From: an uncultured bacterium
Lineage (GTDB): Bacteria; Oederibacteriota; PGYV01; CAWJRG01
Length of the DNA: 64,000 nucleotides
NCBI GenBank assembly: GCA_963845185.1
Contig: CAWJRG010000005.1
Coordinates: forward strand, 640,001 to 704,000
Direction of reading: 5' to 3'
Part shown: in pieces, positions 1 through 64,000 of the stretch
Layout: every line of letters begins with the position of its first letter
How positions within the stretch are numbered: position 1 is the stretch's first letter
The notes under the pieces: model-generated
Database searches by the model: none
The model's input: only the letters and a program-made list of their open reading frames with translations
Told to the model about the DNA's origin: nothing
Program-made: the position numbers and the translations under genes

Positions 1-1646
1 TCGAAGTAGCAGCTGGTGCCCTGGTAATTAAGTGTGTTTTCCGGGTTCTGGTTCACTGACTGTGAGTCTCCGTATAATAAATAGTAATTTGACGAATTGG
101 AACCCGGTGAGTAAAATATAAGCCTGTACTGCTTTCCTGCAATCAGCGTATAGGTGCTGCCCATGTCCGCGTCATACCACTGGTAATTGGGCCATGCCAG
201 CACTGAGCCGGATGCGGCAAGCGTGCCTGACGTAATTGTTACGTTTCCTCCGATGTCATACAGGCTGTAATAAAGGTTGTCAGCCGGCGACAGGCTGTTT
301 ACATACATATAAACCCCGATTTTGCTCACCTGGCACGTCGTGGTCACACTCAGGTACTCAGCTTTCCAGTTGCTGGTGCCGTAAACTATGCCCATACCAC
401 TGCCGCCGCTGTCAGGGTTGCCGAAATATGCGGAGTCAGTATAACCCAGTACAAAAATCGGTATGTAATTATAAAAGGACCAGGAAGCACCGTTGTATTG
501 CATGGAGTTCAGGTTTGGGTCAATTACCTGGTCATAGGGTATAATGCCGGAAGACGGAAGTGTGCCCTCTGAAACGCTGAGGTAATCGCTTCCGTCGACT
601 GTGCCTGAATTATATGTGAATACAATATGATAAACCTGCCCTGCATTAAGCGTCGCGTTCGGCACAGCTACGTCGTTCCATCCCGAAGTCGAAAAAGTGC
701 CTGATGTAAGCGTTACCCAGTTCGGATAGCCGCCCGAGTCGCCCATTATTGCTACATTATAAGTCGGCGCTGTGCCCGCGCCTGTCATTACGTAAAATTT
801 TATGTCATTGACTGTCTTTGCCGCTCTTTCCGTGAAACTGTACGCCACAAGCCTGTTTGACGCGCTCATTGAATATGCGTATGTGTTGGTTATTATGGAT
901 AAGTTGCCCAGCACAAATGGCGGCACCGGGGTAATGGTCGGAGTGATTGTGGGCGTTATTTCATCAGCGGACATAAGCTCCACTGCAGCCAGCGCGTTGT
1001 AGCCGTTCAACCCGAAAGTGTAGGTAATGTCATACGGACCCGGCGCTGTAGTTGCGTAATCCGATTGCTGCCCTATACCGGCGGTATTTCCTGTCCAGCG
1101 GCTGGTTATGCCTGAGCCGGGTGTTATTGAAGTTACAGTTGATGACCCTACCATGCCTGCTATCCAGCTGTTGGTTGCTATAGTTGTATAACTCAGGCCT
1201 ATGGACATACTGCTGGAATTCTCGAACTGCTGCTCTGCGCCAATAGCGCCTACGCCGTTATAGCTGACTGCTCCATAGTTCCAGGAAAACACCGCATTGG
1301 GGTTTACTACAATTGGATAGGAGCCGCCGGTTGGCGGGTTCATAAGGTAGTAAATAAAAATTGTTGTAGAGGTAAATGAGTTTGCCGTGCCGGCCAGTGT
1401 CATTGGTATGCCGTTATACGTTACTGATGTTATGCCGGGAGCGCCTGCTCCTGCCTGCAGCCCTACGACAAGGCAGGTTGCAGAATTTGAGCAGGTGTGC
1501 GTCCACGTAAAGCTCTGGCTCGTTGCCGGGTCGCTGCCGTTTGAGGTATTATCAACGGAAATCAAGCAGAAAATATTTCCCGCCAGCAACAAAATAAACG
1601 TTAATATCCACGCTAGCCTTTTTTTTCTTTTGCTGCTCCCTGCCAT
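1..1646 (-). CDS. Secreted modular surface protein, runs off the window start (not in ORF track)
   Basis: ATG at 1646 after AAGGAAAAGGAA. Reads MAGSSKRKKRLAWILTFILLLAGNIFC (signal peptide), beta-rich domains and an ITPTITPTITP linker, with no stop down to base 1. Confidence 0.85.
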   Translation of the reverse strand, partial: MAGSSKRKKRLAWILTFILLLAGNIFCLISVDNTSNGSDPATSQSFTWTHTCSNSATCLVVGLQAGAGAPGITSVTYNGIPMTLAGTANSFTSTTIFIYYLMNPPTGGSYPIVVNPNAVFSWNYGAVSYNGVGAIGAEQQFENSSSMSIGLSYTTIATNSWIAGMVGSSTVTSITPGSGITSRWTGNTAGIGQQSDYATTAPGPYDITYTFGLNGYNALAAVELMSADEITPTITPTITPVPPFVLGNLSIITNTYAYSMSASNRLVAYSFTERAAKTVNDIKFYVMTGAGTAPTYNVAIMGDSGGYPNWVTLTSGTFSTSGWNDVAVPNATLNAGQVYHIVFTYNSGTVDGSDYLSVSEGTLPSSGIIPYDQVIDPNLNSMQYNGASWSFYNYIPIFVLGYTDSAYFGNPDSGGSGMGIVYGTSNWKAEYLSVTTTCQVSKIGVYMYVNSLSPADNLYYSLYDIGGNVTITSGTLAASGSVLAWPNYQWYDADMGSTYTLIAGKQYRLIFYSPGSNSSNYYLLYGDSQSVNQNPENTLNYQGTSCYF

Positions 1647-1716
1647 TTAGTTCCTTTTCCTTATATTTTAAATTATTTGATTTAATTATTACTCTGATAG
1701 GTTATTGCTGTCTATT

Positions 1717-1744
1717 GCAGAGACACGCCATGGCGTGTCTCTGC
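1717..1744. repeat. Perfect 28-bp palindrome, REP-like element or terminator hairpin
   Basis: GCAGAGACACGCCATGGCGTGTCTCTGC, immediately after the stop of 1749..3752. Resembles GTAGAGACGCGCCATGGCGCGTCTCTAC-type REPs. Confidence 0.7.
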
Positions 1745-1748
1745 TTAT

Positions 1749-3752
1749 TTATTTTATTACATAGACTTTTAAAAGTTTTTTATCTGCCCCTGCCTCTATA
1801 TACACGAAATACAGCCCTTCTCCCGCAATCTTGCCGTCGCCATTTTTTACATCCCATTGCACCTGGTTCCATCCGTCGGCCGAAGCTGTAAATCCAAGGT
1901 CATTTCTTACTACTTCGCCGGTCAAATTATATACCTTTATTTTTACCTGCACATTTGCCTGGGTTTTCAGGTTTATCTGCAGCTTTTCGCCTTTGTCAGG
2001 GTTTACATAGTTTTTGGAAAGCGTCATGTTTAAGTTGGGCGTAGGAGTATTAGTAACAACCGGTGAAACCACACAAGTGGCCGTAACAACCGGCGTTGCA
2101 GTCGCGGTGTTTCCTGTTCCCTGATTGGTCAGGGTGCTTGTCGCTGTTAAGACAAAAGTTTCCATTGCAATAGCTGTATCCGTAGATGAAGGGACTTCTG
2201 TGCACGTTGAAGTCAGCGTGGGGCTTTCAGTAAGCGTAGGCGTCATTGTCGGCGTATTTGTCCCGGTGTCTATGTATGTAACTATCAATGTTGGAGTGTT
2301 TGTTTGTGTCATGGTAAAAGTATCTGTAATCACCAGCGTGAGCGACGGCGTTGCTGTAAATGAAGGCGTGGGCGTAAATGTAGGCGTGAATGTTGGTGTA
2401 TTTGTCCCGGTATATGTCCTGCTAATTACAAGTGTAGGTGACGGCGTTGCCGTAAATGTTGGCGAAGGCGTCTGCGTCCGTGTGATTGTTGGAGTCGGCG
2501 TTGCATTGGCGATGACAAATGTGAACGCGTATGTATTTGAAGTTCTTGTGTATGTCCCGTTTGTGTCGACTTCAGATGCTGAGGCATTGTCGGTAAATAC
2601 GACCGTACCCACGGAATTAGTTGTGAATACCCATGTAAAATTATAACTGCTGCCTGCCGTAAGTGTTGGAATATACGCAGGCGTTGGTCCTGAATTAATT
2701 GTCACAAGGCTTGAATTTGAGTCTCCCATTCCGCCCGGTACTACATTTGTAGCGTTGACCTGATAACCTGTATTGTTAACTATCAGATTCATAGTTATAA
2801 CCTGGCCCGGAAGCGCCGGGTTTGGATAACCGTCTATTCTTGCTGTTAAAGTCACGCCTTTGACATTCGTGATGCACGGATTGCTCCGCAAAGTAACGCC
2901 TGCAGATTGAATATCCTGTGAAGTAGCAAAAGCCGTATTTGTAATGCTGAACGCCATATTTATGGCTGTAGGGCTGACTAATGTAACTATTGATATGCTG
3001 CCATTTGCATTTGAATTGACTGACCCAATATACCAGTATGCAAATGTGCCTGACGATGTGGTGGATGTAGTAGCATATGGACCAGGGCTTGAGTTTAGGA
3101 ATGTAAGCTCATACGGTATTGTATCCCAGATGTAAACGCTGTTTGCCGGATTTCCCGATGCATTGCTGTAATTAATGGTATATGTAAATGTATCGCCTGC
3201 TTCCATAGGGTTTTCACTGGCTGTCTTTGACATTCCCAAAAGCACTACCGTCACTATTGGGCTGGCTGTAAGCGCCGTGTTTGTTGTGCCTGCAGGCGCT
3301 TCTGAAATACTAAAAGTATATGGGCCTGTGGCAACCGGCACTGTCACACCTTCTGTCCCTCCGCCTGCGCCGTAAACTATGTTCACTGTGTCATACCAGC
3401 TAATATCAAGACCATTGTCTGTGATAGTTATTGTGTTTCCGTTGATACTAATATCATTTGCCGGAACAGTCATTGAATTGCCGCTTGATACTGTATAAAC
3501 CATGACATTCCCAGATGAACCACTGCCATTTGTCGGGGCTGTCCACCCGCTTGGTATCTGGACTGTCAGGTAACCCATGCTTGTCCCGCTGTTTGTCCAA
3601 TTCACGCCGCCTGCATCGGCGTAACTTATTATAAATGTCGCGCCGCTAGAACCCGCGCCGGCGACAGAAGGTGAAATTGTTGCTGTGCCTGTGGCGAAAA
3701 TCGCTGATGTGAATAGTAAAACCGTCGTAAATGCCAGAAAAATTTTTTTCAT
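1749..3752 (-). CDS. Secreted protein: DUF11-like Ig domains, Thr-rich linker, FlgD/T9SS-like C-terminal domain
   Basis: Signal peptide MKKIFLAFTTVLLFTSAIFA; 'SKTAS..GDTFTYTINYSN..VYIWDTIP' (DUF11-like); TPT linker; C-terminus 'KIKVYNLTGEVVR..WDVKNGDGKIAGEGLYFVYI..KVYVIK'. Confidence 0.85.
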   Translation of the reverse strand: MKKIFLAFTTVLLFTSAIFATGTATISPSVAGAGSSGATFIISYADAGGVNWTNSGTSMGYLTVQIPSGWTAPTNGSGSSGNVMVYTVSSGNSMTVPANDISINGNTITITDNGLDISWYDTVNIVYGAGGGTEGVTVPVATGPYTFSISEAPAGTTNTALTASPIVTVVLLGMSKTASENPMEAGDTFTYTINYSNASGNPANSVYIWDTIPYELTFLNSSPGPYATTSTTSSGTFAYWYIGSVNSNANGSISIVTLVSPTAINMAFSITNTAFATSQDIQSAGVTLRSNPCITNVKGVTLTARIDGYPNPALPGQVITMNLIVNNTGYQVNATNVVPGGMGDSNSSLVTINSGPTPAYIPTLTAGSSYNFTWVFTTNSVGTVVFTDNASASEVDTNGTYTRTSNTYAFTFVIANATPTPTITRTQTPSPTFTATPSPTLVISRTYTGTNTPTFTPTFTPTPSFTATPSLTLVITDTFTMTQTNTPTLIVTYIDTGTNTPTMTPTLTESPTLTSTCTEVPSSTDTAIAMETFVLTATSTLTNQGTGNTATATPVVTATCVVSPVVTNTPTPNLNMTLSKNYVNPDKGEKLQINLKTQANVQVKIKVYNLTGEVVRNDLGFTASADGWNQVQWDVKNGDGKIAGEGLYFVYIEAGADKKLLKVYVIK

Positions 3753-4607
3753 ATTTCTTCATCTCCCTTTTTTAATGATGGTGCTATTATATTGTTTTTT
3801 ATGATTCCCATTATTTCCCTGCTGTAACCCGCCTCAATTATCTGTATCCTCTTCATTATCTTGCCTTTGACAACTTCGTATTTTTCTTTCCCAAGCCCGA
3901 TCTTGACGGCTTTTAACCGCAAAAAAAGCAGCCCGGTCATGCCTTCTTCGATTTCAGTCTTAATCCTGACTGTCGGCCCCAGCATTTTAATATTTCTTAC
4001 CAGCCGCTCCATGTCTATCATGCCGTCTTCCCTCAACTTGCCGTCCGAATCCCAGTTTGTGTTCTTGAAAACGAAATTCCCAAACGCGGTTTTTTCCAGG
4101 GTTTTTAAGAGCATTGCCTTTGCCGCCCTTTCGCCGCATGCTACGGTTAATTCGTCCTGTATTATTTTCCTCAGCTCGTCAAACGCGCCTGCAAGCTCGC
4201 TGATATTTTTTTCGTTTTTATAATCTATCTCCGCCGCGAAAGGTTCCTGTTCCAGTTCCTGTGTAGTTTTTGGCGGTGCAGATTCCTGCTCAAGTTGTTG
4301 TTTTATTTTTTCCGCCCTTTTGATAAGGTCGTCTATTTCATAATCATCCTCAGCGCTTTCCTTTTCTTTCCTGCGTTTTTTCTCCGCTAGCCGTGCCCAT
4401 TTCTTCCAGCTTGGACCTGACCACAATGCTTTTCTTTTCAGGTTTGGTTTCTGCGGGTTTGGCTTCAACATTTTTCTGTGTTGCCGGGTTTGCGCTTTCT
4501 TGTTTTGTTTTATCTTCGTTTTCTTTTTCGCCGGTTACCTGCTCTTCAATGCTGAACATGTCCGCCAGGTCCTGGCTTGTAATTGATAAATCCCGTTTTT
4601 TATCCAC
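3749..4607 (-). CDS. Hypothetical protein (~285 aa) split by a +1 frameshift into ORFs 4350..4607 and 3749..4471
   Basis: Removing one C from CCC at 4396-4398 gives a continuous ...RSKLEEMARLAEKKRRKEKESAE.... The exact position within the overlap is uncertain. Stop overlaps the next ATG (ATGA). Confidence 0.7.
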
Positions 4608-4613
4608 GCGTGC

Positions 4614-5003
4614 TCACCTTTTCCTCTGCATTTCTTTGTTTTTTTGTTTGATGAACTCGTCAAGGATGCATCCTTCTATATACCATGCGAGGTAAGGCAC
4701 GAATTTTTCGTTTTCATCCGAGCCCCAGCTTTTTACAGCCTTGATAAGGCCCCTGTTACCTGCCTTTATCAGCTTTACAAAAGATAGCCCTGCTCCCCTG
4801 TACCGGTTGGCTATGCCTATGACCATCCTCAGGTGGGCTTCTATAAGGAACTTTTGAATATCCTCTTTTTCCTCGGCCTGGGAGCCTTCCAGCTTGTTAA
4901 GGAGAATCTCAATTTTGTTAAAAGGCACTTCTTTAATGTGTGATATTACTATGAGATAATCCTTTAAATGGCTTTCGTCTATGTCTATCAATTTTAGCTT
5001 CAT
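4614..5003 (-). CDS. Truncated sigma70-family protein (regions 1.2 and 2 only)
   Basis: 'LKDYLIVISHI' (region 1.2) and 'FLIEAHLRMVIGIANRYRGAGLSFVKLIKAGNRGLIKAVKSW...KFVPYLAWYIEGCI' align by eye to RpoD 'LIEANLRLVVSIAKRYxGRGLxFLDLIQEGNxGLIKAVEKF...KFSTYATWWIRQAI'. Stops at 129 aa. Confidence 0.85.
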   Translation of the reverse strand: MKLKLIDIDESHLKDYLIVISHIKEVPFNKIEILLNKLEGSQAEEKEDIQKFLIEAHLRMVIGIANRYRGAGLSFVKLIKAGNRGLIKAVKSWGSDENEKFVPYLAWYIEGCILDEFIKQKNKEMQRKR

Positions 5004-5188
5004 TGTCCTTTACCTCTCTTTTCCAAATTTTTTATGCTTTCTTCTTCCATCCATTTATTGACCCTGTCAAGGTCAACTAATTTTTCGTTAAAAAAATCCT
5101 GATGCTGTTTTAAAAATTTTCTTAAAGTTGGCAAAGAAATCTGCATGTAATCGGCTGCCTCGCCTTTCTTTACCGCATTTTTAGTCAT
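5000..5188 (-). CDS. Small excisionase/MerR-like helix-turn-helix protein
   Basis: 'KGEAADYMQISLPTLRKFLK...DLDRVNKWME' fits the Xis-like HTH pattern. ATGA overlap with the sigma fragment. Confidence 0.7.
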   Translation of the reverse strand: MTKNAVKKGEAADYMQISLPTLRKFLKQHQDFFNEKLVDLDRVNKWMEEESIKNLEKRGKGQ

Positions 5189-5236
5189 TTCAGCACCTGA
5201 GTTCTTGTCATCTTCATATAATACACTGGTTATAGT

Positions 5237-5252
5237 AGCAATTCCTATGCCG
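5237..5252 (-). promoter_or_regulatory. Putative sigma54 (-24/-12) promoter
   Basis: Minus strand CGGCATAGGAATTGCT: GG-N10-GC spacing, close to the TGGCAC-N5-TTGCW consensus, ~50 bp upstream of the HTH ATG. Confidence 0.7.
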
Positions 5253-5317
5253 GGTTCAGTAGAAAAACAGTGAATATAATAAGGTAGTTTTTGTGATTGT
5301 TTCCCCTTGCGGAATAA

Positions 5318-5356
5318 TAGTGTAGAATTTTCTACACTAATGTAGGATTTACAACA
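5318..5356. promoter_or_regulatory. Tandem palindromic enhancer (UAS)-like sites
   Basis: TAGTGTAGAA-TT-TTCTACACTA (5318-5339) and TGTAGGATTTACAACA (5341-5356). Both fit TGTAG-N6-CWACA and lie 20 bp apart, ~100 and ~120 bp upstream of the inferred start site. Confidence 0.65.
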
Positions 5357-5406
5357 AATGTTTCTATGCCCAATATATCAAAATGTAATCCCCCGTATCT
5401 TTATAA

Positions 5407-8400
5407 TTACTTTACTATGTAAACCTTAAGCAGTTTTTTATCTGTCCCGGCCTCTATGTACACGAAATACAACCCCTGACCGACAATTTTGCCGTCATCA
5501 TTCTTTATGTCCCATTCAACCTGGTTCCATCCGTCAGCCGTGGTTGTGAAATCCATGTTCCTTCTTATTATTTCACCGGTCAGATTATATACCTTCACTT
5601 TTACGTTTACATTTGCCGCGGCTTTCACGTTTATAAGCAGGGTTTCGCCTTTGTTTGGGTTTAGATAGTTTTTGGAAAGCGTCATGTTTGAATTCGGCTC
5701 AGGAGTATTTGTGGGAATCGGTGAGACCGTATAAGTGGGCGTGATGCTTGGCGTCGGGCTTATCGTGCCTGTTTCTGTTATGGTCAAAGTGTTTGTCTGC
5801 GTGTTTGTCGCTGTAAAAGTGGCAGTTTCCGTGCCGGTAACTGAATATGTGACTGTCGGAGTTTCTGTATCTGTCGCCGTGCCCGTTGAGCTTATAGTGA
5901 AGGTCGGCGTATTTGTGAATGAAGAAGTAACCGTGTTGCTTGGAGTCTCCGTGTTCGTGGATGTGCCTGTACAAGTCAGTGTATTCGTTTCTGTTATTGT
6001 GGAACTTGCTGTGAACGTCGGTGTATTTGTGTATGAAGAGGTGGGTGTACCACTTGCCGTCACTGTGCAAGTGCCTGTCCATGTGGGTGTATTTGTCGGT
6101 GTGTCCGTATTTGTACCTGTCCATGTAGGTGTATTTGTCGGTGAATTCGTGTTTGTCCCCGTCCATGTTGGCGTATTTGTCATTGTATCCGTGTATGTCC
6201 CTGTCCATGTAGGTGTATTTGTTGCAGTATCCGTGTTTGTCCCTGTCCATGTTGGCGTATTTGTTGCAGTGTCCGTGTTTGTACCCGTCCATGTTGGCGT
6301 ATTTGTCGGTGTATTTGTCATTGTATTCGTCTTTGTATCTGTCCAAGTCGGCGTATTCGTCGGCGTCCAAGTCGCTGTATTCGTCGGTGTCCACGTTGGC
6401 GTATTTGTAGTTGTCCATGTCAGCGTATTCGTTGGTGTCCATGTCAGCGTATTCGTTGGTGTCCATGTTGGTGTATTCGTCGGTGTCCATGTCGGTGTGT
6501 TTGTTGATGTTGCTGTATTAGTTGGTGTTAATGTAAATGTAGGCGTAATTGTCCAGGTGAAAACTATCTGCGTGAATGTCTGCGTTATGCTTGGCGTCGG
6601 GCTGCTGGTAGGTGTACTCGAAAATGTCGAAGTCATCGTGCTTGTGCCTGTATTCGTTGGTGTCCATGTTTTCGTATTTGTAGGTGTCCCTGTTGGTGTA
6701 TTAGTCGGCGTCCATGTTGATGTAGCCGTTAATGTATATGTGGACGATAGTGTTAATGTATTAGTGTATGTCAATGTCCACGTTGAAGTATTTGTCGGTG
6801 TCCAGGTTGGTGTGTTTGTAGGTGTTCGCGACGAAGTATTTGTCATTGTACTTGTTGGCGTATTTGTCGGCGTCCATGTCGGAGTAGACGTTAACGTATA
6901 TGTGGACGTTAGTGTTAATGTATAAGTTAATGTCGGTGTCCATGTTGAAGTATTTGTTGGTGTACCTGTCCGTGTATTCGTTAGTGTCCATGTCGGAGTA
7001 GACGTTAATGTATATGTGGACGTTAGTGTCAATGTATAAGTTAATGTCGGTGTCCATGTCGAAGTTTTTGTCGGTGTTCCTGTCGGTATATTAGTTGGTG
7101 TCCCTGTTTGCGTTGCCGACGGTGTCCCAGTCTGTGTATTCGTCGGCGTCATCGTTGGTGTTGATGTATATGTCAGTGTCTGCGTATATGTACTGGTTGG
7201 TGTTGATGTAGTTGTGGCAAAAGCGCATGAGCCCGGGCAATATCCTACATATATTTCATATTCCCCCGAATTGCTGCTTGCGGACGGGAACGGGTCCGGA
7301 ATATCGTTAACCGAGCTGTAGTTGGTGTTTTTAAATGCTATATTCTCTCCTGAGTTTGCGCTCGCGAACTGCACGCCGTTATCTCCGAGATACGCGAGCC
7401 AGTATGTACCTGCAGGCAGGCATGTCACAGGAATATTATAAGTGTTCCAACCCGGACCGCATGTTTGCTTGCCTGTACTGGCAAGAAGCGCTCCAGGCAC
7501 TCCGGCATTGTCTGCGTAAATTCCCAGTATCACTCCGGATGACCCGCTTCCCAGGTTGTTAATTGACATTGTGTATCCCCTGCCGTCCTGCGCCAAAGTA
7601 AACTGCGTTGCCATCAGGGTATTTGATGAATTTCCGCCTGACGGCCCTATGGAGTCATCTCCAAAATGTGCGTAAGTACATGGCGGTGTCGGAGTCGGCA
7701 GTCCCGACGGACAGTAAAGCACATATACTGAATACTCTCCGGTATTGGTTGTAGGGCTGTTCGGGAATGTTGCAGGCATTGACCCTGTGGAGCCGAAGTT
7801 CATGTTAACATAAGCCAGATCACTCCCGCTGTTATTTGTCGCTATCTGAGACCCGCTGTCTGCAAGGTATGCCAGCCAGTAAGTGCCCTGCGGCAGGTTT
7901 GTCATTGATATGGGATAAATGCCCCAGCTGTTTGCGCCTATCGCCTGTTTTGCCGTGGCTATTATAAGATTTCCCGGGGTTCCGAGGTTATCACTATAAA
8001 TACCTATCATTATATTACTTGCAGTGCCCTTGTTATACGCCGCGACCTGTATTCCTGTACCTCCGTCAGACATCAGAAATTTTGTTGCCATGAGTGTATT
8101 GGCAGAGTTTCCGCCTGATGAGCCTATTGCATTTAACCCGAGGTAACTGTTGCATACCGTCGAAGTAAATGTCGGAGTTCCTGTCACTGTAAGCGTGATA
8201 ATACTAGTTAACGTTGCTGTTGGCGTAATTGTTATAGTATTTGAAATGGTCGCTGACGGGACCGTGCCCGCACATGTGAAAATAAGCGCGGTAGGCCCCC
8301 TTCCGCACGCCCATGCCAGTGTTGAATATGCCGATATACCAAGCAGCTCGTTTGTCGTGCCGCTTGCCTGCTGGTTCCAGCTGGTACCGCCGTTATTTGT

Positions 8401-11400
8401 GGCGACTATTGTTCCGTTTATGCCCGAACAAAAACCATTAAGTGAATCCGCAAATGACATTGACTCCAGCGACTGGCCGCTAAAAGTTGCAATTATACTC
8501 CAAGCGCTGCCGTTCCACTGCGCTATCTGGCCGCCGAGCCCGCAAACCAGGGCATTATTCAAAGAAAATGCGTGTATCCCGTAAATATCGCTCACCATTG
8601 GGTTTGCAATGTTATTCCAAATCGCGCCGCCGTTATTCGTGGATAGTATCGTGTGCCCCATGCCAACTGCCCAACCGTTATTTATGTCAAGCATATAAAT
8701 TCTATTGAGCCCGTTTGTAGTGTTGCTTGTCTGAGGAGCCCAGCTCGCGCCGCCGTTTGTAGTATTAATGATGGTCCCGTTGCCGCCGACTGCCCAGCCG
8801 TTGTTTGGGTCTGTAAAATAAATTCCCATTATATTGACTGAATTTGACACGCCGGTTGTCTGTGTATTCCATGTCACTCCGCCATTGGTTGTATAGTAAA
8901 TATTGCCGTTTGAACACGCTACCCAGCCCGTCATATTATTGATAAAATATATTGTAAACGCGCATGACCCCAGCATAATTTGTTGCGTCCAGGAAAGTCC
9001 GGCGTTTGTTGTGTGGTAAATATCGCCGTAAGTGTCGCCCATCCAGCCTTCGTTTGCGCTGACAAAGAAAACAGAAAACAAATCCACGGAAGAAGGCGGG
9101 CTCAGCGCCTGCCACGCCAGCGTACAGGCCGTCATTGTCTGTGTTGGCGTTATTGTGTATGATATTGTCGCTGATACAACTGGCGATATGGTAGATGTTG
9201 TTGTTATTGTCGGGGATTTTGTGCAAGTATATGTCGGTGATGGCGTAAATGTCTGCGTGTTTGTGCCTGTGTTTGACGGCGTGTTTGTCGGCGTCGGAAG
9301 CTGAGGAGAGTACCATAAGTCATTAAGCCTTGTTGTACCGTCGCTTGCTATACCTCCATCAGCCCACATCTGGTTGTTGAATACAATTACACCCGGCCAT
9401 CCGCGGGTACTGAAATTTGCATTGCCTACTTTTGTCCAGTTTGCTCCGTCAGGAGACGACCACACGTCATTGTAGTATACGTTGCTCGGGTTCCAGTCAT
9501 ACCCTGCTATTACCCATACTTTACCTGCATATGTGATGGCCCTGTGCCCCTCTCTTTTTGTATAAGACGTGCCTGTAGCCTGTGTCCATGTCACTCCGTC
9601 AGTTGACCACCAATTGTCACTATATGTATTTGACGCATCCTCGCCGCCAAATACCCACATTTTTGCGCCGCCGCCCGGGTCAAAAACGCAGCCGGCCAGT
9701 CCATCACGCTTGGTCCAATTTGCCGCCGCGGTTGCAGTCACCCAAGTTATTCCGTCAGTCGACCAGAATACGTCATTAAAATATTTATTTCCCGGTGTGT
9801 TATACCCACCCATTATCCACATTTTTCCGTTGTACACCATACACAATGAGCCCTCTCTTGCTGCAAAATTTGCTGCGCCTGTCGCCTTTGCCCAGTTTGC
9901 GCCGTCAGAGGAATACCACACATCGTTCATGTCTTGTGATGCAGTATTGTAACCGGCTATAATCCACATGAAACCGTTGTAATCCAGACACCCGCTATAT
10001 CCTCTGCCGGAAAAAGCTGCAGCGGTGGTCGCGGTCAACCAGTTCGCGCCGTCGTTTGAATAGTGTACGTCGTTTCCATAGCTGCTTTGTAGACCTCCGC
10101 CTATCACCCACAGCTGGCTGTTGTGTACAATGAACCCAAAATCATACCTTGCGGCAAATATGCCTGTAGGCGTCGCCTGGTACCATGTAACTCCTGCGCC
10201 GGACAGCGCTGTCGGTGTAGACTGCGGTGTATTTGTCTGAGTGACGCTATAGGTTGGCGTTATACTGGGTGTAATTGTCTGCGTTCCGGTTGTGGTTACG
10301 GTAAAAGTTGGCGAATTCGTGGCTGTACGTGAAGGTGTAAATGTTTTTGTATTTGTCCCTGTATTTGTCGGCGTATTAGTCGGAGTGGGCAGCTGCGGCG
10401 AGTACCATACGTCGTTATTGTAAGTGTTATTTTTTATTCCCCCTGCTATCCATAACTGGTTATTGTAATTATATCCGCCAGGATAACAGCGTGTTGTGAA
10501 TGATGCGTTGCCAACGTTTGTCCAGTTTGCTCCGTCAGAAGACGACCATACGTCGTTTAATGTTGATGCCCCATTGGGTGAGCCTGCTATAAGCCAGACT
10601 TTGCCGCCGTACACAAGGGCCTTGGCACCGTACCTTGTGGTAAAAGCAGTTCCTGTGGCTTGGGTCGATGTCAGCCCGTCAGTCGACCACCATGAGTTGT
10701 TTATTGTTGAGTTGCTGCTTATTGCACCTCCAAATATCCACATTTTCGGCCCGCTGCCAGGGTCAAAAACGCAGCTGCTCATGGAGTCCCGCGCAGTAAA
10801 AGCAGCGGTACCTGTTACCTGCGTCCACGTTATGCCGTCTGTAGAATTCCACACATCATTCATGTCAACTGTATTTGAGAGCCCGCCTATTATCCACATA
10901 CTGTTATTAAACGCAATCATCGCAGGGTCCTCGCGCACTGAAAACTGCGCGGTTCCTGTCACCTGCGTCCATGTAATACCGTCGGAAGAACTCCATACAT
11001 CGTTCATCTCAGCGCCATTGTTGCCGGCTGCCACCCACATTTTATTGTTAAATACGCAATAGCCCATGCTTCTCCTGGCAGAAAATCCGGCAGCCACGGT
11101 AGCCTGCGTCCAATTGATGCCGTCGGAAGAATAATATACATCATTAACTAGCTGGGTCTTGGTGATACCGCCTATAACCCACATAAAATTGTTATAAGTT
11201 ACGTTTGCAAAATCATATCTGCCGGAAAAAAGAGCTCCCGAGGTTGCCTGAAACCAGTTCACGCCAGCTCCAGGCAGCGCAGTCGGCTGCGGTGTATTTG
11301 TCTGCGTGACCGTAAATGTCGGCGTTGCCGATGGAGCGGAAAACAATATTGAAGGAATAAATATACTTGCGAGGATTAATAACGAAATTTTTTTGAGGAA

Positions 11401-11469
11401 TGTTCCCCTGAAGTATTGAATGCTCTTGGAAAAAAATACGCATTTTGTTTTAATCTTTGATTTTCTCAA
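5407..11469 (-). CDS. Giant secreted protein (2020 aa): two kelch-like propellers, YCF48/BNR-like propeller, two repeated beta-sandwich modules, ~500-aa Thr-rich stalk, FlgD/T9SS-like CTD
   Basis: Repeats 'F.AR...MWVIGG...NDVWSS.DG..W'; 'GWAVG.NGTI..TTNGG.SW'; duplicated 'IG.SGGNS.NTLMAT.F'; CTD nearly identical to that of 1749..3752. Confidence 0.9.
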   Translation of the reverse strand: MRKSKIKTKCVFFSKSIQYFRGTFLKKISLLILASIFIPSILFSAPSATPTFTVTQTNTPQPTALPGAGVNWFQATSGALFSGRYDFANVTYNNFMWVIGGITKTQLVNDVYYSSDGINWTQATVAAGFSARRSMGYCVFNNKMWVAAGNNGAEMNDVWSSSDGITWTQVTGTAQFSVREDPAMIAFNNSMWIIGGLSNTVDMNDVWNSTDGITWTQVTGTAAFTARDSMSSCVFDPGSGPKMWIFGGAISSNSTINNSWWSTDGLTSTQATGTAFTTRYGAKALVYGGKVWLIAGSPNGASTLNDVWSSSDGANWTNVGNASFTTRCYPGGYNYNNQLWIAGGIKNNTYNNDVWYSPQLPTPTNTPTNTGTNTKTFTPSRTATNSPTFTVTTTGTQTITPSITPTYSVTQTNTPQSTPTALSGAGVTWYQATPTGIFAARYDFGFIVHNSQLWVIGGGLQSSYGNDVHYSNDGANWLTATTAAAFSGRGYSGCLDYNGFMWIIAGYNTASQDMNDVWYSSDGANWAKATGAANFAAREGSLCMVYNGKMWIMGGYNTPGNKYFNDVFWSTDGITWVTATAAANWTKRDGLAGCVFDPGGGAKMWVFGGEDASNTYSDNWWSTDGVTWTQATGTSYTKREGHRAITYAGKVWVIAGYDWNPSNVYYNDVWSSPDGANWTKVGNANFSTRGWPGVIVFNNQMWADGGIASDGTTRLNDLWYSPQLPTPTNTPSNTGTNTQTFTPSPTYTCTKSPTITTTSTISPVVSATISYTITPTQTMTACTLAWQALSPPSSVDLFSVFFVSANEGWMGDTYGDIYHTTNAGLSWTQQIMLGSCAFTIYFINNMTGWVACSNGNIYYTTNGGVTWNTQTTGVSNSVNIMGIYFTDPNNGWAVGGNGTIINTTNGGASWAPQTSNTTNGLNRIYMLDINNGWAVGMGHTILSTNNGGAIWNNIANPMVSDIYGIHAFSLNNALVCGLGGQIAQWNGSAWSIIATFSGQSLESMSFADSLNGFCSGINGTIVATNNGGTSWNQQASGTTNELLGISAYSTLAWACGRGPTALIFTCAGTVPSATISNTITITPTATLTSIITLTVTGTPTFTSTVCNSYLGLNAIGSSGGNSANTLMATKFLMSDGGTGIQVAAYNKGTASNIMIGIYSDNLGTPGNLIIATAKQAIGANSWGIYPISMTNLPQGTYWLAYLADSGSQIATNNSGSDLAYVNMNFGSTGSMPATFPNSPTTNTGEYSVYVLYCPSGLPTPTPPCTYAHFGDDSIGPSGGNSSNTLMATQFTLAQDGRGYTMSINNLGSGSSGVILGIYADNAGVPGALLASTGKQTCGPGWNTYNIPVTCLPAGTYWLAYLGDNGVQFASANSGENIAFKNTNYSSVNDIPDPFPSASSNSGEYEIYVGYCPGSCAFATTTSTPTSTYTQTLTYTSTPTMTPTNTQTGTPSATQTGTPTNIPTGTPTKTSTWTPTLTYTLTLTSTYTLTSTPTWTLTNTRTGTPTNTSTWTPTLTYTLTLTSTYTLTSTPTWTPTNTPTSTMTNTSSRTPTNTPTWTPTNTSTWTLTYTNTLTLSSTYTLTATSTWTPTNTPTGTPTNTKTWTPTNTGTSTMTSTFSSTPTSSPTPSITQTFTQIVFTWTITPTFTLTPTNTATSTNTPTWTPTNTPTWTPTNTLTWTPTNTLTWTTTNTPTWTPTNTATWTPTNTPTWTDTKTNTMTNTPTNTPTWTGTNTDTATNTPTWTGTNTDTATNTPTWTGTYTDTMTNTPTWTGTNTNSPTNTPTWTGTNTDTPTNTPTWTGTCTVTASGTPTSSYTNTPTFTASSTITETNTLTCTGTSTNTETPSNTVTSSFTNTPTFTISSTGTATDTETPTVTYSVTGTETATFTATNTQTNTLTITETGTISPTPSITPTYTVSPIPTNTPEPNSNMTLSKNYLNPNKGETLLINVKAAANVNVKVKVYNLTGEIIRRNMDFTTTADGWNQVEWDIKNDDGKIVGQGLYFVYIEAGTDKKLLKVYIVK

Positions 11470-11537
11470 ACCCTTTTCCCACCTTTTTTGCGTTAATAAA
11501 ACGCGTACTTTATAATGTAAGTGAAGATACCTATTAA

Positions 11538-11566
11538 ATTATACACTCTACCTAAATAATAGTCAA
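11538..11566 (-). promoter_or_regulatory. Putative sigma70 promoter for 5407..11469
   Basis: Minus strand TTGACT-17 bp-TATAAT. Confidence 0.7.
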
Positions 11567-11756
11567 GATAAATTACAAAATACATAACAATATTAATTCT
11601 TTATTTATAAGGGTAAAATAGAATTTGAAGGATGAAATTTTGGTGGATTCAGAGTCAATTAAACTGTTTTAGGGTTCGTCTTTGGCTAAATACGATTGAA
11701 AGTGTCAGTGGAGTGCTTTGCAATCTATAGAGAGCTGTAATATTTTTTTTAGGATA

Positions 11757-11795
11757 ATAAAAAAGGACGGATATAAAAATCCGCCCTTTTTTATT
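11757..11795 (-). terminator. Intrinsic terminator
   Basis: AAAAGGACGGAT-ATAAAA-ATCCGCCCTTTT with A/T tracts on both sides, just after the stop at 11809. Confidence 0.7.
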
Positions 11796-11808
11796 ATTAT
11801 TTAATCTT

Positions 11809-14800
11809 TTACTTTATTACAGCGATTTTTTTCCTCACTATCCTGTCATTTGCCTGGATTACAAGAAAATATATTCCATTTGACACTTCTATTCCCTCAT
11901 CATTCTGTAGATCCCATTTGACATAATTAACGCCGCTGTAAACTAATGCTGAATTTAAACTCCTGCTCCACACCATACGGTCGTTTATATCATATATCCT
12001 GATACTTACATCCACAGGCTCATATAAGGAGAATCTTATGGTTGTCGGGCCGCTGCATGGATTTGGAAAATTATAGGTGTTGCTTTCGGACATCTCTTCA
12101 GGCAATGGCGTCTCCTGCTTTGAAATTTCAGCCATAGTCATGCTGCCTCCGGATGTGCCTGTTGGAGTCGTGGTAGGCGTGTATTTTGGAGTATTTGTAC
12201 GTGTAGGTGTTGGTGTCCATGTCCTTGTCCAATTTAGCGTCGGAGTATTTGTACGAGTTATTGGTGTTGCTGTTCTTGTCCAGTTCGGTGTGGGCGTATT
12301 TGTTAGCGTTATTATCGATGTCCTTGTCCTTGTCAGTGTTACGGTCGCCGAGCGCGTTATTCCCGGTGTTGCCGTCCTTGTCCGGTTAGGCGTTGGCGTA
12401 TTTGTTAGTGTTATCACAGTCGTCCTTGTCCTTGTTAATGTAACAGTCGCCGAGCGTGTTATTCCTGGTGTTGCCGTCCTTGTCCAGTCAGGTGTAGGTG
12501 TATTTGTCTTCGTTATTGTTATCGTCCATGACGGTGTCGGTGTAATGGTCTGCGTAGTTGTGCGCGATATTGTTGGTGTGCTTGTCGGCGTCCATGTTGG
12601 TGATGTAGTTGACGTATTTGTCGGAGATGGCGTTGGCGATGTAGTCGGTGTACCAGTAGGAGATGCTGTCGGTGTATTTGTTAATGTCCATGTAGATGTA
12701 TTTGTAATTGATATTGTATTTGTTGGAGTCGCTGTCAGTGTCCAGGTAGGCGTACCCGTCATTGTTACCGAATATGTGTATGTATATGTCGGCGATGGCG
12801 ATGATGTACTTGTGCAAGCGCAGGTATTTGTAGGCGTTGATGTCAATGTCCATGTTGGTGATGGAGTCGGCGTGCCCGTAGGAGATGCTGTCGGTGTATT
12901 TGTTAATGTCCATGTAGAAGTATTTGTAATCGATATCGTATAGGTTTGAGTCGCTGTCGGCGTCCATGTAGATGTTATAGTTGGTGTATTTGTTAGTGTA
13001 CTCGTCGAAGTGTCGGTCACACTCCAGGTTGATGTTGCTGTGTATGTGGAAGTTGTGGTTAACGTTGCTGTATACGTCAACGTTAATGTGCTTGTGAATG
13101 TTGGAGAATTCGTCACTGTATCTGTCGGTGTTGATGTCAACGTCCATGTCAATGTCACTGTATACGTCGGCGTTTCGCTGTTTGTCTCTGTATCAGTTAG
13201 TGTATTGGTCGTTGTAACTGTATATGTCGGCGTCTCTGAGTTTGTCTCCGTATAAGTTGGCGTATATGTCGGTGTCTCTGTGTATGTAGGCGTTTCACTT
13301 GTTGTCAGTGTTCCTGTCGGTGTCGCTGTATATGTCGGTGTTATCGTAGAAGTCATAGTGCAAGTCGGAAGCATTGAACTGCTTATTGTAAACATAAAAG
13401 CATCGTATCCACCTTGCCCAAACGAATTTGTCTGGCCAGTCACGACAAAATTATTGTTGGCTGTCTTTATAATAGAATACGCTATTTCGTTGTTATTTCC
13501 TCCTGTTTTTTCACTCCATATTATCCCAGTGCTGTTAAGATAAACTACATAAATATCCTGCTGTTTCGAGTCAAACAGGTTCTCATATCCGGTAACCATG
13601 TATGTTCCCGGAGTATTTTCCACAATAGAATAACCCACGCTTTCGCCAGTCCCGCTGATTACCTGTTGCCATTGCTCATTGCCCTGGCTGTCGATTTTCA
13701 CCACAAACATATTTTTATATCCGGTACTTGTCAATTGTGTATATCCAGTTATTATATAACCGTTATCTGATGTTGCGGCTATCGAATATCCTTCATCGTT
13801 ATATATACCGCCGTATTCTTTTGTCCATTGTATGCTGCCTGTAGAATTTAATTTTACAACATATATATCGTTGCCTCCGCTGCCGAATGAATTGGTAGTG
13901 CCTGCAACTGCGAATCCTCCGTCACTTGATTGTGCAATAGAATATCCAATGTCATCGCCTGTACCGCCGCTGGTCCTGTCCCAAACAAAATTGCCGTTGC
14001 TGTCCACTTTCATTACATACAGGTCCTTGCCTCCTGCGCCATAGGATGTCGTGTATCCAGCCATGACAATTCCGTTATCTGAAGTTTTTAATGCACTCAT
14101 GGCGACATCATCCCCTGCGCCTCCATAAGTCTTTGTCCACACACAATCTCCCAAGCTGTCTGTTTTTATTAAATATATATCCTTGCCTCCTGCGCCAAAT
14201 GAACTTGTATAACCAGAGACCAGTAACCCGTTATCGCTCGTTTTAACAACCGCATGTCCTTCATCGTTTCCTGTTCCGCCAAAATTCTTCTGCCATTGAA
14301 CCGTATTATCATCCCCGATTTTCGCGAGATACACATCTTCTCCGCCATTAGTATTGCTTGTGGTTCCGCCCGTAATAACGAAGCTGCCGGTTTCTGTAAT
14401 AGAATATGCGCTTTCATCTCCGCTCCCGCCGCTTGTGACCATGCCCGAAGTATCTGTGGCCGTGAATGTAGGCGTTACGGTTGATGTAAGAGTATTTGTC
14501 GGCGTCCATGTAGACGATGTAGTCGGGGTATTTGTTGCTGTCCACGTCGGTGTTGCTGTAAATGTCGGCGTTACAGTAAGCGTACCAGACGGCGTGATTG
14601 TCTGTGTTAATTTAACCGCACAATTGTCATTATATCTCAATACAGTTCCACTATAATTGCCAAACAGGATCCTGCTCTGGCTATCTATCATCGCAGTCAT
14701 TCCGCCATCATTATTCTCAGCAATAATAAAGCCATCATTAAAAGTGGTGTCTACGGTCCCGTCATTATTATATCTCCACAAAACGCTGTGATTGCTTCCA

Positions 14801-17800
14801 TTCGTCACATAGCTCTGTCCACCCACAAGTATTTTTCCCGAATTATCAATAATTAAATTATTTGCTGAATCATATGCATTTGCCCCTGCCGTATTGTCAC
14901 GGATTACATATCCTGTTCCATTTAAACTATAATCCCGGCTTCCATCTGAATTATATCTCCAAACAGCCATTTCTTCCTGGCCTGAAGAATTATTACTCGA
15001 TCCGGCAACAACAATTTTTCCATTTTGGTCAATCGTAATACTATCGCCTTCGTCATCATTTCCACCAGCAGTCCCGGCGCAAACAATATATCCGGTTCCG
15101 CCAAAACTTGTATCAGCGCTGCCATTGGAATTATATCTCCATATCATCATATTATTGCCACCACTACTATTCGTAATATTGCCGGTTGTCAGCATTCTCT
15201 GATTCCCATCAATGACAATACTCCTGCCTTGAGCAATGTAATTCCCTATATGCTGCCCCACATATCCAGTACCGTTAAAACTCGTATCTAGAGTTCCATC
15301 CGTATTAAGCCTCCATATCGTCATGTTATACGCATTGTCATTTCCGGTTATTAATATCTTCCCGCTGCTATCAAAAATCATTCCCATACCAAAGCAGTCT
15401 GTAGTGGGCTTTGTGTAAACTTCATATCCAGTGCCATTGAATGTTGTATCAAGGGTACCGTCATTATTATACCTCCAGACAGCCATCCCCCAGGGACTTC
15501 CTAAAATATTAAATCCTGCAACCCATATTTTTCCGTTCGAGTCGACAGCAACGCTCCATCCACTGGCAAAAATTGCCCCAGGTACATAATACGTTGCATA
15601 ACCAGTACCGTTAAAACCCGTATCTATCGAACCATCCGTATTAAATCTCCATAATGCCATATAATAATTTGATCCTTGTACAACCATTTCTCCGGTTAGC
15701 AGTATTTTTCCTGATTTGTCTACAGTCATACCCCGGGGTTCTGAAGTATTCGGGATAACAAAAACCGTTTGCCCATTTACTCCAAACGTAGTATCAAGGG
15801 CTATGCATTGCGTTTGTGTGTTAGTGTATGTCGGCGTTGCAGTCTGCGTTATAGTCGAAGTCGGAATTGTCGGCGTCAATGTTGGCGTTACGGTTGATGT
15901 AAGAGTATTTATCGGTGTTGCTGTACTGGATACTGTGCTTGTCGCAGTGAGTGAAGTGGTTGGAGTTGCCTTGTATGTCGGTGTATTTTGTGCATTGACA
16001 ATTTCACAATTGTCTATATATCTCCAAAGTGCCATATCATTGGAAGTGGTTCCCGTAATTAATATTTTCCCATTTCTATCTGTTGTTATGCCATAACCTG
16101 TGTTGTCACCATTCCATATATACCCCATTCCAGAATTAAAATTCAGATCAAGCGTCCCGTTTTGATTAATTCTCCACAAAGCCATCGCATTGATACTGCA
16201 TCCTAAAATACTTCCTGTAACATATATTTTTCCATTATTATCCAATAAAATGCCATACCCTCTTTCCTGACAGGTTTCTCCGGTCTTTTCGAATACAAAG
16301 TATCCTATCCCATTAAAATTTGTATCCAGTGTTCCATCTGGATTATACCGCCAAACAACCATATCGTAATTTGGAGGATTGAATGGCGGACTCGAATTAC
16401 TATCGCTACACCCAGTGATATAAATTTTTCCATTATTGTCGATTATTACTGCCTCGCCAAAATCGTGCCTGAAACCGCCAGCCGCGCCATCATGAGTTAC
16501 CCAACCTTGTCCGTTAAAAGTTGTATCCAGCGAACCGTCGGGGTTATACCGCCAGATTGCCATATCATAATTTGTCGAAATTTTACAACTATAACCGGAA
16601 ACAACTATCTTGTTGTTATTATCTATAGTTACGTTAGTGCCTATAGAACTTGCAGCACCACTATATGTTACCCAACCTTGTCCGTTAAAAGTTGTATCTA
16701 GCGAACCATCGGGGTTATACCGCCATACTGCCATAGTAATATTACTATTGTTTGCATGCTGTCCAGCTATTACTATTTTGTTATTTGAGTCTATTGCAAT
16801 TCCCGCTCCATTATCATACCCATACCCGCTGGTAGGTGCGAAAGTTGCTGAACCGGTTCCGTTAAAACTAATATCCGGTGTTCCATCGGGATTATATCTT
16901 GCCACAATCATGTTCGAATTTGTTGTAACCCCTGTAGTTAATATCTTTCCATTTCCGTCAATTTTAATTGCGTTAAACCTCACAACTCCCCCATTCGAAA
17001 CATACCCTCCGTTAAAAGTATTATCTATCATCCCATTATCAAGAATATCTCATTAATACTCCGGTTGAATTCCCGTACTGATCGTATCCACCATAACCGG
17101 CAATGATTATTTTCCCTTGATTGTCAACAGCCAATGCGTAACTAGCATCCGGATAATTGTTATTTCCGCTGAAGTTATATGTTGCAAGGCCACATCCATT
17201 GAAAGACGTATCAAGTGATATGCAAGCCGTGACTGATACAACAGGGGTAGATGTGAACGAAGCCATAAAAATCAAAGTAGGTGTTCCTGTATTCGTACAT
17301 GTCTGCGATGTTGTACCAGTCAGTATACTAGTTGGCGTCCACGTAGGCGTCGGCGTTTCGCTTGTTGTCAATGTATCTGTTGAACTTTCCGTTGGTGTCA
17401 ATGTTAGGGTGTCTGTTGGTGAATCAGTTGCAGTAGTTGTCGGCGAGTCGGTTGGCGTGTCTGTAGATGTTTCAGTTGCTGACGGTGAGTCGGTCGGCGT
17501 ATCTGTAGGCGTTCCGGTTAATGTCGGTGTGCCTGTGAACGTTTGCGTTACTGATATCACAACTGCCATTGTAGAAGTTACCGTCGGCGAGAGCAACGTC
17601 TCCGGTGGCGAAAACCAAACGTCGTTATATTCTGTATCATCGTCGAAACCGCCTATTACCCACATGCTGTTGTTATAAACAAGGCTTGTATGGCCCATCC
17701 TAGCTGGAAATTCCGCGGATGCGGTTTCCTGCTGCCATACAGCACCGTCAATCGACGACCATACATCATTAAAAAATTCGTTATAAGTATATCCTGCTAT

Positions 17801-20800
17801 CATCCACATCTTACCGTCAAACGTTAAAAGTGTATTCGCAAATCTTGTATTATAATGCGGGTTACAACTACCGGCACATGTCCAGTGTAACCCGTCTGTC
17901 GACCACCCGGCAAATTTAGTACCAACATATCCATTCATAGTTCCATTTGCGACCCACATTTCATCATTAAATACAGTACATGAAACATCCATTATAGGGC
18001 CAGTCGGCGCTGATGAATCAATTTCTATCCAATTTGTTCCGTCAAAGGACCAAACATCTTCCAAATCACCTGTCGGTCCATGTCCGCATATGACCCATAT
18101 TTTGTTGTCATAAACAAGGCTCGCTTGTGAATCCCTTGCTGAAAAATTGTCAGGCGGCGATTGTTGCTGCGTCCAGTTATAACCGTCCGGAGACGACCAT
18201 ATTTCTTTATTGTCGTTGTGGGAAGCATCTTCACCTCCTATGACCCAAATTTTTCCATTAAATACTACAGCAGTATGATATGCTCTGGCGGAAAATGCGG
18301 CAGATGCCGTTTCCTGCGTCCAGTTCATACCATCAACAGATGAATAAGTGTCGTTTAGTACCTCTGTACCGTCAAATCCTCCAATTACCCACATCGCCCC
18401 GTTAAACACCACGCCCGCATGCCCTTCCCTGCCTGAAAAAGCAGCGCTATTCGTAGCTTCCTGCCAATGTATGCCTGTCCCTGCAGGTAGTGACGTGCAT
18501 GTAATCGTAGGTGTTACTGTAATTGTAATTGTCGGTGTTTCGGTTGTTGTCATTGAGTAAGTAAACGTTCCGGTTATTGTCGGTGAATCTGTCAGTGTTG
18601 CCGTATATGTCGGCGTAGGGGTAAACGCTCCAATAACAATATCGTTCAGGTACCAGCCCCTGTAATCATTGTCCACATCATCAACAGTATCAAATACAAA
18701 TTCGAAATTTACCGTATCGCCCGCATACGCCGACATGTCAATTATTATATTTTCCCAGGCATCCTCAGTACCGCCCAGTTCCATTATCTGTGACCAGCTA
18801 TTGCCATTTATAGATATATAAAGTTTTCTGGTGTCATAATCAAAAGGCGGCTGTACACCCGACCCGTTTTCAGTCTCTGCCCAGCTCCAGAACGAAAGCT
18901 GCTGCCCCGGGCTGATATAGAAAGACTGAGTAATGAGTGCTCCGCTGTTTGCCATATCTCCGGTATCATAATTTAGCGTGGCGTCCTGGCCGTAATACCA
19001 CGTATTCGGGTAAATAGCTGTATACCCTGACGGTTCCTGACTATCCGGAACCTGATGCCATAATCCCGTAGCTGTTTCAGTATTCGGCGTAATTGTGGAT
19101 GTTAAGGTACATGTGGACGTTATGGTACATGTAGGCGTTACGGTATATGTAGGCGTTATAGTATATGGCGGTGTCATTGTCGCCGTCGGCATTATCCCGA
19201 CAACAATATCATCCAGATACCAGCCTTGATAATCATTGTCTAAACCATCAACCGTATCGAATACGAATTTGAAGTTTACTGTATCGCCTGCATACGCCGA
19301 CAGGTCCATATTTATGTTTTCCCATGCATCCTCAATCCCGCCCAGTTCCATTATCTGTGTCCAGGTGTTGCCGTTGTCTGTTGATATATAAAGTTTCCTG
19401 GTGTCATAATCAAAAGGTGGCTGTACTCCTGATCCGTTTTCCGTCTGTGCCCAGCTCCAGAATGAAAGCTGCTGCCCCGGCTGGATATAAAAAGCCTGAG
19501 TAACGAGCGCTCCGCTGTTTGCCGTATCGCCGGTATCATAATTAAGCGTTGCGTCCTGGCCGTAATACCACGCGTCCGGATCGGTAGCTGTATATCCTGA
19601 CGGTGCCTGGTTGTCCGGAACCTGGTGCCATAACCCCGTCGCTGTTGCAGTATTCGGTGTGGTTGTGGGTGTTGCGGTGATTGAACTTGTTACGGTGCGT
19701 GTTGGTGTTATGGTATATGTAGTTGTAATCGTCGATGTATTTGTCAAAGTTGAAGTATTCGTCATTGTCGCCGATATGGTCGATACTACCATACTATATA
19801 TATGCAAAGCCCCGTCGTTGCCGTTAACCACCATAAAGTTGTCAACCGATATAGGCCCGGTTATATTTGCCCCTATATTTATTGTGCCGGCAAGCGACTT
19901 TGTTGTCCTGTCAAATATGTTTATACCGCCGTTTGCTATGGGGACTATTACGCTTGAACCTGTCAATATTGCGCCGCCGTACGAAACCTGCGGTATGCTC
20001 ACAGGCGATGCTATCGGCATCAACTGTGCGTTTATCAGGTTTATTTTGCCTGTTGTAGCGCCAAAATCCTGCGACGTAATTCTCATCACATTGGCAGTGG
20101 AATTATACGCGGGAGGCGCGAAAACCTCGCCCGGCAGCGTAGTGCTTCCGGTTTGTGTGCCGTTTGTATTATTGTTCCATATGTTCCCGCTGAGCCCCGA
20201 TACCACAAAAGAAGACGTGCCGGTAAAAACCGGGTTTGTGGATATTGGCGATGAGAGCAGTTGTGAATTTACCGTGGTGCAGGCTGTATTGATTATGTAC
20301 TCATATCCTGTTGACGACACAAACACTATATTGTCGCCGAGCGCGGGCGAGTTTGAAATATAGTCGTTTAAGCTCATGCTTACGATGTTGCTTATTGCGC
20401 CGCTTGAGTTTAGTTGTATTGAAAAAACGCTGCCGTTATTATCGGAAAAAACGACCGAGTTAACCGAACCATTTGTTATGTATAAAGGCGAGGCAGACAC
20501 TCCCCCAGAAGCCTGCTGTTTCCACGCAAGGGATAAATCCGCCGCGTTTAAGGCGTACATGTATCCGTCAAGCGAGCCGAAGTATACAAAATTGTTGTAT
20601 ATTAAGGGCGTGCAGACTATTGGCCCGCCCGTCTGATAAATATTGGAAACGCTTGCGCCGTTGCTTCCAATGGTTACTTCGACTATCTTTCCATCGCCTG
20701 TTCCGGCATATATTGTGTTGCCTGACTTTATTGGCTGGGACAGGTTCACGCCCGGCGTGGCTATGGGAACAACGGCAAAAGGCAAAGGCACACTTAGCGC

Positions 20801-20926
20801 CGACGCGCCTGTATAATAGCCGCTCCTCCCCTGGTCTCCCCTGTAGGTTGTCCAGTCAGCTCTGAGCGCCGCAGGCAGAAGCAATATCCCGCATGCCAAA
20901 ACCTTTAATAATGTCGCTTTTTTCAT
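11809..20926 (-). CDS. Giant secreted protein (~3038 aa), split by a +1 frameshift at ~17044: PQQ/BamB-like propeller, two duplicated jelly-roll (MAM/InhA-like) domains, kelch-like propeller, delta-60 repeats, 'WQKxYGG' repeat propeller, Thr-rich stalk, T9SS/FlgD-like CTD
   Basis: ORF 17039..20926 ends within a delta-60 repeat (GVLMRYS*) and 11809..17031 resumes it (MIDNTFNGG). Deleting one A at 17044-17045 gives LMRYLDNGMIDNTFNGG. N-terminal signal plus 'DWTTYRGDQGRSG'; CTD 'YNFPNP..IRIYD..WDLQNDEGIEVSNGIYF..KIAVIK'. Confidence 0.85.
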
Positions 20927-20959
20927 TTTATGCTCTTTTTAATATATTGAATTCTTTAT

Positions 20960-21457
20960 TCAATATTTTTTTGTCTTTTCCAAAAAAATATTTATGGATA
21001 TATTTATAATAAAAATAATAATAATCAGTGATTCTAGTATTCGAAGTAGCTTAAATGGTATTAAATTAACACCGTTTAACAACAAAATTAAAAAATAACT
21101 TTGTCCAATAATATAATTAACAATAAGAAATTTTTGAGATTTTATAGAAAACAATATATAAATAAAACCGACAATTAAAAAAATAATAAAAGGCATAAAT
21201 TCCATCTTAAAAATTATATGGCAACTGTCGCAATACATGCCCAATGCTCCCACAACCCCGGCTTGCAAAGCAGCTATACCAAATAATAGGTTTGGTATAT
21301 ATAAATCTGTATTTTTAAAACGTTTATGTATAACATAAATTCCAATCAATACTATCAAAAAGTACCCTATTTGATATAATATATCTAGATTATAATATTT
21401 ACTTTGTTTTCCTATTACTTCTATTTGCGTTTCAAGGAACTGATTTAAAAAATTCAT
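20960..21457 (-). CDS. Putative membrane immunity protein for the orphan RHS C-terminus
   Basis: AT-rich, about five hydrophobic segments, directly downstream of the orphan toxin tip. Confidence 0.65.
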   Translation of the reverse strand: MNFLNQFLETQIEVIGKQSKYYNLDILYQIGYFLIVLIGIYVIHKRFKNTDLYIPNLLFGIAALQAGVVGALGMYCDSCHIIFKMEFMPFIIFLIVGFIYILFSIKSQKFLIVNYIIGQSYFLILLLNGVNLIPFKLLRILESLIIIIFIINISINIFLEKTKKY

Positions 21458-21469
21458 TATTTTCTCCTT

Positions 21470-23149
21470 TTAAAAACAATTTTGATTACAATTAGTATTT
21501 TGCATATTTTCACAATTTTTTATCATACTCTCAAATGTTGCTTCTGTTAATTGTTCTCCTGCAAGTGAACCACCAACAGATATTATTACACATGCAGGCA
21601 TTGCTGGCCCAGCCACCGCACAAATCACAGCCAGCGCAATCTCATTCTGAATAAATGTATCATTTTGTTGTTTCACAAAATCGTTAGCCGCTTGATAACA
21701 AGCCGAAACCTGCGAGCCACAATCGCAATAGCCAAAAATATCTTTAAGATTTATAGGGTTATTTAAAACATACTCATATAAATTTAATTCTTCGCGCTGT
21801 CCATAATCTTTCGCATAAGTAATGAGACCTTCTAACCCATTTTTACCGAGTGGGTCTCTTGAAGTCCATCTTCCTACATCCGCATCATACCAGCGGTGCC
21901 AGAAATAGATAAAGCCTGTGTCCCAGTCTTTCTGGCCGTAATACCTGCCCACAAACGTAATACTGTTTATCGGGTCGCCCGTGGCGTTTGTTATCTGTCC
22001 GTACGCGTCATACTGGTAGTATTGCACTGGCCTGCCTGTATCGTCCGTCAATGCCGTTACGCTTCCCATGTTGTCGAAAAGATAATACAGCCTCTGAAAG
22101 TGCGAAAAAGTCCCTGAGCTGGTATATATCTTTCTCGTCATGCCGAGCGCTCCCTCATCGTCGCTTGTATATATCTTCAAAATCTTTGTGCCGTCTCCTT
22201 CGGCAAACAGTTTTTTGCCGTTATAGTAATAATGTGTCACAGCCCCATTAACATTCTTTCCAACTCTCAAATTGTTGTGGTTATAATTATATGCAATTGT
22301 TTTTCCGCCGGTAACAGTACCTGACAGCCTGTTGTTATAATCCCATGTAAATGTATTCGCGCCTTTTTGAGTCATATTGCCGTTTGCGTCGTATGCCATT
22401 GGGCTTATGCCGCTCACGCTTGTATACTCGTTCAGGTCATTTGGCGTGTAATTAACCGTGGCATCCGCAACCACGCTGCTCCTGTTCCCTGCCGCATCGT
22501 AATTATAAGTAACCTGCTTGTTTGTTACGGCATTCACGTTGTTATAATTTGTAAGCTGGTATATATTGTCGTAGTTATATGTTATATTTCCCGTGCTCGT
22601 GCTTTTTGTTTTTATGTTCCCCACACTGTCAAACTGCTGGACTTCGCATTTTGTCAGTATATCGCTGCCGAGATAACCGTCCGCTTTCTGCGTCTTATAT
22701 CCTTGACCGTATGTGTATTCCATTTTGTTATTATTGGGATAATCTATCTCGAGCTTATGCCCGGCAGTATCGTAGCTGCTTATATTAAATACTTCGTTCG
22801 TGCCCGTTGACTCGTCCGTAACTTTATAAACCATATTTGCTTCGTTATAGTCGGTATGTGTCACTTCACTTCCATTTAATGTAACATCTGTCTGGTTATT
22901 ATTTGCGTCATATGAATTTGCTATTACAGTGCCGTCAGGGTACGTGGTTGTCGATAGCATGCTGTCGGTGTTATATGTGTAGTTTACTGTGCCATAGCCC
23001 GGTATGGTTTCCGATAGTATTTTTCCTCCGCATGAGCAGTTATTGTCGTAAGTCATTGTCCTTGTGCCGTCAGGCGCGTTTATGGCCAGCACGCGGTTGA
23101 AAAGGTCGTATGTATAAGTGGTATTCCTCGCCATGTTCCTGCTTGTCAT
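21470..23149 (-). CDS. Orphan RHS cassette (3' core copy plus a different C-terminal tip)
   Basis: Near-copy of the last ~460 core residues of 24570..29099, 'YFWHRWYDADVGRWTSRDPLG..NLYEYVLNNPINLKDIFG', then a distinct Cys-rich tip. No signal peptide. Confidence 0.85.
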   Translation of the reverse strand: MTSRNMARNTTYTYDLFNRVLAINAPDGTRTMTYDNNCSCGGKILSETIPGYGTVNYTYNTDSMLSTTTYPDGTVIANSYDANNNQTDVTLNGSEVTHTDYNEANMVYKVTDESTGTNEVFNISSYDTAGHKLEIDYPNNNKMEYTYGQGYKTQKADGYLGSDILTKCEVQQFDSVGNIKTKSTSTGNITYNYDNIYQLTNYNNVNAVTNKQVTYNYDAAGNRSSVVADATVNYTPNDLNEYTSVSGISPMAYDANGNMTQKGANTFTWDYNNRLSGTVTGGKTIAYNYNHNNLRVGKNVNGAVTHYYYNGKKLFAEGDGTKILKIYTSDDEGALGMTRKIYTSSGTFSHFQRLYYLFDNMGSVTALTDDTGRPVQYYQYDAYGQITNATGDPINSITFVGRYYGQKDWDTGFIYFWHRWYDADVGRWTSRDPLGKNGLEGLITYAKDYGQREELNLYEYVLNNPINLKDIFGYCDCGSQVSACYQAANDFVKQQNDTFIQNEIALAVICAVAGPAMPACVIISVGGSLAGEQLTEATFESMIKNCENMQNTNCNQNCF

Positions 23150-23406
23150 AGTGTCACCTGTATCACTTTGCCGTCGCCGGTTCCCGCATATACTATACTG
23201 CCGGCCTTGACAGGCTGGGACAGGTTCACGCCCGGCGTGGCTATGGGGACAACGGCAAAAGGCTGCGGCAGCGACAGCGACGACGCGCCCGTATAATAGC
23301 CGCTCCTCCCCTGGTCCCCGCGGTATGTGGTCCAGTCAGCTCTGAGCACCGCGGGCAGTATCAAAATCCCGCAGATGATGACGCTTAACAGAGTTTTATT
23401 TTTCAT
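23146..23406 (-). pseudogene. Truncated 5' fragment of a paralog of the 20926 PQQ-propeller gene
   Basis: MKNKTLL...LRADWTTYRGDQGRSGYYTGASSLSLPQPFAVVPIATPGVNLSQP matches the N-terminus of 17039..20926. It breaks at IQVTL*, exactly where RHS-core sequence begins. Confidence 0.85.
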
Positions 23407-23467
23407 TTGATATTCTTCCTTACACTCAAACAATAAATGTAATTCTTTTTCATTACAATTCAATTAA

Positions 23468-24577
23468 TTATTTCATTTTGTCTTTTATAAAACGGTAGTT
23501 TGGATTAATTTTCAATCCTTCCAACCACAATTCCTTTGCTTTGCTTTTATCCCCTTCTGCTTGATAAGCATTACCGAGCCAATATAAATCCAAAATATTT
23601 TCGGGATGTAAAATTTTTTCTTTTTCAAGATATTCAACCGCTTTTTTAGCATTGTTTTTTGTCAAATAATACATTCCAAATTCAAAATAATTTGTAGGTT
23701 TTATCTCCCAGGCTTTATTTAACAGCATTAACGCCTCATCAACGTTTATTCCAGATATACAATAAATAAACGCCAAATCATTGTAGTTTTTTGCCTCTTT
23801 ACTGTTTTTTTGTATTTCAGCTTTTAAGTATTTTTTTGCTTCTTTAACAGTATATATCATTTTCTCTTTTTGTTTCATTTCCTTATATATCAAAATTTTC
23901 ATCCTGTAATAAAATCCTGAATTTTTCGAATCCTTATTAATACTTAAAATCTGATTACAAACAGCAAGCGCTTTATCAATGTTTCCCTGCATATAATATA
24001 CATTTGCAATCTGCAATAATGCATATTCATATCCAGGCTTTAATTTTAAAGCTTTATTATAATCCGTAAGCGCTTTATCATATTCGCCTATATGTGCATA
24101 CTTGTTTCCTTGATTACTATAATTATTAACATTGCTCGATAATAATTCAATAATAGTGCATGTAACAGTGACCCCAATGATGACACCAATTATTATCAGA
24201 AGTATTGTTTCTATTTTTTTTGTATAATTCGATACAAGTTTTTCTTCGTAACGGAATAGAGAATAAACTATCGTTCCATAAAAACAGGTTTTTATAATAA
24301 GAAAATTCAGTTCAATCAATGGATTAATGTTGATAATTTGCTTGCTAAAACTTTGAATTATTTCGAACATTAGAACAATTATTACTATAAAAGGATTTAA
24401 TCCGTATATTAAAAGAACTCCTGTCATTGCTTCTATACTTAATGCAATGGATGACTTATATAACAAAGTACGATGACAAAAATATTCGACAATTTCACTA
24501 CATGAAATAATAGTAAAAAATATAGAAAATAACTTCAATATATTTAAATTTCTTACAATATTATTTTGTTCACTCAT
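23468..24577 (-). CDS. Putative immunity protein: multi-pass membrane N-terminus plus TPR repeats
   Basis: Start MSEQNN after GGAGGTG, overlapping the RHS stop; AT-rich; TPR motifs such as 'GNKYAHIGEYDKALTDYNKALKLKP'. Confidence 0.7.
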   Translation of the reverse strand: MSEQNNIVRNLNILKLFSIFFTIISCSEIVEYFCHRTLLYKSSIALSIEAMTGVLLIYGLNPFIVIIVLMFEIIQSFSKQIININPLIELNFLIIKTCFYGTIVYSLFRYEEKLVSNYTKKIETILLIIIGVIIGVTVTCTIIELLSSNVNNYSNQGNKYAHIGEYDKALTDYNKALKLKPGYEYALLQIANVYYMQGNIDKALAVCNQILSINKDSKNSGFYYRMKILIYKEMKQKEKMIYTVKEAKKYLKAEIQKNSKEAKNYNDLAFIYCISGINVDEALMLLNKAWEIKPTNYFEFGMYYLTKNNAKKAVEYLEKEKILHPENILDLYWLGNAYQAEGDKSKAKELWLEGLKINPNYRFIKDKMK

Positions 24578-27500
24578 CAGAATCACCTCCCGAACTTCCA
24601 GTTTGATTGCTATCTTGTAGTTCTGTATCACCAGGACCAGGAGCTGTACCCTTTTCCGGTTCATTATTAGAATTTATCATAGTATACGGGTTTGAAGATT
24701 CACTAATTGCAAGAGCAACTCCACCAAGAATACATATTGCTCCTACTATATAACCAGGAACTGTTTTGGTAAGACAAATACCAATACCACACCCAATCAC
24801 AGCAGCGGGGACAGTATAATCTGGAGGTCCATTTAAAGCTTGTGCAGTTGTTTCCGAATTAGGTGCAGTAGGAGAATCTTGATCATCTAATCCTTTAGTG
24901 TCTACAGCATAGCCCGGCCGATTATGTACATACCCATATAAATTCACCCCGCCCTTCACGCCCACCGGATCCCTGCTTATCCATCTCCCCAATTGCGCGT
25001 CATACCAACGATGCCAGAAATAGATAAAGCCTGTGTCCCAGTCTTTCTGGCCGTAATACCTGCCAACAAAGGTAATGCTGTTTATCGGGTCGCCTGTGGC
25101 GTTTGTTATCTGGCCGTACGCGTCATACTGGTAGTATTGCACTGGCCTGCCTGTATCGTCCGTCAACGCAGTGACGCTTCCCAGGTTGTCGAAAAGATAA
25201 TACAGCCTCTGAAAGTGCGAAAAAGTCCCTGAGCTGGTATATATCTTTCTCGTCATGCCGAGCGCTCCCTCATCGTCGCTTGTATATATCTTCAAAATCT
25301 TTGTGCCGTCTCCTTCGGCAAACAGTTTTTTGCCGTTATAGTAATAATGTGTCACAGCCCCATTAACATTCTTTCCAACTCTCAAATTGTTGTGGTTATA
25401 ATTATATGCAATTGTTTTGCTGCCTATGCTTGCCCCTGACAGCCTGTTATTATAGTCCCACGTTAACGTCTTGCTTCCTTTTTGCGTCATGTTGCCGTTT
25501 GCATCGTACCCCATCGTGCTTATTCCACTCACGCTCGTATACTCGTTCAAGTCATTTGGTGTGTAATTAATCGTGGCATCCGCGACCACGCTGCTCCTGT
25601 TCCCGGCAGTGTCGTAATTATAAGCAACCTGCTTGTTTGCCACCGCATTCGCATTGTCATAATTTGTCAATTGGTAAATATTATCGTAATTATATGTTAT
25701 ATCGCCTGTACTCATGCTTTTTGTCTTTATATTACCTACGCTGTCAAAATTTGTTACTTCGCATTTTGTCATTATATCGCTTCCGAGATAACCATCAGCT
25801 TTCTGCATCTTATATCCCTGTCCGTATGCGTATTCCATTTTATTGTTATTGGGATAATCTATTTCAAGCTTATGGCCTGCCGCGTCGTAATTGCTTATAT
25901 TAAATACTTCGTTCGTTCCTGTCGATTCGTCTGTAACCCTGTAAACCATATTCGCCTCGTTATAGTCAGTATGTGTCACTTCACTCCCATTTAAAATAAC
26001 ATCTGTCTGGTTATTATTTGCGTCATATGAATTTGCTATTACAGTGCCGTCAGGGTAAATGGTTGTAGATAGCATGCTGTCGGTATTATATGTGTAATTT
26101 ATAGTACCGTAGCCCGGTATTGTCTCGGATAATATTTTGCCCCCGCAAGAGCAGTTATTGTCGTAAGTCATTGTCCTTGTGCCATCAGGCGCGTTTATAT
26201 TCAGCACGCGGTTGAAAAGATCGTAAGCAAAAGTCGTGTTTCTCGTAAGGTTCTGGTCGCTCCTGCTTATCATGTTGCCGGACGGGTCGAACCACATCTC
26301 CGTCACATTTTGCGAGTCATCTTGCACCCAGTTCATCCGGTTTAACCCGTCAAAGGCATAAGTGGTTATTTTGAGCTTCTGGTCAATCATCTGCGTCCTG
26401 TTATTGCTTTTATCGTAGGTAAATTTTACGGATGTCTGGTTCGCGTAATCTATTTCGAGGAGCATGCCGCTTTCGGACTTTATGTATGTTGTTGATTCTC
26501 CACCGTTGTCGGTTACCAGCTGCGTCTCGACTCCATTTGAAAACGAGTTGACATATGTTGTATTTATACCGTCTAAGTTTATTCCGTTTACATAACCGAG
26601 GTTGTCGTAGTTGTAGGTAGTCGTCTTGTTCCCATCGCTCACCGTATATAAAAGGCCTGCGTTCAATCCGCCTGCCGGGTAATAAGTATAGCTTTTTCCT
26701 ATTTGTATTGAATTCGGTTTTGTTACGTTAATAGCCTCGCTTTGCAGCTTGTCGTCCGGATAATAATTATAATATTTTATATAGCCTTTTTTATCCGTGG
26801 CCTGCGTTATTTTTTGCCGTGTATTGTATGTATAGAGAGCGTATTTGCTTTCGCCCTGCAAATATGTTTTCATGGTTCCGCCGCCGCCCGCGTAGTCCGT
26901 GTATTCCCTTATCTCGGTCCCGCCCATTGTGTCTTTCCTGATAACCCTTCCAAACATATCATAAACCGTCCTGAAACTTTTGGTGACGCCAATGCCCGAA
27001 ACCGTCAAAGTGTCGGTAATAATGGACGGGGTTGAATAATTCCATACATGTGTTTTTGTCACGGCATCATTGCTATTGTTTATCCATGTTGTTTCCGTAT
27101 AATTCTGGGGGTTTTCCGGGTCGGGGTAACTCATGGTTGCCACGGTTACCAGTGCACCGTCATAGCCTTTTTGAATAGCAGTTATATTCTCATAACTATC
27201 TCTGGTATATTCTACAACCCTGCCTTCGGGATCCTTTGATTTCGTAATAAAACCGGCGGAATCATAGGTGTAATACGTCGTCCCTGCCGCGGCGCCACCG
27301 GTTGATGACGTGGTGTAATTCCGTGTTACCTGCGAAACCTCGGCATTGCTGTTGTAATGCCCCGACACGTTGTTGCCTGTTTGATCGGTTATGGATTCCT
27401 GCTGGAAATTCAGCGGGTTTGTCTGGGCTGTTTTTATCGTTATGCCGTTCAGCGTTATTTTCTCGCCGTTTCCCGTGCCGCCCATGTATATGTTTTTTAT

Positions 27501-29099
27501 CCTTCCGTCATACTCATGGACAATGGTAAGGAACGGGCTCTGCGGGGCATTTATCATGCTCCTTATGGATTGCGGTATTGTCTGGCTCAGGGAATAATCA
27601 CTGTAAGTGCCGTTATTGAGCATCTGGTATTCGAACGTCAGCGTGCCCTGTGGCGATGTTTCCGAAATAACCCTGCCGTCGCTGTCATATAAATACGTAA
27701 CGTTCGCGTACCCGTCTATGGCCCTGTTTTCCTGCTTTGAATACAGCCTGGAGTTGTTATCGTAAGTATAACTGCAACCCACGCCGGGCCCGGAAACGCC
27801 GCTCAACAATCCGGCATCATTATAAGTATAGTTATATGTTGCCTGCCCGCAGCTTACTGCGGATATCTTATCAATGGAATTATACGCGAAATTAATTGTC
27901 CTGCCGGCAGTATCCCTGATGGAGGAAACGCGGCCGGCTGCGTTGTAAGTCAGGGTTATTGTGTTGTTGTAGATGTCGCTGATTTGCATAAGCTGTGCCC
28001 TGTTATTGTCGTAAGCCGTGGTGTAAGTATATGTTTTGTGTTCCTTTATCTTGGTCAGTATATAGTTATTTCCGCTTTTTACCATACTGTAACCGAGGAA
28101 GGGCTCGCCTGTATAGCTGCCGTCAGTCTGTAATATGAAGTTGTACTGGCTGCCGTCTGTATCGACAAGTATGAGATTGCCGTTGCCAGCAATAAGAATA
28201 CTAGTGTCGTAAGTGAATGTCCACCATTGCCCGAATACACCTGTATACCAGCTCAAATCGCTCCTGTAGTGCCGTGTAAAATCAAAATCAAACCCCATTT
28301 TTCCCATGAATTTGAAATCGTTTATGACAAGTTTTTCCCCTCCCGTATACGGCGAAACAGGGTCGCCTTCGGAATCATTGCTGCATTTATCGTCATTCTC
28401 ATGTTCTGTCGCGGTCCATGTGGGTGTCGGCACAGGCGTGTCCGTATTTGACATAGTAGGAGTGTATGTGTAGGAAGGAGTATATGTGTCGGTATAAGTA
28501 TCAGTGTACATAGTCGGAGTCTCGGTAGGAGTGTAGGTGTTTGTAGGCGGAGTCCCGGTAGGAGTTGCCATTAATTGAAAACTTATTTGATATGACTCTC
28601 CATAATACCTTCCGTATATGTCATAAGTATGAGTTACTAAATTTACCTGCCCGCCCCTTATAGGTGATGCATTAAATTCATAACAATTCCCGTAACATGT
28701 AGTAGAACCGTTTCCGCATTGTGCGACCATTTGCCCGTTTATCGACATATCAAATTCGTCATCCGCGGCCATTAAAATGTCAGCGCTGTATATACCCTCG
28801 GGCAGAGTAAAAGTTTTTATAAATGTCATTTTTGCGCCGGTATATGGTACAGTTCCATATGAATTGTCTGAAATCCAGTTCGAACTCCCGCATGGCGACG
28901 TCCAGCAATCACAATCCGGCATCGTCGTTACTATAGAAGCATTTATCATCAGATTTCCAATATAATCGTTTCCATCGCTTACAACATATATCGGTGTCGG
29001 CGTCGGCGCGTCTGCATGAAGATACGGACAAAATAAAATTAAAAATAAAAATATAATTGGCGCGGCTTTACAGATGTAATTAAAAATTTTTTCCATCAA
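24570..29099 (-). CDS. RHS/YD-repeat polymorphic toxin with signal peptide, beta-sandwich, TPT linker and DUF6531-like domain
   Basis: Signal 'IIFLFLILFCPYLHA'; 'GDPVSPYTG..FTRHYRS..GVFGQWWTFTYD'; YD repeats; core 'RWYDAQLGRWISRDPVG..NLYGYVHNRPGYAVDTKGL'; ~105-aa tip. Confidence 0.9.
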   Translation of the reverse strand: MMEKIFNYICKAAPIIFLFLILFCPYLHADAPTPTPIYVVSDGNDYIGNLMINASIVTTMPDCDCWTSPCGSSNWISDNSYGTVPYTGAKMTFIKTFTLPEGIYSADILMAADDEFDMSINGQMVAQCGNGSTTCYGNCYEFNASPIRGGQVNLVTHTYDIYGRYYGESYQISFQLMATPTGTPPTNTYTPTETPTMYTDTYTDTYTPSYTYTPTMSNTDTPVPTPTWTATEHENDDKCSNDSEGDPVSPYTGGEKLVINDFKFMGKMGFDFDFTRHYRSDLSWYTGVFGQWWTFTYDTSILIAGNGNLILVDTDGSQYNFILQTDGSYTGEPFLGYSMVKSGNNYILTKIKEHKTYTYTTAYDNNRAQLMQISDIYNNTITLTYNAAGRVSSIRDTAGRTINFAYNSIDKISAVSCGQATYNYTYNDAGLLSGVSGPGVGCSYTYDNNSRLYSKQENRAIDGYANVTYLYDSDGRVISETSPQGTLTFEYQMLNNGTYSDYSLSQTIPQSIRSMINAPQSPFLTIVHEYDGRIKNIYMGGTGNGEKITLNGITIKTAQTNPLNFQQESITDQTGNNVSGHYNSNAEVSQVTRNYTTSSTGGAAAGTTYYTYDSAGFITKSKDPEGRVVEYTRDSYENITAIQKGYDGALVTVATMSYPDPENPQNYTETTWINNSNDAVTKTHVWNYSTPSIITDTLTVSGIGVTKSFRTVYDMFGRVIRKDTMGGTEIREYTDYAGGGGTMKTYLQGESKYALYTYNTRQKITQATDKKGYIKYYNYYPDDKLQSEAINVTKPNSIQIGKSYTYYPAGGLNAGLLYTVSDGNKTTTYNYDNLGYVNGINLDGINTTYVNSFSNGVETQLVTDNGGESTTYIKSESGMLLEIDYANQTSVKFTYDKSNNRTQMIDQKLKITTYAFDGLNRMNWVQDDSQNVTEMWFDPSGNMISRSDQNLTRNTTFAYDLFNRVLNINAPDGTRTMTYDNNCSCGGKILSETIPGYGTINYTYNTDSMLSTTIYPDGTVIANSYDANNNQTDVILNGSEVTHTDYNEANMVYRVTDESTGTNEVFNISNYDAAGHKLEIDYPNNNKMEYAYGQGYKMQKADGYLGSDIMTKCEVTNFDSVGNIKTKSMSTGDITYNYDNIYQLTNYDNANAVANKQVAYNYDTAGNRSSVVADATINYTPNDLNEYTSVSGISTMGYDANGNMTQKGSKTLTWDYNNRLSGASIGSKTIAYNYNHNNLRVGKNVNGAVTHYYYNGKKLFAEGDGTKILKIYTSDDEGALGMTRKIYTSSGTFSHFQRLYYLFDNLGSVTALTDDTGRPVQYYQYDAYGQITNATGDPINSITFVGRYYGQKDWDTGFIYFWHRWYDAQLGRWISRDPVGVKGGVNLYGYVHNRPGYAVDTKGLDDQDSPTAPNSETTAQALNGPPDYTVPAAVIGCGIGICLTKTVPGYIVGAICILGGVALAISESSNPYTMINSNNEPEKGTAPGPGDTELQDSNQTGSSGGDSDE

Positions 29100-29282
29100 T
29101 TTCTGTCCGCTCTTTTAAAAAAGGCCGACAAAATTGTTTTTCCCATTTTCCCATTCCTGTTTTATGGCATGTTTAAAAACATGTTCATCCAAAATTATTA
29201 ATCCATTGCGTTGTTTAGCCCTTATTTTTTTCCATTACTTGGACATGATAGTTAATTTTCTTTTTGTTTGATTGCCTTGTAA

Positions 29283-29311
29283 GGTATACAATACAAAATG
29301 TGATTTGTCAA
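29283..29311 (-). promoter_or_regulatory. Putative sigma70 promoter for the RHS locus
   Basis: Minus strand TTGACA-17 bp-TATACC. Confidence 0.5.
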
Positions 29312-29433
29312 CAATTTTTCTTATTAATCATTTATTAATTATTGGTAAAAACATCCTGTGGGATGTGATACAAAAAAACTGTTAATTTTAGAAATTTTCG
29401 CGGGATTAAATAAAAAATAGGCGATTTAAGTAT

Positions 29434-31566
29434 TTATAATTTAATTTTATTTATCTTTACGATTTTCGTGTCCTGCTCGTTTTCAAGCGGTACTATTACG
29501 CCCTGGTTCATTAGCCGTCTGCCTGTTGCCTTGATTTTTTTATTCCCAATTTCCAATGTATATAACGCTGTTGGTGCAAGCCCTTTTAATTTCACCTTGA
29601 CTAAATTGTGGCTCGCCGAGTATTTCAAAAGGAACGCGAACAAAACAGCTTCTGACCTATCCTTAGACACGTACATGAAAGTGACTCGCCTGCTGTTATA
29701 CGGGCTTTCAATCCTGAATAAATCCCCCTTGTGTATTATTTCCCTGATTAATTTATATTCCTTGATTTTGTCCCTAAGAATATTAAGCTCGTCTTTTTTC
29801 CATTTAAGCAGATTCGCTTCTGTTCCCATGTTCCCTGCCATTGCAGTATGGATGCGGAAAAGCAACTTTGTCGCCCTTCCTGTCAGGCCGTACGGGCTGT
29901 CTGCCACATGGCAGCACATTACCTGTGCCGGGTAAAACATTGAAGTGCCATACTGTATAAACTGCCTTGACACAGGGTCGTTGTTGTCGCTTGTCCAGAC
30001 CTGGTCCACGTATTTTAATATCCCGCCACTGAACCGGCCGCCGCCGCCGGCGCATCCCTCGATGATCAATGCCGGGTTCAGGCTTCTCATGTAAGCCATA
30101 AGCCCGTACACAGCCTTCATGTGCTCTATCCATACGGGAACATCTTTTAAATTCGGCGCGCTTGCCTCGGAAATATACCTGTTCATATCCCATTTCACAT
30201 AATCAGGCTTGTAGGATTTAATAACCCTGTAAATAACTTTCTTAAGATAATCCATCACTTCTTTTTTTGTGATGTTCAAGACAAGCTGGTGCCTCATCTC
30301 GGTCCTCGGCCTTCCCTTGAAATGGTAGCACCAGTTCGGGTGCTTTTTATAAAGCTCAGATTTAGGGTTTACCATTTCAGGCTCGAGCCATATGCCGAAC
30401 ATGAGCCCTTTTGCTTTTATCTTTTCCCTGAATTTTTCCATACCGCCCGGGAACTTGTTTTTTGCCGGCTCCCAGTCGCCAAGCGACGATGTGTCGTCGT
30501 TTCTTCCCCTGAACCATCCGTCGTCCACAACAAGCATCTCCGCGCCTATTTTGACCGCAGTATCCGCGAGCTTTAAAAGTTTTTCCTCGTTTATGTCAAA
30601 ATAAAAAGCTTCCCAGCTGTTGACAAGCACGGGCTTAGGCTTTTCGACATTTTGTTTCGGCAGAATCTGCTCCCTGTAAAAGTCGTGCATGTTCCTAGTC
30701 ATTTCGCCAATACCGTGCCCAGAATACCCGAGTATCAAAGCCGGCGTTTCAAATTCTTTTCCCGGCCTTAAGGTTATGAATCCGTCAAAATTATTTATGC
30801 CGCCGGTAAAAGCAACTACATCATAAAACCTTTTTTCAAAAACGAATTTCCAGTTCCCGCTCCATAAAAGCTGGCTAAAATAGTATTCCCCGCTGTCTTC
30901 ATTCACTTTTTCTTCCTTTGTGATGAAAAAAGATGGGTTCAGGATATGGCTTGAATTTCCCGTCCTGCTTTCCAAAACCTTTTTTCCGTGCGATATTTCC
31001 TCAAACCTCAGCGACATTTCCTTTATCCAGCCGCCGTGAAAAAACCCGAGGTTGTACTCGCCAGGCGGGAATATAAGGTCTCCTGAGTTGAAATTTTCCA
31101 GCGTAACGCTTATGTTCTTGCTGTTGTTCTTTATCTTTATGCTTTTTTCTATCAGGTTGTAATCGTAGTGAACCTTGTAATCCAGTTGTACGGTTAAAGG
31201 GTATATTTTATCCCTCATGGTTATTTCAAGCGTGTCACCTTTTATCTTGGCGCTAGAGTACACGCAATCAGCCGACCTATTTCCGTCTGAAAATAAGAGT
31301 TTTATAGTATTTTCAAATACATTATAACCATCGTAAATATTGATTTCCGGCATGAAATTTGATTTTTTGTTGTCTGAGCTGTGGTACCCTATCTCGCTGA
31401 AAGCACGCCCGGTTATGTTTTTTAATTTTTTTTCCTTTAATATTCCGCCGTAGTAAGCGTGATACAGCTTCTTTTCAGTGTTAATGCCGAATATATAAGT
31501 ACTGTCAATTGTATTCAGGCAAAACTGCTTTTTCTTTTTATCAAACAGGATATTTTTGGCCATCAT
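29434..31566 (-). CDS. Alpha-galactosidase, GH36
   Basis: 'NSWEAFYFD', 'VVDDGWF..RNDDTSSLGDW', 'FGIWLEPEMVN', 'YVKWDMNR', 'WTSDNND'. Confidence 0.92.
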   Translation of the reverse strand: MMAKNILFDKKKKQFCLNTIDSTYIFGINTEKKLYHAYYGGILKEKKLKNITGRAFSEIGYHSSDNKKSNFMPEINIYDGYNVFENTIKLLFSDGNRSADCVYSSAKIKGDTLEITMRDKIYPLTVQLDYKVHYDYNLIEKSIKIKNNSKNISVTLENFNSGDLIFPPGEYNLGFFHGGWIKEMSLRFEEISHGKKVLESRTGNSSHILNPSFFITKEEKVNEDSGEYYFSQLLWSGNWKFVFEKRFYDVVAFTGGINNFDGFITLRPGKEFETPALILGYSGHGIGEMTRNMHDFYREQILPKQNVEKPKPVLVNSWEAFYFDINEEKLLKLADTAVKIGAEMLVVDDGWFRGRNDDTSSLGDWEPAKNKFPGGMEKFREKIKAKGLMFGIWLEPEMVNPKSELYKKHPNWCYHFKGRPRTEMRHQLVLNITKKEVMDYLKKVIYRVIKSYKPDYVKWDMNRYISEASAPNLKDVPVWIEHMKAVYGLMAYMRSLNPALIIEGCAGGGGRFSGGILKYVDQVWTSDNNDPVSRQFIQYGTSMFYPAQVMCCHVADSPYGLTGRATKLLFRIHTAMAGNMGTEANLLKWKKDELNILRDKIKEYKLIREIIHKGDLFRIESPYNSRRVTFMYVSKDRSEAVLFAFLLKYSASHNLVKVKLKGLAPTALYTLEIGNKKIKATGRRLMNQGVIVPLENEQDTKIVKINKIKL

Positions 31567-31582
31567 TGCCTCCGGTATTGGG

Positions 31583-32311
31583 TTATTTTATCTTTACTCT
31601 TAATTTTTTCTCTATCACTGTCCTTGTTTTTTCGAGTTCTTTTATTCCGGCAGTCATTTCATCCATTTCGTTCTGCTTTATTTTTATGCCTGCCGCCTTC
31701 ACAGCCTTTCCTATATTTTTCTCGTCCTGCAGAATATAAATTCTTTCTTCAATCTGTATCAGCTTTTTATTCAGATATGCTTTTATATCCTCTGCCGCTT
31801 GCTTGTCCTGATAATGCGCCGTGTCAGGCACTGATATATCTATCCAGAGTATGTCGCCGTAATTCCTGATATTTGCCATCCATTTTTCCCTTGCCGCGTA
31901 AATATTTTTCAACTCCTCGCACTTTGACTTTATGCACTCGAGTATTTTTTTGTCGTATTCTTCTATTATTAGGCTTGAATACGTGAAATACACTTCTTTC
32001 AGTTCCTTTATTTCCTTATCCAGCGCGTTCATTTTGTACGCGCAATTATTTCCCTGCCTGAGGTAATAGCCAAGCTGGAGATTTCTAAAAAATTTTTGCA
32101 GCCACATGCCGTTATTTTCGCCCGCTTTTAACGTATTTATCTTTTGCATTATGAAATTGTTTTGTTTTTTAATGCTGCTGTATTGCATTTCTTTTATTTT
32201 CAGGTTTTTGTCCGCGGTATTTGCCTTGCTTATAAAATCGGCCATGTCAGCTGAAAATGCCGAACTTATAATTGCAAACATTATAAAACCCGCGATAAAA
32301 AATTTTTTCAT
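31583..32311 (-). CDS. Secreted helical hypothetical protein
   Basis: Signal peptide MKKFFIAGFIMFAIISSAFS; RBS AAGGGAG; coiled-coil-like composition. Confidence 0.7.
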   Translation of the reverse strand: MKKFFIAGFIMFAIISSAFSADMADFISKANTADKNLKIKEMQYSSIKKQNNFIMQKINTLKAGENNGMWLQKFFRNLQLGYYLRQGNNCAYKMNALDKEIKELKEVYFTYSSLIIEEYDKKILECIKSKCEELKNIYAAREKWMANIRNYGDILWIDISVPDTAHYQDKQAAEDIKAYLNKKLIQIEERIYILQDEKNIGKAVKAAGIKIKQNEMDEMTAGIKELEKTRTVIEKKLRVKIK

Positions 32312-32362
32312 TATTTCTCCCTTTTGTCTTCTAAAGTATCTTGCTAAAAATCCCTTTCTTGA

Positions 32363-33682
32363 TTATTTCAGCCCGTATTTTTTTATCTTGCTTATCAGTG
32401 TAACCCTGTTTATTTTTAAAAGCTCGGCCGCCTTCTTTGTATTTCCTTTTGTTTTTTCCAGCGCGTCAATTATCATTTTTTTCTCATAATCATCCACTTT
32501 CGTGTCCAGGTCCAAAGCCGCACCTTTTTTTATGTCAATGTCGTAAGGTATATCATCAGCGTCTATCTCGTCTTTTGCGCAAACGACCATTATTCTTTGT
32601 ATGATGTTTTCCAGTTCCCTGATGTTTCCGGGATAATCGTATTTCTTCAGTATGTCCATTGCTTTTTTTGTTATGCCTTTTATCTTGTAATCGCCGTAAT
32701 CCGCGTATTTTTTTATAAAATAATCAACCAGAAGCGGCATGTCTTCCTTTCTCTCGCGTAACGGAGGCACGTTTATGTCCACGACGTTCAAGCGGTAATA
32801 CAGTTCCTCCCTGAATGTGCCTTCCCTGACTTTTTCCTTTAAATCCTTGTTTGTTGCTGCTATTATCCTCACGTCTGCTTTTATGGTTTTTTCGCCGCCT
32901 ACCCGCTCAAATTCCTTTTCCTGTATGACGCGCAGTATTTTCACCTGCAGGTTGAGCGGTAAATCCGCTATTTCGTCGAGCATTATCGTGCCGCCCTCGG
33001 CCAGTTCAAACCTGCCTTTTTTAAAATATAAAGCATCGGTAAATGCGCCTTTTTCATGGCCGAACAGTTCGGATTCAAGCACGCCCGGCGCGAGAGCCGC
33101 ACAGTTGACTTTTATGAGTGGAAAATTCCGTCTTTCGCTTTTATTGTGTATGTCCTCGGCCACGAGTTCCTTGCCCGTGCCCGACTCTCCTGTTATAAGC
33201 ACGGTCGCGTCAGACTTTGCGATCTTGTCAATCAGGGCGTGGATTTCCTTTAGCCTGCTGCTCTGGCCGACCATTTCCCTTTTTATTGAATTTTTAAGAT
33301 AGGCATTTTCTTCCTTTATGTTTTTGGATTTTAATATTTTATCAACCTGTATCCTGATGTGTTCTATTGAAAACGGCTTTGTGACAAAATCTGCGGCGCC
33401 GCGCTTCATGGCCGCGACTGCCTTGTCCACGGTGCCATAGGCCGTTATAACCATTACCTCGGTATATGGGTCGCGCTCTTTCGCTGCGTCAAGCACAGTG
33501 ATGCCGTCAGCGCCGGGAAGTTTTAAGTCGGTAATCACAAGGTCAAAATTGTTTTCTTTTATTATCTTTGCCGCTTCTTCCGCGGAATCAGTGCCTGTTA
33601 TGGCGCAGTTTTTGGACTCAAGCGCCTCTTTTAAAATTCCCCTCAGTTCGTTGTTGTCTTCGACTATCAGAACCTCATGCAT
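32363..33682 (-). CDS. NtrC/AtoC-family sigma54-dependent response regulator
   Basis: Receiver domain (DLVITDLKLPG), Walker A GESGTGKE, GAFTDA loop, 'FREELYYRLNV', Fis-type HTH. Confidence 0.95.
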   Translation of the reverse strand: MHEVLIVEDNNELRGILKEALESKNCAITGTDSAEEAAKIIKENNFDLVITDLKLPGADGITVLDAAKERDPYTEVMVITAYGTVDKAVAAMKRGAADFVTKPFSIEHIRIQVDKILKSKNIKEENAYLKNSIKREMVGQSSRLKEIHALIDKIAKSDATVLITGESGTGKELVAEDIHNKSERRNFPLIKVNCAALAPGVLESELFGHEKGAFTDALYFKKGRFELAEGGTIMLDEIADLPLNLQVKILRVIQEKEFERVGGEKTIKADVRIIAATNKDLKEKVREGTFREELYYRLNVVDINVPPLRERKEDMPLLVDYFIKKYADYGDYKIKGITKKAMDILKKYDYPGNIRELENIIQRIMVVCAKDEIDADDIPYDIDIKKGAALDLDTKVDDYEKKMIIDALEKTKGNTKKAAELLKINRVTLISKIKKYGLK

Positions 33683-33859
33683 TTTTTCCTCCGGATGTTC
33701 CTTCCGTTTAGTATGCTTTGTAAATTATTATACAATAAAATAGATATTTTATAAATAGTTGAGTTTATTCGTAAATTTTTGCATTTTCCATTGTTTTGTG
33801 ATATATTAACTTATATAAACTGTTACTTATCTAAAATAGTTTAAATTGGTGGAACAAAA

Positions 33860-35083
33860 ATGCCGTTTAATTACTTCAGCTGGGATTTTTACAGCAATTA
33901 CAGGAGGCAGTCCGGCCCGGGAACCGGCCTGATTTTTATTGTTGTTGGATTACTCTTATTGTTTTCCTCTCTCAACGATTACATGAAATATTCACAACTG
34001 GCCAAAGACGGCAAGGCAACTGTGGCTACTGTGATTTCATATAACCCGACATATTACCACTCCAGAAACGGCACAACCGTCCATTATTGGCATGTGCTTT
34101 CCTATGACAATATGCAGCAGCAGGTGGAATTGCAATACGGCCACGATGCAGGACAAAAAATAAACATCGTCTACCTCCCGAATAAACCGAATGAAGCATG
34201 TGAAGGCAGCGCAGGCATGGATACATGGCAATTGATGGGCACAGGCAAAAACATAACTTTTAAATTTTTTGTGGCCGGCGGCTTTGTTTTAATTATTGTC
34301 GGCGCATTCATATTTTCAAAAACTTACAGCCAGGGGCTGTTCCCGCCTCAGCAGACAAACCCTGCAATAAATATTTTTACAGGCAATACGGCTCCGAATA
34401 CTCCGCCGCCGCCCGGGCATTATGACCTTTCGCCCGGCCCGACCACAGCCGAACTGCCTAAGAACCTTGACCCCGAGCATACTTTCCTTGCCGCGGTGCG
34501 CGCCGAGAACATTGTGGCTGCGTTAAAACTTTTCCGCGAAAAAAACATGGCGGATATGGACGAGGCTGCAAAAATTGTGGATCCTGTTGTTTACAATTCA
34601 AACCGGCTTTCTGACGACGAGATAATCGCGGTTTTTAACACTGCCAAGCTCCCTGATACTTTTTCCGGCCATTATAATGCCGGCGTTCAATCCGGATTTT
34701 CTGCCCCTTTAACAGCCGCAACTGCTTTGTCTTCAACTGCTGCATCGCCTTCACCCGGGAACCTTTCCTCAACTGAATCATCTTCCAAATACCTGGATTT
34801 TGCGTTTGAATTGCGGGTAAAAATCGCAAACAGCAAAGAAACCCGGGCAATATCTCACACCGAACTTACTGCGCAGTTCCCGGAACTCAGCGAAGAACAT
34901 GCCAAAGAAATATATGAACTTGCAAAAGGCCTTGAATTCAATTGCACTGAGGCTGCGGAAAAAATGCAGGATGGGTATTATAATGAAGAAGAGGCGTTTA
35001 AGTTTCTGGAGGAAAACAATCCTGGTTTTTCAAACGAAACTTACAAATCCGCGCTTGAACTGGGGAAATTTTTAATAAAATAA
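33860..35083 (+). CDS. Two-TM membrane protein (DUF3592-like) with Pro-rich linker and cytoplasmic helical domains
   Basis: TM, then 'G..TVATVISY..GQKINIVYLPNKPNEA', then TM; later segment 'AVRAENIVAALKLFREKNMADMDEAAKIVD'. Confidence 0.7.
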   Translation: MPFNYFSWDFYSNYRRQSGPGTGLIFIVVGLLLLFSSLNDYMKYSQLAKDGKATVATVISYNPTYYHSRNGTTVHYWHVLSYDNMQQQVELQYGHDAGQKINIVYLPNKPNEACEGSAGMDTWQLMGTGKNITFKFFVAGGFVLIIVGAFIFSKTYSQGLFPPQQTNPAINIFTGNTAPNTPPPPGHYDLSPGPTTAELPKNLDPEHTFLAAVRAENIVAALKLFREKNMADMDEAAKIVDPVVYNSNRLSDDEIIAVFNTAKLPDTFSGHYNAGVQSGFSAPLTAATALSSTAASPSPGNLSSTESSSKYLDFAFELRVKIANSKETRAISHTELTAQFPELSEEHAKEIYELAKGLEFNCTEAAEKMQDGYYNEEEAFKFLEENNPGFSNETYKSALELGKFLIK

Positions 35084-35102
35084 CCTTTATTCCTTTGTAT
35101 CT

Positions 35103-37817
35103 TTACTTTTCTATCGAAACTATATTTACGCTTGCTTGTTTTAGGCCTTTTGAATTTGCAGTAAGCTTTATTGTTCCGGGTTTGCTTTTTGCCTGCACAA
35201 ATACCATGCACAACCCGTTAAATACCCTGCGCTGCTGCGCTTTATCCGGCTCGTGGCTGCTGGGGTCGCCGTTTCCAACGCCTGCTATTATCCCCGGCCC
35301 TGACACATGAAACTTCACCAGGTTGCTGGCTACCGGTACAATCCTGTTCTTATTGTCCAGTATCTCTACAACCACCGGCATTACATCTTCGCCGTCGAAA
35401 ACCATCCTGTCTTTGTAAGGCACGAGCCTTATTGCCGCAGGCGTACCTGTTGTCTCGACTTTGGTTTCAGCGCTGAAAACCCCTTTTATATAAGCTTTTG
35501 CTTTAAGCTCGCCGGGCGCAAAGCGTACTTTCCATTCGAGATGCCCGTTGCGCGGTGTTTCTATTAATCCCATGGATTCCCCGTTTAAGAAAAGTTCCAC
35601 CTGGTCATAATTAGTGTGGCACCACACGTCTATTTCCTGTCCTTCCCGGCCAGGCCATGTCCAGTGCGGAAAAATATGAAGCACTGGCTTACCGCTCCAC
35701 CACGCCTTATAATAATAGTAATTATCCTTTGGGAACCCGCACGTATCCATTATGCCGAAATGCGAATTAACGCACGGCCAGCCGTACGGTGTGGGCTCTC
35801 CGCGGTAATCAAAGCCTGTCCAGACAAACGCTCCTGCCATGTAAGGTCTCTCTGCTATAGGCCTCCATGCATTTTCCGCCGTGTGCGACCATTCAGTGTG
35901 GTTCACGTCGTACGCGCTAACATATCCTTTGTCCCTGTCTGTCCTGTATATTCCGCGGGTGGAAACTGTGCTTGCCGTCTCGCTGCCGAATACAGGCATA
36001 TACGGGAATTTTTTACGGAATGGCTCATATTGCACTATATTATAATTGAAACCCTGTACGTCTATGACGCCTGTAATACCCCTGCCCCAGTCTCCGTTCA
36101 TGGCTGCTGTTATGGGCCGGGTATGGTCGAGCTTTTTTATGAGTTTCTTGATTGCATTGCCCCTTTTTTGGCCAATATCTGTGCCCTGTTCCTTTTCCTC
36201 GTTGCATATTGACCAGAGTATTATGCTCGGGTGGTTGCGGTCCCGTAAAACCATGCTTTCAACCTGCGACAGGATTTCTTTTGAGTCGCCGAGCCTGCGG
36301 TTCTCGTCTATTACAAGCATTCCCTGTTTGTCGCACTCGTCCAGCAGCTCCGCAGCCGGCGGGTTGTGGCTGCACCTGTAAGCGTTTGAGCCCATTTCTT
36401 TAAGTTTTTCAACACGGTATGTAAAAAGCCTGTCTGGAATGGCAATGCCCACTCCTGCATGGTCCTGGTGATTGCATGTGCCGAGCAGCTTCACCGGCTT
36501 TCCGTTAAGCAGGAACCCTTTATCCGCATCAAATTTTATTGATCGCACGCCGAATGTCGTATTTTCGCAATCAACAATCCTGTTGTTTTTTTCTACGCTT
36601 GTTTTTAATGAATATAGGTGTGGATTTTCCAGCGACCATAGCTTTGGATTATTAATAATACCTTTCATGACAATTTGTTTTTTCCCGTTTGCCGGTGCTT
36701 TACCCTTGCCGGAAATCCCGGCAACTATCTTTCCTTTTGCGTTAAATATTTCAGCGTGAAGTTTGAATTCCTCTGCTTTAGCCGCGTGATTGATAATTTC
36801 CGCCTTTACTGTCAGCCCGGTTTTTTTCTTAATCGGTTTTGTTGCCACAAAAATGCCGCACGGCGCTATATGCAATGGACCTGCTTTGTTGAGCCACACA
36901 TGCCTGTATATACCCCCGCCCTCGTACCACCATCCTTCAGACGCGTGCGCGTCCACCCTCACGCTCAGTACATTCATGCCGCCGTAAATAACCGCGTCTG
37001 TAATGTCAAACCGGAAGCTGGTGTATCCGCTCCAGTGCCTGCCAAGCAGCTTTCCGTTAAGCCATACCCTGCAGTCGCGGAAAACTCCGTCAAAATCAAT
37101 CCATATTCTCTTGCCCCTGTCGTCTTGCGGTATATTGAATGTCCTGCGGTACCAGCCAATGCCTTTTGGCAGAAACCCGTGACAAGGCTCAGGGATTTTT
37201 TTATCAAAAGTTCCTTCCACCACAAAATCATGGGGCAAATGTATTTTACGCCATATTTTGTCGTCAAAATTTATTGCCATAGGCCCATGTTTTGCCCGGC
37301 CTGTTTCATTTGTACCCGCAGGCTTCAGTTCAAGGTTGGCTTCGTCAATAAAGCCCCTGCCCCACCAGTTCTGCACAAGCACAGCTAAGTGGTTCCTGCC
37401 GTTTTTGTTCCATGCCGCGTCAAGCTGCACTTCAAACGGGTCTGTCCAGATTTCGTGATAAGCAAGGAATTTCCCGTTCAGATAAATTGTTGCGGCATCG
37501 CTGACTGACGTAAAAAGAATCACCCTGCCCGGCCCTGATACATCCGGTAAATCGGTTTTGAACCAGGCAAAACCCGCTTGCTTGTTAAAAACGTCCTGAC
37601 CTGGCTTTATTGTTTTCCACCCCTTTACAGGGAAATCCGGTTTAGCTGCCTTTGCGTTTTTCGGTTTTTCCCTGCCGGTATTTTTTACAAGCCATTTTTT
37701 GATTGGAATTATCTGCGGGAATTGCGCAACATCGCCTAAATGAAACTTCCACTCACCGTCAAGCCTGATTCTCTCCCGGTCTGTTTGTTTTATTAATGCT
37801 TTTTTTGGTTTTTCCAT
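35103..37817 (-). CDS. Beta-galactosidase, GH2, with an extra N-terminal jelly-roll
   Basis: 'LPHDFVVE', 'GWWYEGGGIYRHVWL', 'NAYRCSHNPP', 'RDRNHPSIILWSICNEE', 'WTGFDYRGEPTP'. Confidence 0.92.
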   Translation of the reverse strand: MEKPKKALIKQTDRERIRLDGEWKFHLGDVAQFPQIIPIKKWLVKNTGREKPKNAKAAKPDFPVKGWKTIKPGQDVFNKQAGFAWFKTDLPDVSGPGRVILFTSVSDAATIYLNGKFLAYHEIWTDPFEVQLDAAWNKNGRNHLAVLVQNWWGRGFIDEANLELKPAGTNETGRAKHGPMAINFDDKIWRKIHLPHDFVVEGTFDKKIPEPCHGFLPKGIGWYRRTFNIPQDDRGKRIWIDFDGVFRDCRVWLNGKLLGRHWSGYTSFRFDITDAVIYGGMNVLSVRVDAHASEGWWYEGGGIYRHVWLNKAGPLHIAPCGIFVATKPIKKKTGLTVKAEIINHAAKAEEFKLHAEIFNAKGKIVAGISGKGKAPANGKKQIVMKGIINNPKLWSLENPHLYSLKTSVEKNNRIVDCENTTFGVRSIKFDADKGFLLNGKPVKLLGTCNHQDHAGVGIAIPDRLFTYRVEKLKEMGSNAYRCSHNPPAAELLDECDKQGMLVIDENRRLGDSKEILSQVESMVLRDRNHPSIILWSICNEEKEQGTDIGQKRGNAIKKLIKKLDHTRPITAAMNGDWGRGITGVIDVQGFNYNIVQYEPFRKKFPYMPVFGSETASTVSTRGIYRTDRDKGYVSAYDVNHTEWSHTAENAWRPIAERPYMAGAFVWTGFDYRGEPTPYGWPCVNSHFGIMDTCGFPKDNYYYYKAWWSGKPVLHIFPHWTWPGREGQEIDVWCHTNYDQVELFLNGESMGLIETPRNGHLEWKVRFAPGELKAKAYIKGVFSAETKVETTGTPAAIRLVPYKDRMVFDGEDVMPVVVEILDNKNRIVPVASNLVKFHVSGPGIIAGVGNGDPSSHEPDKAQQRRVFNGLCMVFVQAKSKPGTIKLTANSKGLKQASVNIVSIEK

Positions 37818-37952
37818 AATGGATAAATTATACAAATATTATAAACAAAAGCAATGTAAAATTATTGCGCAGATGCATGAAGTGTTGGGATTTTTGTGTA
37901 AAGTGATAAAACGCGATTTAAAACAGGTGTATAGCTTTACAATGTGGACAGA

Positions 37953-38324
37953 TCATACCATACCAAGATAAATTTTTATTTCAGACACCAGTTTATTAGG
38001 TTCAAAAGGTTTTGTAATATACCCGTCAGCGCCGGATTTATATCCGTCAACTACGTTCCTGTTCTGCGTTTTCGCAGACAGCATTACCACTATAATTTTT
38101 TTTAATCTCTCATCAGACTTTATTTTTTTGCAGACTGTATATCCGTCCATCTCCGGCATCATTATATCAAGCACGATAAGATCGGGTTTTACTCCGGTTT
38201 CAAGCAACTGTAAACACTCTTTCCCTGATGACGCCTGGACAGTGTTATAGCCCTGAAGGTTCAGCGCCGTACAGGCGATCTTTACAATATCGGCTTCATC
38301 ATCCACTACCATTATTGTCTTCAT
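37953..38324 (-). CDS. Single-domain response regulator (receiver only)
   Basis: 'VVDDE..PDLIVLDIMMPEMDG..MLSA..GADGYITKPF'. Confidence 0.92.
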   Translation of the reverse strand: MKTIMVVDDEADIVKIACTALNLQGYNTVQASSGKECLQLLETGVKPDLIVLDIMMPEMDGYTVCKKIKSDERLKKIIVVMLSAKTQNRNVVDGYKSGADGYITKPFEPNKLVSEIKIYLGMV

Positions 38325-38580
38325 TTTTTAGCCTCTTTAAAAAATTTATTAACAATATTTTGATTCCTTCAACCTTTCACTTTATTTATTTAATTATACC
38401 CCAATTCCTTATTTCTAGCAAATTTTATTATTGCACTATTTCCTGTATAAATTATATACGCAAAAGAAATACAAAATTACGGTAGAAAAAAGTCGATAAA
38501 AGAAAGATTTGTTTTATTGTAATTAATTGATTTATTGCTTAATATTTTGTTGAATAAATTCAAACTATGCGAGGTGCTAC

Positions 38581-39687
38581 ATGGAAAAAATTTCAGGATT
38601 TATCATTGAAACCCTTAAGTATTCATCTTTCGTTTTGTTATTAATACCTGCATTTTTGTATGCCCAGCCAAAATATGAGCTTGCGACTTTTGCAGGCGGC
38701 TGTTTCTGGTGCGTCCAGCCGGAATTTGAAAAACTAACCGGAGTAATAAAAGCAGTGGCAGGTTACGCGAACGGCACAGGCGAAAACCCGACATACGAGG
38801 ATTATGCCGAGAAAGGCTTTGTCGAATCTGTCCATGTGACATATGACCCGTCAAAAATATCATATGAGGAACTGTTGGATGCTCTCTGGCACGACATAGA
38901 CCCTACCGATTCTGGCGGGCAGTTTGTTGACAGGGGCCCACAGTACAGGCCGGCTATTTTTTATCACAATGACTTGCAAAAACAGGCTGCTGAAAAATCC
39001 AAAAAAGCGCTGGCTGCGTCAGGCAGGTATAAAAATCCAATTACAATTGAAATTTCAAAATACATGAATTTTTACGCGGCCGAGGATTATCACCAGGATT
39101 ATTACAAAAAGCATGTTATAAAATATAAATTTTTCAGGGCGAATTCGGGCAGGGACCAGTTCATAAAAAAGATATGGGGCGATGAGACCAAGGCAGTCCC
39201 AACACCCTTAGGAGGAGAAATGAAATATACGATACCAAGCAAGGAAGTGCTCAAGAAAAAGCTTACATCCATGCAGTATAATGTTACACAGCAAGGCGGT
39301 ACAGAACCTGCCTTTAAAAACGAGTACTGGAACAATGAAAAAGAAGGTATTTACGTGGATATAGTTTCCGGCGAGCCTCTTTTCAGCTCGCTTGACAAAT
39401 TCGACTCAGGCACTGGTTGGCCCAGTTTTACAAAGCCGCTTGAACCTGCAAACATAGCGGAAAAAACCGACACCACATTTTTCATGACAAGGACCGAGGT
39501 CACGAGCGTCCATGCCGCTTCGCATCTCGGCCACGTGTTCAACGACGGGCCCGCACCTACAGGCCTTAGGTATTGCATGAATTCCGCGGCAATGCGTTTT
39601 ATACCCAAGGAAGAACTGAAAAAAGAAGGATACGGCCAGTACCTGAAACTGTTTGAAAAAAAATCAGGCTCGACAAAACAGGAATAG
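38581..39687 (+). CDS. msrAB: Bifunctional peptide methionine sulfoxide reductase MsrA/MsrB, probably exported
   Basis: 'FAGGCFWC', 'AEDYHQDYY'; MsrB 'GTGWPSF', '[16 protein letters not shown]'; hydrophobic N-terminus. Confidence 0.93.
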
Positions 39688-39693
39688 TATATT

Positions 39694-39808
39694 ATAAAAA
39701 TACCATGGGCTAGGCTTGGTACGCCGGGAATCTCCGTCAAAGTTCCCTCCCCAGGAGCGAAAGCGGAATAAACGGCTGCGAAGGCCGGGCTTCATGGTAT
39801 TTTTTTAT
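39694..39808. ncRNA. Candidate structured RNA of unknown family
   Basis: GC-rich intergenic island closed by AAAAATACCATG/CATGGTATTTTT, with further nested stems and small hairpins. Confidence 0.45.
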
Positions 39809-39845
39809 TAACATATGAAAGGGGTTGCTTTTAAGCTAAAGCCTT

Positions 39846-40511
39846 ATGAATAAAAATATTATCAAATTCACAGGCCTTATTGTTTTTATAATTGTCTTCT
39901 TTGTTCTTGCAAAAATTTTTAACCTCGGCAACAAGATAACTGAAATGAAAATCTGGATACAAAATCTGGGATTTGCCGGACCTTTTATTTTTATTATTAT
40001 ATATGTTCTGGCAGCCGTATTTGCCGTACCCGGCTCGGCTATGACCATTTTGGCCGGGGTTTTATTCGGGACTTTAACCGGCACAATTGTTGTTAGCATC
40101 GGCTCCACAATTGGTGCAGCCCTTGCTTTTTTGATAGCGCGCTATTTTGCTCGGGGTTTTATCGAAGAAAGGCTCGGTAAAAACGAAAAGTTCGCGGAAC
40201 TTGACAGGCTCGCAAAAGAAAACGGAGAAATGGTCGTAGCCATAACCAGGCTTATTCCCTTGTTTCCATTTAATTTTTTAAATTACGCGTTCGGGATGAC
40301 AGGGGTTAAATTCGGCACTTATGTTTTCTGGTCCTGGCTGTGCATGCTCCCCTTCACAATTGTTTATGTCGCGGGCGCCGACGCGCTGATAACAGGCGTA
40401 AAGGAAGGCAAAATACCATGGCCAGTTATAAGCGCTTTAATCGTCGCGGCCGTAATAATGATTTTTGCAATAAAAAAGGCAGTTTCAAAATTAAAAAACA
40501 AGGGTGAATAA
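39846..40511 (+). CDS. TVP38/TMEM64 (DedA/VTT) membrane protein
   Basis: 'AVFAVPGSAMTILAGVLFG', 'TRLIPLFPFNFLNYAFGMT'. Confidence 0.9.
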   Translation: MNKNIIKFTGLIVFIIVFFVLAKIFNLGNKITEMKIWIQNLGFAGPFIFIIIYVLAAVFAVPGSAMTILAGVLFGTLTGTIVVSIGSTIGAALAFLIARYFARGFIEERLGKNEKFAELDRLAKENGEMVVAITRLIPLFPFNFLNYAFGMTGVKFGTYVFWSWLCMLPFTIVYVAGADALITGVKEGKIPWPVISALIVAAVIMIFAIKKAVSKLKNKGE

Positions 40512-42021
40512 AATGAATGGAATTTTTCCTGTAGGCAGGTTTGATAAACAATTGCAAGCTAACGCAGGCCCTGTGGATTATAAAAATCCCGAGCCCAAAG
40601 GCAAATACGACCTTGTGGTTATCGGCGCTGGTACAGCCGGTCTCGTGTCAGCCGCGGTCGCTGCAGCGCTTGGCGCAAAAACAGCACTGATAGAAAAATC
40701 TTTAATGGGTGGTGACTGCCTCAATTACGGCTGTGTTCCTTCAAAAGCAGTCATAGCTCCTTCCCGCGTTATTGCAACAGTAAAGCAAGCCGAAACTTTC
40801 GGCATAAAAGTAAGCGGCGATGTAACGGCGGATTTTGAAAAAATCATGGAAAGGATGCGGGAAAAGCGTGCCGCTATCAGCGTGAATGATTCGGTTAAAA
40901 AGTTCTTTGAACTTGGTGTGGATGTTTTCTTAGGCCAGGGTAAATTCATTGACAAAACAACGCTTGAAGTTGACGGTAAAAAACTTAAGTTTAAAAAAAC
41001 AGTTATTGCAACCGGCGCAAGGGCAACAGTGCCAAATATTGAAAATATTGATAAAACCGGATATTTGACAAACGAGACAATATTTAACCTAGTAAAAAAA
41101 CCGGAAAAACTGCTTGTGCTGGGCGCCGGGCCTTTGGGCTGCGAACTTGCGCAGGCACTCAACAGACTCGGGGTAAAAGTAAGCCTTCTTCACGCCGGCA
41201 CCCATATACTCGACAGGGAAGATTATGATGCAGCCTGGATAATACAGAAAAAATTTGTCTCGGAAGGCATTGAACTTATCCTTAACGCAAAGACAAAAAA
41301 AGCTGATTTGTCCGGCAACAGGAAGCGCGTGATTTTCGAGGCAGACGGCGCGGAAAGGTCAATCGAGGTTGATGAAATACTGGTGGCCGCAGGCAGGTCT
41401 CCAAATGTCGAGGGCATTGGCCTGGAAAATGCAGGCGTAAGGTATGATTTTAACATGGGGATTTATGTTAACGACTATCTGCAAACTTCAAACAAAAATA
41501 TATTCGCGGCCGGGGATATATGTTCCCCTTATAAATTCACTCACCTTGCGGATTTTCTGGCAAGAATAGCGGTCCAAAACGCTCTTTTTTTCATCAGAAA
41601 AAAAGCAAGTGCTCTCACAATTCCGTGGGCCACATACACGTCGCCAGAAATAGCCCATGTCGGCATAAATGAACGCGACGCCCAGGTAAAGGGCATTGCC
41701 ACGCAAACTTTCAAAGTAGAGTTCCGGGACATTGACAGGGCTATTCTGTCAGGCGAAGAACAAGGCTTTGTCAAAATTATAGTAAAAAAAGGCTCTGATA
41801 AAATACTGGGCGCTACAATAGTCTTGGAAAACGCCGGCGAACTCATAAGCGAACTAACGCTTGCCATGGCCAAAAATATCGGACTGGGAAAAATAGCCGG
41901 CGTCATACACCCATATCCGACCATGGCAGAAGCCATAAGAAAAGCAGGCGACATGTGTAACAAAACCAGGCTTACGCCGCTTATAAAAAAAATATTGCAG
42001 TTTATTATAAAAATTTCCTGA
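40504..42021 (+). CDS. Pyridine nucleotide-disulfide oxidoreductase (MerA/LpdA-like, no C-terminal CC)
   Basis: GAGTAG, 'GGDCLNYGCVPSK', 'FAAGD', 'IHPYPTMAE'. Confidence 0.9.
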   Translation: MNKMNGIFPVGRFDKQLQANAGPVDYKNPEPKGKYDLVVIGAGTAGLVSAAVAAALGAKTALIEKSLMGGDCLNYGCVPSKAVIAPSRVIATVKQAETFGIKVSGDVTADFEKIMERMREKRAAISVNDSVKKFFELGVDVFLGQGKFIDKTTLEVDGKKLKFKKTVIATGARATVPNIENIDKTGYLTNETIFNLVKKPEKLLVLGAGPLGCELAQALNRLGVKVSLLHAGTHILDREDYDAAWIIQKKFVSEGIELILNAKTKKADLSGNRKRVIFEADGAERSIEVDEILVAAGRSPNVEGIGLENAGVRYDFNMGIYVNDYLQTSNKNIFAAGDICSPYKFTHLADFLARIAVQNALFFIRKKASALTIPWATYTSPEIAHVGINERDAQVKGIATQTFKVEFRDIDRAILSGEEQGFVKIIVKKGSDKILGATIVLENAGELISELTLAMAKNIGLGKIAGVIHPYPTMAEAIRKAGDMCNKTRLTPLIKKILQFIIKIS

Positions 42022-42036
42022 GACAGGAGGTTTAAA

Positions 42037-42369
42037 ATGGCTGATTACTATGAAAAGAAAGACCTGGCTGATTTTGGGAACATAGGCGAATTCGCGCCCG
42101 AGCAGGGAAAAAAATTTTTTGAATATTACGGTGTTTCTACTTCAGCGGGTGTTTTAACTGAAAGGGAAAAATCCCTGATTGCCCTATCTGTCGCTACTAC
42201 TCAGAACTGCCCTTATTGCATAGACGCCTATACAACAAAATGCCTGTCAATAGGCGTCACAAAAGAAGAAATGATGGAGGCAGTGCATGTCGGCGCAGCC
42301 ATGATGGCAGGCGTGACACTTGCGCATTCCACTCAGATGAGGAAAATAATAAACAAAAAAGGACTGTAA
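42037..42369 (+). CDS. AhpD/CMD-like arsenosugar-associated peroxidase-like protein
   Basis: 'LTEREKSLIALSVA..QNCPYCIDAY..EEMMEAVHV', adjacent to arsS. Confidence 0.85.
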   Translation: MADYYEKKDLADFGNIGEFAPEQGKKFFEYYGVSTSAGVLTEREKSLIALSVATTQNCPYCIDAYTTKCLSIGVTKEEMMEAVHVGAAMMAGVTLAHSTQMRKIINKKGL

Positions 42370-42370
42370 C

Positions 42371-43360
42371 ATGGAGTTAAAAGACTTTGCCGGGCAAGCA
42401 GGAATGAGTTTTTCCGACAGGATCAAAAAGGCAGGCAAATACCCGCTTTTGGCATTCGGTGTCGAGATACTTCAGGTTAATGTCGGCAGGCTGTGCAACC
42501 TTTCATGCAGGCACTGCCACTTGGAAGCCTCGCCAACAAGGACAGAAATAATGCCCTGGAAAATCATGCAAAAATGCCTTGCTATAGCCCAATCCATGGG
42601 CATAGCAACAATTGACATTACAGGCGGGGCTCCGGAAATGAATCCGCATATGGCTTGGTTTATTATTGAATCGGCAAAGCTGAAGAAACGGCTTATAGTC
42701 CGGTCAAACCTTGCTGTTTTGGACGATGTAAAGTATTCTGGTTTTATTAATCTTTATGCGGATAAAAAAGTTGAAATCGTTGCTTCCCTTCCTGATTTTA
42801 CCGGTCAAAAATCCGACACACAAAGGGGAATCGGGACTTTTGATAAAATAATAAAAATCATAAAAAAACTCAATTCTATCGGATACGCCAAACCCGGTTC
42901 AGGGCTCGTGCTTGATGTTGTTCATAACCCTGTGGGGGCATACCTTCCCGGTCCGCAGAAAGCCCTGGAATTTGAATACCGAAGGCACCTGTCAGCTGAA
43001 TACGGTATTGAGTTTAACCGCCTCTTCTGCATTATAAACATGCCTCTCGGCCGCTACCTAGATTACCTTGTCAAGAGCGGAAACTTCGAAGATTACATGT
43101 CTGACCTAGTGAACTCGTTTAACCCTGCCAACATTGACGCTGTCATGTGCAGGAATACCGTGTCAGTTGGATGGGACGGATCGCTTTATGACTGTGATTT
43201 TAACCAGGCGCTTAACATGAAAATCAATCACGGCGCGCCCGACAATATAATGGATTTTGATATGGAAAAACTGAAGAAAAGGCAGATTGTGATTGAGAAC
43301 CACTGCTATGGATGCACGGCCGGCGCAGGTTCATCCTGCCATGGCGCGACGTCAGGATAA
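42371..43360 (+). CDS. arsS: Radical SAM protein, arsenosugar biosynthesis ArsS family
   Basis: 'LQVNVGRLCNLSCRHCH', 'DITGGAPEMNP', 'VMCRNTVSVGWDG.LYDCDFNQ', C-terminal 'HCYGCTAGAGSSC'. Confidence 0.88.
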   Translation: MELKDFAGQAGMSFSDRIKKAGKYPLLAFGVEILQVNVGRLCNLSCRHCHLEASPTRTEIMPWKIMQKCLAIAQSMGIATIDITGGAPEMNPHMAWFIIESAKLKKRLIVRSNLAVLDDVKYSGFINLYADKKVEIVASLPDFTGQKSDTQRGIGTFDKIIKIIKKLNSIGYAKPGSGLVLDVVHNPVGAYLPGPQKALEFEYRRHLSAEYGIEFNRLFCIINMPLGRYLDYLVKSGNFEDYMSDLVNSFNPANIDAVMCRNTVSVGWDGSLYDCDFNQALNMKINHGAPDNIMDFDMEKLKKRQIVIENHCYGCTAGAGSSCHGATSG

Positions 43361-44080
43361 ATGAAAAACATACGGCAACCAGAAATTTCAATAATCGTTC
43401 CTGTATTCAAAGAAGAATCACGCATAAACGAAGTATTATTTGCTTTGAAACAAGCCGGTGGAAATATAAGAAATGAAATTATTGTGTGTGACGGTCACCA
43501 CGATAAAACAACCATCAAAGCTATAAAACAAAAAAATATTGTCAAAGTCCATTCGGCCAAAGGCAGGGCTATACAGATGAATGCCGGGGCCAAAAAAGCC
43601 CTCACTGGGATTTTGGTTTTTGTCCACGCCGACACCATAATGCCGGAAGGCTTCCTTGCTTCAATTAAAACAGCAATAAAATCCGGGTCCAGGGCGGGCT
43701 CGTTTACTTTTGCGCTGGATGCAAAAGGCGCGGCATACAGGTTCATGGAAAAATGGGTTCAAACCAGGGATGCGATAACAAGGGAACCATTCGGCGACAG
43801 GTCCCATTTTTTTGAAAAAAAATATTTCCATTCAATCGGCGGGTATGCGGATATCCCTTTAATGGAAGACATTGAAATAATGAGAAGAATAAAAAGATGT
43901 AAAGGTAATATAGTAATACTGAAGGAAAAAGCAGTAACTTCAGCAAGGAAAATAAGGTCGGAAGGTTTTATTTTCTATGCAGTCAGGAACTGGTTTCTCA
44001 GGCTCCTTTACAATCTTGGAATAAGTCCTTCATTACTTGCAAAAATATATTACAGGAAGGAAGAATCCGGCAATGCCTGA
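43361..44080 (+). CDS. GT2 glycosyltransferase (TIGR04283-like, arsenosugar-associated)
   Basis: 'ISIIVP', 'GRAIQMNAGA', 'FVHADT', 'FGD..F..GGYADIPLMEDIE..TSAR'. Confidence 0.85.
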   Translation: MKNIRQPEISIIVPVFKEESRINEVLFALKQAGGNIRNEIIVCDGHHDKTTIKAIKQKNIVKVHSAKGRAIQMNAGAKKALTGILVFVHADTIMPEGFLASIKTAIKSGSRAGSFTFALDAKGAAYRFMEKWVQTRDAITREPFGDRSHFFEKKYFHSIGGYADIPLMEDIEIMRRIKRCKGNIVILKEKAVTSARKIRSEGFIFYAVRNWFLRLLYNLGISPSLLAKIYYRKEESGNA

Positions 44081-44678
44081 AAACGGCAAATGTATTGCAA
44101 TATTCGTCAAATACCCTCAAAAAGGAAAAGTCAAGACCAGGCTGGCAGCCTCCATAGGCCATGATTCCGCATTAAAAATCTATAAAAAAATGGCAATTCG
44201 TGTTGTAAGCCAGGCATTAAAAAGCAAGGCAGACGTTTTTATATTTTTTTGTCCGCCGGGCAAGGAACATTTGATGAGGCAATGGCTCGGAAAGCAGTGC
44301 ACGTATCTTCCGCAGCGCGGCAAAGGGCTTGGCGCAAAAATGAAAAATTGTTTTAAGGATATTTTTGAGGCCGGGTATGATAAAGCAGTTCTTGCCGGCA
44401 GCGATATTCCATGCCTTGGTGCAAATATAATAAATAAATCTTTAGCTAAGTTAAAAACCAACAAGGCTGTCATAGGCCCGGCAAAAGACGGCGGGTATTA
44501 TTTGATAGGATTTTCAAAACATGGTTTTTGCCCGGCAATTTTCAGCGGTATGAAATGGAGCTCGAATGGTGTATTTAAGGCTACAATGAAAGTCTTTAAA
44601 AAAAATAAGATCAAAACCGCAATATTACCTATACTGAGCGATGTTGACACACTGGAAGGTCTTCAACAACAGCTATAA
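44073..44678 (+). CDS. DUF2064 / TIGR04282-like glycosyltransferase
   Basis: 'FVKYPQKGKVKTRLA', 'QRGKGLGAKM', 'GSDIP', 'VIGPAKDGGYYLIG', 'DVDT'. Confidence 0.88.
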   Translation: MPENGKCIAIFVKYPQKGKVKTRLAASIGHDSALKIYKKMAIRVVSQALKSKADVFIFFCPPGKEHLMRQWLGKQCTYLPQRGKGLGAKMKNCFKDIFEAGYDKAVLAGSDIPCLGANIINKSLAKLKTNKAVIGPAKDGGYYLIGFSKHGFCPAIFSGMKWSSNGVFKATMKVFKKNKIKTAILPILSDVDTLEGLQQQL

Positions 44679-44696
44679 ATTGTGGTATTAATATTT

Positions 44697-45434
44697 TTAA
44701 TGCGGCTCAGCCATTAGTTTCATGAATTTAAGTATCCGTTTTGCATTTGTACCCAAATCACCCTTACCTACCCTGGAAACCGAACGCATGTCCACCATGC
44801 TTCCTGTTTTTACCGTTGTGATGCGTATTACTATGTCATCTGTGAACCCGAACCAGAAAGTCGTAGCTGTCGCTTCTATGCGGCCTTCGGCTTTATTTGA
44901 ATCTGCAATTTTCCAGCCCATCTTTATCCCTGTTGCCATAGCCCTATCAAATGCTTCGTCCGCGGAAATTTCCGTAACAATAGTTTTAATTTTCGGAAAC
45001 GCTTTAAGCTGCTTTGCTGCGGCATCAGGCCCTGGATAAACAGACCCTACAGGTGCATTCTTTCTAAGCGGCATTATTGCGACAAATTTCGGTGGATTAT
45101 TTGTATCTGTTGTTATATCGTTGATGAGCGGTATGTTTCTGGCGTTAATAATTGTAAAAACCAAACTGCCAGATATAAAAAGCCCTATAATAATGCCGGC
45201 GATAATAAGCAAACCCGAACCGTTAAAGCCTGATTTAATGGCATTATTAAGGTCAAAACAGCAGATTATTGCCGCTATCAAGCCTAGCAATGCCGAAAGC
45301 AGCAGGATAATAAATCCAATCATGAAATTCCACAACCCCCATTTGCTTCCCAGTCCGGACATGAGCATTGCAACTCCGGAAAGAATTGCAAGCCAGAATC
45401 CTGTAGATATTGACATTCCTGAATTTGCGCTCAT
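44697..45434 (-). CDS. DUF1499 membrane-anchored protein
   Basis: 'PLINDITTD..NPPKF', 'GRIEATATTFWFGFTDDIVIR..VDMRSVSRVGKGDLGTNAKRI'. Confidence 0.88.
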   Translation of the reverse strand: MSANSGMSISTGFWLAILSGVAMLMSGLGSKWGLWNFMIGFIILLLSALLGLIAAIICCFDLNNAIKSGFNGSGLLIIAGIIIGLFISGSLVFTIINARNIPLINDITTDTNNPPKFVAIMPLRKNAPVGSVYPGPDAAAKQLKAFPKIKTIVTEISADEAFDRAMATGIKMGWKIADSNKAEGRIEATATTFWFGFTDDIVIRITTVKTGSMVDMRSVSRVGKGDLGTNAKRILKFMKLMAEPH

Positions 45435-45717
45435 AAATTCCTCCTTTGATAAATATCTTTTAGCTTTTATTTGATAAAATTATAATATTAAATACCAATA
45501 GCAACAATATTAGTTTTCCGCTTTTTATTGATTTATTTCGGAATATTAATATTATGCCTGGCCAAAAAATTTTACAATATTTTTATATGTATAACTTTAT
45601 TAAGCGTAAAAAAAGTCAAATAAAAGCAGAATTCATATCTTTGCTTTATAAACCCTGTCATATATAATTAAAAAAATGAAAAATTAGTTATGATTTTACT
45701 GAAAGGAGGTGACGTTG

Positions 45718-46113
45718 ATGAAAAAAACAATTATATTGATAACATCATTGTTCTTATTTGCTGGTTTTGTTTTAGCTGCTGACCAGGCAGCACCTGCAGC
45801 AAGTGCAAAAGCCATGACATATGCTGGTACCATAATAGACAATCAGTGCGCAAACAGCAATAAGACAAATCTTGGGGAATTCATAAAGACGCACACAAAG
45901 GCATGCGCTTTGATGCCAAACTGCATAGCAAGCGGTTACTCGCTTTACATGCCGGATGGCACGCTGAAGCCTTTTGACAAAGTAAGTAACGCAAAGATAG
46001 AAAAATTCCTGAAGAAGAAAAGCAGCAAGCTTACAGTGGACATTACCGCAAAAGAATCAGGCGGCCAGCTTTCGCTTGTTTCAATCAAAAATCAATCTGT
46101 GAAAAAGAAATAG
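45718..46113 (+). CDS. Small secreted protein with a His/Cys motif
   Basis: RBS AGGAGGT; signal peptide; 'IDNQC..HTKACALMPNCIASGY'. Confidence 0.8.
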   Translation: MKKTIILITSLFLFAGFVLAADQAAPAASAKAMTYAGTIIDNQCANSNKTNLGEFIKTHTKACALMPNCIASGYSLYMPDGTLKPFDKVSNAKIEKFLKKKSSKLTVDITAKESGGQLSLVSIKNQSVKKK

Positions 46114-46120
46114 ATATAAA

Positions 46121-46160
46121 TAAAAAAGTAACCGGGTTTTTAGCCCGGTTACTTTTTTTA
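46121..46160. terminator. Bidirectional intrinsic terminator
   Basis: TAAAAAAGTAACCGGG-TTTTTAG-CCCGGTTACTTTTTTTA between convergent genes. Confidence 0.85.
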
Positions 46161-46186
46161 TTTAAAAATCTTCAACCTGCTGATTT

Positions 46187-46867
46187 TTAGAAATAATACC
46201 TCAACACAAGGCCGCTAAGCGTAGTACCATTCAGGACGATCGTGGAATTGGTGCCAAAGAAACAAGTATGCTTTCCGACTATCTCGTAATCGACATATGT
46301 CTGGGTATAGTTCTCCTCGTAATTTTCCGAAACATTAAAGGCTACATTTCCGCCAATGCTTATATCGCCCGGCAGGAAAGAAATCAGGTGCCCAATGAAA
46401 TATTCAACTTCAAGCTTAAATACCATGCCTGCGGTAATTGTATAGCTTGAATCTTTCAGGCTTACGCTTTCATTTTGTTTTGACAGCACATTATAATCAG
46501 TGGTGTTTGTTTCTGAAAGCGTCTTGGCATATCCCCCTGTTATTTCAGGGATGAAATTAACGTGTAACCCACCGATTATTTTTACCGGCATTACAAGCCC
46601 GTATCCCGTGGATATGGAGTCGTTCATGACATCGCCGGAATTTGCGGAAGTATAATTGACCGCAAGCGGTATTTCGTATCCCGACCAGTTCTTTGAGACA
46701 AACCTGAAGAGCACTCCGTTGCTTATGCCGATGCTGTATAGCCCGTTTTGGGACATATCATCAACCACCGGGGTTGCTGTTGCCTGCGGTTGTTCGGCCT
46801 TTTTTTCCGCTGCGTAAGCGTATGAAATTGCAAATAACAAAAGAAAAATCACAAATAATTTTTTCAT
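46187..46867 (-). CDS. Putative outer-membrane beta-barrel protein (paralog A)
   Basis: Signal peptide, alternating beta-strand pattern, C-terminal 'LVLRYYF'. Confidence 0.7.
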   Translation of the reverse strand: MKKLFVIFLLLFAISYAYAAEKKAEQPQATATPVVDDMSQNGLYSIGISNGVLFRFVSKNWSGYEIPLAVNYTSANSGDVMNDSISTGYGLVMPVKIIGGLHVNFIPEITGGYAKTLSETNTTDYNVLSKQNESVSLKDSSYTITAGMVFKLEVEYFIGHLISFLPGDISIGGNVAFNVSENYEENYTQTYVDYEIVGKHTCFFGTNSTIVLNGTTLSGLVLRYYF

Positions 46868-47020
46868 TTAAATCCTCCCGATTATATTTTTTTTGAAATA
46901 AAGCAAGGTTTTCTGGCAGCGTAACCTCCTCTCTTTCCTGATTTTTTATACAGGTTCAGGACTTATGGTAGGCCTGTTTTGCTGAAAATGTACAGCGGAT
47001 TATGGCTAAACCCCCGGAAA

Positions 47021-48877
47021 TTACGCCTTGTCCTTGTCCTTGCCCTTTGCTTTTGTTTCCTTGCTGGACATGGTGTAAAGCACATACCTTATTTCTATTT
47101 CTTCCTCGTGTTTTCTGCCCGCGTCTATTATTTCCACCGTGCCGGAACTGTTCCTTACAAGATTATCCATATATTCTTTTGTATTGCCGATGTTGTTCTT
47201 ATATGAAATTTCATCCAATATTATTTGGTTCTTTTCTGATTTTGCTCCGCTCAAAAGCCGCGAAGCCCTTATAATGCCGTTGCCGTAAATATTCACGCTC
47301 TTATGACCGTCTATATTAACATCCTTAAGCAGGTCGTCTCCTTCGCTTATAGCTATTTTTATCGCAAACCGGTATTTCGAGCACTCTTCCACGCAACCTA
47401 TCGCAAAATTCATGTGGCAGTACGGATCCTGCTTTTCGCCGATAAAACATACTATGGCTCCGTCGCCCATAAGTATGAGCAGGTAATTGGTGAAATGTTT
47501 TAGCTGTGAGTCAAGAAGGTCGTTAAACTGTTTTGCCCATAATTTCTGGGTGTTATTATCCGCTTTTGTGAAACCCCTGATGTCAAGCGATACACACCTG
47601 TTTTTTATATATACCTCCCTGTCCACGAGAGTCAGGCGGGGATGAATCATATTTGGTATTTTATTTCTTATTTTTGTAAGCAGCACCATGAGAATAATAA
47701 CAAATATAAAAAGCAGCCCCGTAACAATTGCCAGCGCCTTTATTATGATGTCTTTTGAAATATTAAACGCAGGACTTGCCGGTTTCTTTTGTTCAGCTAT
47801 TGCAGTCGGCTGTGCAGCCGGTATTGCTGTTTTTGCCGGTTCCTCCTGCCCTTTTTTCTCCCTTGCCTGTTTTATCATTTTGTTTCTTGATTTTGCCGTT
47901 TCTGCTGCAGCCGGCGAACCGCCATTGAGGCTCCATAGCCTCACAGTCCCGTCCTTGCCGCCGCTTGCAAAATCATAGCTTACGTCGGAAAACGCAACCG
48001 CATTTACATCTCCCTTATGCCCTTCATACCTTTTATATATTTTCCCATCGTCCGCATCCCATACTATAACTTCCCCGTACTTTCCGCAGGTTACAATGTA
48101 CTTTCCGTCGTTTGAAAAATCGATTGATTTTATCGCGCCCTTGTGGCCGTATAAAATCCTAATGGTATTTGTGCTTAATGCATCCCATATCCTGGCTGTG
48201 CCGTCGTCGGATGCCGTGGCTATCAGCTTGCCGTCCGGGGAAAATGCCACGTAATTGACCGCTGCCGAATGCCCCGCAAAAGTCTTTTCTTTTTTACCGG
48301 CAGAAACGGGAAAAAACTTTACCTTGCTGTCACTCCTCGCCACAGCTACGTACCCGCCGTCCGGCGAGTAATTCACGCACAAAACCTTCATATCGTTTGT
48401 CCAGAATAAATTCTGGATAAGTTTTGAATCCTTTACCTGCCATATATTGATGTTTTTATCGTCCCCTGCCGAGCATATGTATTCGCTGTCCGGAGAAAAA
48501 GCAACTGATAAAACCGGTGCTTTATGGTTTTCCAGAGATGTCAGCAGTTGAAAACTTCCATTCTCCGCGTCCCATATCCTGACCGCTTTATCGTCGCCCG
48601 CAGACGCCAGGTACCGGCCGTCCGGAGAAAAAGCAATTGTACGGATTGCGCCGTTACCGGCTTTTATTATATGCCTGATTTTTTTGCCGTATATATCCCA
48701 TATTTTGACGGTTTTATCGTCACTGCATGAGGCAATATATTTTCCATCCGGTGAAAACCCCACGCATCGCACAGCGCTGCTGTGCTCAAAAACGCTGATA
48801 ATCCCAGCGCGCAGGAATCCAGCCAAAAAAATAAAAACCGCAGTCTGGAACAATAAAAAAAATTTTTTAGCTTTCAT
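47021..48877 (-). CDS. Signal peptide, 7xWD40 propeller, TM helix, class III nucleotidyl cyclase-like domain
   Basis: Seven WD repeats (for example GHSAAVNYVAFSPDGKLIATASDDGTARIWD); TM 'ALAIVTGLLFIFVIILMVLL'; 'SLDIRGFTK..ILMGDGAIVCF..IAISEG..IYGNGIIRASRL'. Confidence 0.8.
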   Translation of the reverse strand: MKAKKFFLLFQTAVFIFLAGFLRAGIISVFEHSSAVRCVGFSPDGKYIASCSDDKTVKIWDIYGKKIRHIIKAGNGAIRTIAFSPDGRYLASAGDDKAVRIWDAENGSFQLLTSLENHKAPVLSVAFSPDSEYICSAGDDKNINIWQVKDSKLIQNLFWTNDMKVLCVNYSPDGGYVAVARSDSKVKFFPVSAGKKEKTFAGHSAAVNYVAFSPDGKLIATASDDGTARIWDALSTNTIRILYGHKGAIKSIDFSNDGKYIVTCGKYGEVIVWDADDGKIYKRYEGHKGDVNAVAFSDVSYDFASGGKDGTVRLWSLNGGSPAAAETAKSRNKMIKQAREKKGQEEPAKTAIPAAQPTAIAEQKKPASPAFNISKDIIIKALAIVTGLLFIFVIILMVLLTKIRNKIPNMIHPRLTLVDREVYIKNRCVSLDIRGFTKADNNTQKLWAKQFNDLLDSQLKHFTNYLLILMGDGAIVCFIGEKQDPYCHMNFAIGCVEECSKYRFAIKIAISEGDDLLKDVNIDGHKSVNIYGNGIIRASRLLSGAKSEKNQIILDEISYKNNIGNTKEYMDNLVRNSSGTVEIIDAGRKHEEEIEIRYVLYTMSSKETKAKGKDKDKA

Positions 48878-49002
48878 TTAATTGCACTTCCGTCCTTATG
48901 AGTAAATTGATTTTTATATATTTTATCAATACAGGGATTTAATGTAAAGCGATTTTTAACCATCCCGTGCCCCTGTTTGAATCCGAAAAATTAAGGACAA
49001 AA

Positions 49003-49030
49003 TAGGGTGCGGTAGAAAACCGCGCCCTTA
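49003..49030. repeat. REP-like imperfect palindrome
   Basis: TAGGGTGCGGT-AGAAA-ACCGCGCCCTTA. Confidence 0.45.
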
Positions 49031-49069
49031 AGCTAAAAATCTGATTGGATAAAAAATTCCTGCGGATTT

Positions 49070-49733
49070 TTAGAAATAATATCTTATTGCAAGCCCGCTG
49101 AGAGTAGCTCCATTCAGGGCCAGCGTGGCATTGGTTCCAAAAAGGCATGTGTGTTTTCCGACAACTTCATACTCAAGATATGACTGGGTATAGCTTTCCC
49201 CATAATTCTCTGTAACGTTAAGTGCCACATTCCCGCCTATGCTGATATTCTCCCGGCAGGAAAGAAACCACGTGCCCGATAAGATATTCAACTTCAAGCT
49301 TAAATACCGCGCCCGCAGTAATAGTATAGCTTGAATTCTTCAGGTTTACGGTTTCATTTGCCTTTGTGGCAGTATTGTACTCGGCATTATTCGTTTCTGA
49401 AAATGTCCTGGCGTAACCGCCTGTTATCCCGGGAATAAAATTGACATGAAGCCCGCCTACTATTTTCACCGGCATTACAAGCCCAAAACCCGTGGACACG
49501 GAGTCATTCATGACATCGCCTGAATTTGCCGAACTATAATTGATTGACAGCGGTATTTCGTATCCTGACCAGTTCTTTGAGACAAACCTGAAGATTGGCC
49601 CGTTGCTTATGCCGATGCTGTACAGCCCATTTTGGGACATATAATCAAGCTGCTCCTGGTCGCTCACATCAATGCCGGCAAACGCGTAAGACGCCAAAAA
49701 TAGTACTGCAATTACCACTAAAATTCTTTTCAT
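49070..49733 (-). CDS. Putative outer-membrane beta-barrel protein (paralog B), split by a +1 frameshift at ~49248
   Basis: Closely similar to 46187..46867. Removing one base restores SFLPGDISIGGNVALNV...LAIRYYF (220 aa). Confidence 0.8.
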
Positions 49734-49794
49734 ACAAAACCCTCCTTAATTTTTATATTTTGCACAGTGTGCATAATTTTATGCCGGCAAATTT

Positions 49795-50094
49795 TCATGG
49801 CACCATTTCCAGGTCTCTGCCAAAATGCCTCCTGTTAACCCATCCGGTATTGCCGTTGCGCATTTCGATTAAAACCGCGTTGGGCCTTACCCTTAGAATT
49901 TTTACTTTGGTGCCCGGGTGCAGTACCGCAATGCTTTCTCCTGCAAGCCCGTCCATGCTCCAGACTTTGATTACATCGACATTGCCGTAGGTATTTACAA
50001 TTGCCCATCTTGCAGGCTTCTTTACCACTACCATGCAGGAAGCAAATACAAGCAGCGCGAAAAACAAGAGCGCAAAAGTCATAATTTTCTTCAT
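49795..50094 (-). CDS. SH3-like lipoprotein
   Basis: RBS AAAGGAGG; lipobox FASC; 'LHPGTKVKIL..IEMRNGNTGWV'. Confidence 0.75.
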   Translation of the reverse strand: MKKIMTFALLFFALLVFASCMVVVKKPARWAIVNTYGNVDVIKVWSMDGLAGESIAVLHPGTKVKILRVRPNAVLIEMRNGNTGWVNRRHFGRDLEMVP

Positions 50095-50122
50095 TTTTTC
50101 CTCCTTTCTGTAATTGTATTGT

Positions 50123-50234
50123 GGAACCCCGCCGACAGTAGTCGGCGGCTCCTTAAAAACCACCGGAGGTTATAAAGAGTTCCCTCCGGAAAGGTATAAT
50201 TCATCCCCCAACTCCGGTTGGGGGATTTCTTTCT
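50123..50234. ncRNA. Three tandem GC-rich hairpins (candidate leader or antisense RNA)
   Basis: GCCGAC-AGTA-GTCGGC with extended stem; CCGGAGG..CCTCCGG; ATCCCCCAAC-TCCG-GTTGGGGGAT followed by TTCTTTCT. Confidence 0.4.
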
Positions 50235-50360
50235 GGATTAGCTTATATGACGGTAAAAAACAACGGTTCGTTTACACAATACTTTTTTTATCGTGTTTCA
50301 AAATACGCCTGCCGTCGAGGCTGCAAAATATGTCGGAGTTTTATAGTTTATTCAGAAGTT

Positions 50361-50409
50361 AAAACAATAGAGCCCAAAGCAGGAATTTGCTTTAGGCCCT
50401 GTTGTTTTT
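50361..50409 (-). terminator. Terminator closing the metal-uptake operon
   Basis: On the minus strand AGGGCCTAAAGCA/TGCTTTGGGCTCT pairs fully with G-U, followed by ATTGTTTT. Confidence 0.65.
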
Positions 50410-50424
50410 ATTTTCAAACCTGTT

Positions 50425-50517
50425 TTAACGGCAAATACACTTTGTTACTGGTTTTCCGCATCCGGAACAAATCTTTGCTTTCTTTGGGGTTTTCTTTATT
50501 CTTTTTTTAGTCGCCAT
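50425..50517 (-). CDS. 30-aa basic Cys4 microprotein (not in ORF track)
   Basis: RBS GAGGAGG 5 nt before ATG; MATKKRIKKTPKKAKICSGCGKPVTKCICR*. Confidence 0.65.
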   Translation of the reverse strand: MATKKRIKKTPKKAKICSGCGKPVTKCICR

Positions 50518-50582
50518 ACTTAACCTCCTCTCATAGTATTTTGTCAAGGCCGCTCTATTTTTGACGATTTTTCCCACAGCTT

Positions 50583-51224
50583 TTACCGTATTGTATGCTG
50601 TACCTCTGTCTTCCCGGCAACCATTCTGTAAAGGCTCCAGCCCTTCATGTCTTCAAATTTTTCTCCAACCTCGATCGTCCCGAATACCATTGTTGGCACG
50701 TCCATTATGTCCCTCACTCTTTTGTTTTTTTCCATTGTCACCATGACCCATTCGTTCAGCTTCGGCGCAATGCCGAAACAGCACGTCATCTGGCTGCGGA
50801 CAATGACAAATTGCGTTGAGTATTCGCCGGTTGCGTCTGTTTCCATTGGTATCAGGTAGCCTATTATGGCCGCCTTTGTGCCGTTAAGCGCCGTAATAAA
50901 TTTAGGTATCGGCCTTTTCTTTTTCCTTAGCCTGACTTTTTCCGAATTTTGTTCGGCGAGGGTGGGTATGTCATACGCGTACCCTGCAAGGGTTTCCCAA
51001 GTGACAAGCGGGTATCCTTCCATGGTCGGGTACGCGGTCACGGGGTTCGGCATTGACTCGACCTTTGCGTCGGTTGTCGTTTCTGTGACGGACGCAGGCC
51101 TTTCAGGTGTGATTGCCGCCGCGCTTGTCTGCATTTCCATTACTGGAACGCCGGACAAAAAAAGCAACACGACAGCCGCCAGTGCCGCATACCTCAATAA
51201 ATGTCCTGCATATTTAAAATTCAT
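50583..51224 (-). CDS. DUF3299 family protein (ZrgD/PA4066-like)
   Basis: 'VTWETL..LNGTKAAIIGYLIP..QFVIV..TCCFGIAPKLNEWVMV'. Confidence 0.8.
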   Translation of the reverse strand: MNFKYAGHLLRYAALAAVVLLFLSGVPVMEMQTSAAAITPERPASVTETTTDAKVESMPNPVTAYPTMEGYPLVTWETLAGYAYDIPTLAEQNSEKVRLRKKKRPIPKFITALNGTKAAIIGYLIPMETDATGEYSTQFVIVRSQMTCCFGIAPKLNEWVMVTMEKNKRVRDIMDVPTMVFGTIEVGEKFEDMKGWSLYRMVAGKTEVQHTIR

Positions 51225-51709
51225 TTGCTTTTCTCCACACCTGCATCCCCTGTCTTTTTAACTTCATTGCCTTCCGGATATTTAAAATCCACGTTTTTAA
51301 AAGTCTCTCCACTGACTTTAATCAGCATTACTGTCCCGGAGAATTGCTCCACGCCTTTTAATTTCTTTGAGACAGCGGAAAATTCGGAGGTATCGCCTTT
51401 TACTTCGCCGGTCAATGGGCTTGCCACTGCTTTAAGGTTCAAAAACAGCGTCTTGCAGTCTATGTTCAATTTCAGTTTTATAGAGCTTTGCTGCAGGCGT
51501 ACCGGGTTTTCAGCTTCCCCATCGAGCACATATCCGGTGAGTTTCCCGCTGTCAGGCTCAAGCAAAAGCTCCAGGTGCGCGAATTCCTCGCCGAATTCGA
51601 CCAACGTGCCGTTATGCGGCGGCTTGTGTTCGTGCGCCAAAAGCGCGCCTGCCGCAGATATGAACAGCAGTAATATAATCATCACGATTGTCAAATTATT
51701 TTTTTTCAT
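51221..51709 (-). CDS. Periplasmic His-motif metal-binding protein
   Basis: Signal peptide, then 'HEHKPPHNGTLVEFGEEFAHLEL'. Confidence 0.75.
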   Translation of the reverse strand: MKKNNLTIVMIILLLFISAAGALLAHEHKPPHNGTLVEFGEEFAHLELLLEPDSGKLTGYVLDGEAENPVRLQQSSIKLKLNIDCKTLFLNLKAVASPLTGEVKGDTSEFSAVSKKLKGVEQFSGTVMLIKVSGETFKNVDFKYPEGNEVKKTGDAGVEKSK

Positions 51710-51727
51710 TATTTTGTCTCCATATTT

Positions 51728-52996
51728 TCAGGACATCGGATCCAGGTTCCTCGCCACGTCGGTAGAGTAGGCTTTTATTGCAGGAATAAATCCCGACAAT
51801 GCGCCCAGCACAGTCATGCCCACAGGTACAGCCAGCAGCGAGAAATGCATGCTGAAAACATCGAGCACGACCCCAGTCTGCTGCCTGACAATTAACGAAG
51901 CAAATGCGAAAACCGCCCAGTAAACCAGAAAGCCGCCTATGGAGCCTGCGCCTGCTATAACCGTGGCTTCCAGCACTATGGAGGAAAACACGTTTGCCCG
52001 CCTGGCGCCCAGCGCGCGCAAAATGGCAAACTCCCTGCGCCTTTCGTTCATGGTATTGTAAAGGCTCGCAAGTATGGATGCTGCTGCCACAAGCATCACA
52101 AGGTATGCGACAAGCGTGAGTACTTTCGATACCCAGCCGAGTTTGTCGAAAAATTCGGCCATTACCTTGCTTATGGGCCACGCAAGCGTTGCCACTTTTC
52201 CCTGCTTGTTTATTGCCTGATCGAGCATAAAACCTGCCTGAGGGCTGTAAAATTTGAGCATGACTGCGCTTACTTCCTTGACAGAGTCTGATATCTCGAC
52301 GCCCGCTGTCGCAGTATATTCAGTACCGCTGCCGCGCAGCACATGGCCTTTAATCCTGTAAACAGCGTCTATCGGTATCCATATCACCCTGTCCGAGGGG
52401 GTGTTTGTAGGCTTTAGCACTCCTGTTATGGTGAAAACTTCCTCGTGCTGCATGCTCGGGTCAAAATACAGCCCGTGATACGGCCTGAATTGCGAGCCCT
52501 CTTTCAGCCCTGTCTTGTCGGCTACATAACTTCCTATCACGGCTTCTTTTTTCGCGGGGTCAAAGTATTTCCCGCCCTGCCTGACCGTGAAATGTCTGCC
52601 TGCCTGGTACTCGAACTTCGTGAATATCTCATCCGTGGTTCCTACTATCCTGTAGCCGAAATAATTGTCCCCGACCGCATACGGTATTGCGAGCGCAACG
52701 CGCGGGTCGTTTTTAATGGCCTGGTAAAGTGACCACGGTATATTGCCCGGCGATGTCTCGAGCTGATAAACCGAGTTAAGCACAAGCTGTAGCTGGCTGC
52801 CCCTGGCTCCCAGCACCGCGTCATAACCCGCGTTGCCTCCTATAAAAGCGGTCCGCGTCTGGTATTGTATGGAAAAAACCGACATGGTCAGCCCTGTTGC
52901 CAGCGCAACGGATAATACGGTGATGCCGGTTGATAATGCATGCTGTTTCATGCTGTGGCCTACAAGAAAGAAAAGGTTTTTTATGTTTTTAAGCAC
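51728..52996 (-). CDS. MacB/FtsX-type ABC permease (ZrgC-like)
   Basis: 'LGARGSQLQLVLNSVY', 'IPYAVGDNYFGYRIVGT', 'MNERRREFAILRALGA'. Confidence 0.9.
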   Translation of the reverse strand: MLKNIKNLFFLVGHSMKQHALSTGITVLSVALATGLTMSVFSIQYQTRTAFIGGNAGYDAVLGARGSQLQLVLNSVYQLETSPGNIPWSLYQAIKNDPRVALAIPYAVGDNYFGYRIVGTTDEIFTKFEYQAGRHFTVRQGGKYFDPAKKEAVIGSYVADKTGLKEGSQFRPYHGLYFDPSMQHEEVFTITGVLKPTNTPSDRVIWIPIDAVYRIKGHVLRGSGTEYTATAGVEISDSVKEVSAVMLKFYSPQAGFMLDQAINKQGKVATLAWPISKVMAEFFDKLGWVSKVLTLVAYLVMLVAAASILASLYNTMNERRREFAILRALGARRANVFSSIVLEATVIAGAGSIGGFLVYWAVFAFASLIVRQQTGVVLDVFSMHFSLLAVPVGMTVLGALSGFIPAIKAYSTDVARNLDPMS

Positions 52997-52998
52997 AG

Positions 52999-53676
52999 TT
53001 AATTCCCTGCCTTTCCCGTGAAATTTATCGAGCTTAATTTTTTTACGGATTTAAAGCTGGCAAGCACGTCGCGGTCATGGCTCACGAGCAGGAGCGCCGC
53101 GCCTTTTTCTTTGCATATGTCCTTTATCAGGTTCAGGGACTCCTTCGCCCGTTTGTGGTCTAGGTGCCCCGTAGGTTCGTCCGCCAAAACGAGCTTGGGA
53201 TGGTTTGCAAGCGCCCTTGCCACCGCCACCCGTTGTTGCTGGCCTACCGACATCTGCCGAGGCAGGTAGTTGAAATATTTCTTCAGCCCTACCCTCTCAA
53301 GCAGGGAAGCCGCAATCGCGTGGTCGACGCCGGGCCCGAACATCATGCCCAGCATGACATTCTCAATGGCCGAATAGCCCTGTAACAGGTTGAATGTCTG
53401 GAAAATATAGCCCATCGCGCGGGCCCTTAAAAGGTCGCGCCTGCTTTCGTCGAGCGTTTCCATGTCGGCGCCCGCGAACCTTATGCTGCCTTCATCTGCC
53501 CTGAGTATTCCGGCTATGAGGTTAAGCAGGGTTGTCTTCCCCGAGCCGCTCTCGCCCGCAATGGCAGTCTGCTCGCCCTCCTCGACGCCAAAACTTTTGA
53601 TGTTTATCACTTCATTTATCCCGCCTTCCGGCGAGCGGAATGTCTTTTTTATATTTTTTATCTCAAGTATTTTCAT
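52999..53676 (-). CDS. LolD/MacB-type ABC ATPase (ZrgB-like)
   Basis: GESGSGKT, 'GYIFQTFNLL', 'MSVGQQQRVAVARAL..LADEPTG', 'VSHD'. Confidence 0.92.
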   Translation of the reverse strand: MKILEIKNIKKTFRSPEGGINEVINIKSFGVEEGEQTAIAGESGSGKTTLLNLIAGILRADEGSIRFAGADMETLDESRRDLLRARAMGYIFQTFNLLQGYSAIENVMLGMMFGPGVDHAIAASLLERVGLKKYFNYLPRQMSVGQQQRVAVARALANHPKLVLADEPTGHLDHKRAKESLNLIKDICKEKGAALLLVSHDRDVLASFKSVKKLSSINFTGKAGN

Positions 53677-53721
53677 TTTTTTCCTCTCTGAAAAATCAGA
53701 ATAAGTCATATTTCAAAAAGC

Positions 53722-54546
53722 TTAACCCTGCAGTTTCTTCGGCATGATTGATTTCCCTGCAAGAAATAATGCGAACATGACGCCGAACACGGCCACTATT
53801 GACGCGCCTGTAGGCGTGTCCATGTATACGGATACGGCAATCCCGCCTATGCTGCACAGTATAGCCAGTCCCCATGAGATAAAAAGCCGGGCCCTTACTG
53901 CCTTTGCTATCATGGCCGCGCATATGGCCGGTATTATCAGGAACGAGAATACCATGAGTACGCCGGCCATTTCGACGGATAGCGTGACCACAGCGCCGAA
54001 AGTCGCGTAAAAAAAGAAATCCCATAACCCCACATTGATATTGTCCTTCCTGCACGCTTCGGTCGATTCTTCCGTAATGAGCCAGAATTTTTTCCTGAAA
54101 ACGAAATGGAAAACGCCTATCATAAGGTAAGCAACCGCGGTCTTCAGTATGTCCCCGGGCTTTACGAAAAGTATGTTGCCTACAAGCATGTCTTTTATAT
54201 GTTCGGATTCCGCGGCCGACTTGGACAGGATGAGCACGCTGGCTGCGGCAGCGAACACATAGGTGATGCCGATGACCGCCTCCTGAAGCACTACTTTTTC
54301 CATTGTCCTTGCCCACGTGAAAAACAATGCCCCTGCCAGCGCAAAAGCGAGCGATATCAGGTATGACCCTGTGGTGTGCATGGCAATGCCCGACGCAAAC
54401 CCCACAAGCGTGCCCATCGCGGCTGTCTGGGCCAGCGCGAGGTCCACGAAAATAATGCCCCTGCGTATTACGTGCATTCCGAGATAAGTGTGTATTGACG
54501 CCAGCACTATGCATGCCAGCATCGGCCAAAATACGAGTTCCAGCAT
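53722..54546 (-). CDS. Zn/Mn ABC permease (ABC-3, ZnuB-like)
   Basis: 'LGMHVIRRGIIFVDLALAQ', 'AGVLMVFSFLIIPA'. Confidence 0.88.
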   Translation of the reverse strand: MLELVFWPMLACIVLASIHTYLGMHVIRRGIIFVDLALAQTAAMGTLVGFASGIAMHTTGSYLISLAFALAGALFFTWARTMEKVVLQEAVIGITYVFAAAASVLILSKSAAESEHIKDMLVGNILFVKPGDILKTAVAYLMIGVFHFVFRKKFWLITEESTEACRKDNINVGLWDFFFYATFGAVVTLSVEMAGVLMVFSFLIIPAICAAMIAKAVRARLFISWGLAILCSIGGIAVSVYMDTPTGASIVAVFGVMFALFLAGKSIMPKKLQG

Positions 54547-54562
54547 TTGTAACCTCCGGATT

Positions 54563-54635
54563 TTTGAAGTTTAATGTTTCATGTTTCATGTTTAAAGTTC
54601 TAAACCTTAAACTTTCAACATCAAACTTTTAACTG
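54563..54635. repeat. Degenerate heptamer tandem repeats in inverted arrangement
   Basis: TGTTTCA TGTTTCA TGTTTAA ... AACCTTA AACTTTC AACATCA AACTTTT. Similar arrays at 55553-55592 and 56797-56823. Confidence 0.55.
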
Positions 54636-54639
54636 TTTT

Positions 54640-55539
54640 TTACTTCAGCGCGTTCACAAACGTGTCCACGTCGTAATTAAAAAGGTCGATATAGGTATCC
54701 GTGCCTTTTAAGCCGCCTACAGCCGTGCTTAAGAGCACTATTTTCGCGCCTGTCTCTTTTGCGACTTCTTCAGGCGCGCTCATGTCGTAAAACTGGTCCA
54801 CGAGTATGATTTTCGCGCCGTCTTCCTTCATTTTCTTGATGAGCCTTTCTATATCTCCGGGCGATGGCGGTATTGCCGGCTTTGATTCTATGTAGCCGCT
54901 CACCTTAAAACCGCAGTAATTGATGAAATAGTCCCAGCAGTCATGCGTGGCCGCTATCGGTACTCCCTTATACGGCTTGAGCTCGGCGTCCCACCTGTCA
55001 ATGCCCGCGTCGAGTTTCTTGATGAAGGCGCCGTAATTGCCCTTGAAATAATCCGCGTCATCCGGGTATTTTTCGCTCAGCTTGTCCAGTATTTCTTTTG
55101 CTATCACTTTTCCGTTGTTCGGGTCCATGTGGTAGTGCGGGTTCCCGTAAATATGCACGTCGCCTATGCTCGCGTCAACCTTGCCCTGCGGTATCTCTAT
55201 GACCGGTATTTTTTTAGATAAATCCAGGTAACCGTCCCCGCCTTTCATGACGTGCGAGTTCCTGGAAGCCTCTATGACGCTGTTTGCCCACATGTCAAGG
55301 TCCATGCCTATTACAGCCACAAGGTCGGCGTTCCTTACTTTCACGACCATGGACGGCCTGGGCTCGACCGAATGCGGGTCCTGTGTCCCCATCATCAGGC
55401 TCTCCACGTTTGCCTTGTCGCCCGCGATGTTTTTCATTATGTCCCCCATATCCGGGTCTGAACATACGATGTTGATTTTCCCTGCGAAAAGCGCAAGCGG
55501 CATGAGAATCATTGCCGCGATAATCAGAATTCTTTTCAT
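54640..55539 (-). CDS. Zn/Mn ABC substrate-binding protein (ZnuA-like)
   Basis: 'QDPHSVEPRPS', 'GDVHIYGNPHYHMDP', 'ATHDCWDYF', 'IESKPAIPPSP'. Confidence 0.9.
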   Translation of the reverse strand: MKRILIIAAMILMPLALFAGKINIVCSDPDMGDIMKNIAGDKANVESLMMGTQDPHSVEPRPSMVVKVRNADLVAVIGMDLDMWANSVIEASRNSHVMKGGDGYLDLSKKIPVIEIPQGKVDASIGDVHIYGNPHYHMDPNNGKVIAKEILDKLSEKYPDDADYFKGNYGAFIKKLDAGIDRWDAELKPYKGVPIAATHDCWDYFINYCGFKVSGYIESKPAIPPSPGDIERLIKKMKEDGAKIILVDQFYDMSAPEEVAKETGAKIVLLSTAVGGLKGTDTYIDLFNYDVDTFVNALK

Positions 55540-55596
55540 TTTTCTTCCTCCTATATTTAAGTTTAAACTTTGAACCTTGAACATTGAACTTTTATT

Positions 55597-56742
55597 TTAC
55601 TGCAGCGGGTGCGTGTGCGGCCCGATGCCGAACACGAACTGCAGCAATAATTCGTTTGATTTTTCCTCGGGGATGTATCCGTATTCCTCCCTGAAAAAGC
55701 TTCCCTCAGTGAGCCGCTCTGTGACTATGGCCGATATTTTGCTCAGCTTATTTATCTGGATGTCCGCGTTTTCCGCCCAGTCATACCGGCCGCCGATATC
55801 CAGGTACTTGCTGAAGCTGTAACCCGCGTAAGCATAGCTGCCCCAGCGGTCAAGCGATGTTGCCTCTTCCTCGCCAACCGTCTCGTTGCCTGAAGGGCCC
55901 TGTTCTATTGTGCCTGCTATGTCCCTGTTCATGTATATTGCTTCTGCCTGCAGCATGAACCTGCTGTAAGTGCCTGTCCATATTTTCAGCGTCAGGTCAG
56001 CGCCTGCTATCCTCACGTCGTCCTTTCCTATCTGCAGCTCCTCGCCGCTTCCGGATATGTCGTTTGTGCCGGGTCCATACGGCCCTTTTGTCAGCGCTCC
56101 GCTCGCGCCGAGCTCAAGCTCTGATTCGTCGGTCGGGTCAAATGAAATTGACAGCCTTTCTGTAAAAAGCTCCTGGTCGAGCACAAATTCGCTGTTTGTG
56201 TCCACTGCATCGTAAATGCCTGTCTCTGATTTGACGAAAACCGGCAGCGGCAGCACATACCCGAGCGAAATGCCCTCTCCTGTCAGCGAGTCGCCGAAAA
56301 AGTTCTGTATCACAAGCGGTGCGTCCGTGTACGGCCAGACATGTGAATGCAATATGTTGATTTTTCCGAACTCGGCCTTCATCTTTCCGACTTTCAGGGA
56401 AAAAGAATTAAGCACGCTCAGGAAATCAGCGAAAGCTTCCTCGATATTCACGCCAGAGCTGTCAAAAGACAGCACCGTGCTCACGCTTGCCTGCGGGTAT
56501 ATGTAGCCCGCGATCACAGCCTCGACCTCGCTGGTGCCGAGCGACAGCCTGTTCGCGTTCGGTATGACGCCGTACGGGCCGTCTGGCTGCTGCGCAATGC
56601 CGCCGAGTATGTTGCCCACAAGGCTTATATCCGGCAGCGCCGTGGCGCCTGCTGTGCCCGCCGTTCCAGGCTGTGATTCTTCGGCGAATATTACAGGTGA
56701 AAACAAACACAATAATAATGCAAATAAAATTATTTTTTTCAT
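55597..56742 (-). CDS. Outer-membrane porin-like protein associated with metal ABC uptake
   Basis: Signal peptide; 'PDISL..IEEAF..GKMKAEFGKINILHSHVW'; C-terminal 'LQFVFGIGPHTHPLQ'. Confidence 0.8.
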   Translation of the reverse strand: MKKIILFALLLCLFSPVIFAEESQPGTAGTAGATALPDISLVGNILGGIAQQPDGPYGVIPNANRLSLGTSEVEAVIAGYIYPQASVSTVLSFDSSGVNIEEAFADFLSVLNSFSLKVGKMKAEFGKINILHSHVWPYTDAPLVIQNFFGDSLTGEGISLGYVLPLPVFVKSETGIYDAVDTNSEFVLDQELFTERLSISFDPTDESELELGASGALTKGPYGPGTNDISGSGEELQIGKDDVRIAGADLTLKIWTGTYSRFMLQAEAIYMNRDIAGTIEQGPSGNETVGEEEATSLDRWGSYAYAGYSFSKYLDIGGRYDWAENADIQINKLSKISAIVTERLTEGSFFREEYGYIPEEKSNELLLQFVFGIGPHTHPLQ

Positions 56743-56828
56743 TGATGCCTCCTTGAATTTTGATTGGTTTCAGGAATTTAATAATTATTTTTTATTCTAA
56801 ATACCAAATCCTGAATCCCAAATGCTTT

Positions 56829-57119
56829 TTATGCAGCGGAATAAGGAGGCGCGCGGGAGGAGAATACCTTTTGTATATTGAAAGTTGTTTCTCTTTTTGA
56901 TATGAATTTTAAAAACGTCAGTACGGCAATTATCCACAGCTGTATTACCGCTGTCAGTATCGCGTTGTTTGCCGTGTAAATAAAAGAGCATATTTCGCAG
57001 TCGCGATGCTTGTCCTGCTCCGCGGGATTGTGGTGGTGGAATGTAGTTACGCATACCGCGAATAAAACAACTGCCAATGCTATTACTGTTGTGGCTTTTC
57101 TCAAAGCTGAATTTTTCAT
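56829..57119 (-). CDS. Small His/Cys membrane protein (DUF2946-like), first gene of the metal operon
   Basis: 'FHHHNPAEQDKHRDCEIC' and C-terminal 'SRAPP'. Confidence 0.65.
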   Translation of the reverse strand: MKNSALRKATTVIALAVVLFAVCVTTFHHHNPAEQDKHRDCEICSFIYTANNAILTAVIQLWIIAVLTFLKFISKRETTFNIQKVFSSRAPPYSAA

Positions 57120-57151
57120 AGTCTTGCCTTTCCGGTCATGTAATGCAAATA

Positions 57152-57180
57152 AATTATAACAGGCTTGAGGATTTTTTCAA
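57152..57180 (-). promoter_or_regulatory. Putative sigma70 promoter of the metal-uptake operon
   Basis: Minus strand TTGAAA-17 bp-TATAAT, with TG at the extended -10 position. Confidence 0.55.
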
Positions 57181-57206
57181 GGAAATTTTATTACCCAGTA
57201 TCCAAA

Positions 57207-57237
57207 GGCAAGGGTGAGTTGCAACTTACTCCCCGCC
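57207..57237. repeat. REP-like imperfect palindrome
   Basis: GGGTGAGTTGCAACTTACTCC resembles GGGGCGAATTGCAATTCGCCCC-type REPs. Confidence 0.4.
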
Positions 57238-57268
57238 AATCTTTAACGTTTACTTTTTTGCGCTGTAT

Positions 57269-57736
57269 TTATAATAATTTATTCATTTCAAGAAAAGTGA
57301 TTTTGCTTTTGTTATGCGAAGTTAAAGTTATTTCTTTCATTCTTTTAAACCCGTATTTTTCATAAAAGCCTTCCGCGTAAAGCGTGGACCAGCAGTATAA
57401 TTGTTTTAAACCATCTTTTTTTGCTTCTGATAATACTTTTAACATCAATTGTTTTCCAATACCTTTTTTTTGTAATTCGGGATTGACAAAAAAAGTGCGT
57501 ATTTTGCTTGTGTCAAAGCCTCCAATCCCTTCTATATTGTCGTCAATTACAGCGACATAATATTTTACAAGCTTTGAATTTTCCTTGAGCCGGTCCGGTG
57601 AATTTTCTTCAATCTGGTTTTCAATGGCTCCTTTTGAATAATTGCCCAGATTTAATGTAAGAAAACATTTTTCAATCATTTTACTGGCATCGACCGCGTC
57701 TTCATCTTTGAATTTTCTTATTATCATATAACCCAC
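57269..57736 (-). CDS. GNAT acetyltransferase
   Basis: 'FVNPELQKKGIGKQLM', 'AEGFYEKYGF'. Confidence 0.9.
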   Translation of the reverse strand: MGYMIIRKFKDEDAVDASKMIEKCFLTLNLGNYSKGAIENQIEENSPDRLKENSKLVKYYVAVIDDNIEGIGGFDTSKIRTFFVNPELQKKGIGKQLMLKVLSEAKKDGLKQLYCWSTLYAEGFYEKYGFKRMKEITLTSHNKSKITFLEMNKLL

Positions 57737-57748
57737 CGTTTGTAATTG

Positions 57749-58456
57749 TCAGTTTGCTTTATTATTCTTCCCGTTTAAATCATTTACTTGAATTAATTCT
57801 TCAATATTTTCTATTACATAATCCGCATATGCTTTTCTTGATTCTATTTTTTCTGGCCATATTTCTTTTATGATTCCGGTTATAAAAATCGTCGACATGC
57901 CTGCTTGTTTTGCGCCGTATAACTCATTTGACCCTCCATCTCCGACAAAAACAGCATTTTCAGGCTTTTCATTTAACTCTTTTAAGCAATATTCATAAAT
58001 TTCTTTATCCGGCTTTACAAGTCCCACATCGTAGGAAAAAACAACACTGTCAAAATAATCTTTAATCGGTGATTTCTTCCATCCGGATATTTCAAATATA
58101 TCTGCATTACTTATTAAACCAATTTTTTTGTCTGATGATTTCAATATTTTTAAAGTATCAGTGGTATTTTTTGGAACATTTACTATAGCGCCTTCAAATC
58201 TTGATATTCTGTTTTGCAGCGCTTTTTGTATTCGTTCTATAGGTATATCCGGATTTATTGCATGAGCCATGGTTTTAATAATCACAAACGGATTCTTCTC
58301 CTGCCCTGTTAATCTTTCTCTTGATTTCTCCAGCAATTGTTCGTTCCAGTCTTCTTTGCTGACGCCCAGTATTTCCGAAGTCATCGGCCCGTTTGACCAT
58401 GTGGATTCCAACGCAGTTAGAGTATGGAACAAATCAAATATAACAGCTTTTTTCAT
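57749..58456 (-). CDS. HAD-family hydrolase
   Basis: 'VIFDLFHTL', 'ISN', 'KPDKEIY', 'FVGDGGSNELYGAKQAGM'. Confidence 0.9.
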   Translation of the reverse strand: MKKAVIFDLFHTLTALESTWSNGPMTSEILGVSKEDWNEQLLEKSRERLTGQEKNPFVIIKTMAHAINPDIPIERIQKALQNRISRFEGAIVNVPKNTTDTLKILKSSDKKIGLISNADIFEISGWKKSPIKDYFDSVVFSYDVGLVKPDKEIYEYCLKELNEKPENAVFVGDGGSNELYGAKQAGMSTIFITGIIKEIWPEKIESRKAYADYVIENIEELIQVNDLNGKNNKAN

Positions 58457-58499
58457 TGATACAAATTCCCGAACTGATTGCCCTAGCATCTTTCACTCC

Positions 58500-59069
58500 C
58501 TACAGTTTGAGTTTCTTAGCTACTTTTAACACATTTTCACCGAGTATTTCCGCCTGCCTTAATCTTTTTTCCTGTTTTAATATGTCCCCTGCCTCTGACG
58601 CGACGGCAGTCACGCCGTTCAGTTCGCCCGGAACACATATCATGCCGCAGGACAGCATCCAGTTGTAAATTGCGTTTATTGTGATGGCCTGTCCGCCGCC
58701 TGTGCCCCGGCCTACTGCAATTGCGCCGCCCGCTTTTCCCTGCAACGGCCTTTTTTTGCTCACCGCGTAATGCCTGTCAAGCACTGACAACAATTGTGAG
58801 CTGATATTCCTGGAATATACCGGGCTTCCGATAATTATCGCGTCGCACCAGTCAAAAGCCTCATAAAAATAATGCATGTCATCCTTGATTGTGCATTTGC
58901 CCGAATCAAGGCAGCTGTCACATCCGTCGCATGGCTGTACAGTATATTCGCTCATTTTTAAATGCTTTATATCCCAGCCGTCTTTTTTAAACGGTTTCAA
59001 TGCATAATCAACGAGTATTGCGCTGTTTCCGTTTATACGCGGGGTCCCTGAAATGCCTAACACATTCAT
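58500..59069 (-). CDS. Iron-sulfur flavoprotein (flavodoxin / NADPH-dependent FMN reductase family)
   Basis: 'GISGTPRINGNS', 'CDGCDSC..C..KDDM', 'GSPVY'. Confidence 0.9.
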   Translation of the reverse strand: MNVLGISGTPRINGNSAILVDYALKPFKKDGWDIKHLKMSEYTVQPCDGCDSCLDSGKCTIKDDMHYFYEAFDWCDAIIIGSPVYSRNISSQLLSVLDRHYAVSKKRPLQGKAGGAIAVGRGTGGGQAITINAIYNWMLSCGMICVPGELNGVTAVASEAGDILKQEKRLRQAEILGENVLKVAKKLKL

Positions 59070-59144
59070 CTTCTCTCCTCCTTATGTTGCGTTTCGCGTG
59101 TGGTGTCCTGCCTTTTGTTTATATTCAACATATGGTGCTTTTTT

Positions 59145-61433
59145 CTATCTTAATACTATAAACAGGCCGGTTTTACTTTTAATTTCTTCGCCAGCTCCAT
59201 CCTCTGCCACTAAAACATAATAATATGTGCCGCTTGCCGCATTTCCCAGGTCCAGCATTGATAAGTTAACGACATAATGCCCGTTTGTGAAAGCAATGGA
59301 ATCCGCTGCCCACGTCTTTTCTTTTATCAGTCTTAAACCTTCCGTATAAATTTTCATGCTTACGGATTGCGGCTGCTGTGTTGTATCCATACTTAAGTAA
59401 AGCGTATTTTCTCCCGGCATTATCGGGTTTGGATAAACAAGGACATTGCTTATTGTAAGCCTCGCTGACGGTGCGCTGGTATAGGTAGGAGTCGCAGTTG
59501 CCTCGCTGCAGGCGGATGAGGCGAAAGCAGAAGACGCCACCGTGTAAGAGCTTATATAATAAATCCCCGTTTCGTTTACTATCCAAGGCATGGTTTGCCC
59601 GCCTGTTGGGTCCGAGTAATTCCAGTCCCGGTAATCCTTTTCATACGGCGGCTGGGCTCCTCCGGCCAAAAGCGGCGGAATCGCCTGTCCCCCGTCGCTG
59701 TAGTATTCATAGCTGGCCCCGTCAGGCACAATGCCCGGCGGCGGCCCGTATAGGGAAGCTGCTGTGTCTGTGAAGCCGTAATTATCTAAGCCTGAAAAAT
59801 ACGGGTATAAAGGGTCGGTTACTGATGCCGGTTTGCCCATAAAATTGTTATATGAAAAGGCCACATTATAACTGCCGAACCACATGTGGTATATGCGCCA
59901 CACGCCATGCGCCGCGCCGATTGCCGCGGCATTTGTCATGTAAGTCATGTTCATTGGGTTTACTCCGTTTATATAATGAAGAAAATCTTCTGCGTGCTGC
60001 ATGCACTGGCTTGCTGTATATGCGCCTGTCGCTCCAAGCTTGGCGGCCCAAATCAGTTCCGTGGCGTAATTCATTTTTACCTCGTTTGCGCCCCAGTAAT
60101 AATCGTAGCTGTGCATTCCCGAGTTGTAAAGGTCGTCCTGATTTTGCGTAAAAATATCGCCGACCAGGTTTCCCCAGTCAGATTTCATGTCCGCAACCAC
60201 TGCTGCCGTGGCTCCGGTTGCCTGCATATACGCCAGCATGCCCCAATTACGCTGAAACTGGTTTTCGTTAAGCCACAATCCGTTCCATGTCTGGTAATTG
60301 TCAATCAAGGCCTGCGCAGCCGATATTATGGCAGCTGACCCGCTCAGCGCCTCTTCCATGCGGAATATCTCTGCCGCAGCCCAAAATTTATTGTCGCTGG
60401 CTGCCCATGTTGTTTCGTATGCGTTCCATGTGGCTTCCGCGGCTGATTTCAATGTCATGGCATAGCTATTCAAAGCAGGTACCCCGCTCATAACCCTTGC
60501 CGCTAGGGACAGCACTGTTACGAACGACTCTTCTCCTGTAGGATTTGGCGGGTAATAATACCGCACAGTAGTGTCTGTGCTGGGCGGCAAGCCCGTGGTC
60601 CAGTCTGTCTGGTGCACTACTGATAGGACATGTTTGTCTGTCATCTGCATTTTTAAATACCAGTCAAGTTCCCATTTGCATTCATCCAGAAGGTCTGATA
60701 TGCCGTTGCCTGATTCCGGAATATTTGTCAGGTTATCCGGAAACAGGCCGGGGTTCCACTCATAAGCTGTCAAAAGATAATGTATTGTCGAGCCCCCGTC
60801 TCCACCCCAGTTATTGCATGAGCCTGCAGGAGTTGACCCAATGTATTTGTTGTAGTCGCCCGCATCATGCCAGCCGCCGCTTAGGTTCAATGTCCCGTAG
60901 TTCGCTGGAAAAGTGCATCCCGGCGCCGGCCCGCAGGTTTTATCGCTTGTATGGCAGGCTGCTGTATCAGCCCAATTTACCCCGGCGTATGTAGCAGGCT
61001 TGGCTGTTCCGCACCTCTGGTAATAAAGTGCTTTCAAAGTGGCTTTCATTGGCTCCTGGTATATGCAGTCGGAAATCTGAAAATTGTAGGACTGCTCATT
61101 CAGGCTTGTGGACAGCACGTAATACTGCCCTGTCAGGGTCAGGCCGGAAAAGTCCACCCACCATAGCGTGTCTCCGGCTATCAAAGGCGATGTCGTATCT
61201 GCGCCTTTGGATGTGATGGTTGTGTTTGTGTAAACAAGGGCATTTGTGCTGGCGTTATAAATCCCCACGCCGCTGCCGGGATTGGCTGTAAAGTAGGCTA
61301 TTTTTTGGTCTGTCGTGCGGTATCCGAAATGGTCTATTTTTATGTTCCCTAAAATAGGCGCTGCAGTTAAACCCCTGCCAAAACATCCAAACATCATGAT
61401 AAGCATAAAGAAAACAAGCAATCTTTTCCTCAT
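59145..61433 (-). CDS. Secreted GH9 glycoside hydrolase with N-terminal Ig and C-terminal T9SS/FlgD-like domain
   Basis: 'YYQRCG', 'LSGGWHDAGDYNKY', 'NGISDLLDECKWELDW', 'VNETGIYY'; CTD 'VYPNP..MKIYT.GLRLI..ASGTYYY..FIVLR'. Confidence 0.88.
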   Translation of the reverse strand: MRKRLLVFFMLIMMFGCFGRGLTAAPILGNIKIDHFGYRTTDQKIAYFTANPGSGVGIYNASTNALVYTNTTITSKGADTTSPLIAGDTLWWVDFSGLTLTGQYYVLSTSLNEQSYNFQISDCIYQEPMKATLKALYYQRCGTAKPATYAGVNWADTAACHTSDKTCGPAPGCTFPANYGTLNLSGGWHDAGDYNKYIGSTPAGSCNNWGGDGGSTIHYLLTAYEWNPGLFPDNLTNIPESGNGISDLLDECKWELDWYLKMQMTDKHVLSVVHQTDWTTGLPPSTDTTVRYYYPPNPTGEESFVTVLSLAARVMSGVPALNSYAMTLKSAAEATWNAYETTWAASDNKFWAAAEIFRMEEALSGSAAIISAAQALIDNYQTWNGLWLNENQFQRNWGMLAYMQATGATAAVVADMKSDWGNLVGDIFTQNQDDLYNSGMHSYDYYWGANEVKMNYATELIWAAKLGATGAYTASQCMQHAEDFLHYINGVNPMNMTYMTNAAAIGAAHGVWRIYHMWFGSYNVAFSYNNFMGKPASVTDPLYPYFSGLDNYGFTDTAASLYGPPPGIVPDGASYEYYSDGGQAIPPLLAGGAQPPYEKDYRDWNYSDPTGGQTMPWIVNETGIYYISSYTVASSAFASSACSEATATPTYTSAPSARLTISNVLVYPNPIMPGENTLYLSMDTTQQPQSVSMKIYTEGLRLIKEKTWAADSIAFTNGHYVVNLSMLDLGNAASGTYYYVLVAEDGAGEEIKSKTGLFIVLR

Positions 61434-61593
61434 TAAACAGCACCGCCTCGCAAAATAGGATTGTTTTTAATTCGGCATTATCTCATTATACATAATCCCC
61501 TATTGAAAATCAAATTGAATGGTGCCTGCTGATTTTATCTTGATTTATATTAAATAAAATAATAATATAAATACAAATTCAAAGGCGGTACTT

Positions 61594-61962
61594 ATGCCAA
61601 GTTTTGAATGGATTACTTACAAAAATACAAGAATACTTTATATGGATATTGCCACTCCCAGCCAGAATTCGCAGGAACTGAAAGATATAATAAACCGTCT
61701 AATCCCTGTAATAGAAAAGGAACCTCCGGTTTCAATACTCGGCCTTGTAAATACAACAGGCGGAAGGTTTAACGCGGAAATGTCGCAGATGCTCAAGGAA
61801 TTTACCGCTCATAATACGCCTTATATAAAAATGACAGCCATAGTCGGAGTCGAAGGCATACAAAGGGCAATATATACGGCAGTCCTTATGTTCACAAAAC
61901 GCAAAAACCTCGTGCTGAAAAAATCCCGCGAGGAAGCGCTCGACTTCCTGGCAGCTCTGTAA
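61594..61962 (+). CDS. Hypothetical protein (STAS/SpoIIAA-like)
   Basis: 'WITYKNTRILYMD..AIVGVEGI..SREEALDFL'. Confidence 0.7.
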   Translation: MPSFEWITYKNTRILYMDIATPSQNSQELKDIINRLIPVIEKEPPVSILGLVNTTGGRFNAEMSQMLKEFTAHNTPYIKMTAIVGVEGIQRAIYTAVLMFTKRKNLVLKKSREEALDFLAAL

Positions 61963-62048
61963 TATTAAGAAATAAATCTTATAATAATTTAAACCCGGAC
62001 AATCAGTTTTTATGTTAATCTGCATAAAACTTTTAAAGGAGAATTCAC

Positions 62049-63201
62049 ATGCAATACAGGCCATTTGGAAAAGACAACTGGAAAATATCAGTACTTGGTT
62101 TTGGCGCCATGCGCCTGCCTTCGCTTCCCGGCAGTAACGCTGTCGATGAAAAAGAATCCATAAGGATGATGCGTTACGGCATGGACAATGGCATCAATTA
62201 CATTGACACAGCGTATTTTTACCACGGCGGCACAAGCGAGGTCATAGTCGGCAAGGCATTAAAGGACGGTTACAGGAAAAAAATCAGGCTTGCCACAAAA
62301 TCTCCGGTCAGTCTTATCAAGGAACCCGCGGATTTTGACAGGCTGCTGGCCGAGCAGATGAAAAGGCTCGATGTTGATTACATAGATTATTATTTGTTTC
62401 ACGGCATTGGTGACGCCGGGCTGTCGGGCATGAAAGCCCTCGGCCTTTTTAAAAGGATGGAGGACGCAAAAAAATCAGGCAAGGTAGGCCACATAGGATT
62501 TTCCTTTCACGACAAGGCTGATGTTTTTATACGCGTGATTGACAGCTATGATAAATGGGAATTCTGCCAGATACAGTATAATTATATGGATACTGATAAC
62601 CAGGCAGGCATAGCCGGATTGAAATACGCCGCATCAAAGGGCATCTCGGTCATTGTCATGGAGCCGCTTCTGGGTGGCAGGCTTGCCAAACCGCCTAAAG
62701 ACATAGCCGTAGTCTTTGCCAATTTTGGAATTAAAAGGACCCCTGCTGAATGGGCCCTGCAGTGGGTATGGAACCATCCTGAAGTATCGGTTATTTTAAG
62801 CGGCATGAGCAGTTTTGAACAGGTTGAGGAAAATATAAAATCAGCGGACAGGGCAAAACCAAATCAGTTCAGTAATGAAGAACTTAGCATTATAAGCAAG
62901 GCAAAATCCATGTTTCAAAATCGCGAGGCAATTCCCTGCACGCAATGCATGTACTGCATGCCCTGCTCCCACGGCGTGAATATACCCAGGAACCTGGAAC
63001 TTTACAACGAGGGAATGAGGTACGAAGACCCTGGCGCTCCCAGGTTTTTTTACAAAATGTGGATGAAAGAGGGTGAAAGGGCCTCGGCCTGTACGCAATG
63101 CAAGGAATGCGAGGAAAAATGCCCGCAGAAAATAGAGAATATCCTCGTGGATGCCGAAAGTGGACAATGTGCTAGGCAAAGGAATGGAATTTCCCGGCTA
63201 G
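62049..63201 (+). CDS. Aldo/keto reductase with C-terminal 4Fe-4S motifs; +1 frameshift near the 3' end
   Basis: 'LGFGAMRLP', 'GINYIDTAYFYH', 'CTQCMYCMPC', 'CTQCKECEEKCPQ'. Deleting one A at 63138-63139 gives the family-like tail KIEISSWMPKVDNVLGKGMEFPG* (stop at 63201). Confidence 0.88.
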
Positions 63202-63292
63202 CGCCGGGTAAAAGTTAAAATATAAATATTAGGTTAATATCACGCCATGTTAATTTAATAAAAAACCTTTCCCACTCTCTCTTTAATCTCTA

Positions 63293-64000
63293 TTAAAACG
63301 CATACCCTGCATAAACCGACAATACAATTCCCCTGAAGTCCAATTCCTGCATATTATTATCATTGCCAAATTTAAGCACTGAATCTTTTGGGGTTGTTAT
63401 TGTTCTGCCGTTTGATGTAGTTAAAGAATATTGCTTGTCAGTCTGCACATACGGTATTACATCATATTTGTATCCGAGATTTATGCCGGCTGTAATGCCC
63501 GACCCTGTTGTATTTATATATTTCAACCCCAGATTAAGATCCGAGGCTATTCCCCCGCCATAATAATTTACGGTTGCGTTATAACTTCCATTAACCGGAT
63601 CATTTGTAACATCCCATTTTGTGGTCATTGATGCCCAGGAATATCCGCTGTACACTGAAAAATTAAATGCAATCGGGAAGTCTAAATTCTGCATTATCTT
63701 TTTCAGCGGAAGGTCATACCCGACTCCTATTTCCAGGGGAATCAGGCTTGTATTATATGTGTATTTGTAAGTTGCCGTAGGATTTGCAGTAGGTGAATAA
63801 TGCCTTGATGCAGGCATGCAGTACAGGTACCCGAACTCAGGGCCTACATAAAGGGAGTTTGATTTGTAGTCAATTTCAAATGTCCCAAGAATCCCTGTAT
63901 TTGTCTTGGTATATCCGTTGTCTGTAATGGTTGGATTTTGATTTAATGTGTCAAGCATGGAATTTAAAGATGACATGAAAACATACTCACCGGCAAGCCC
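63293..64000 (-). CDS. Outer-membrane beta-barrel protein, 5' end beyond the window
   Basis: Frame is open to base 64000; amphipathic strands; C-terminal 'LDFRGIVLSVYAGYAF'. Confidence 0.75.
   Translation of the reverse strand, partial: GLAGEYVFMSSLNSMLDTLNQNPTITDNGYTKTNTGILGTFEIDYKSNSLYVGPEFGYLYCMPASRHYSPTANPTATYKYTYNTSLIPLEIGVGYDLPLKKIMQNLDFPIAFNFSVYSGYSWASMTTKWDVTNDPVNGSYNATVNYYGGGIASDLNLGLKYINTTGSGITAGINLGYKYDVIPYVQTDKQYSLTTSNGRTITTPKDSVLKFGNDNNMQELDFRGIVLSVYAGYAF

Follow-up and report, generated by a model that had tools for sequence, protein, structure and literature searches.

Introduction

Sigma mimicry as a regulatory principle is known from the PhyR-NepR-EcfG system, in which a sigma-derived domain serves as a decoy. 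In PhyR of the Alphaproteobacteria, a receiver domain switched by phosphorylation is joined to a domain that imitates an ECF sigma (sigma-2 plus sigma-4); the DNA- and polymerase-directed residues of this sigma-like domain are not known to be needed. A sigma factor can also be divided over two small proteins, as in SigO-RsoA of Bacillus subtilis and Sig7-Sig8 of Tn916, where the partner carries sigma region 4. Phage T4 encodes gp55, a sigma-family protein cut to region 2, which works without regions 3 and 4 and recognises a late promoter of the -10 type.

The window analysed here, a stretch of 64,000 nucleotides from an uncultured bacterium, contains an operon with a 129-aa stand-alone sigma-70 region 1.2 plus region 2 protein (mini-sigma; 4614..5003, minus strand) as its constant core. 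Like PhyR it is a sigma-derived domain with a proposed decoy role and two-component output control, but it is sigma-2 only, of group-1-like origin, stand-alone and controlled transcriptionally via sigma-54, and no NepR-like anti-sigma was identified for it. In having a small region-2-type protein beside a small HTH protein the locus resembles SigO-RsoA and Sig7-Sig8, and the two proteins could jointly contact the -10 and the DNA further upstream. However, the partner here is HTH_17-like without a region 4 match, residues 436, 437, 440 and 441 of the mini-sigma are not DNA-compatible, and RsoA was not among its best 25 NCBIfam matches. The likeness to gp55 (with gp33 and the gp45 clamp) includes the small acidic co-factor of the latter, since the product of the third gene (P3) begins with an acidic peptide that ends in IFG. 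Unlike gp55, the mini-sigma is encoded at a chromosomal locus, where no phage family match was found beyond the sigma-2 domain, and P3 is dispensable.

Identity, conservation and age of the mini-sigma

The open reading frame of the sigma fragment (5003-4614) was found where the preliminary description had placed it. Its product matched Pfam Sigma70_r2 with E 1e-9 and 38.5 bits (cut-off 24) and gave no Sigma70 r3 or r4 match in the Pfam scan, so that its assignment as a region 1.2/region 2-only protein stands; NCBIfam RpoD/RpoH models matched through their region 1.2-2 parts only. The best matches in a PDB profile search were SigA sigma-2 domains (E 5e-21). The predicted model folds as a sigma-2 domain, and its Foldseek comparison with S. 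aureus SigA led to a probability of 1.00, a TM of 0.68 and an rmsd of 2.4 over 106 columns. RpoD/SigA domain 2 therefore has the same fold and provides the closest sequence relatives, with region 1.2 included and the non-conserved insert lacking. Regions 1.1, 3 and 4 are absent, and a YRGAG loop and an IEG motif distinguish the family from RpoD/SigA. Compared to the genome's own RpoD (41% identity over 70 ungapped residues), DLIQEGN is changed to KLIKAGN and STYATWWIRQAI to VPYLAWYIEGCI, as had been quoted.

Of 23 further genomes from this order, which carry the label candidate division FCPU426 or "Spirochaetia" MAG, 16 contained a full-length mini-sigma of 120-134 aa, and none was detected in 75 genomes from the rest of the phylum; among 1.84 billion representatives it formed 17 small clusters. 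Across nine families within the order, identity ranges from 31 to 91% and there are invariant positions, and dN/dS, suggested earlier as a check, was 0.04-0.25 in three pairs, indicating selection. These data support an old, selected small gene. The HTH-sigma2-P3 trio that had been regarded as a unit held only in part, as the mini-sigma is the only constant operon member across the 16 relatives; the HTH gene is missing in five of them, and P3 is missing in four and broken in two.

It is highly improbable that the gene is what is left of a once complete sigma gene, decaying and without function. The missing regions 3 and 4, the frameshift in the neighbouring P3 in this assembly and the lack of the operon in some related genomes would agree with decay, but this explanation is already contradicted by the identity range with its invariant positions, by the dN/dS values, by a conserved promoter and ribosome-binding context, and by the relatives, in which no full-length sigma occupies this position. 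A recent truncation was likewise ruled out by the 120-134 aa copies in 16 of 23 genomes together with dN/dS.

Residue pattern of the mini-sigma family

The family alignment had 35 rows and includes duplicates of the same proteins from two routes, and therefore the following counts overstate independence. Numbering refers to E. coli and was derived from an ungapped match of profile positions 44-123 to residues 369-448. A published study assigns the reading of -12 to Q437 and T440 and the contacts to the beta-prime coiled coil to residues 403, 406, 407 and 409, and reports that changes at these contact residues only weaken binding (PMC8321222). In the mini-sigma family, the R436 position is occupied by E in 35/35 rows, Q437 by G in 27/35, T440 by hydrophobic residues in 35/35, R441 by D, N, S or E in 33/35 (mostly aspartate) and K426 by D, N or E in 27/35. 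All four -12/-13 contacts of RpoD/SigA are replaced, as are three of the four beta-prime contacts, with Q406 kept in 0/35, D403 in 2/35 and E407 in 8/35 rows and only N409 in all 35, which makes canonical core binding uncertain. The helix scaffold of regions 2.1/2.2 (LIxAGNxGLIxAV) is retained, and so are L404/I405 (34/35), W433 (33/35), F427 (30/35) and an aromatic Y or F at Y430 (28/35). The T395 position is R in 35/35 rows. Most members end in a lysine/arginine-rich tail, located where region 3.0 would touch DNA.

The mini-sigma has thus kept the sigma-2 fold but no longer carries the residues with which a sigma reads and holds -10/-12 DNA, and judged from their charge the glutamate at R436 and the aspartate at R441 should repel duplex DNA at -12/-13. 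As only the core-binding/DNA-melting domain remains and its DNA-reading residues are replaced, the protein is probably a regulator that imitates a sigma factor without being one. Our best reading, to which we assign a probability of roughly 0.4, is a sigma mimic or competitor induced through sigma-54. The putative decoy, raised as an alternative in the preliminary description, fits the residue pattern better than a split sigma; neither an anti-sigma factor nor another protein binding sigma-2 was identified at the locus or beside the RpoS-like sigma gene.

The main rival, which we regard as somewhat unlikely, is a minimal or split sigma that binds core and initiates at promoters of altered specificity, either by itself through a -10-like element, in the manner of T4 gp55, or with the HTH protein as upstream DNA contact as in SigO-RsoA and Tn916 Sig7-Sig8. 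The locus would then encode a sigma-54 to mini-sigma cascade. The retained melting residues W433 and Y430 together with the basic tail would also suit such a DNA-engaging factor, and F427 and the invariant N409 agree with it, but the invariant glutamate at R436 and the predominant aspartate at R441 do not. Split sigmas have precedent, and those named in a recent preprint include RsoA-SigO, Tn916 Sig7-Sig8, T4 gp55-gp33 and SPO1 gp33-gp34 (bioRxiv 10.64898/2026.10.01.756105).

The HTH protein and P3

In favour of two cooperating halves, the gene for the 62-aa HTH protein (5000..5188, minus strand) precedes the sigma-2 gene and overlaps it by ATGA (5003-5000). A second such overlap lies at 3752-3749, and translational coupling of the operon is supported. 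The reading frame 5188-5000 was found as described, and its Xis-like character was apparent only from weak HTH_17 and excisionase matches (E 0.028 and 0.0023), neither of which reached its cut-off. HTH_17 was matched by 5 of 12 family members and Sigma70_r4 by none of the 12 at E up to 1; the protein is Xis/HTH_17-like and not region-4-like. Moreover, the gene is present in 11/16 relatives and missing in 5/16 that keep the mini-sigma, and in L003 its absence reads as a clean deletion. The proposal of a two-part sigma of altered specificity with the HTH as its region-4 half is weakened by these results and by the charge-reversed -12-reading residues of the mini-sigma. It also gains nothing from the sole orphan region-4 protein of the genome (contig C8), for which the order's 23 other genomes contain no orthologue, nor from the neighbouring surface-protein genes, upstream of which no common motif was seen.

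P3 (3749..4607, minus strand) had been listed as a hypothetical protein of about 285 aa, but it is not one open frame, because it is frameshifted in this assembly. Compared with a 91%-identical relative, in which the gene is intact, there is one extra base within about 4370-4361, which splits it into frame A with the conserved N-terminus (4607-4350, 85 aa) and frame B with the remainder (ORF 4471-3749, 240 aa; P3 reading from about 4365); both align to the single protein of the relatives. There P3 is 215-305 aa long (intact in L035 and L037). A short acidic motif at its N-terminus, ISxEDLxEIFG, is followed by a disordered linker and by an all-helical C-terminal domain of roughly 155 aa, for which no known family was found. 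By its sequence the acidic peptide looks like a docking motif, and it may resemble clamp-binding peptides.

Such a peptide would also suit a sigma-2 fold repurposed outside RNA polymerase, as a scaffold or chaperone-like partner or as a two-component signalling adaptor. We consider this unlikely. The arginine at T395 and the glutamate at R436 are invariant at positions that vary in true sigmas, the majority of the canonical contacts to beta-prime and DNA have been lost, and the mini-sigma is always co-transcribed with a secreted-protein gene, all of which speaks for this reading; however, strong constraint remains on N409 and on the entire helix pattern of region 2.2, P3 is absent or broken in 6/16 relatives, and we know of no precedent for a sigma-2 domain outside transcription. 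P3 or the co-encoded secreted protein would be the candidate partners, and an adaptor would be DNA-independent.

Promoter, enhancer elements and two-component neighbours

A sigma-54 type -24/-12 promoter GGCATAGGAATTGCT (5237..5251, minus strand; expected start near 5225) reads GGCAT-N5-TTGCT with the GG-N10-GC site cGGCATAGGAATTGCT, and two enhancer-like TGTAG-N6-CWACA palindromes, TGTTGTAAATCCTACA (5356-5341) and TGTAGAAAATTCTACA (5336-5321), lie on the same strand (5321..5356) about 70-105 nt upstream of the GG. Promoter and palindromes were thus present as first read in the sequence. At zero mismatches the second 16-mer has a single copy in the 3.5-Mb genome. The -24/-12 motif occurs at the same place, 35-65 nt before the first gene, in 15/15 assessable relatives, and 15/16 loci (window included) scored at least 9 of 11, compared to 0.032 sites of this quality per 420 nt across the genome; its recurrence is more than chance. 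No good sigma-70-like site was seen on the operon strand upstream of the HTH gene (5188 to 5406). Between enhancer and -24, a second conserved element TTCCGCA-N5-GAAAC (5299..5314, minus strand) is possibly a bending-protein site or a second activator site. Similar elements at similar distance were observed in L002, L007, L008, L012, L013 (TTTCACATTGTGAAA), L014 and L016, with or without an HTH gene in the locus. L036 and L037 keep the promoter, both palindromes and this element, and other relatives carry related 16-17-bp palindromes or CTGTCAA repeats in place of the palindromes.

An NtrC-type enhancer-binding response regulator (32363..33682, minus strand; receiver, sigma-54 AAA+ and HTH_8 domains; Pfam Sigma54_activat E 3e-70, Response_reg, HTH_8) is the probable activator. 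Orthologues directly upstream of the operon were detected in 5/16 relative loci (L003, L007, L009, L014, L016), counted on 3.4-kb loci from partial matches of 54-69% identity, and in the wider loci L024, L025, L028 and L029 a histidine kinase and the activator adjoin the operon, which establishes this regulator pair as a conserved neighbour. The other usual neighbour is a secreted coiled-coil protein of 242 aa (31583..32311, minus strand) without Pfam match or known family, located between activator and operon here and in L003, L005, L007, L008, L009, L012, L016 and L037. With a conserved promoter, rpoN encoded in the genome and activator and kinase directly upstream in relatives, the earlier suggestion of a sigma-54-driven operon is borne out, and its control is probably two-component.

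For the sigma mimic, the following course of events can be proposed. A stand-alone sigma-2 domain of a housekeeping-type sigma would have been remodelled into a mimic. The conserved promoter with its upstream palindromes drives HTH, mini-sigma, P3 and the secreted surface protein. When the kinase pathway fires, the mini-sigma would be made and act by protein-protein competition, reading no promoter element itself; its target may be the beta-prime clamp helices of core RNA polymerase, which it would occupy, or alternatively a factor that otherwise binds domain 2 of a sigma and that it would titrate. In both cases the set of holoenzymes formed would shift while the surface protein is made, with HTH and P3 as presumably dispensable modulators.

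Secreted proteins and the inserted block

The last gene of the operon (1749..3752, minus strand) encodes a secreted protein of 667 aa that has DUF11 repeats (Pfam, E 2.6e-13), a PT-rich linker and, at its C-terminus, a FlgD_ig/T9SS-like domain. Its reading frame (3752-1749) was confirmed, and the C-terminal sorting domain described for it matched just below the curated cut-offs (FlgD_ig 24.0 vs 27; Por_Secre_tail 22.8 vs 27). Homologues follow the mini-sigma or P3 in 10/16 relatives, and also in L037.

A coupling to giant surface proteins, as previously assumed, was not upheld. The upstream 2020-aa gene has its own sigma-70-type promoter (TTGACT-N17-TATAAT) and an upstream terminator. The genome-specific inserted block of roughly 24 kb to which this gene belongs (5407..29433, minus strand; RHS, TPR and giant PT-rich CTD proteins by Pfam), which separates a GH36 gene and the activator from the operon, is absent in the closest relatives L036 and L037, where the GH36 gene directly precedes enhancer and HTH gene. 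The block is not part of the mini-sigma system, to which a link exists only for the secreted DUF11-type protein encoded within the operon. In G083, a genome of the same genus, the activator and coiled-coil genes are directly followed by another secreted-protein gene; as this operon-less arrangement exists in at least one same-genus genome, the mini-sigma operon is dispensable. In relatives, uvrC adjoins the chromosomal locus. Directly after the last stop codon of the operon, a GC-rich hairpin with a 12-bp stem (1717..1744) is a possible terminator; its T-rich tail is on the plus strand, and on the minus strand the palindrome is followed by no T run.

The operon and its sigma-2-only protein

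The operon lies on the minus strand, where two palindromes, TGTTGTAAATCCTACA (5356-5341) and TGTAGAAAATTCTACA (5336-5321), and a sigma-54-type motif, cGGCATAGGAATTGCT (5251-5237), were read from the sequence. Its first ORF (5188-5000) encodes a 62-aa protein (HTH) with weak matches to HTH_17 (Pfam; E 0.028) and to an excisionase model (NCBIfam; E 0.0023), and shares an ATGA overlap with the ORF of a 129-aa protein, here called mini-sigma (5003-4614). Six bases past the mini-sigma stop follows the GTG start (4607) of the third gene, P3, whose stop forms an ATGA overlap with a 667-aa ORF (3752-1749), and a GC-rich hairpin (1744-1717) is found behind the latter. In the 667-aa protein a DUF11 repeat was significant, and FlgD_ig and Por_Secre_tail matched slightly below the Pfam cut-offs. 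The operon seen in the preliminary description is real and well above chance, except that its third gene is not one open frame, being broken in the assembly. PADLOC and PHROGs gave nothing at the operon that points to a defence system or a prophage, with only a generic sigma-2 match (MzaA, phrog_351) and weak rows for HTH.

HMM scan, profile and fold confirmed that mini-sigma contains sigma region 2 and lacks region 4, as had been proposed. Sigma70_r2 was its sole Pfam match (E 1e-9; 38.5 bits, cut-off 24), no region 3 or region 4 model matched at E up to 1, and the NCBIfam models for RpoD, RpoH and RpoS cover the protein only through their region 1.2-2.4 parts; the C-terminus lies 16 residues past region 2.4. 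Searching the PDB with a profile of the family gave primary-sigma sigma-2 domains as the best matches (Thermus/T. aquaticus SigA; E 5e-21), and the profile could be aligned to residues 369-448 of E. coli sigma-70 without net gaps. Foldseek aligned the AlphaFold model (pLDDT 86.6) to sigma-2 domains of SigA at a probability of 1.00, and mini-sigma shares 41% identity over 70 ungapped residues with the genome's own RpoD.

A word-indexed search revealed five relatives of mini-sigma (127-134 aa, 56-91% identity). A six-frame scan of 99 species genomes from the phylum, including the window's own, detected full-length matches within small open reading frames of 107-143 aa in 16 genomes, all from the window's order (23 other genomes); in the remaining 75 genomes of the phylum it hit region 2 of ordinary sigmas only. 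Searched exhaustively by HMM, 1.84 billion representatives yielded 21 proteins with E no higher than 1e-30, namely 17 full-length mini-sigmas (109-134 aa), three ordinary sigmas duplicated by assembly, and one protein of 386 aa (P0033) with three tandem sigma-2-like domains. A recent truncation of a full-length sigma was rejected on account of the length of 120-134 aa in all 16 relatives, the order-wide spread and the low dN/dS of mini-sigma (0.04, 0.11 and 0.25 in three pairs); for comparison, P3 gave 0.12 and 0.27 and HTH 0.33, and in several pairs dS approaches or exceeds saturation. In the literature on region-2-only sigmas we found split sigmas and ECFs and no stand-alone family of the group-1-type sigma-2 domain, which is not proof of absence as subscription papers were thinly covered. 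Two or three tandem sigma-2-like domains without region 4 also occur in P0049 and P0051, which like P0033 come from other metagenomes, and the third domain of P0033 carries the signature LIKAGNRGL, as in the mini-sigma family.

Sigma-54-type promoter and upstream elements

The motif cGGCATAGGAATTGCT agrees with 9 of the 11 positions of TGGCAC-N5-TTGCW and has a spacing of 10 nt between the -24 GG and the -12 GC. A site of this type precedes the first gene by 35-65 nt in the window and in 15/15 assessable relatives (locus L004 was left out owing to too little upstream sequence), and agreement is 9/11 positions or better at 15 of the 16; the site is likewise kept in L036, a relative with 89% identity, and in L037. 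The genomic background of such sites is 0.032 per 420 nt, and the two strands together (7 Mb) contain 27 copies of the strict form GGCAY-N5-TTGCW. On the operon strand, no good sigma-70-type site was found upstream of HTH. The genome encodes rpoN (Sigma54_DBD; E 3e-52), and the gene of an NtrC-type enhancer-binding activator (bEBP; 33682-32363) adjoins the operon in relatives. With the promoter site in all assessable relatives, rpoN in the genome and the bEBP gene adjacent in relatives, the proposal of a sigma-54-driven operon stood up, and the predicted sigma-54 dependence is well supported by this comparative evidence.

The window's palindromes lie 70-105 nt upstream of the promoter motif, and we infer that they are bound by the bEBP. 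Upstream palindromes or direct repeats are present in each lineage, with TGTAAAGAATCTTTACA in L008, TGTTGAAAATTCAACA in L005 and CTGTCAA...TGTCAA elsewhere. Past the enhancer palindromes and ahead of the -24 box lies a further conserved element, TTCCGCA-N5-GAAAC (5299-5314); it is shared by L002, L007, L008, L012-L014 and L016, with or without the HTH gene, and is a perfect palindrome in L013 (TTTCACATTGTGAAA). Elsewhere in the genome the enhancer 16-mer has no copy with 0 or 1 mismatch and three sites with 2 mismatches, and because close copies are lacking no regulon can be defined. In L036 (560-700), about 150 nt of extra sequence separate the -12 box from the HTH start, which are missing from the window and L037.

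Synteny and the inserted block

In the 16 relatives the gene order is promoter, HTH (if present), mini-sigma, P3 (if present) and a gene with a signal-peptide-like start. HTH is present in 11/16 and absent from L003, L007, L009, L015 and L016, and the flanks in L003 align with L002 as a clean HTH deletion. P3 is intact in 10/16, broken in two (L012, L017) and absent from four (L007, L009, L010, L016), and the downstream gene encodes a DUF11 homologue in 10/16 and different secreted proteins in the other six. As HTH, P3 and the downstream gene all vary, mini-sigma is the only constant member, and the trio of HTH, mini-sigma and P3, which had been put forward as a unit, is not conserved as such.

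Further upstream, the loci of relatives encode UvrC, a HAMP-HisKA-HATPase kinase (463-470 aa), the NtrC-type regulator (440-444 aa) and a secreted coiled-coil protein (approximately 240 aa), with kinase and uvrC adjoining the regulator. In the window's genome this regulator (33682-32363) and the coiled-coil gene (32311-31583) are located 26 kb from the operon, and uvrC and kinase (contig C5, 764641-767825) a further 91 kb or so from the regulator on the same strand; it follows that the ancestral locus has undergone two separations. A block of about 24 kb (5407-29433) lies between a GH36 gene and the operon enhancer. Since in L036 the enhancer directly follows the GH36 stop, and in L037 nothing but a 314-aa gene and the GH36 gene lies between the coiled-coil gene and HTH, this block is an insertion specific to the window's genome. 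It encodes three giant PT-rich secreted proteins (2020, 1740 and 1295 aa) with Kelch, DUF5122 and BNR propellers and FlgD_ig/Por_Secre_tail ends, two RHS-repeat proteins and one TPR protein, and the 2020-aa gene has its own terminator and its own TTGACT-N17-TATAAT promoter. A coupling of the operon to giant surface proteins, as once suggested, is not supported, given the position of these genes in a genome-specific insertion and the separate promoter of the 2020-aa gene. The threonine/proline repeats of the block give rise to long spurious ORFs on both strands (e.g. 5699-6490 and 5735-6925).

In the genome G083, which shares its genus with a carrier, a different secreted-protein gene comes immediately after the regulator and coiled-coil genes; the operon is dispensable, as these flanking genes occur there without it. 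In the related genome G090 both contigs stop just past the coiled-coil gene, so that it could not be scored for the operon.

Conserved and lost residues: split sigma, minimal sigma or mimic

Residues were counted over 35 aligned rows, some of which represent one protein entered twice. The scaffold is kept at L384 (33/35), Y394 (34/35), L404 and I405 (34/35), L412 (33/35), F427 (30/35), W433 (33/35) and N409 (35/35), the last being also a beta-prime contact residue of region 2.2, and an arginine in place of T395 (35/35) is specific to the family. At the further beta-prime contacts, D403 is retained in 2/35 rows, Q406 in none (K or R in 19/35) and E407 in 8/35 (A in 20/35). Among the DNA-facing positions, R436 is replaced by E (35/35), Q437 by G (27/35), T440 by a hydrophobic residue (I, L, M or V; 35/35), R441 by D, N, S or E (33/35) and K426 by D, N or E (27/35), and position 434 is variable without a single W (0/35). 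R436 and R441, which we take to read or hold the -12/-13 duplex, are like Q437 and T440 not retained across the 35 rows. According to PMC8321222, residues 403, 406, 407 and 409 touch the beta-prime coiled coil, where substitutions weaken binding without abolishing it, and position -12 is read by Q437 and T440. Most members of the family carry a K/R-rich C-terminal tail.

The preliminary description had offered HTH as a possible upstream DNA contact for a two-part sigma. Mini-sigma as the other half would fit the retention of W433 and Y430, whose roles we take as known from the sigma literature, and the basic tail. RsoA-SigO, Tn916 Sig7-Sig8 and T4 gp55-gp33 are precedents for split sigmas (bioRxiv 10.64898/2026.10.01.756105), but here the presumed partner is dispensable, as 5/16 relatives with mini-sigma lack HTH, and it is of the HTH_17 type, with 5/12 members matching HTH_17 and 0/12 matching Sigma70_r4 at E up to 1. 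Moreover, no sigma was matched in a PDB profile search with HTH, no conserved region-4 partner was found, and the position of R436 is an invariant glutamate. The split sigma with HTH as partner is thereby weakened, and HTH as a region-4 half is not supported. The single orphan region-4 protein of the genome, on contig C8 (36211-36633; L033:715-1134, minus strand), was rejected as a partner, with no orthologue in the order's 23 other genomes. This 140-aa protein combines a topoisomerase-type zinc ribbon with sigma-70 region 4 (Sigma70_r4 E 5e-14), has no region 2, and is encoded on a small contig beside Cas2-like, integrase-like and transposase-like ORFs and repeat-rich sequence. By eye, no shared promoter motif was recognized downstream of the operon or upstream of the neighbouring surface-protein genes.

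With its acidic face towards duplex DNA and its constrained fold and region 2.2 helix, mini-sigma resembles a mimic more than a protein that reads promoters, as far as residue conservation can tell. A precedent for the principle is PhyR, whose sigma-like domain titrates the anti-sigma NepR. As in PhyR-type mimics, the sigma-like domain of mini-sigma is degenerate at its DNA and polymerase contacts; unlike PhyR, its 129 aa comprise no fused receiver or any second domain and, in contrast to the PhyR/NepR pair, no anti-sigma family match was obtained in the operon. Because neither a receiver fusion nor, within the operon, a NepR-type anti-sigma was detected, membership in the PhyR-type class fails and we propose the working principle alone. 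For such a mimic the switch would occur at transcription, from the kinase through the NtrC-type regulator and sigma-54 to mini-sigma, which would then compete for the beta-prime clamp helices or for some sigma-2 binder.

Sigma factors are multi-domain proteins as a rule, and the exceptions known to us are the split sigmas of phages or mobile elements and the PhyR decoy fused to a receiver domain. Mini-sigma represents a chromosomal, order-wide family consisting solely of a housekeeping-type sigma-2 domain, with charge-reversed DNA-reading residues and an enhancer-dependent promoter. We give a probability of roughly one in four to the reading that a non-phage, non-plasmid lineage employs a stand-alone sigma domain 2 below sigma-54, either as a region-4-free minimal sigma or as a dedicated competitor of the sigma-70 family. 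A minimal sigma would read a new kind of promoter with HTH and P3 as lineage-specific helpers; a competitor would displace sigma-70-family factors from core polymerase, with sigma-54 transcription going on. If true, either version would add a new level of competition among sigmas, linked to cell-surface remodelling in the candidate division FCPU426. If mini-sigma binds core polymerase, it could serve as a tool to study the sigma-2/beta-prime contact alone in holoenzyme formation and sigma competition, and as a simple transferable part to titrate polymerase; if it does not, a sigma fold would have been recruited to a new partner. Judged from sequences, the finding would extend known sigma-fragment and sigma-mimic systems in an uncultured phylum, for which the locus also yields a sigma-54 promoter with its enhancer, both cleanly delimited by phylogenetic footprinting; the mechanism is a proposal.

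The genome has a second primary-like sigma (328-350 aa; contig C9, 28707-31560; L034:2707-5560), located in the classical order of pcm, a gene in the nlpD position and rpoS, an arrangement suggestive of an RpoS-type factor in the candidate phylum. Its neighbourhood (pcm, 228-aa gene, sigma) showed no anti-sigma gene.

The third gene

P3 had been described as one open frame of about 285 aa, which does not hold for the window, where the gene is split over two frames. Frame A (4607-4350, 85 aa) contains ISxEDLxEIFG, an N-terminal motif of the relatives' single protein, and frame B (4471-3749, 240 aa) the remainder. The two closest relatives have an intact P3 of 290 aa (L035; 91% mini-sigma identity to the window's) and 305 aa (L037; 78%). 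DNA alignment with L035 revealed one surplus base in the window within caggaaagaaaagg, at about 4370-4361, which is either a real mutation or an assembly error.

The P3 family comprises 18 proteins among 5.8 billion, none of them named, and in the ESM Atlas the best score was 0.79, to unnamed clusters. The C-terminal domain is helical, with residues 95-249 modelled at pLDDT above 90. Its best Foldseek match in the PDB reached only E 0.19, Z in a wide VIA-align search was at most 6.7, within the stated noise for helical models, and no sigma fold was found among the structure matches. A PDB sequence profile search gave 0 matches at E up to 10, and Pfam scans of 10 members led to nothing consistent and no Sigma70 region 3 or 4 match. 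Complex prediction of P3 with mini-sigma, with alignments as input and without controls, scored 0.00, which weighs neither way. P3 is also disrupted in L012, by a frameshift at an A8 run and an in-frame TAG, and in L017, by a frameshift at an A5 run. The gene is broken independently in three genomes (the window's, L012 and L017), each time at an A-rich stretch, which suggests recurrent loss or homopolymer-prone assembly errors.
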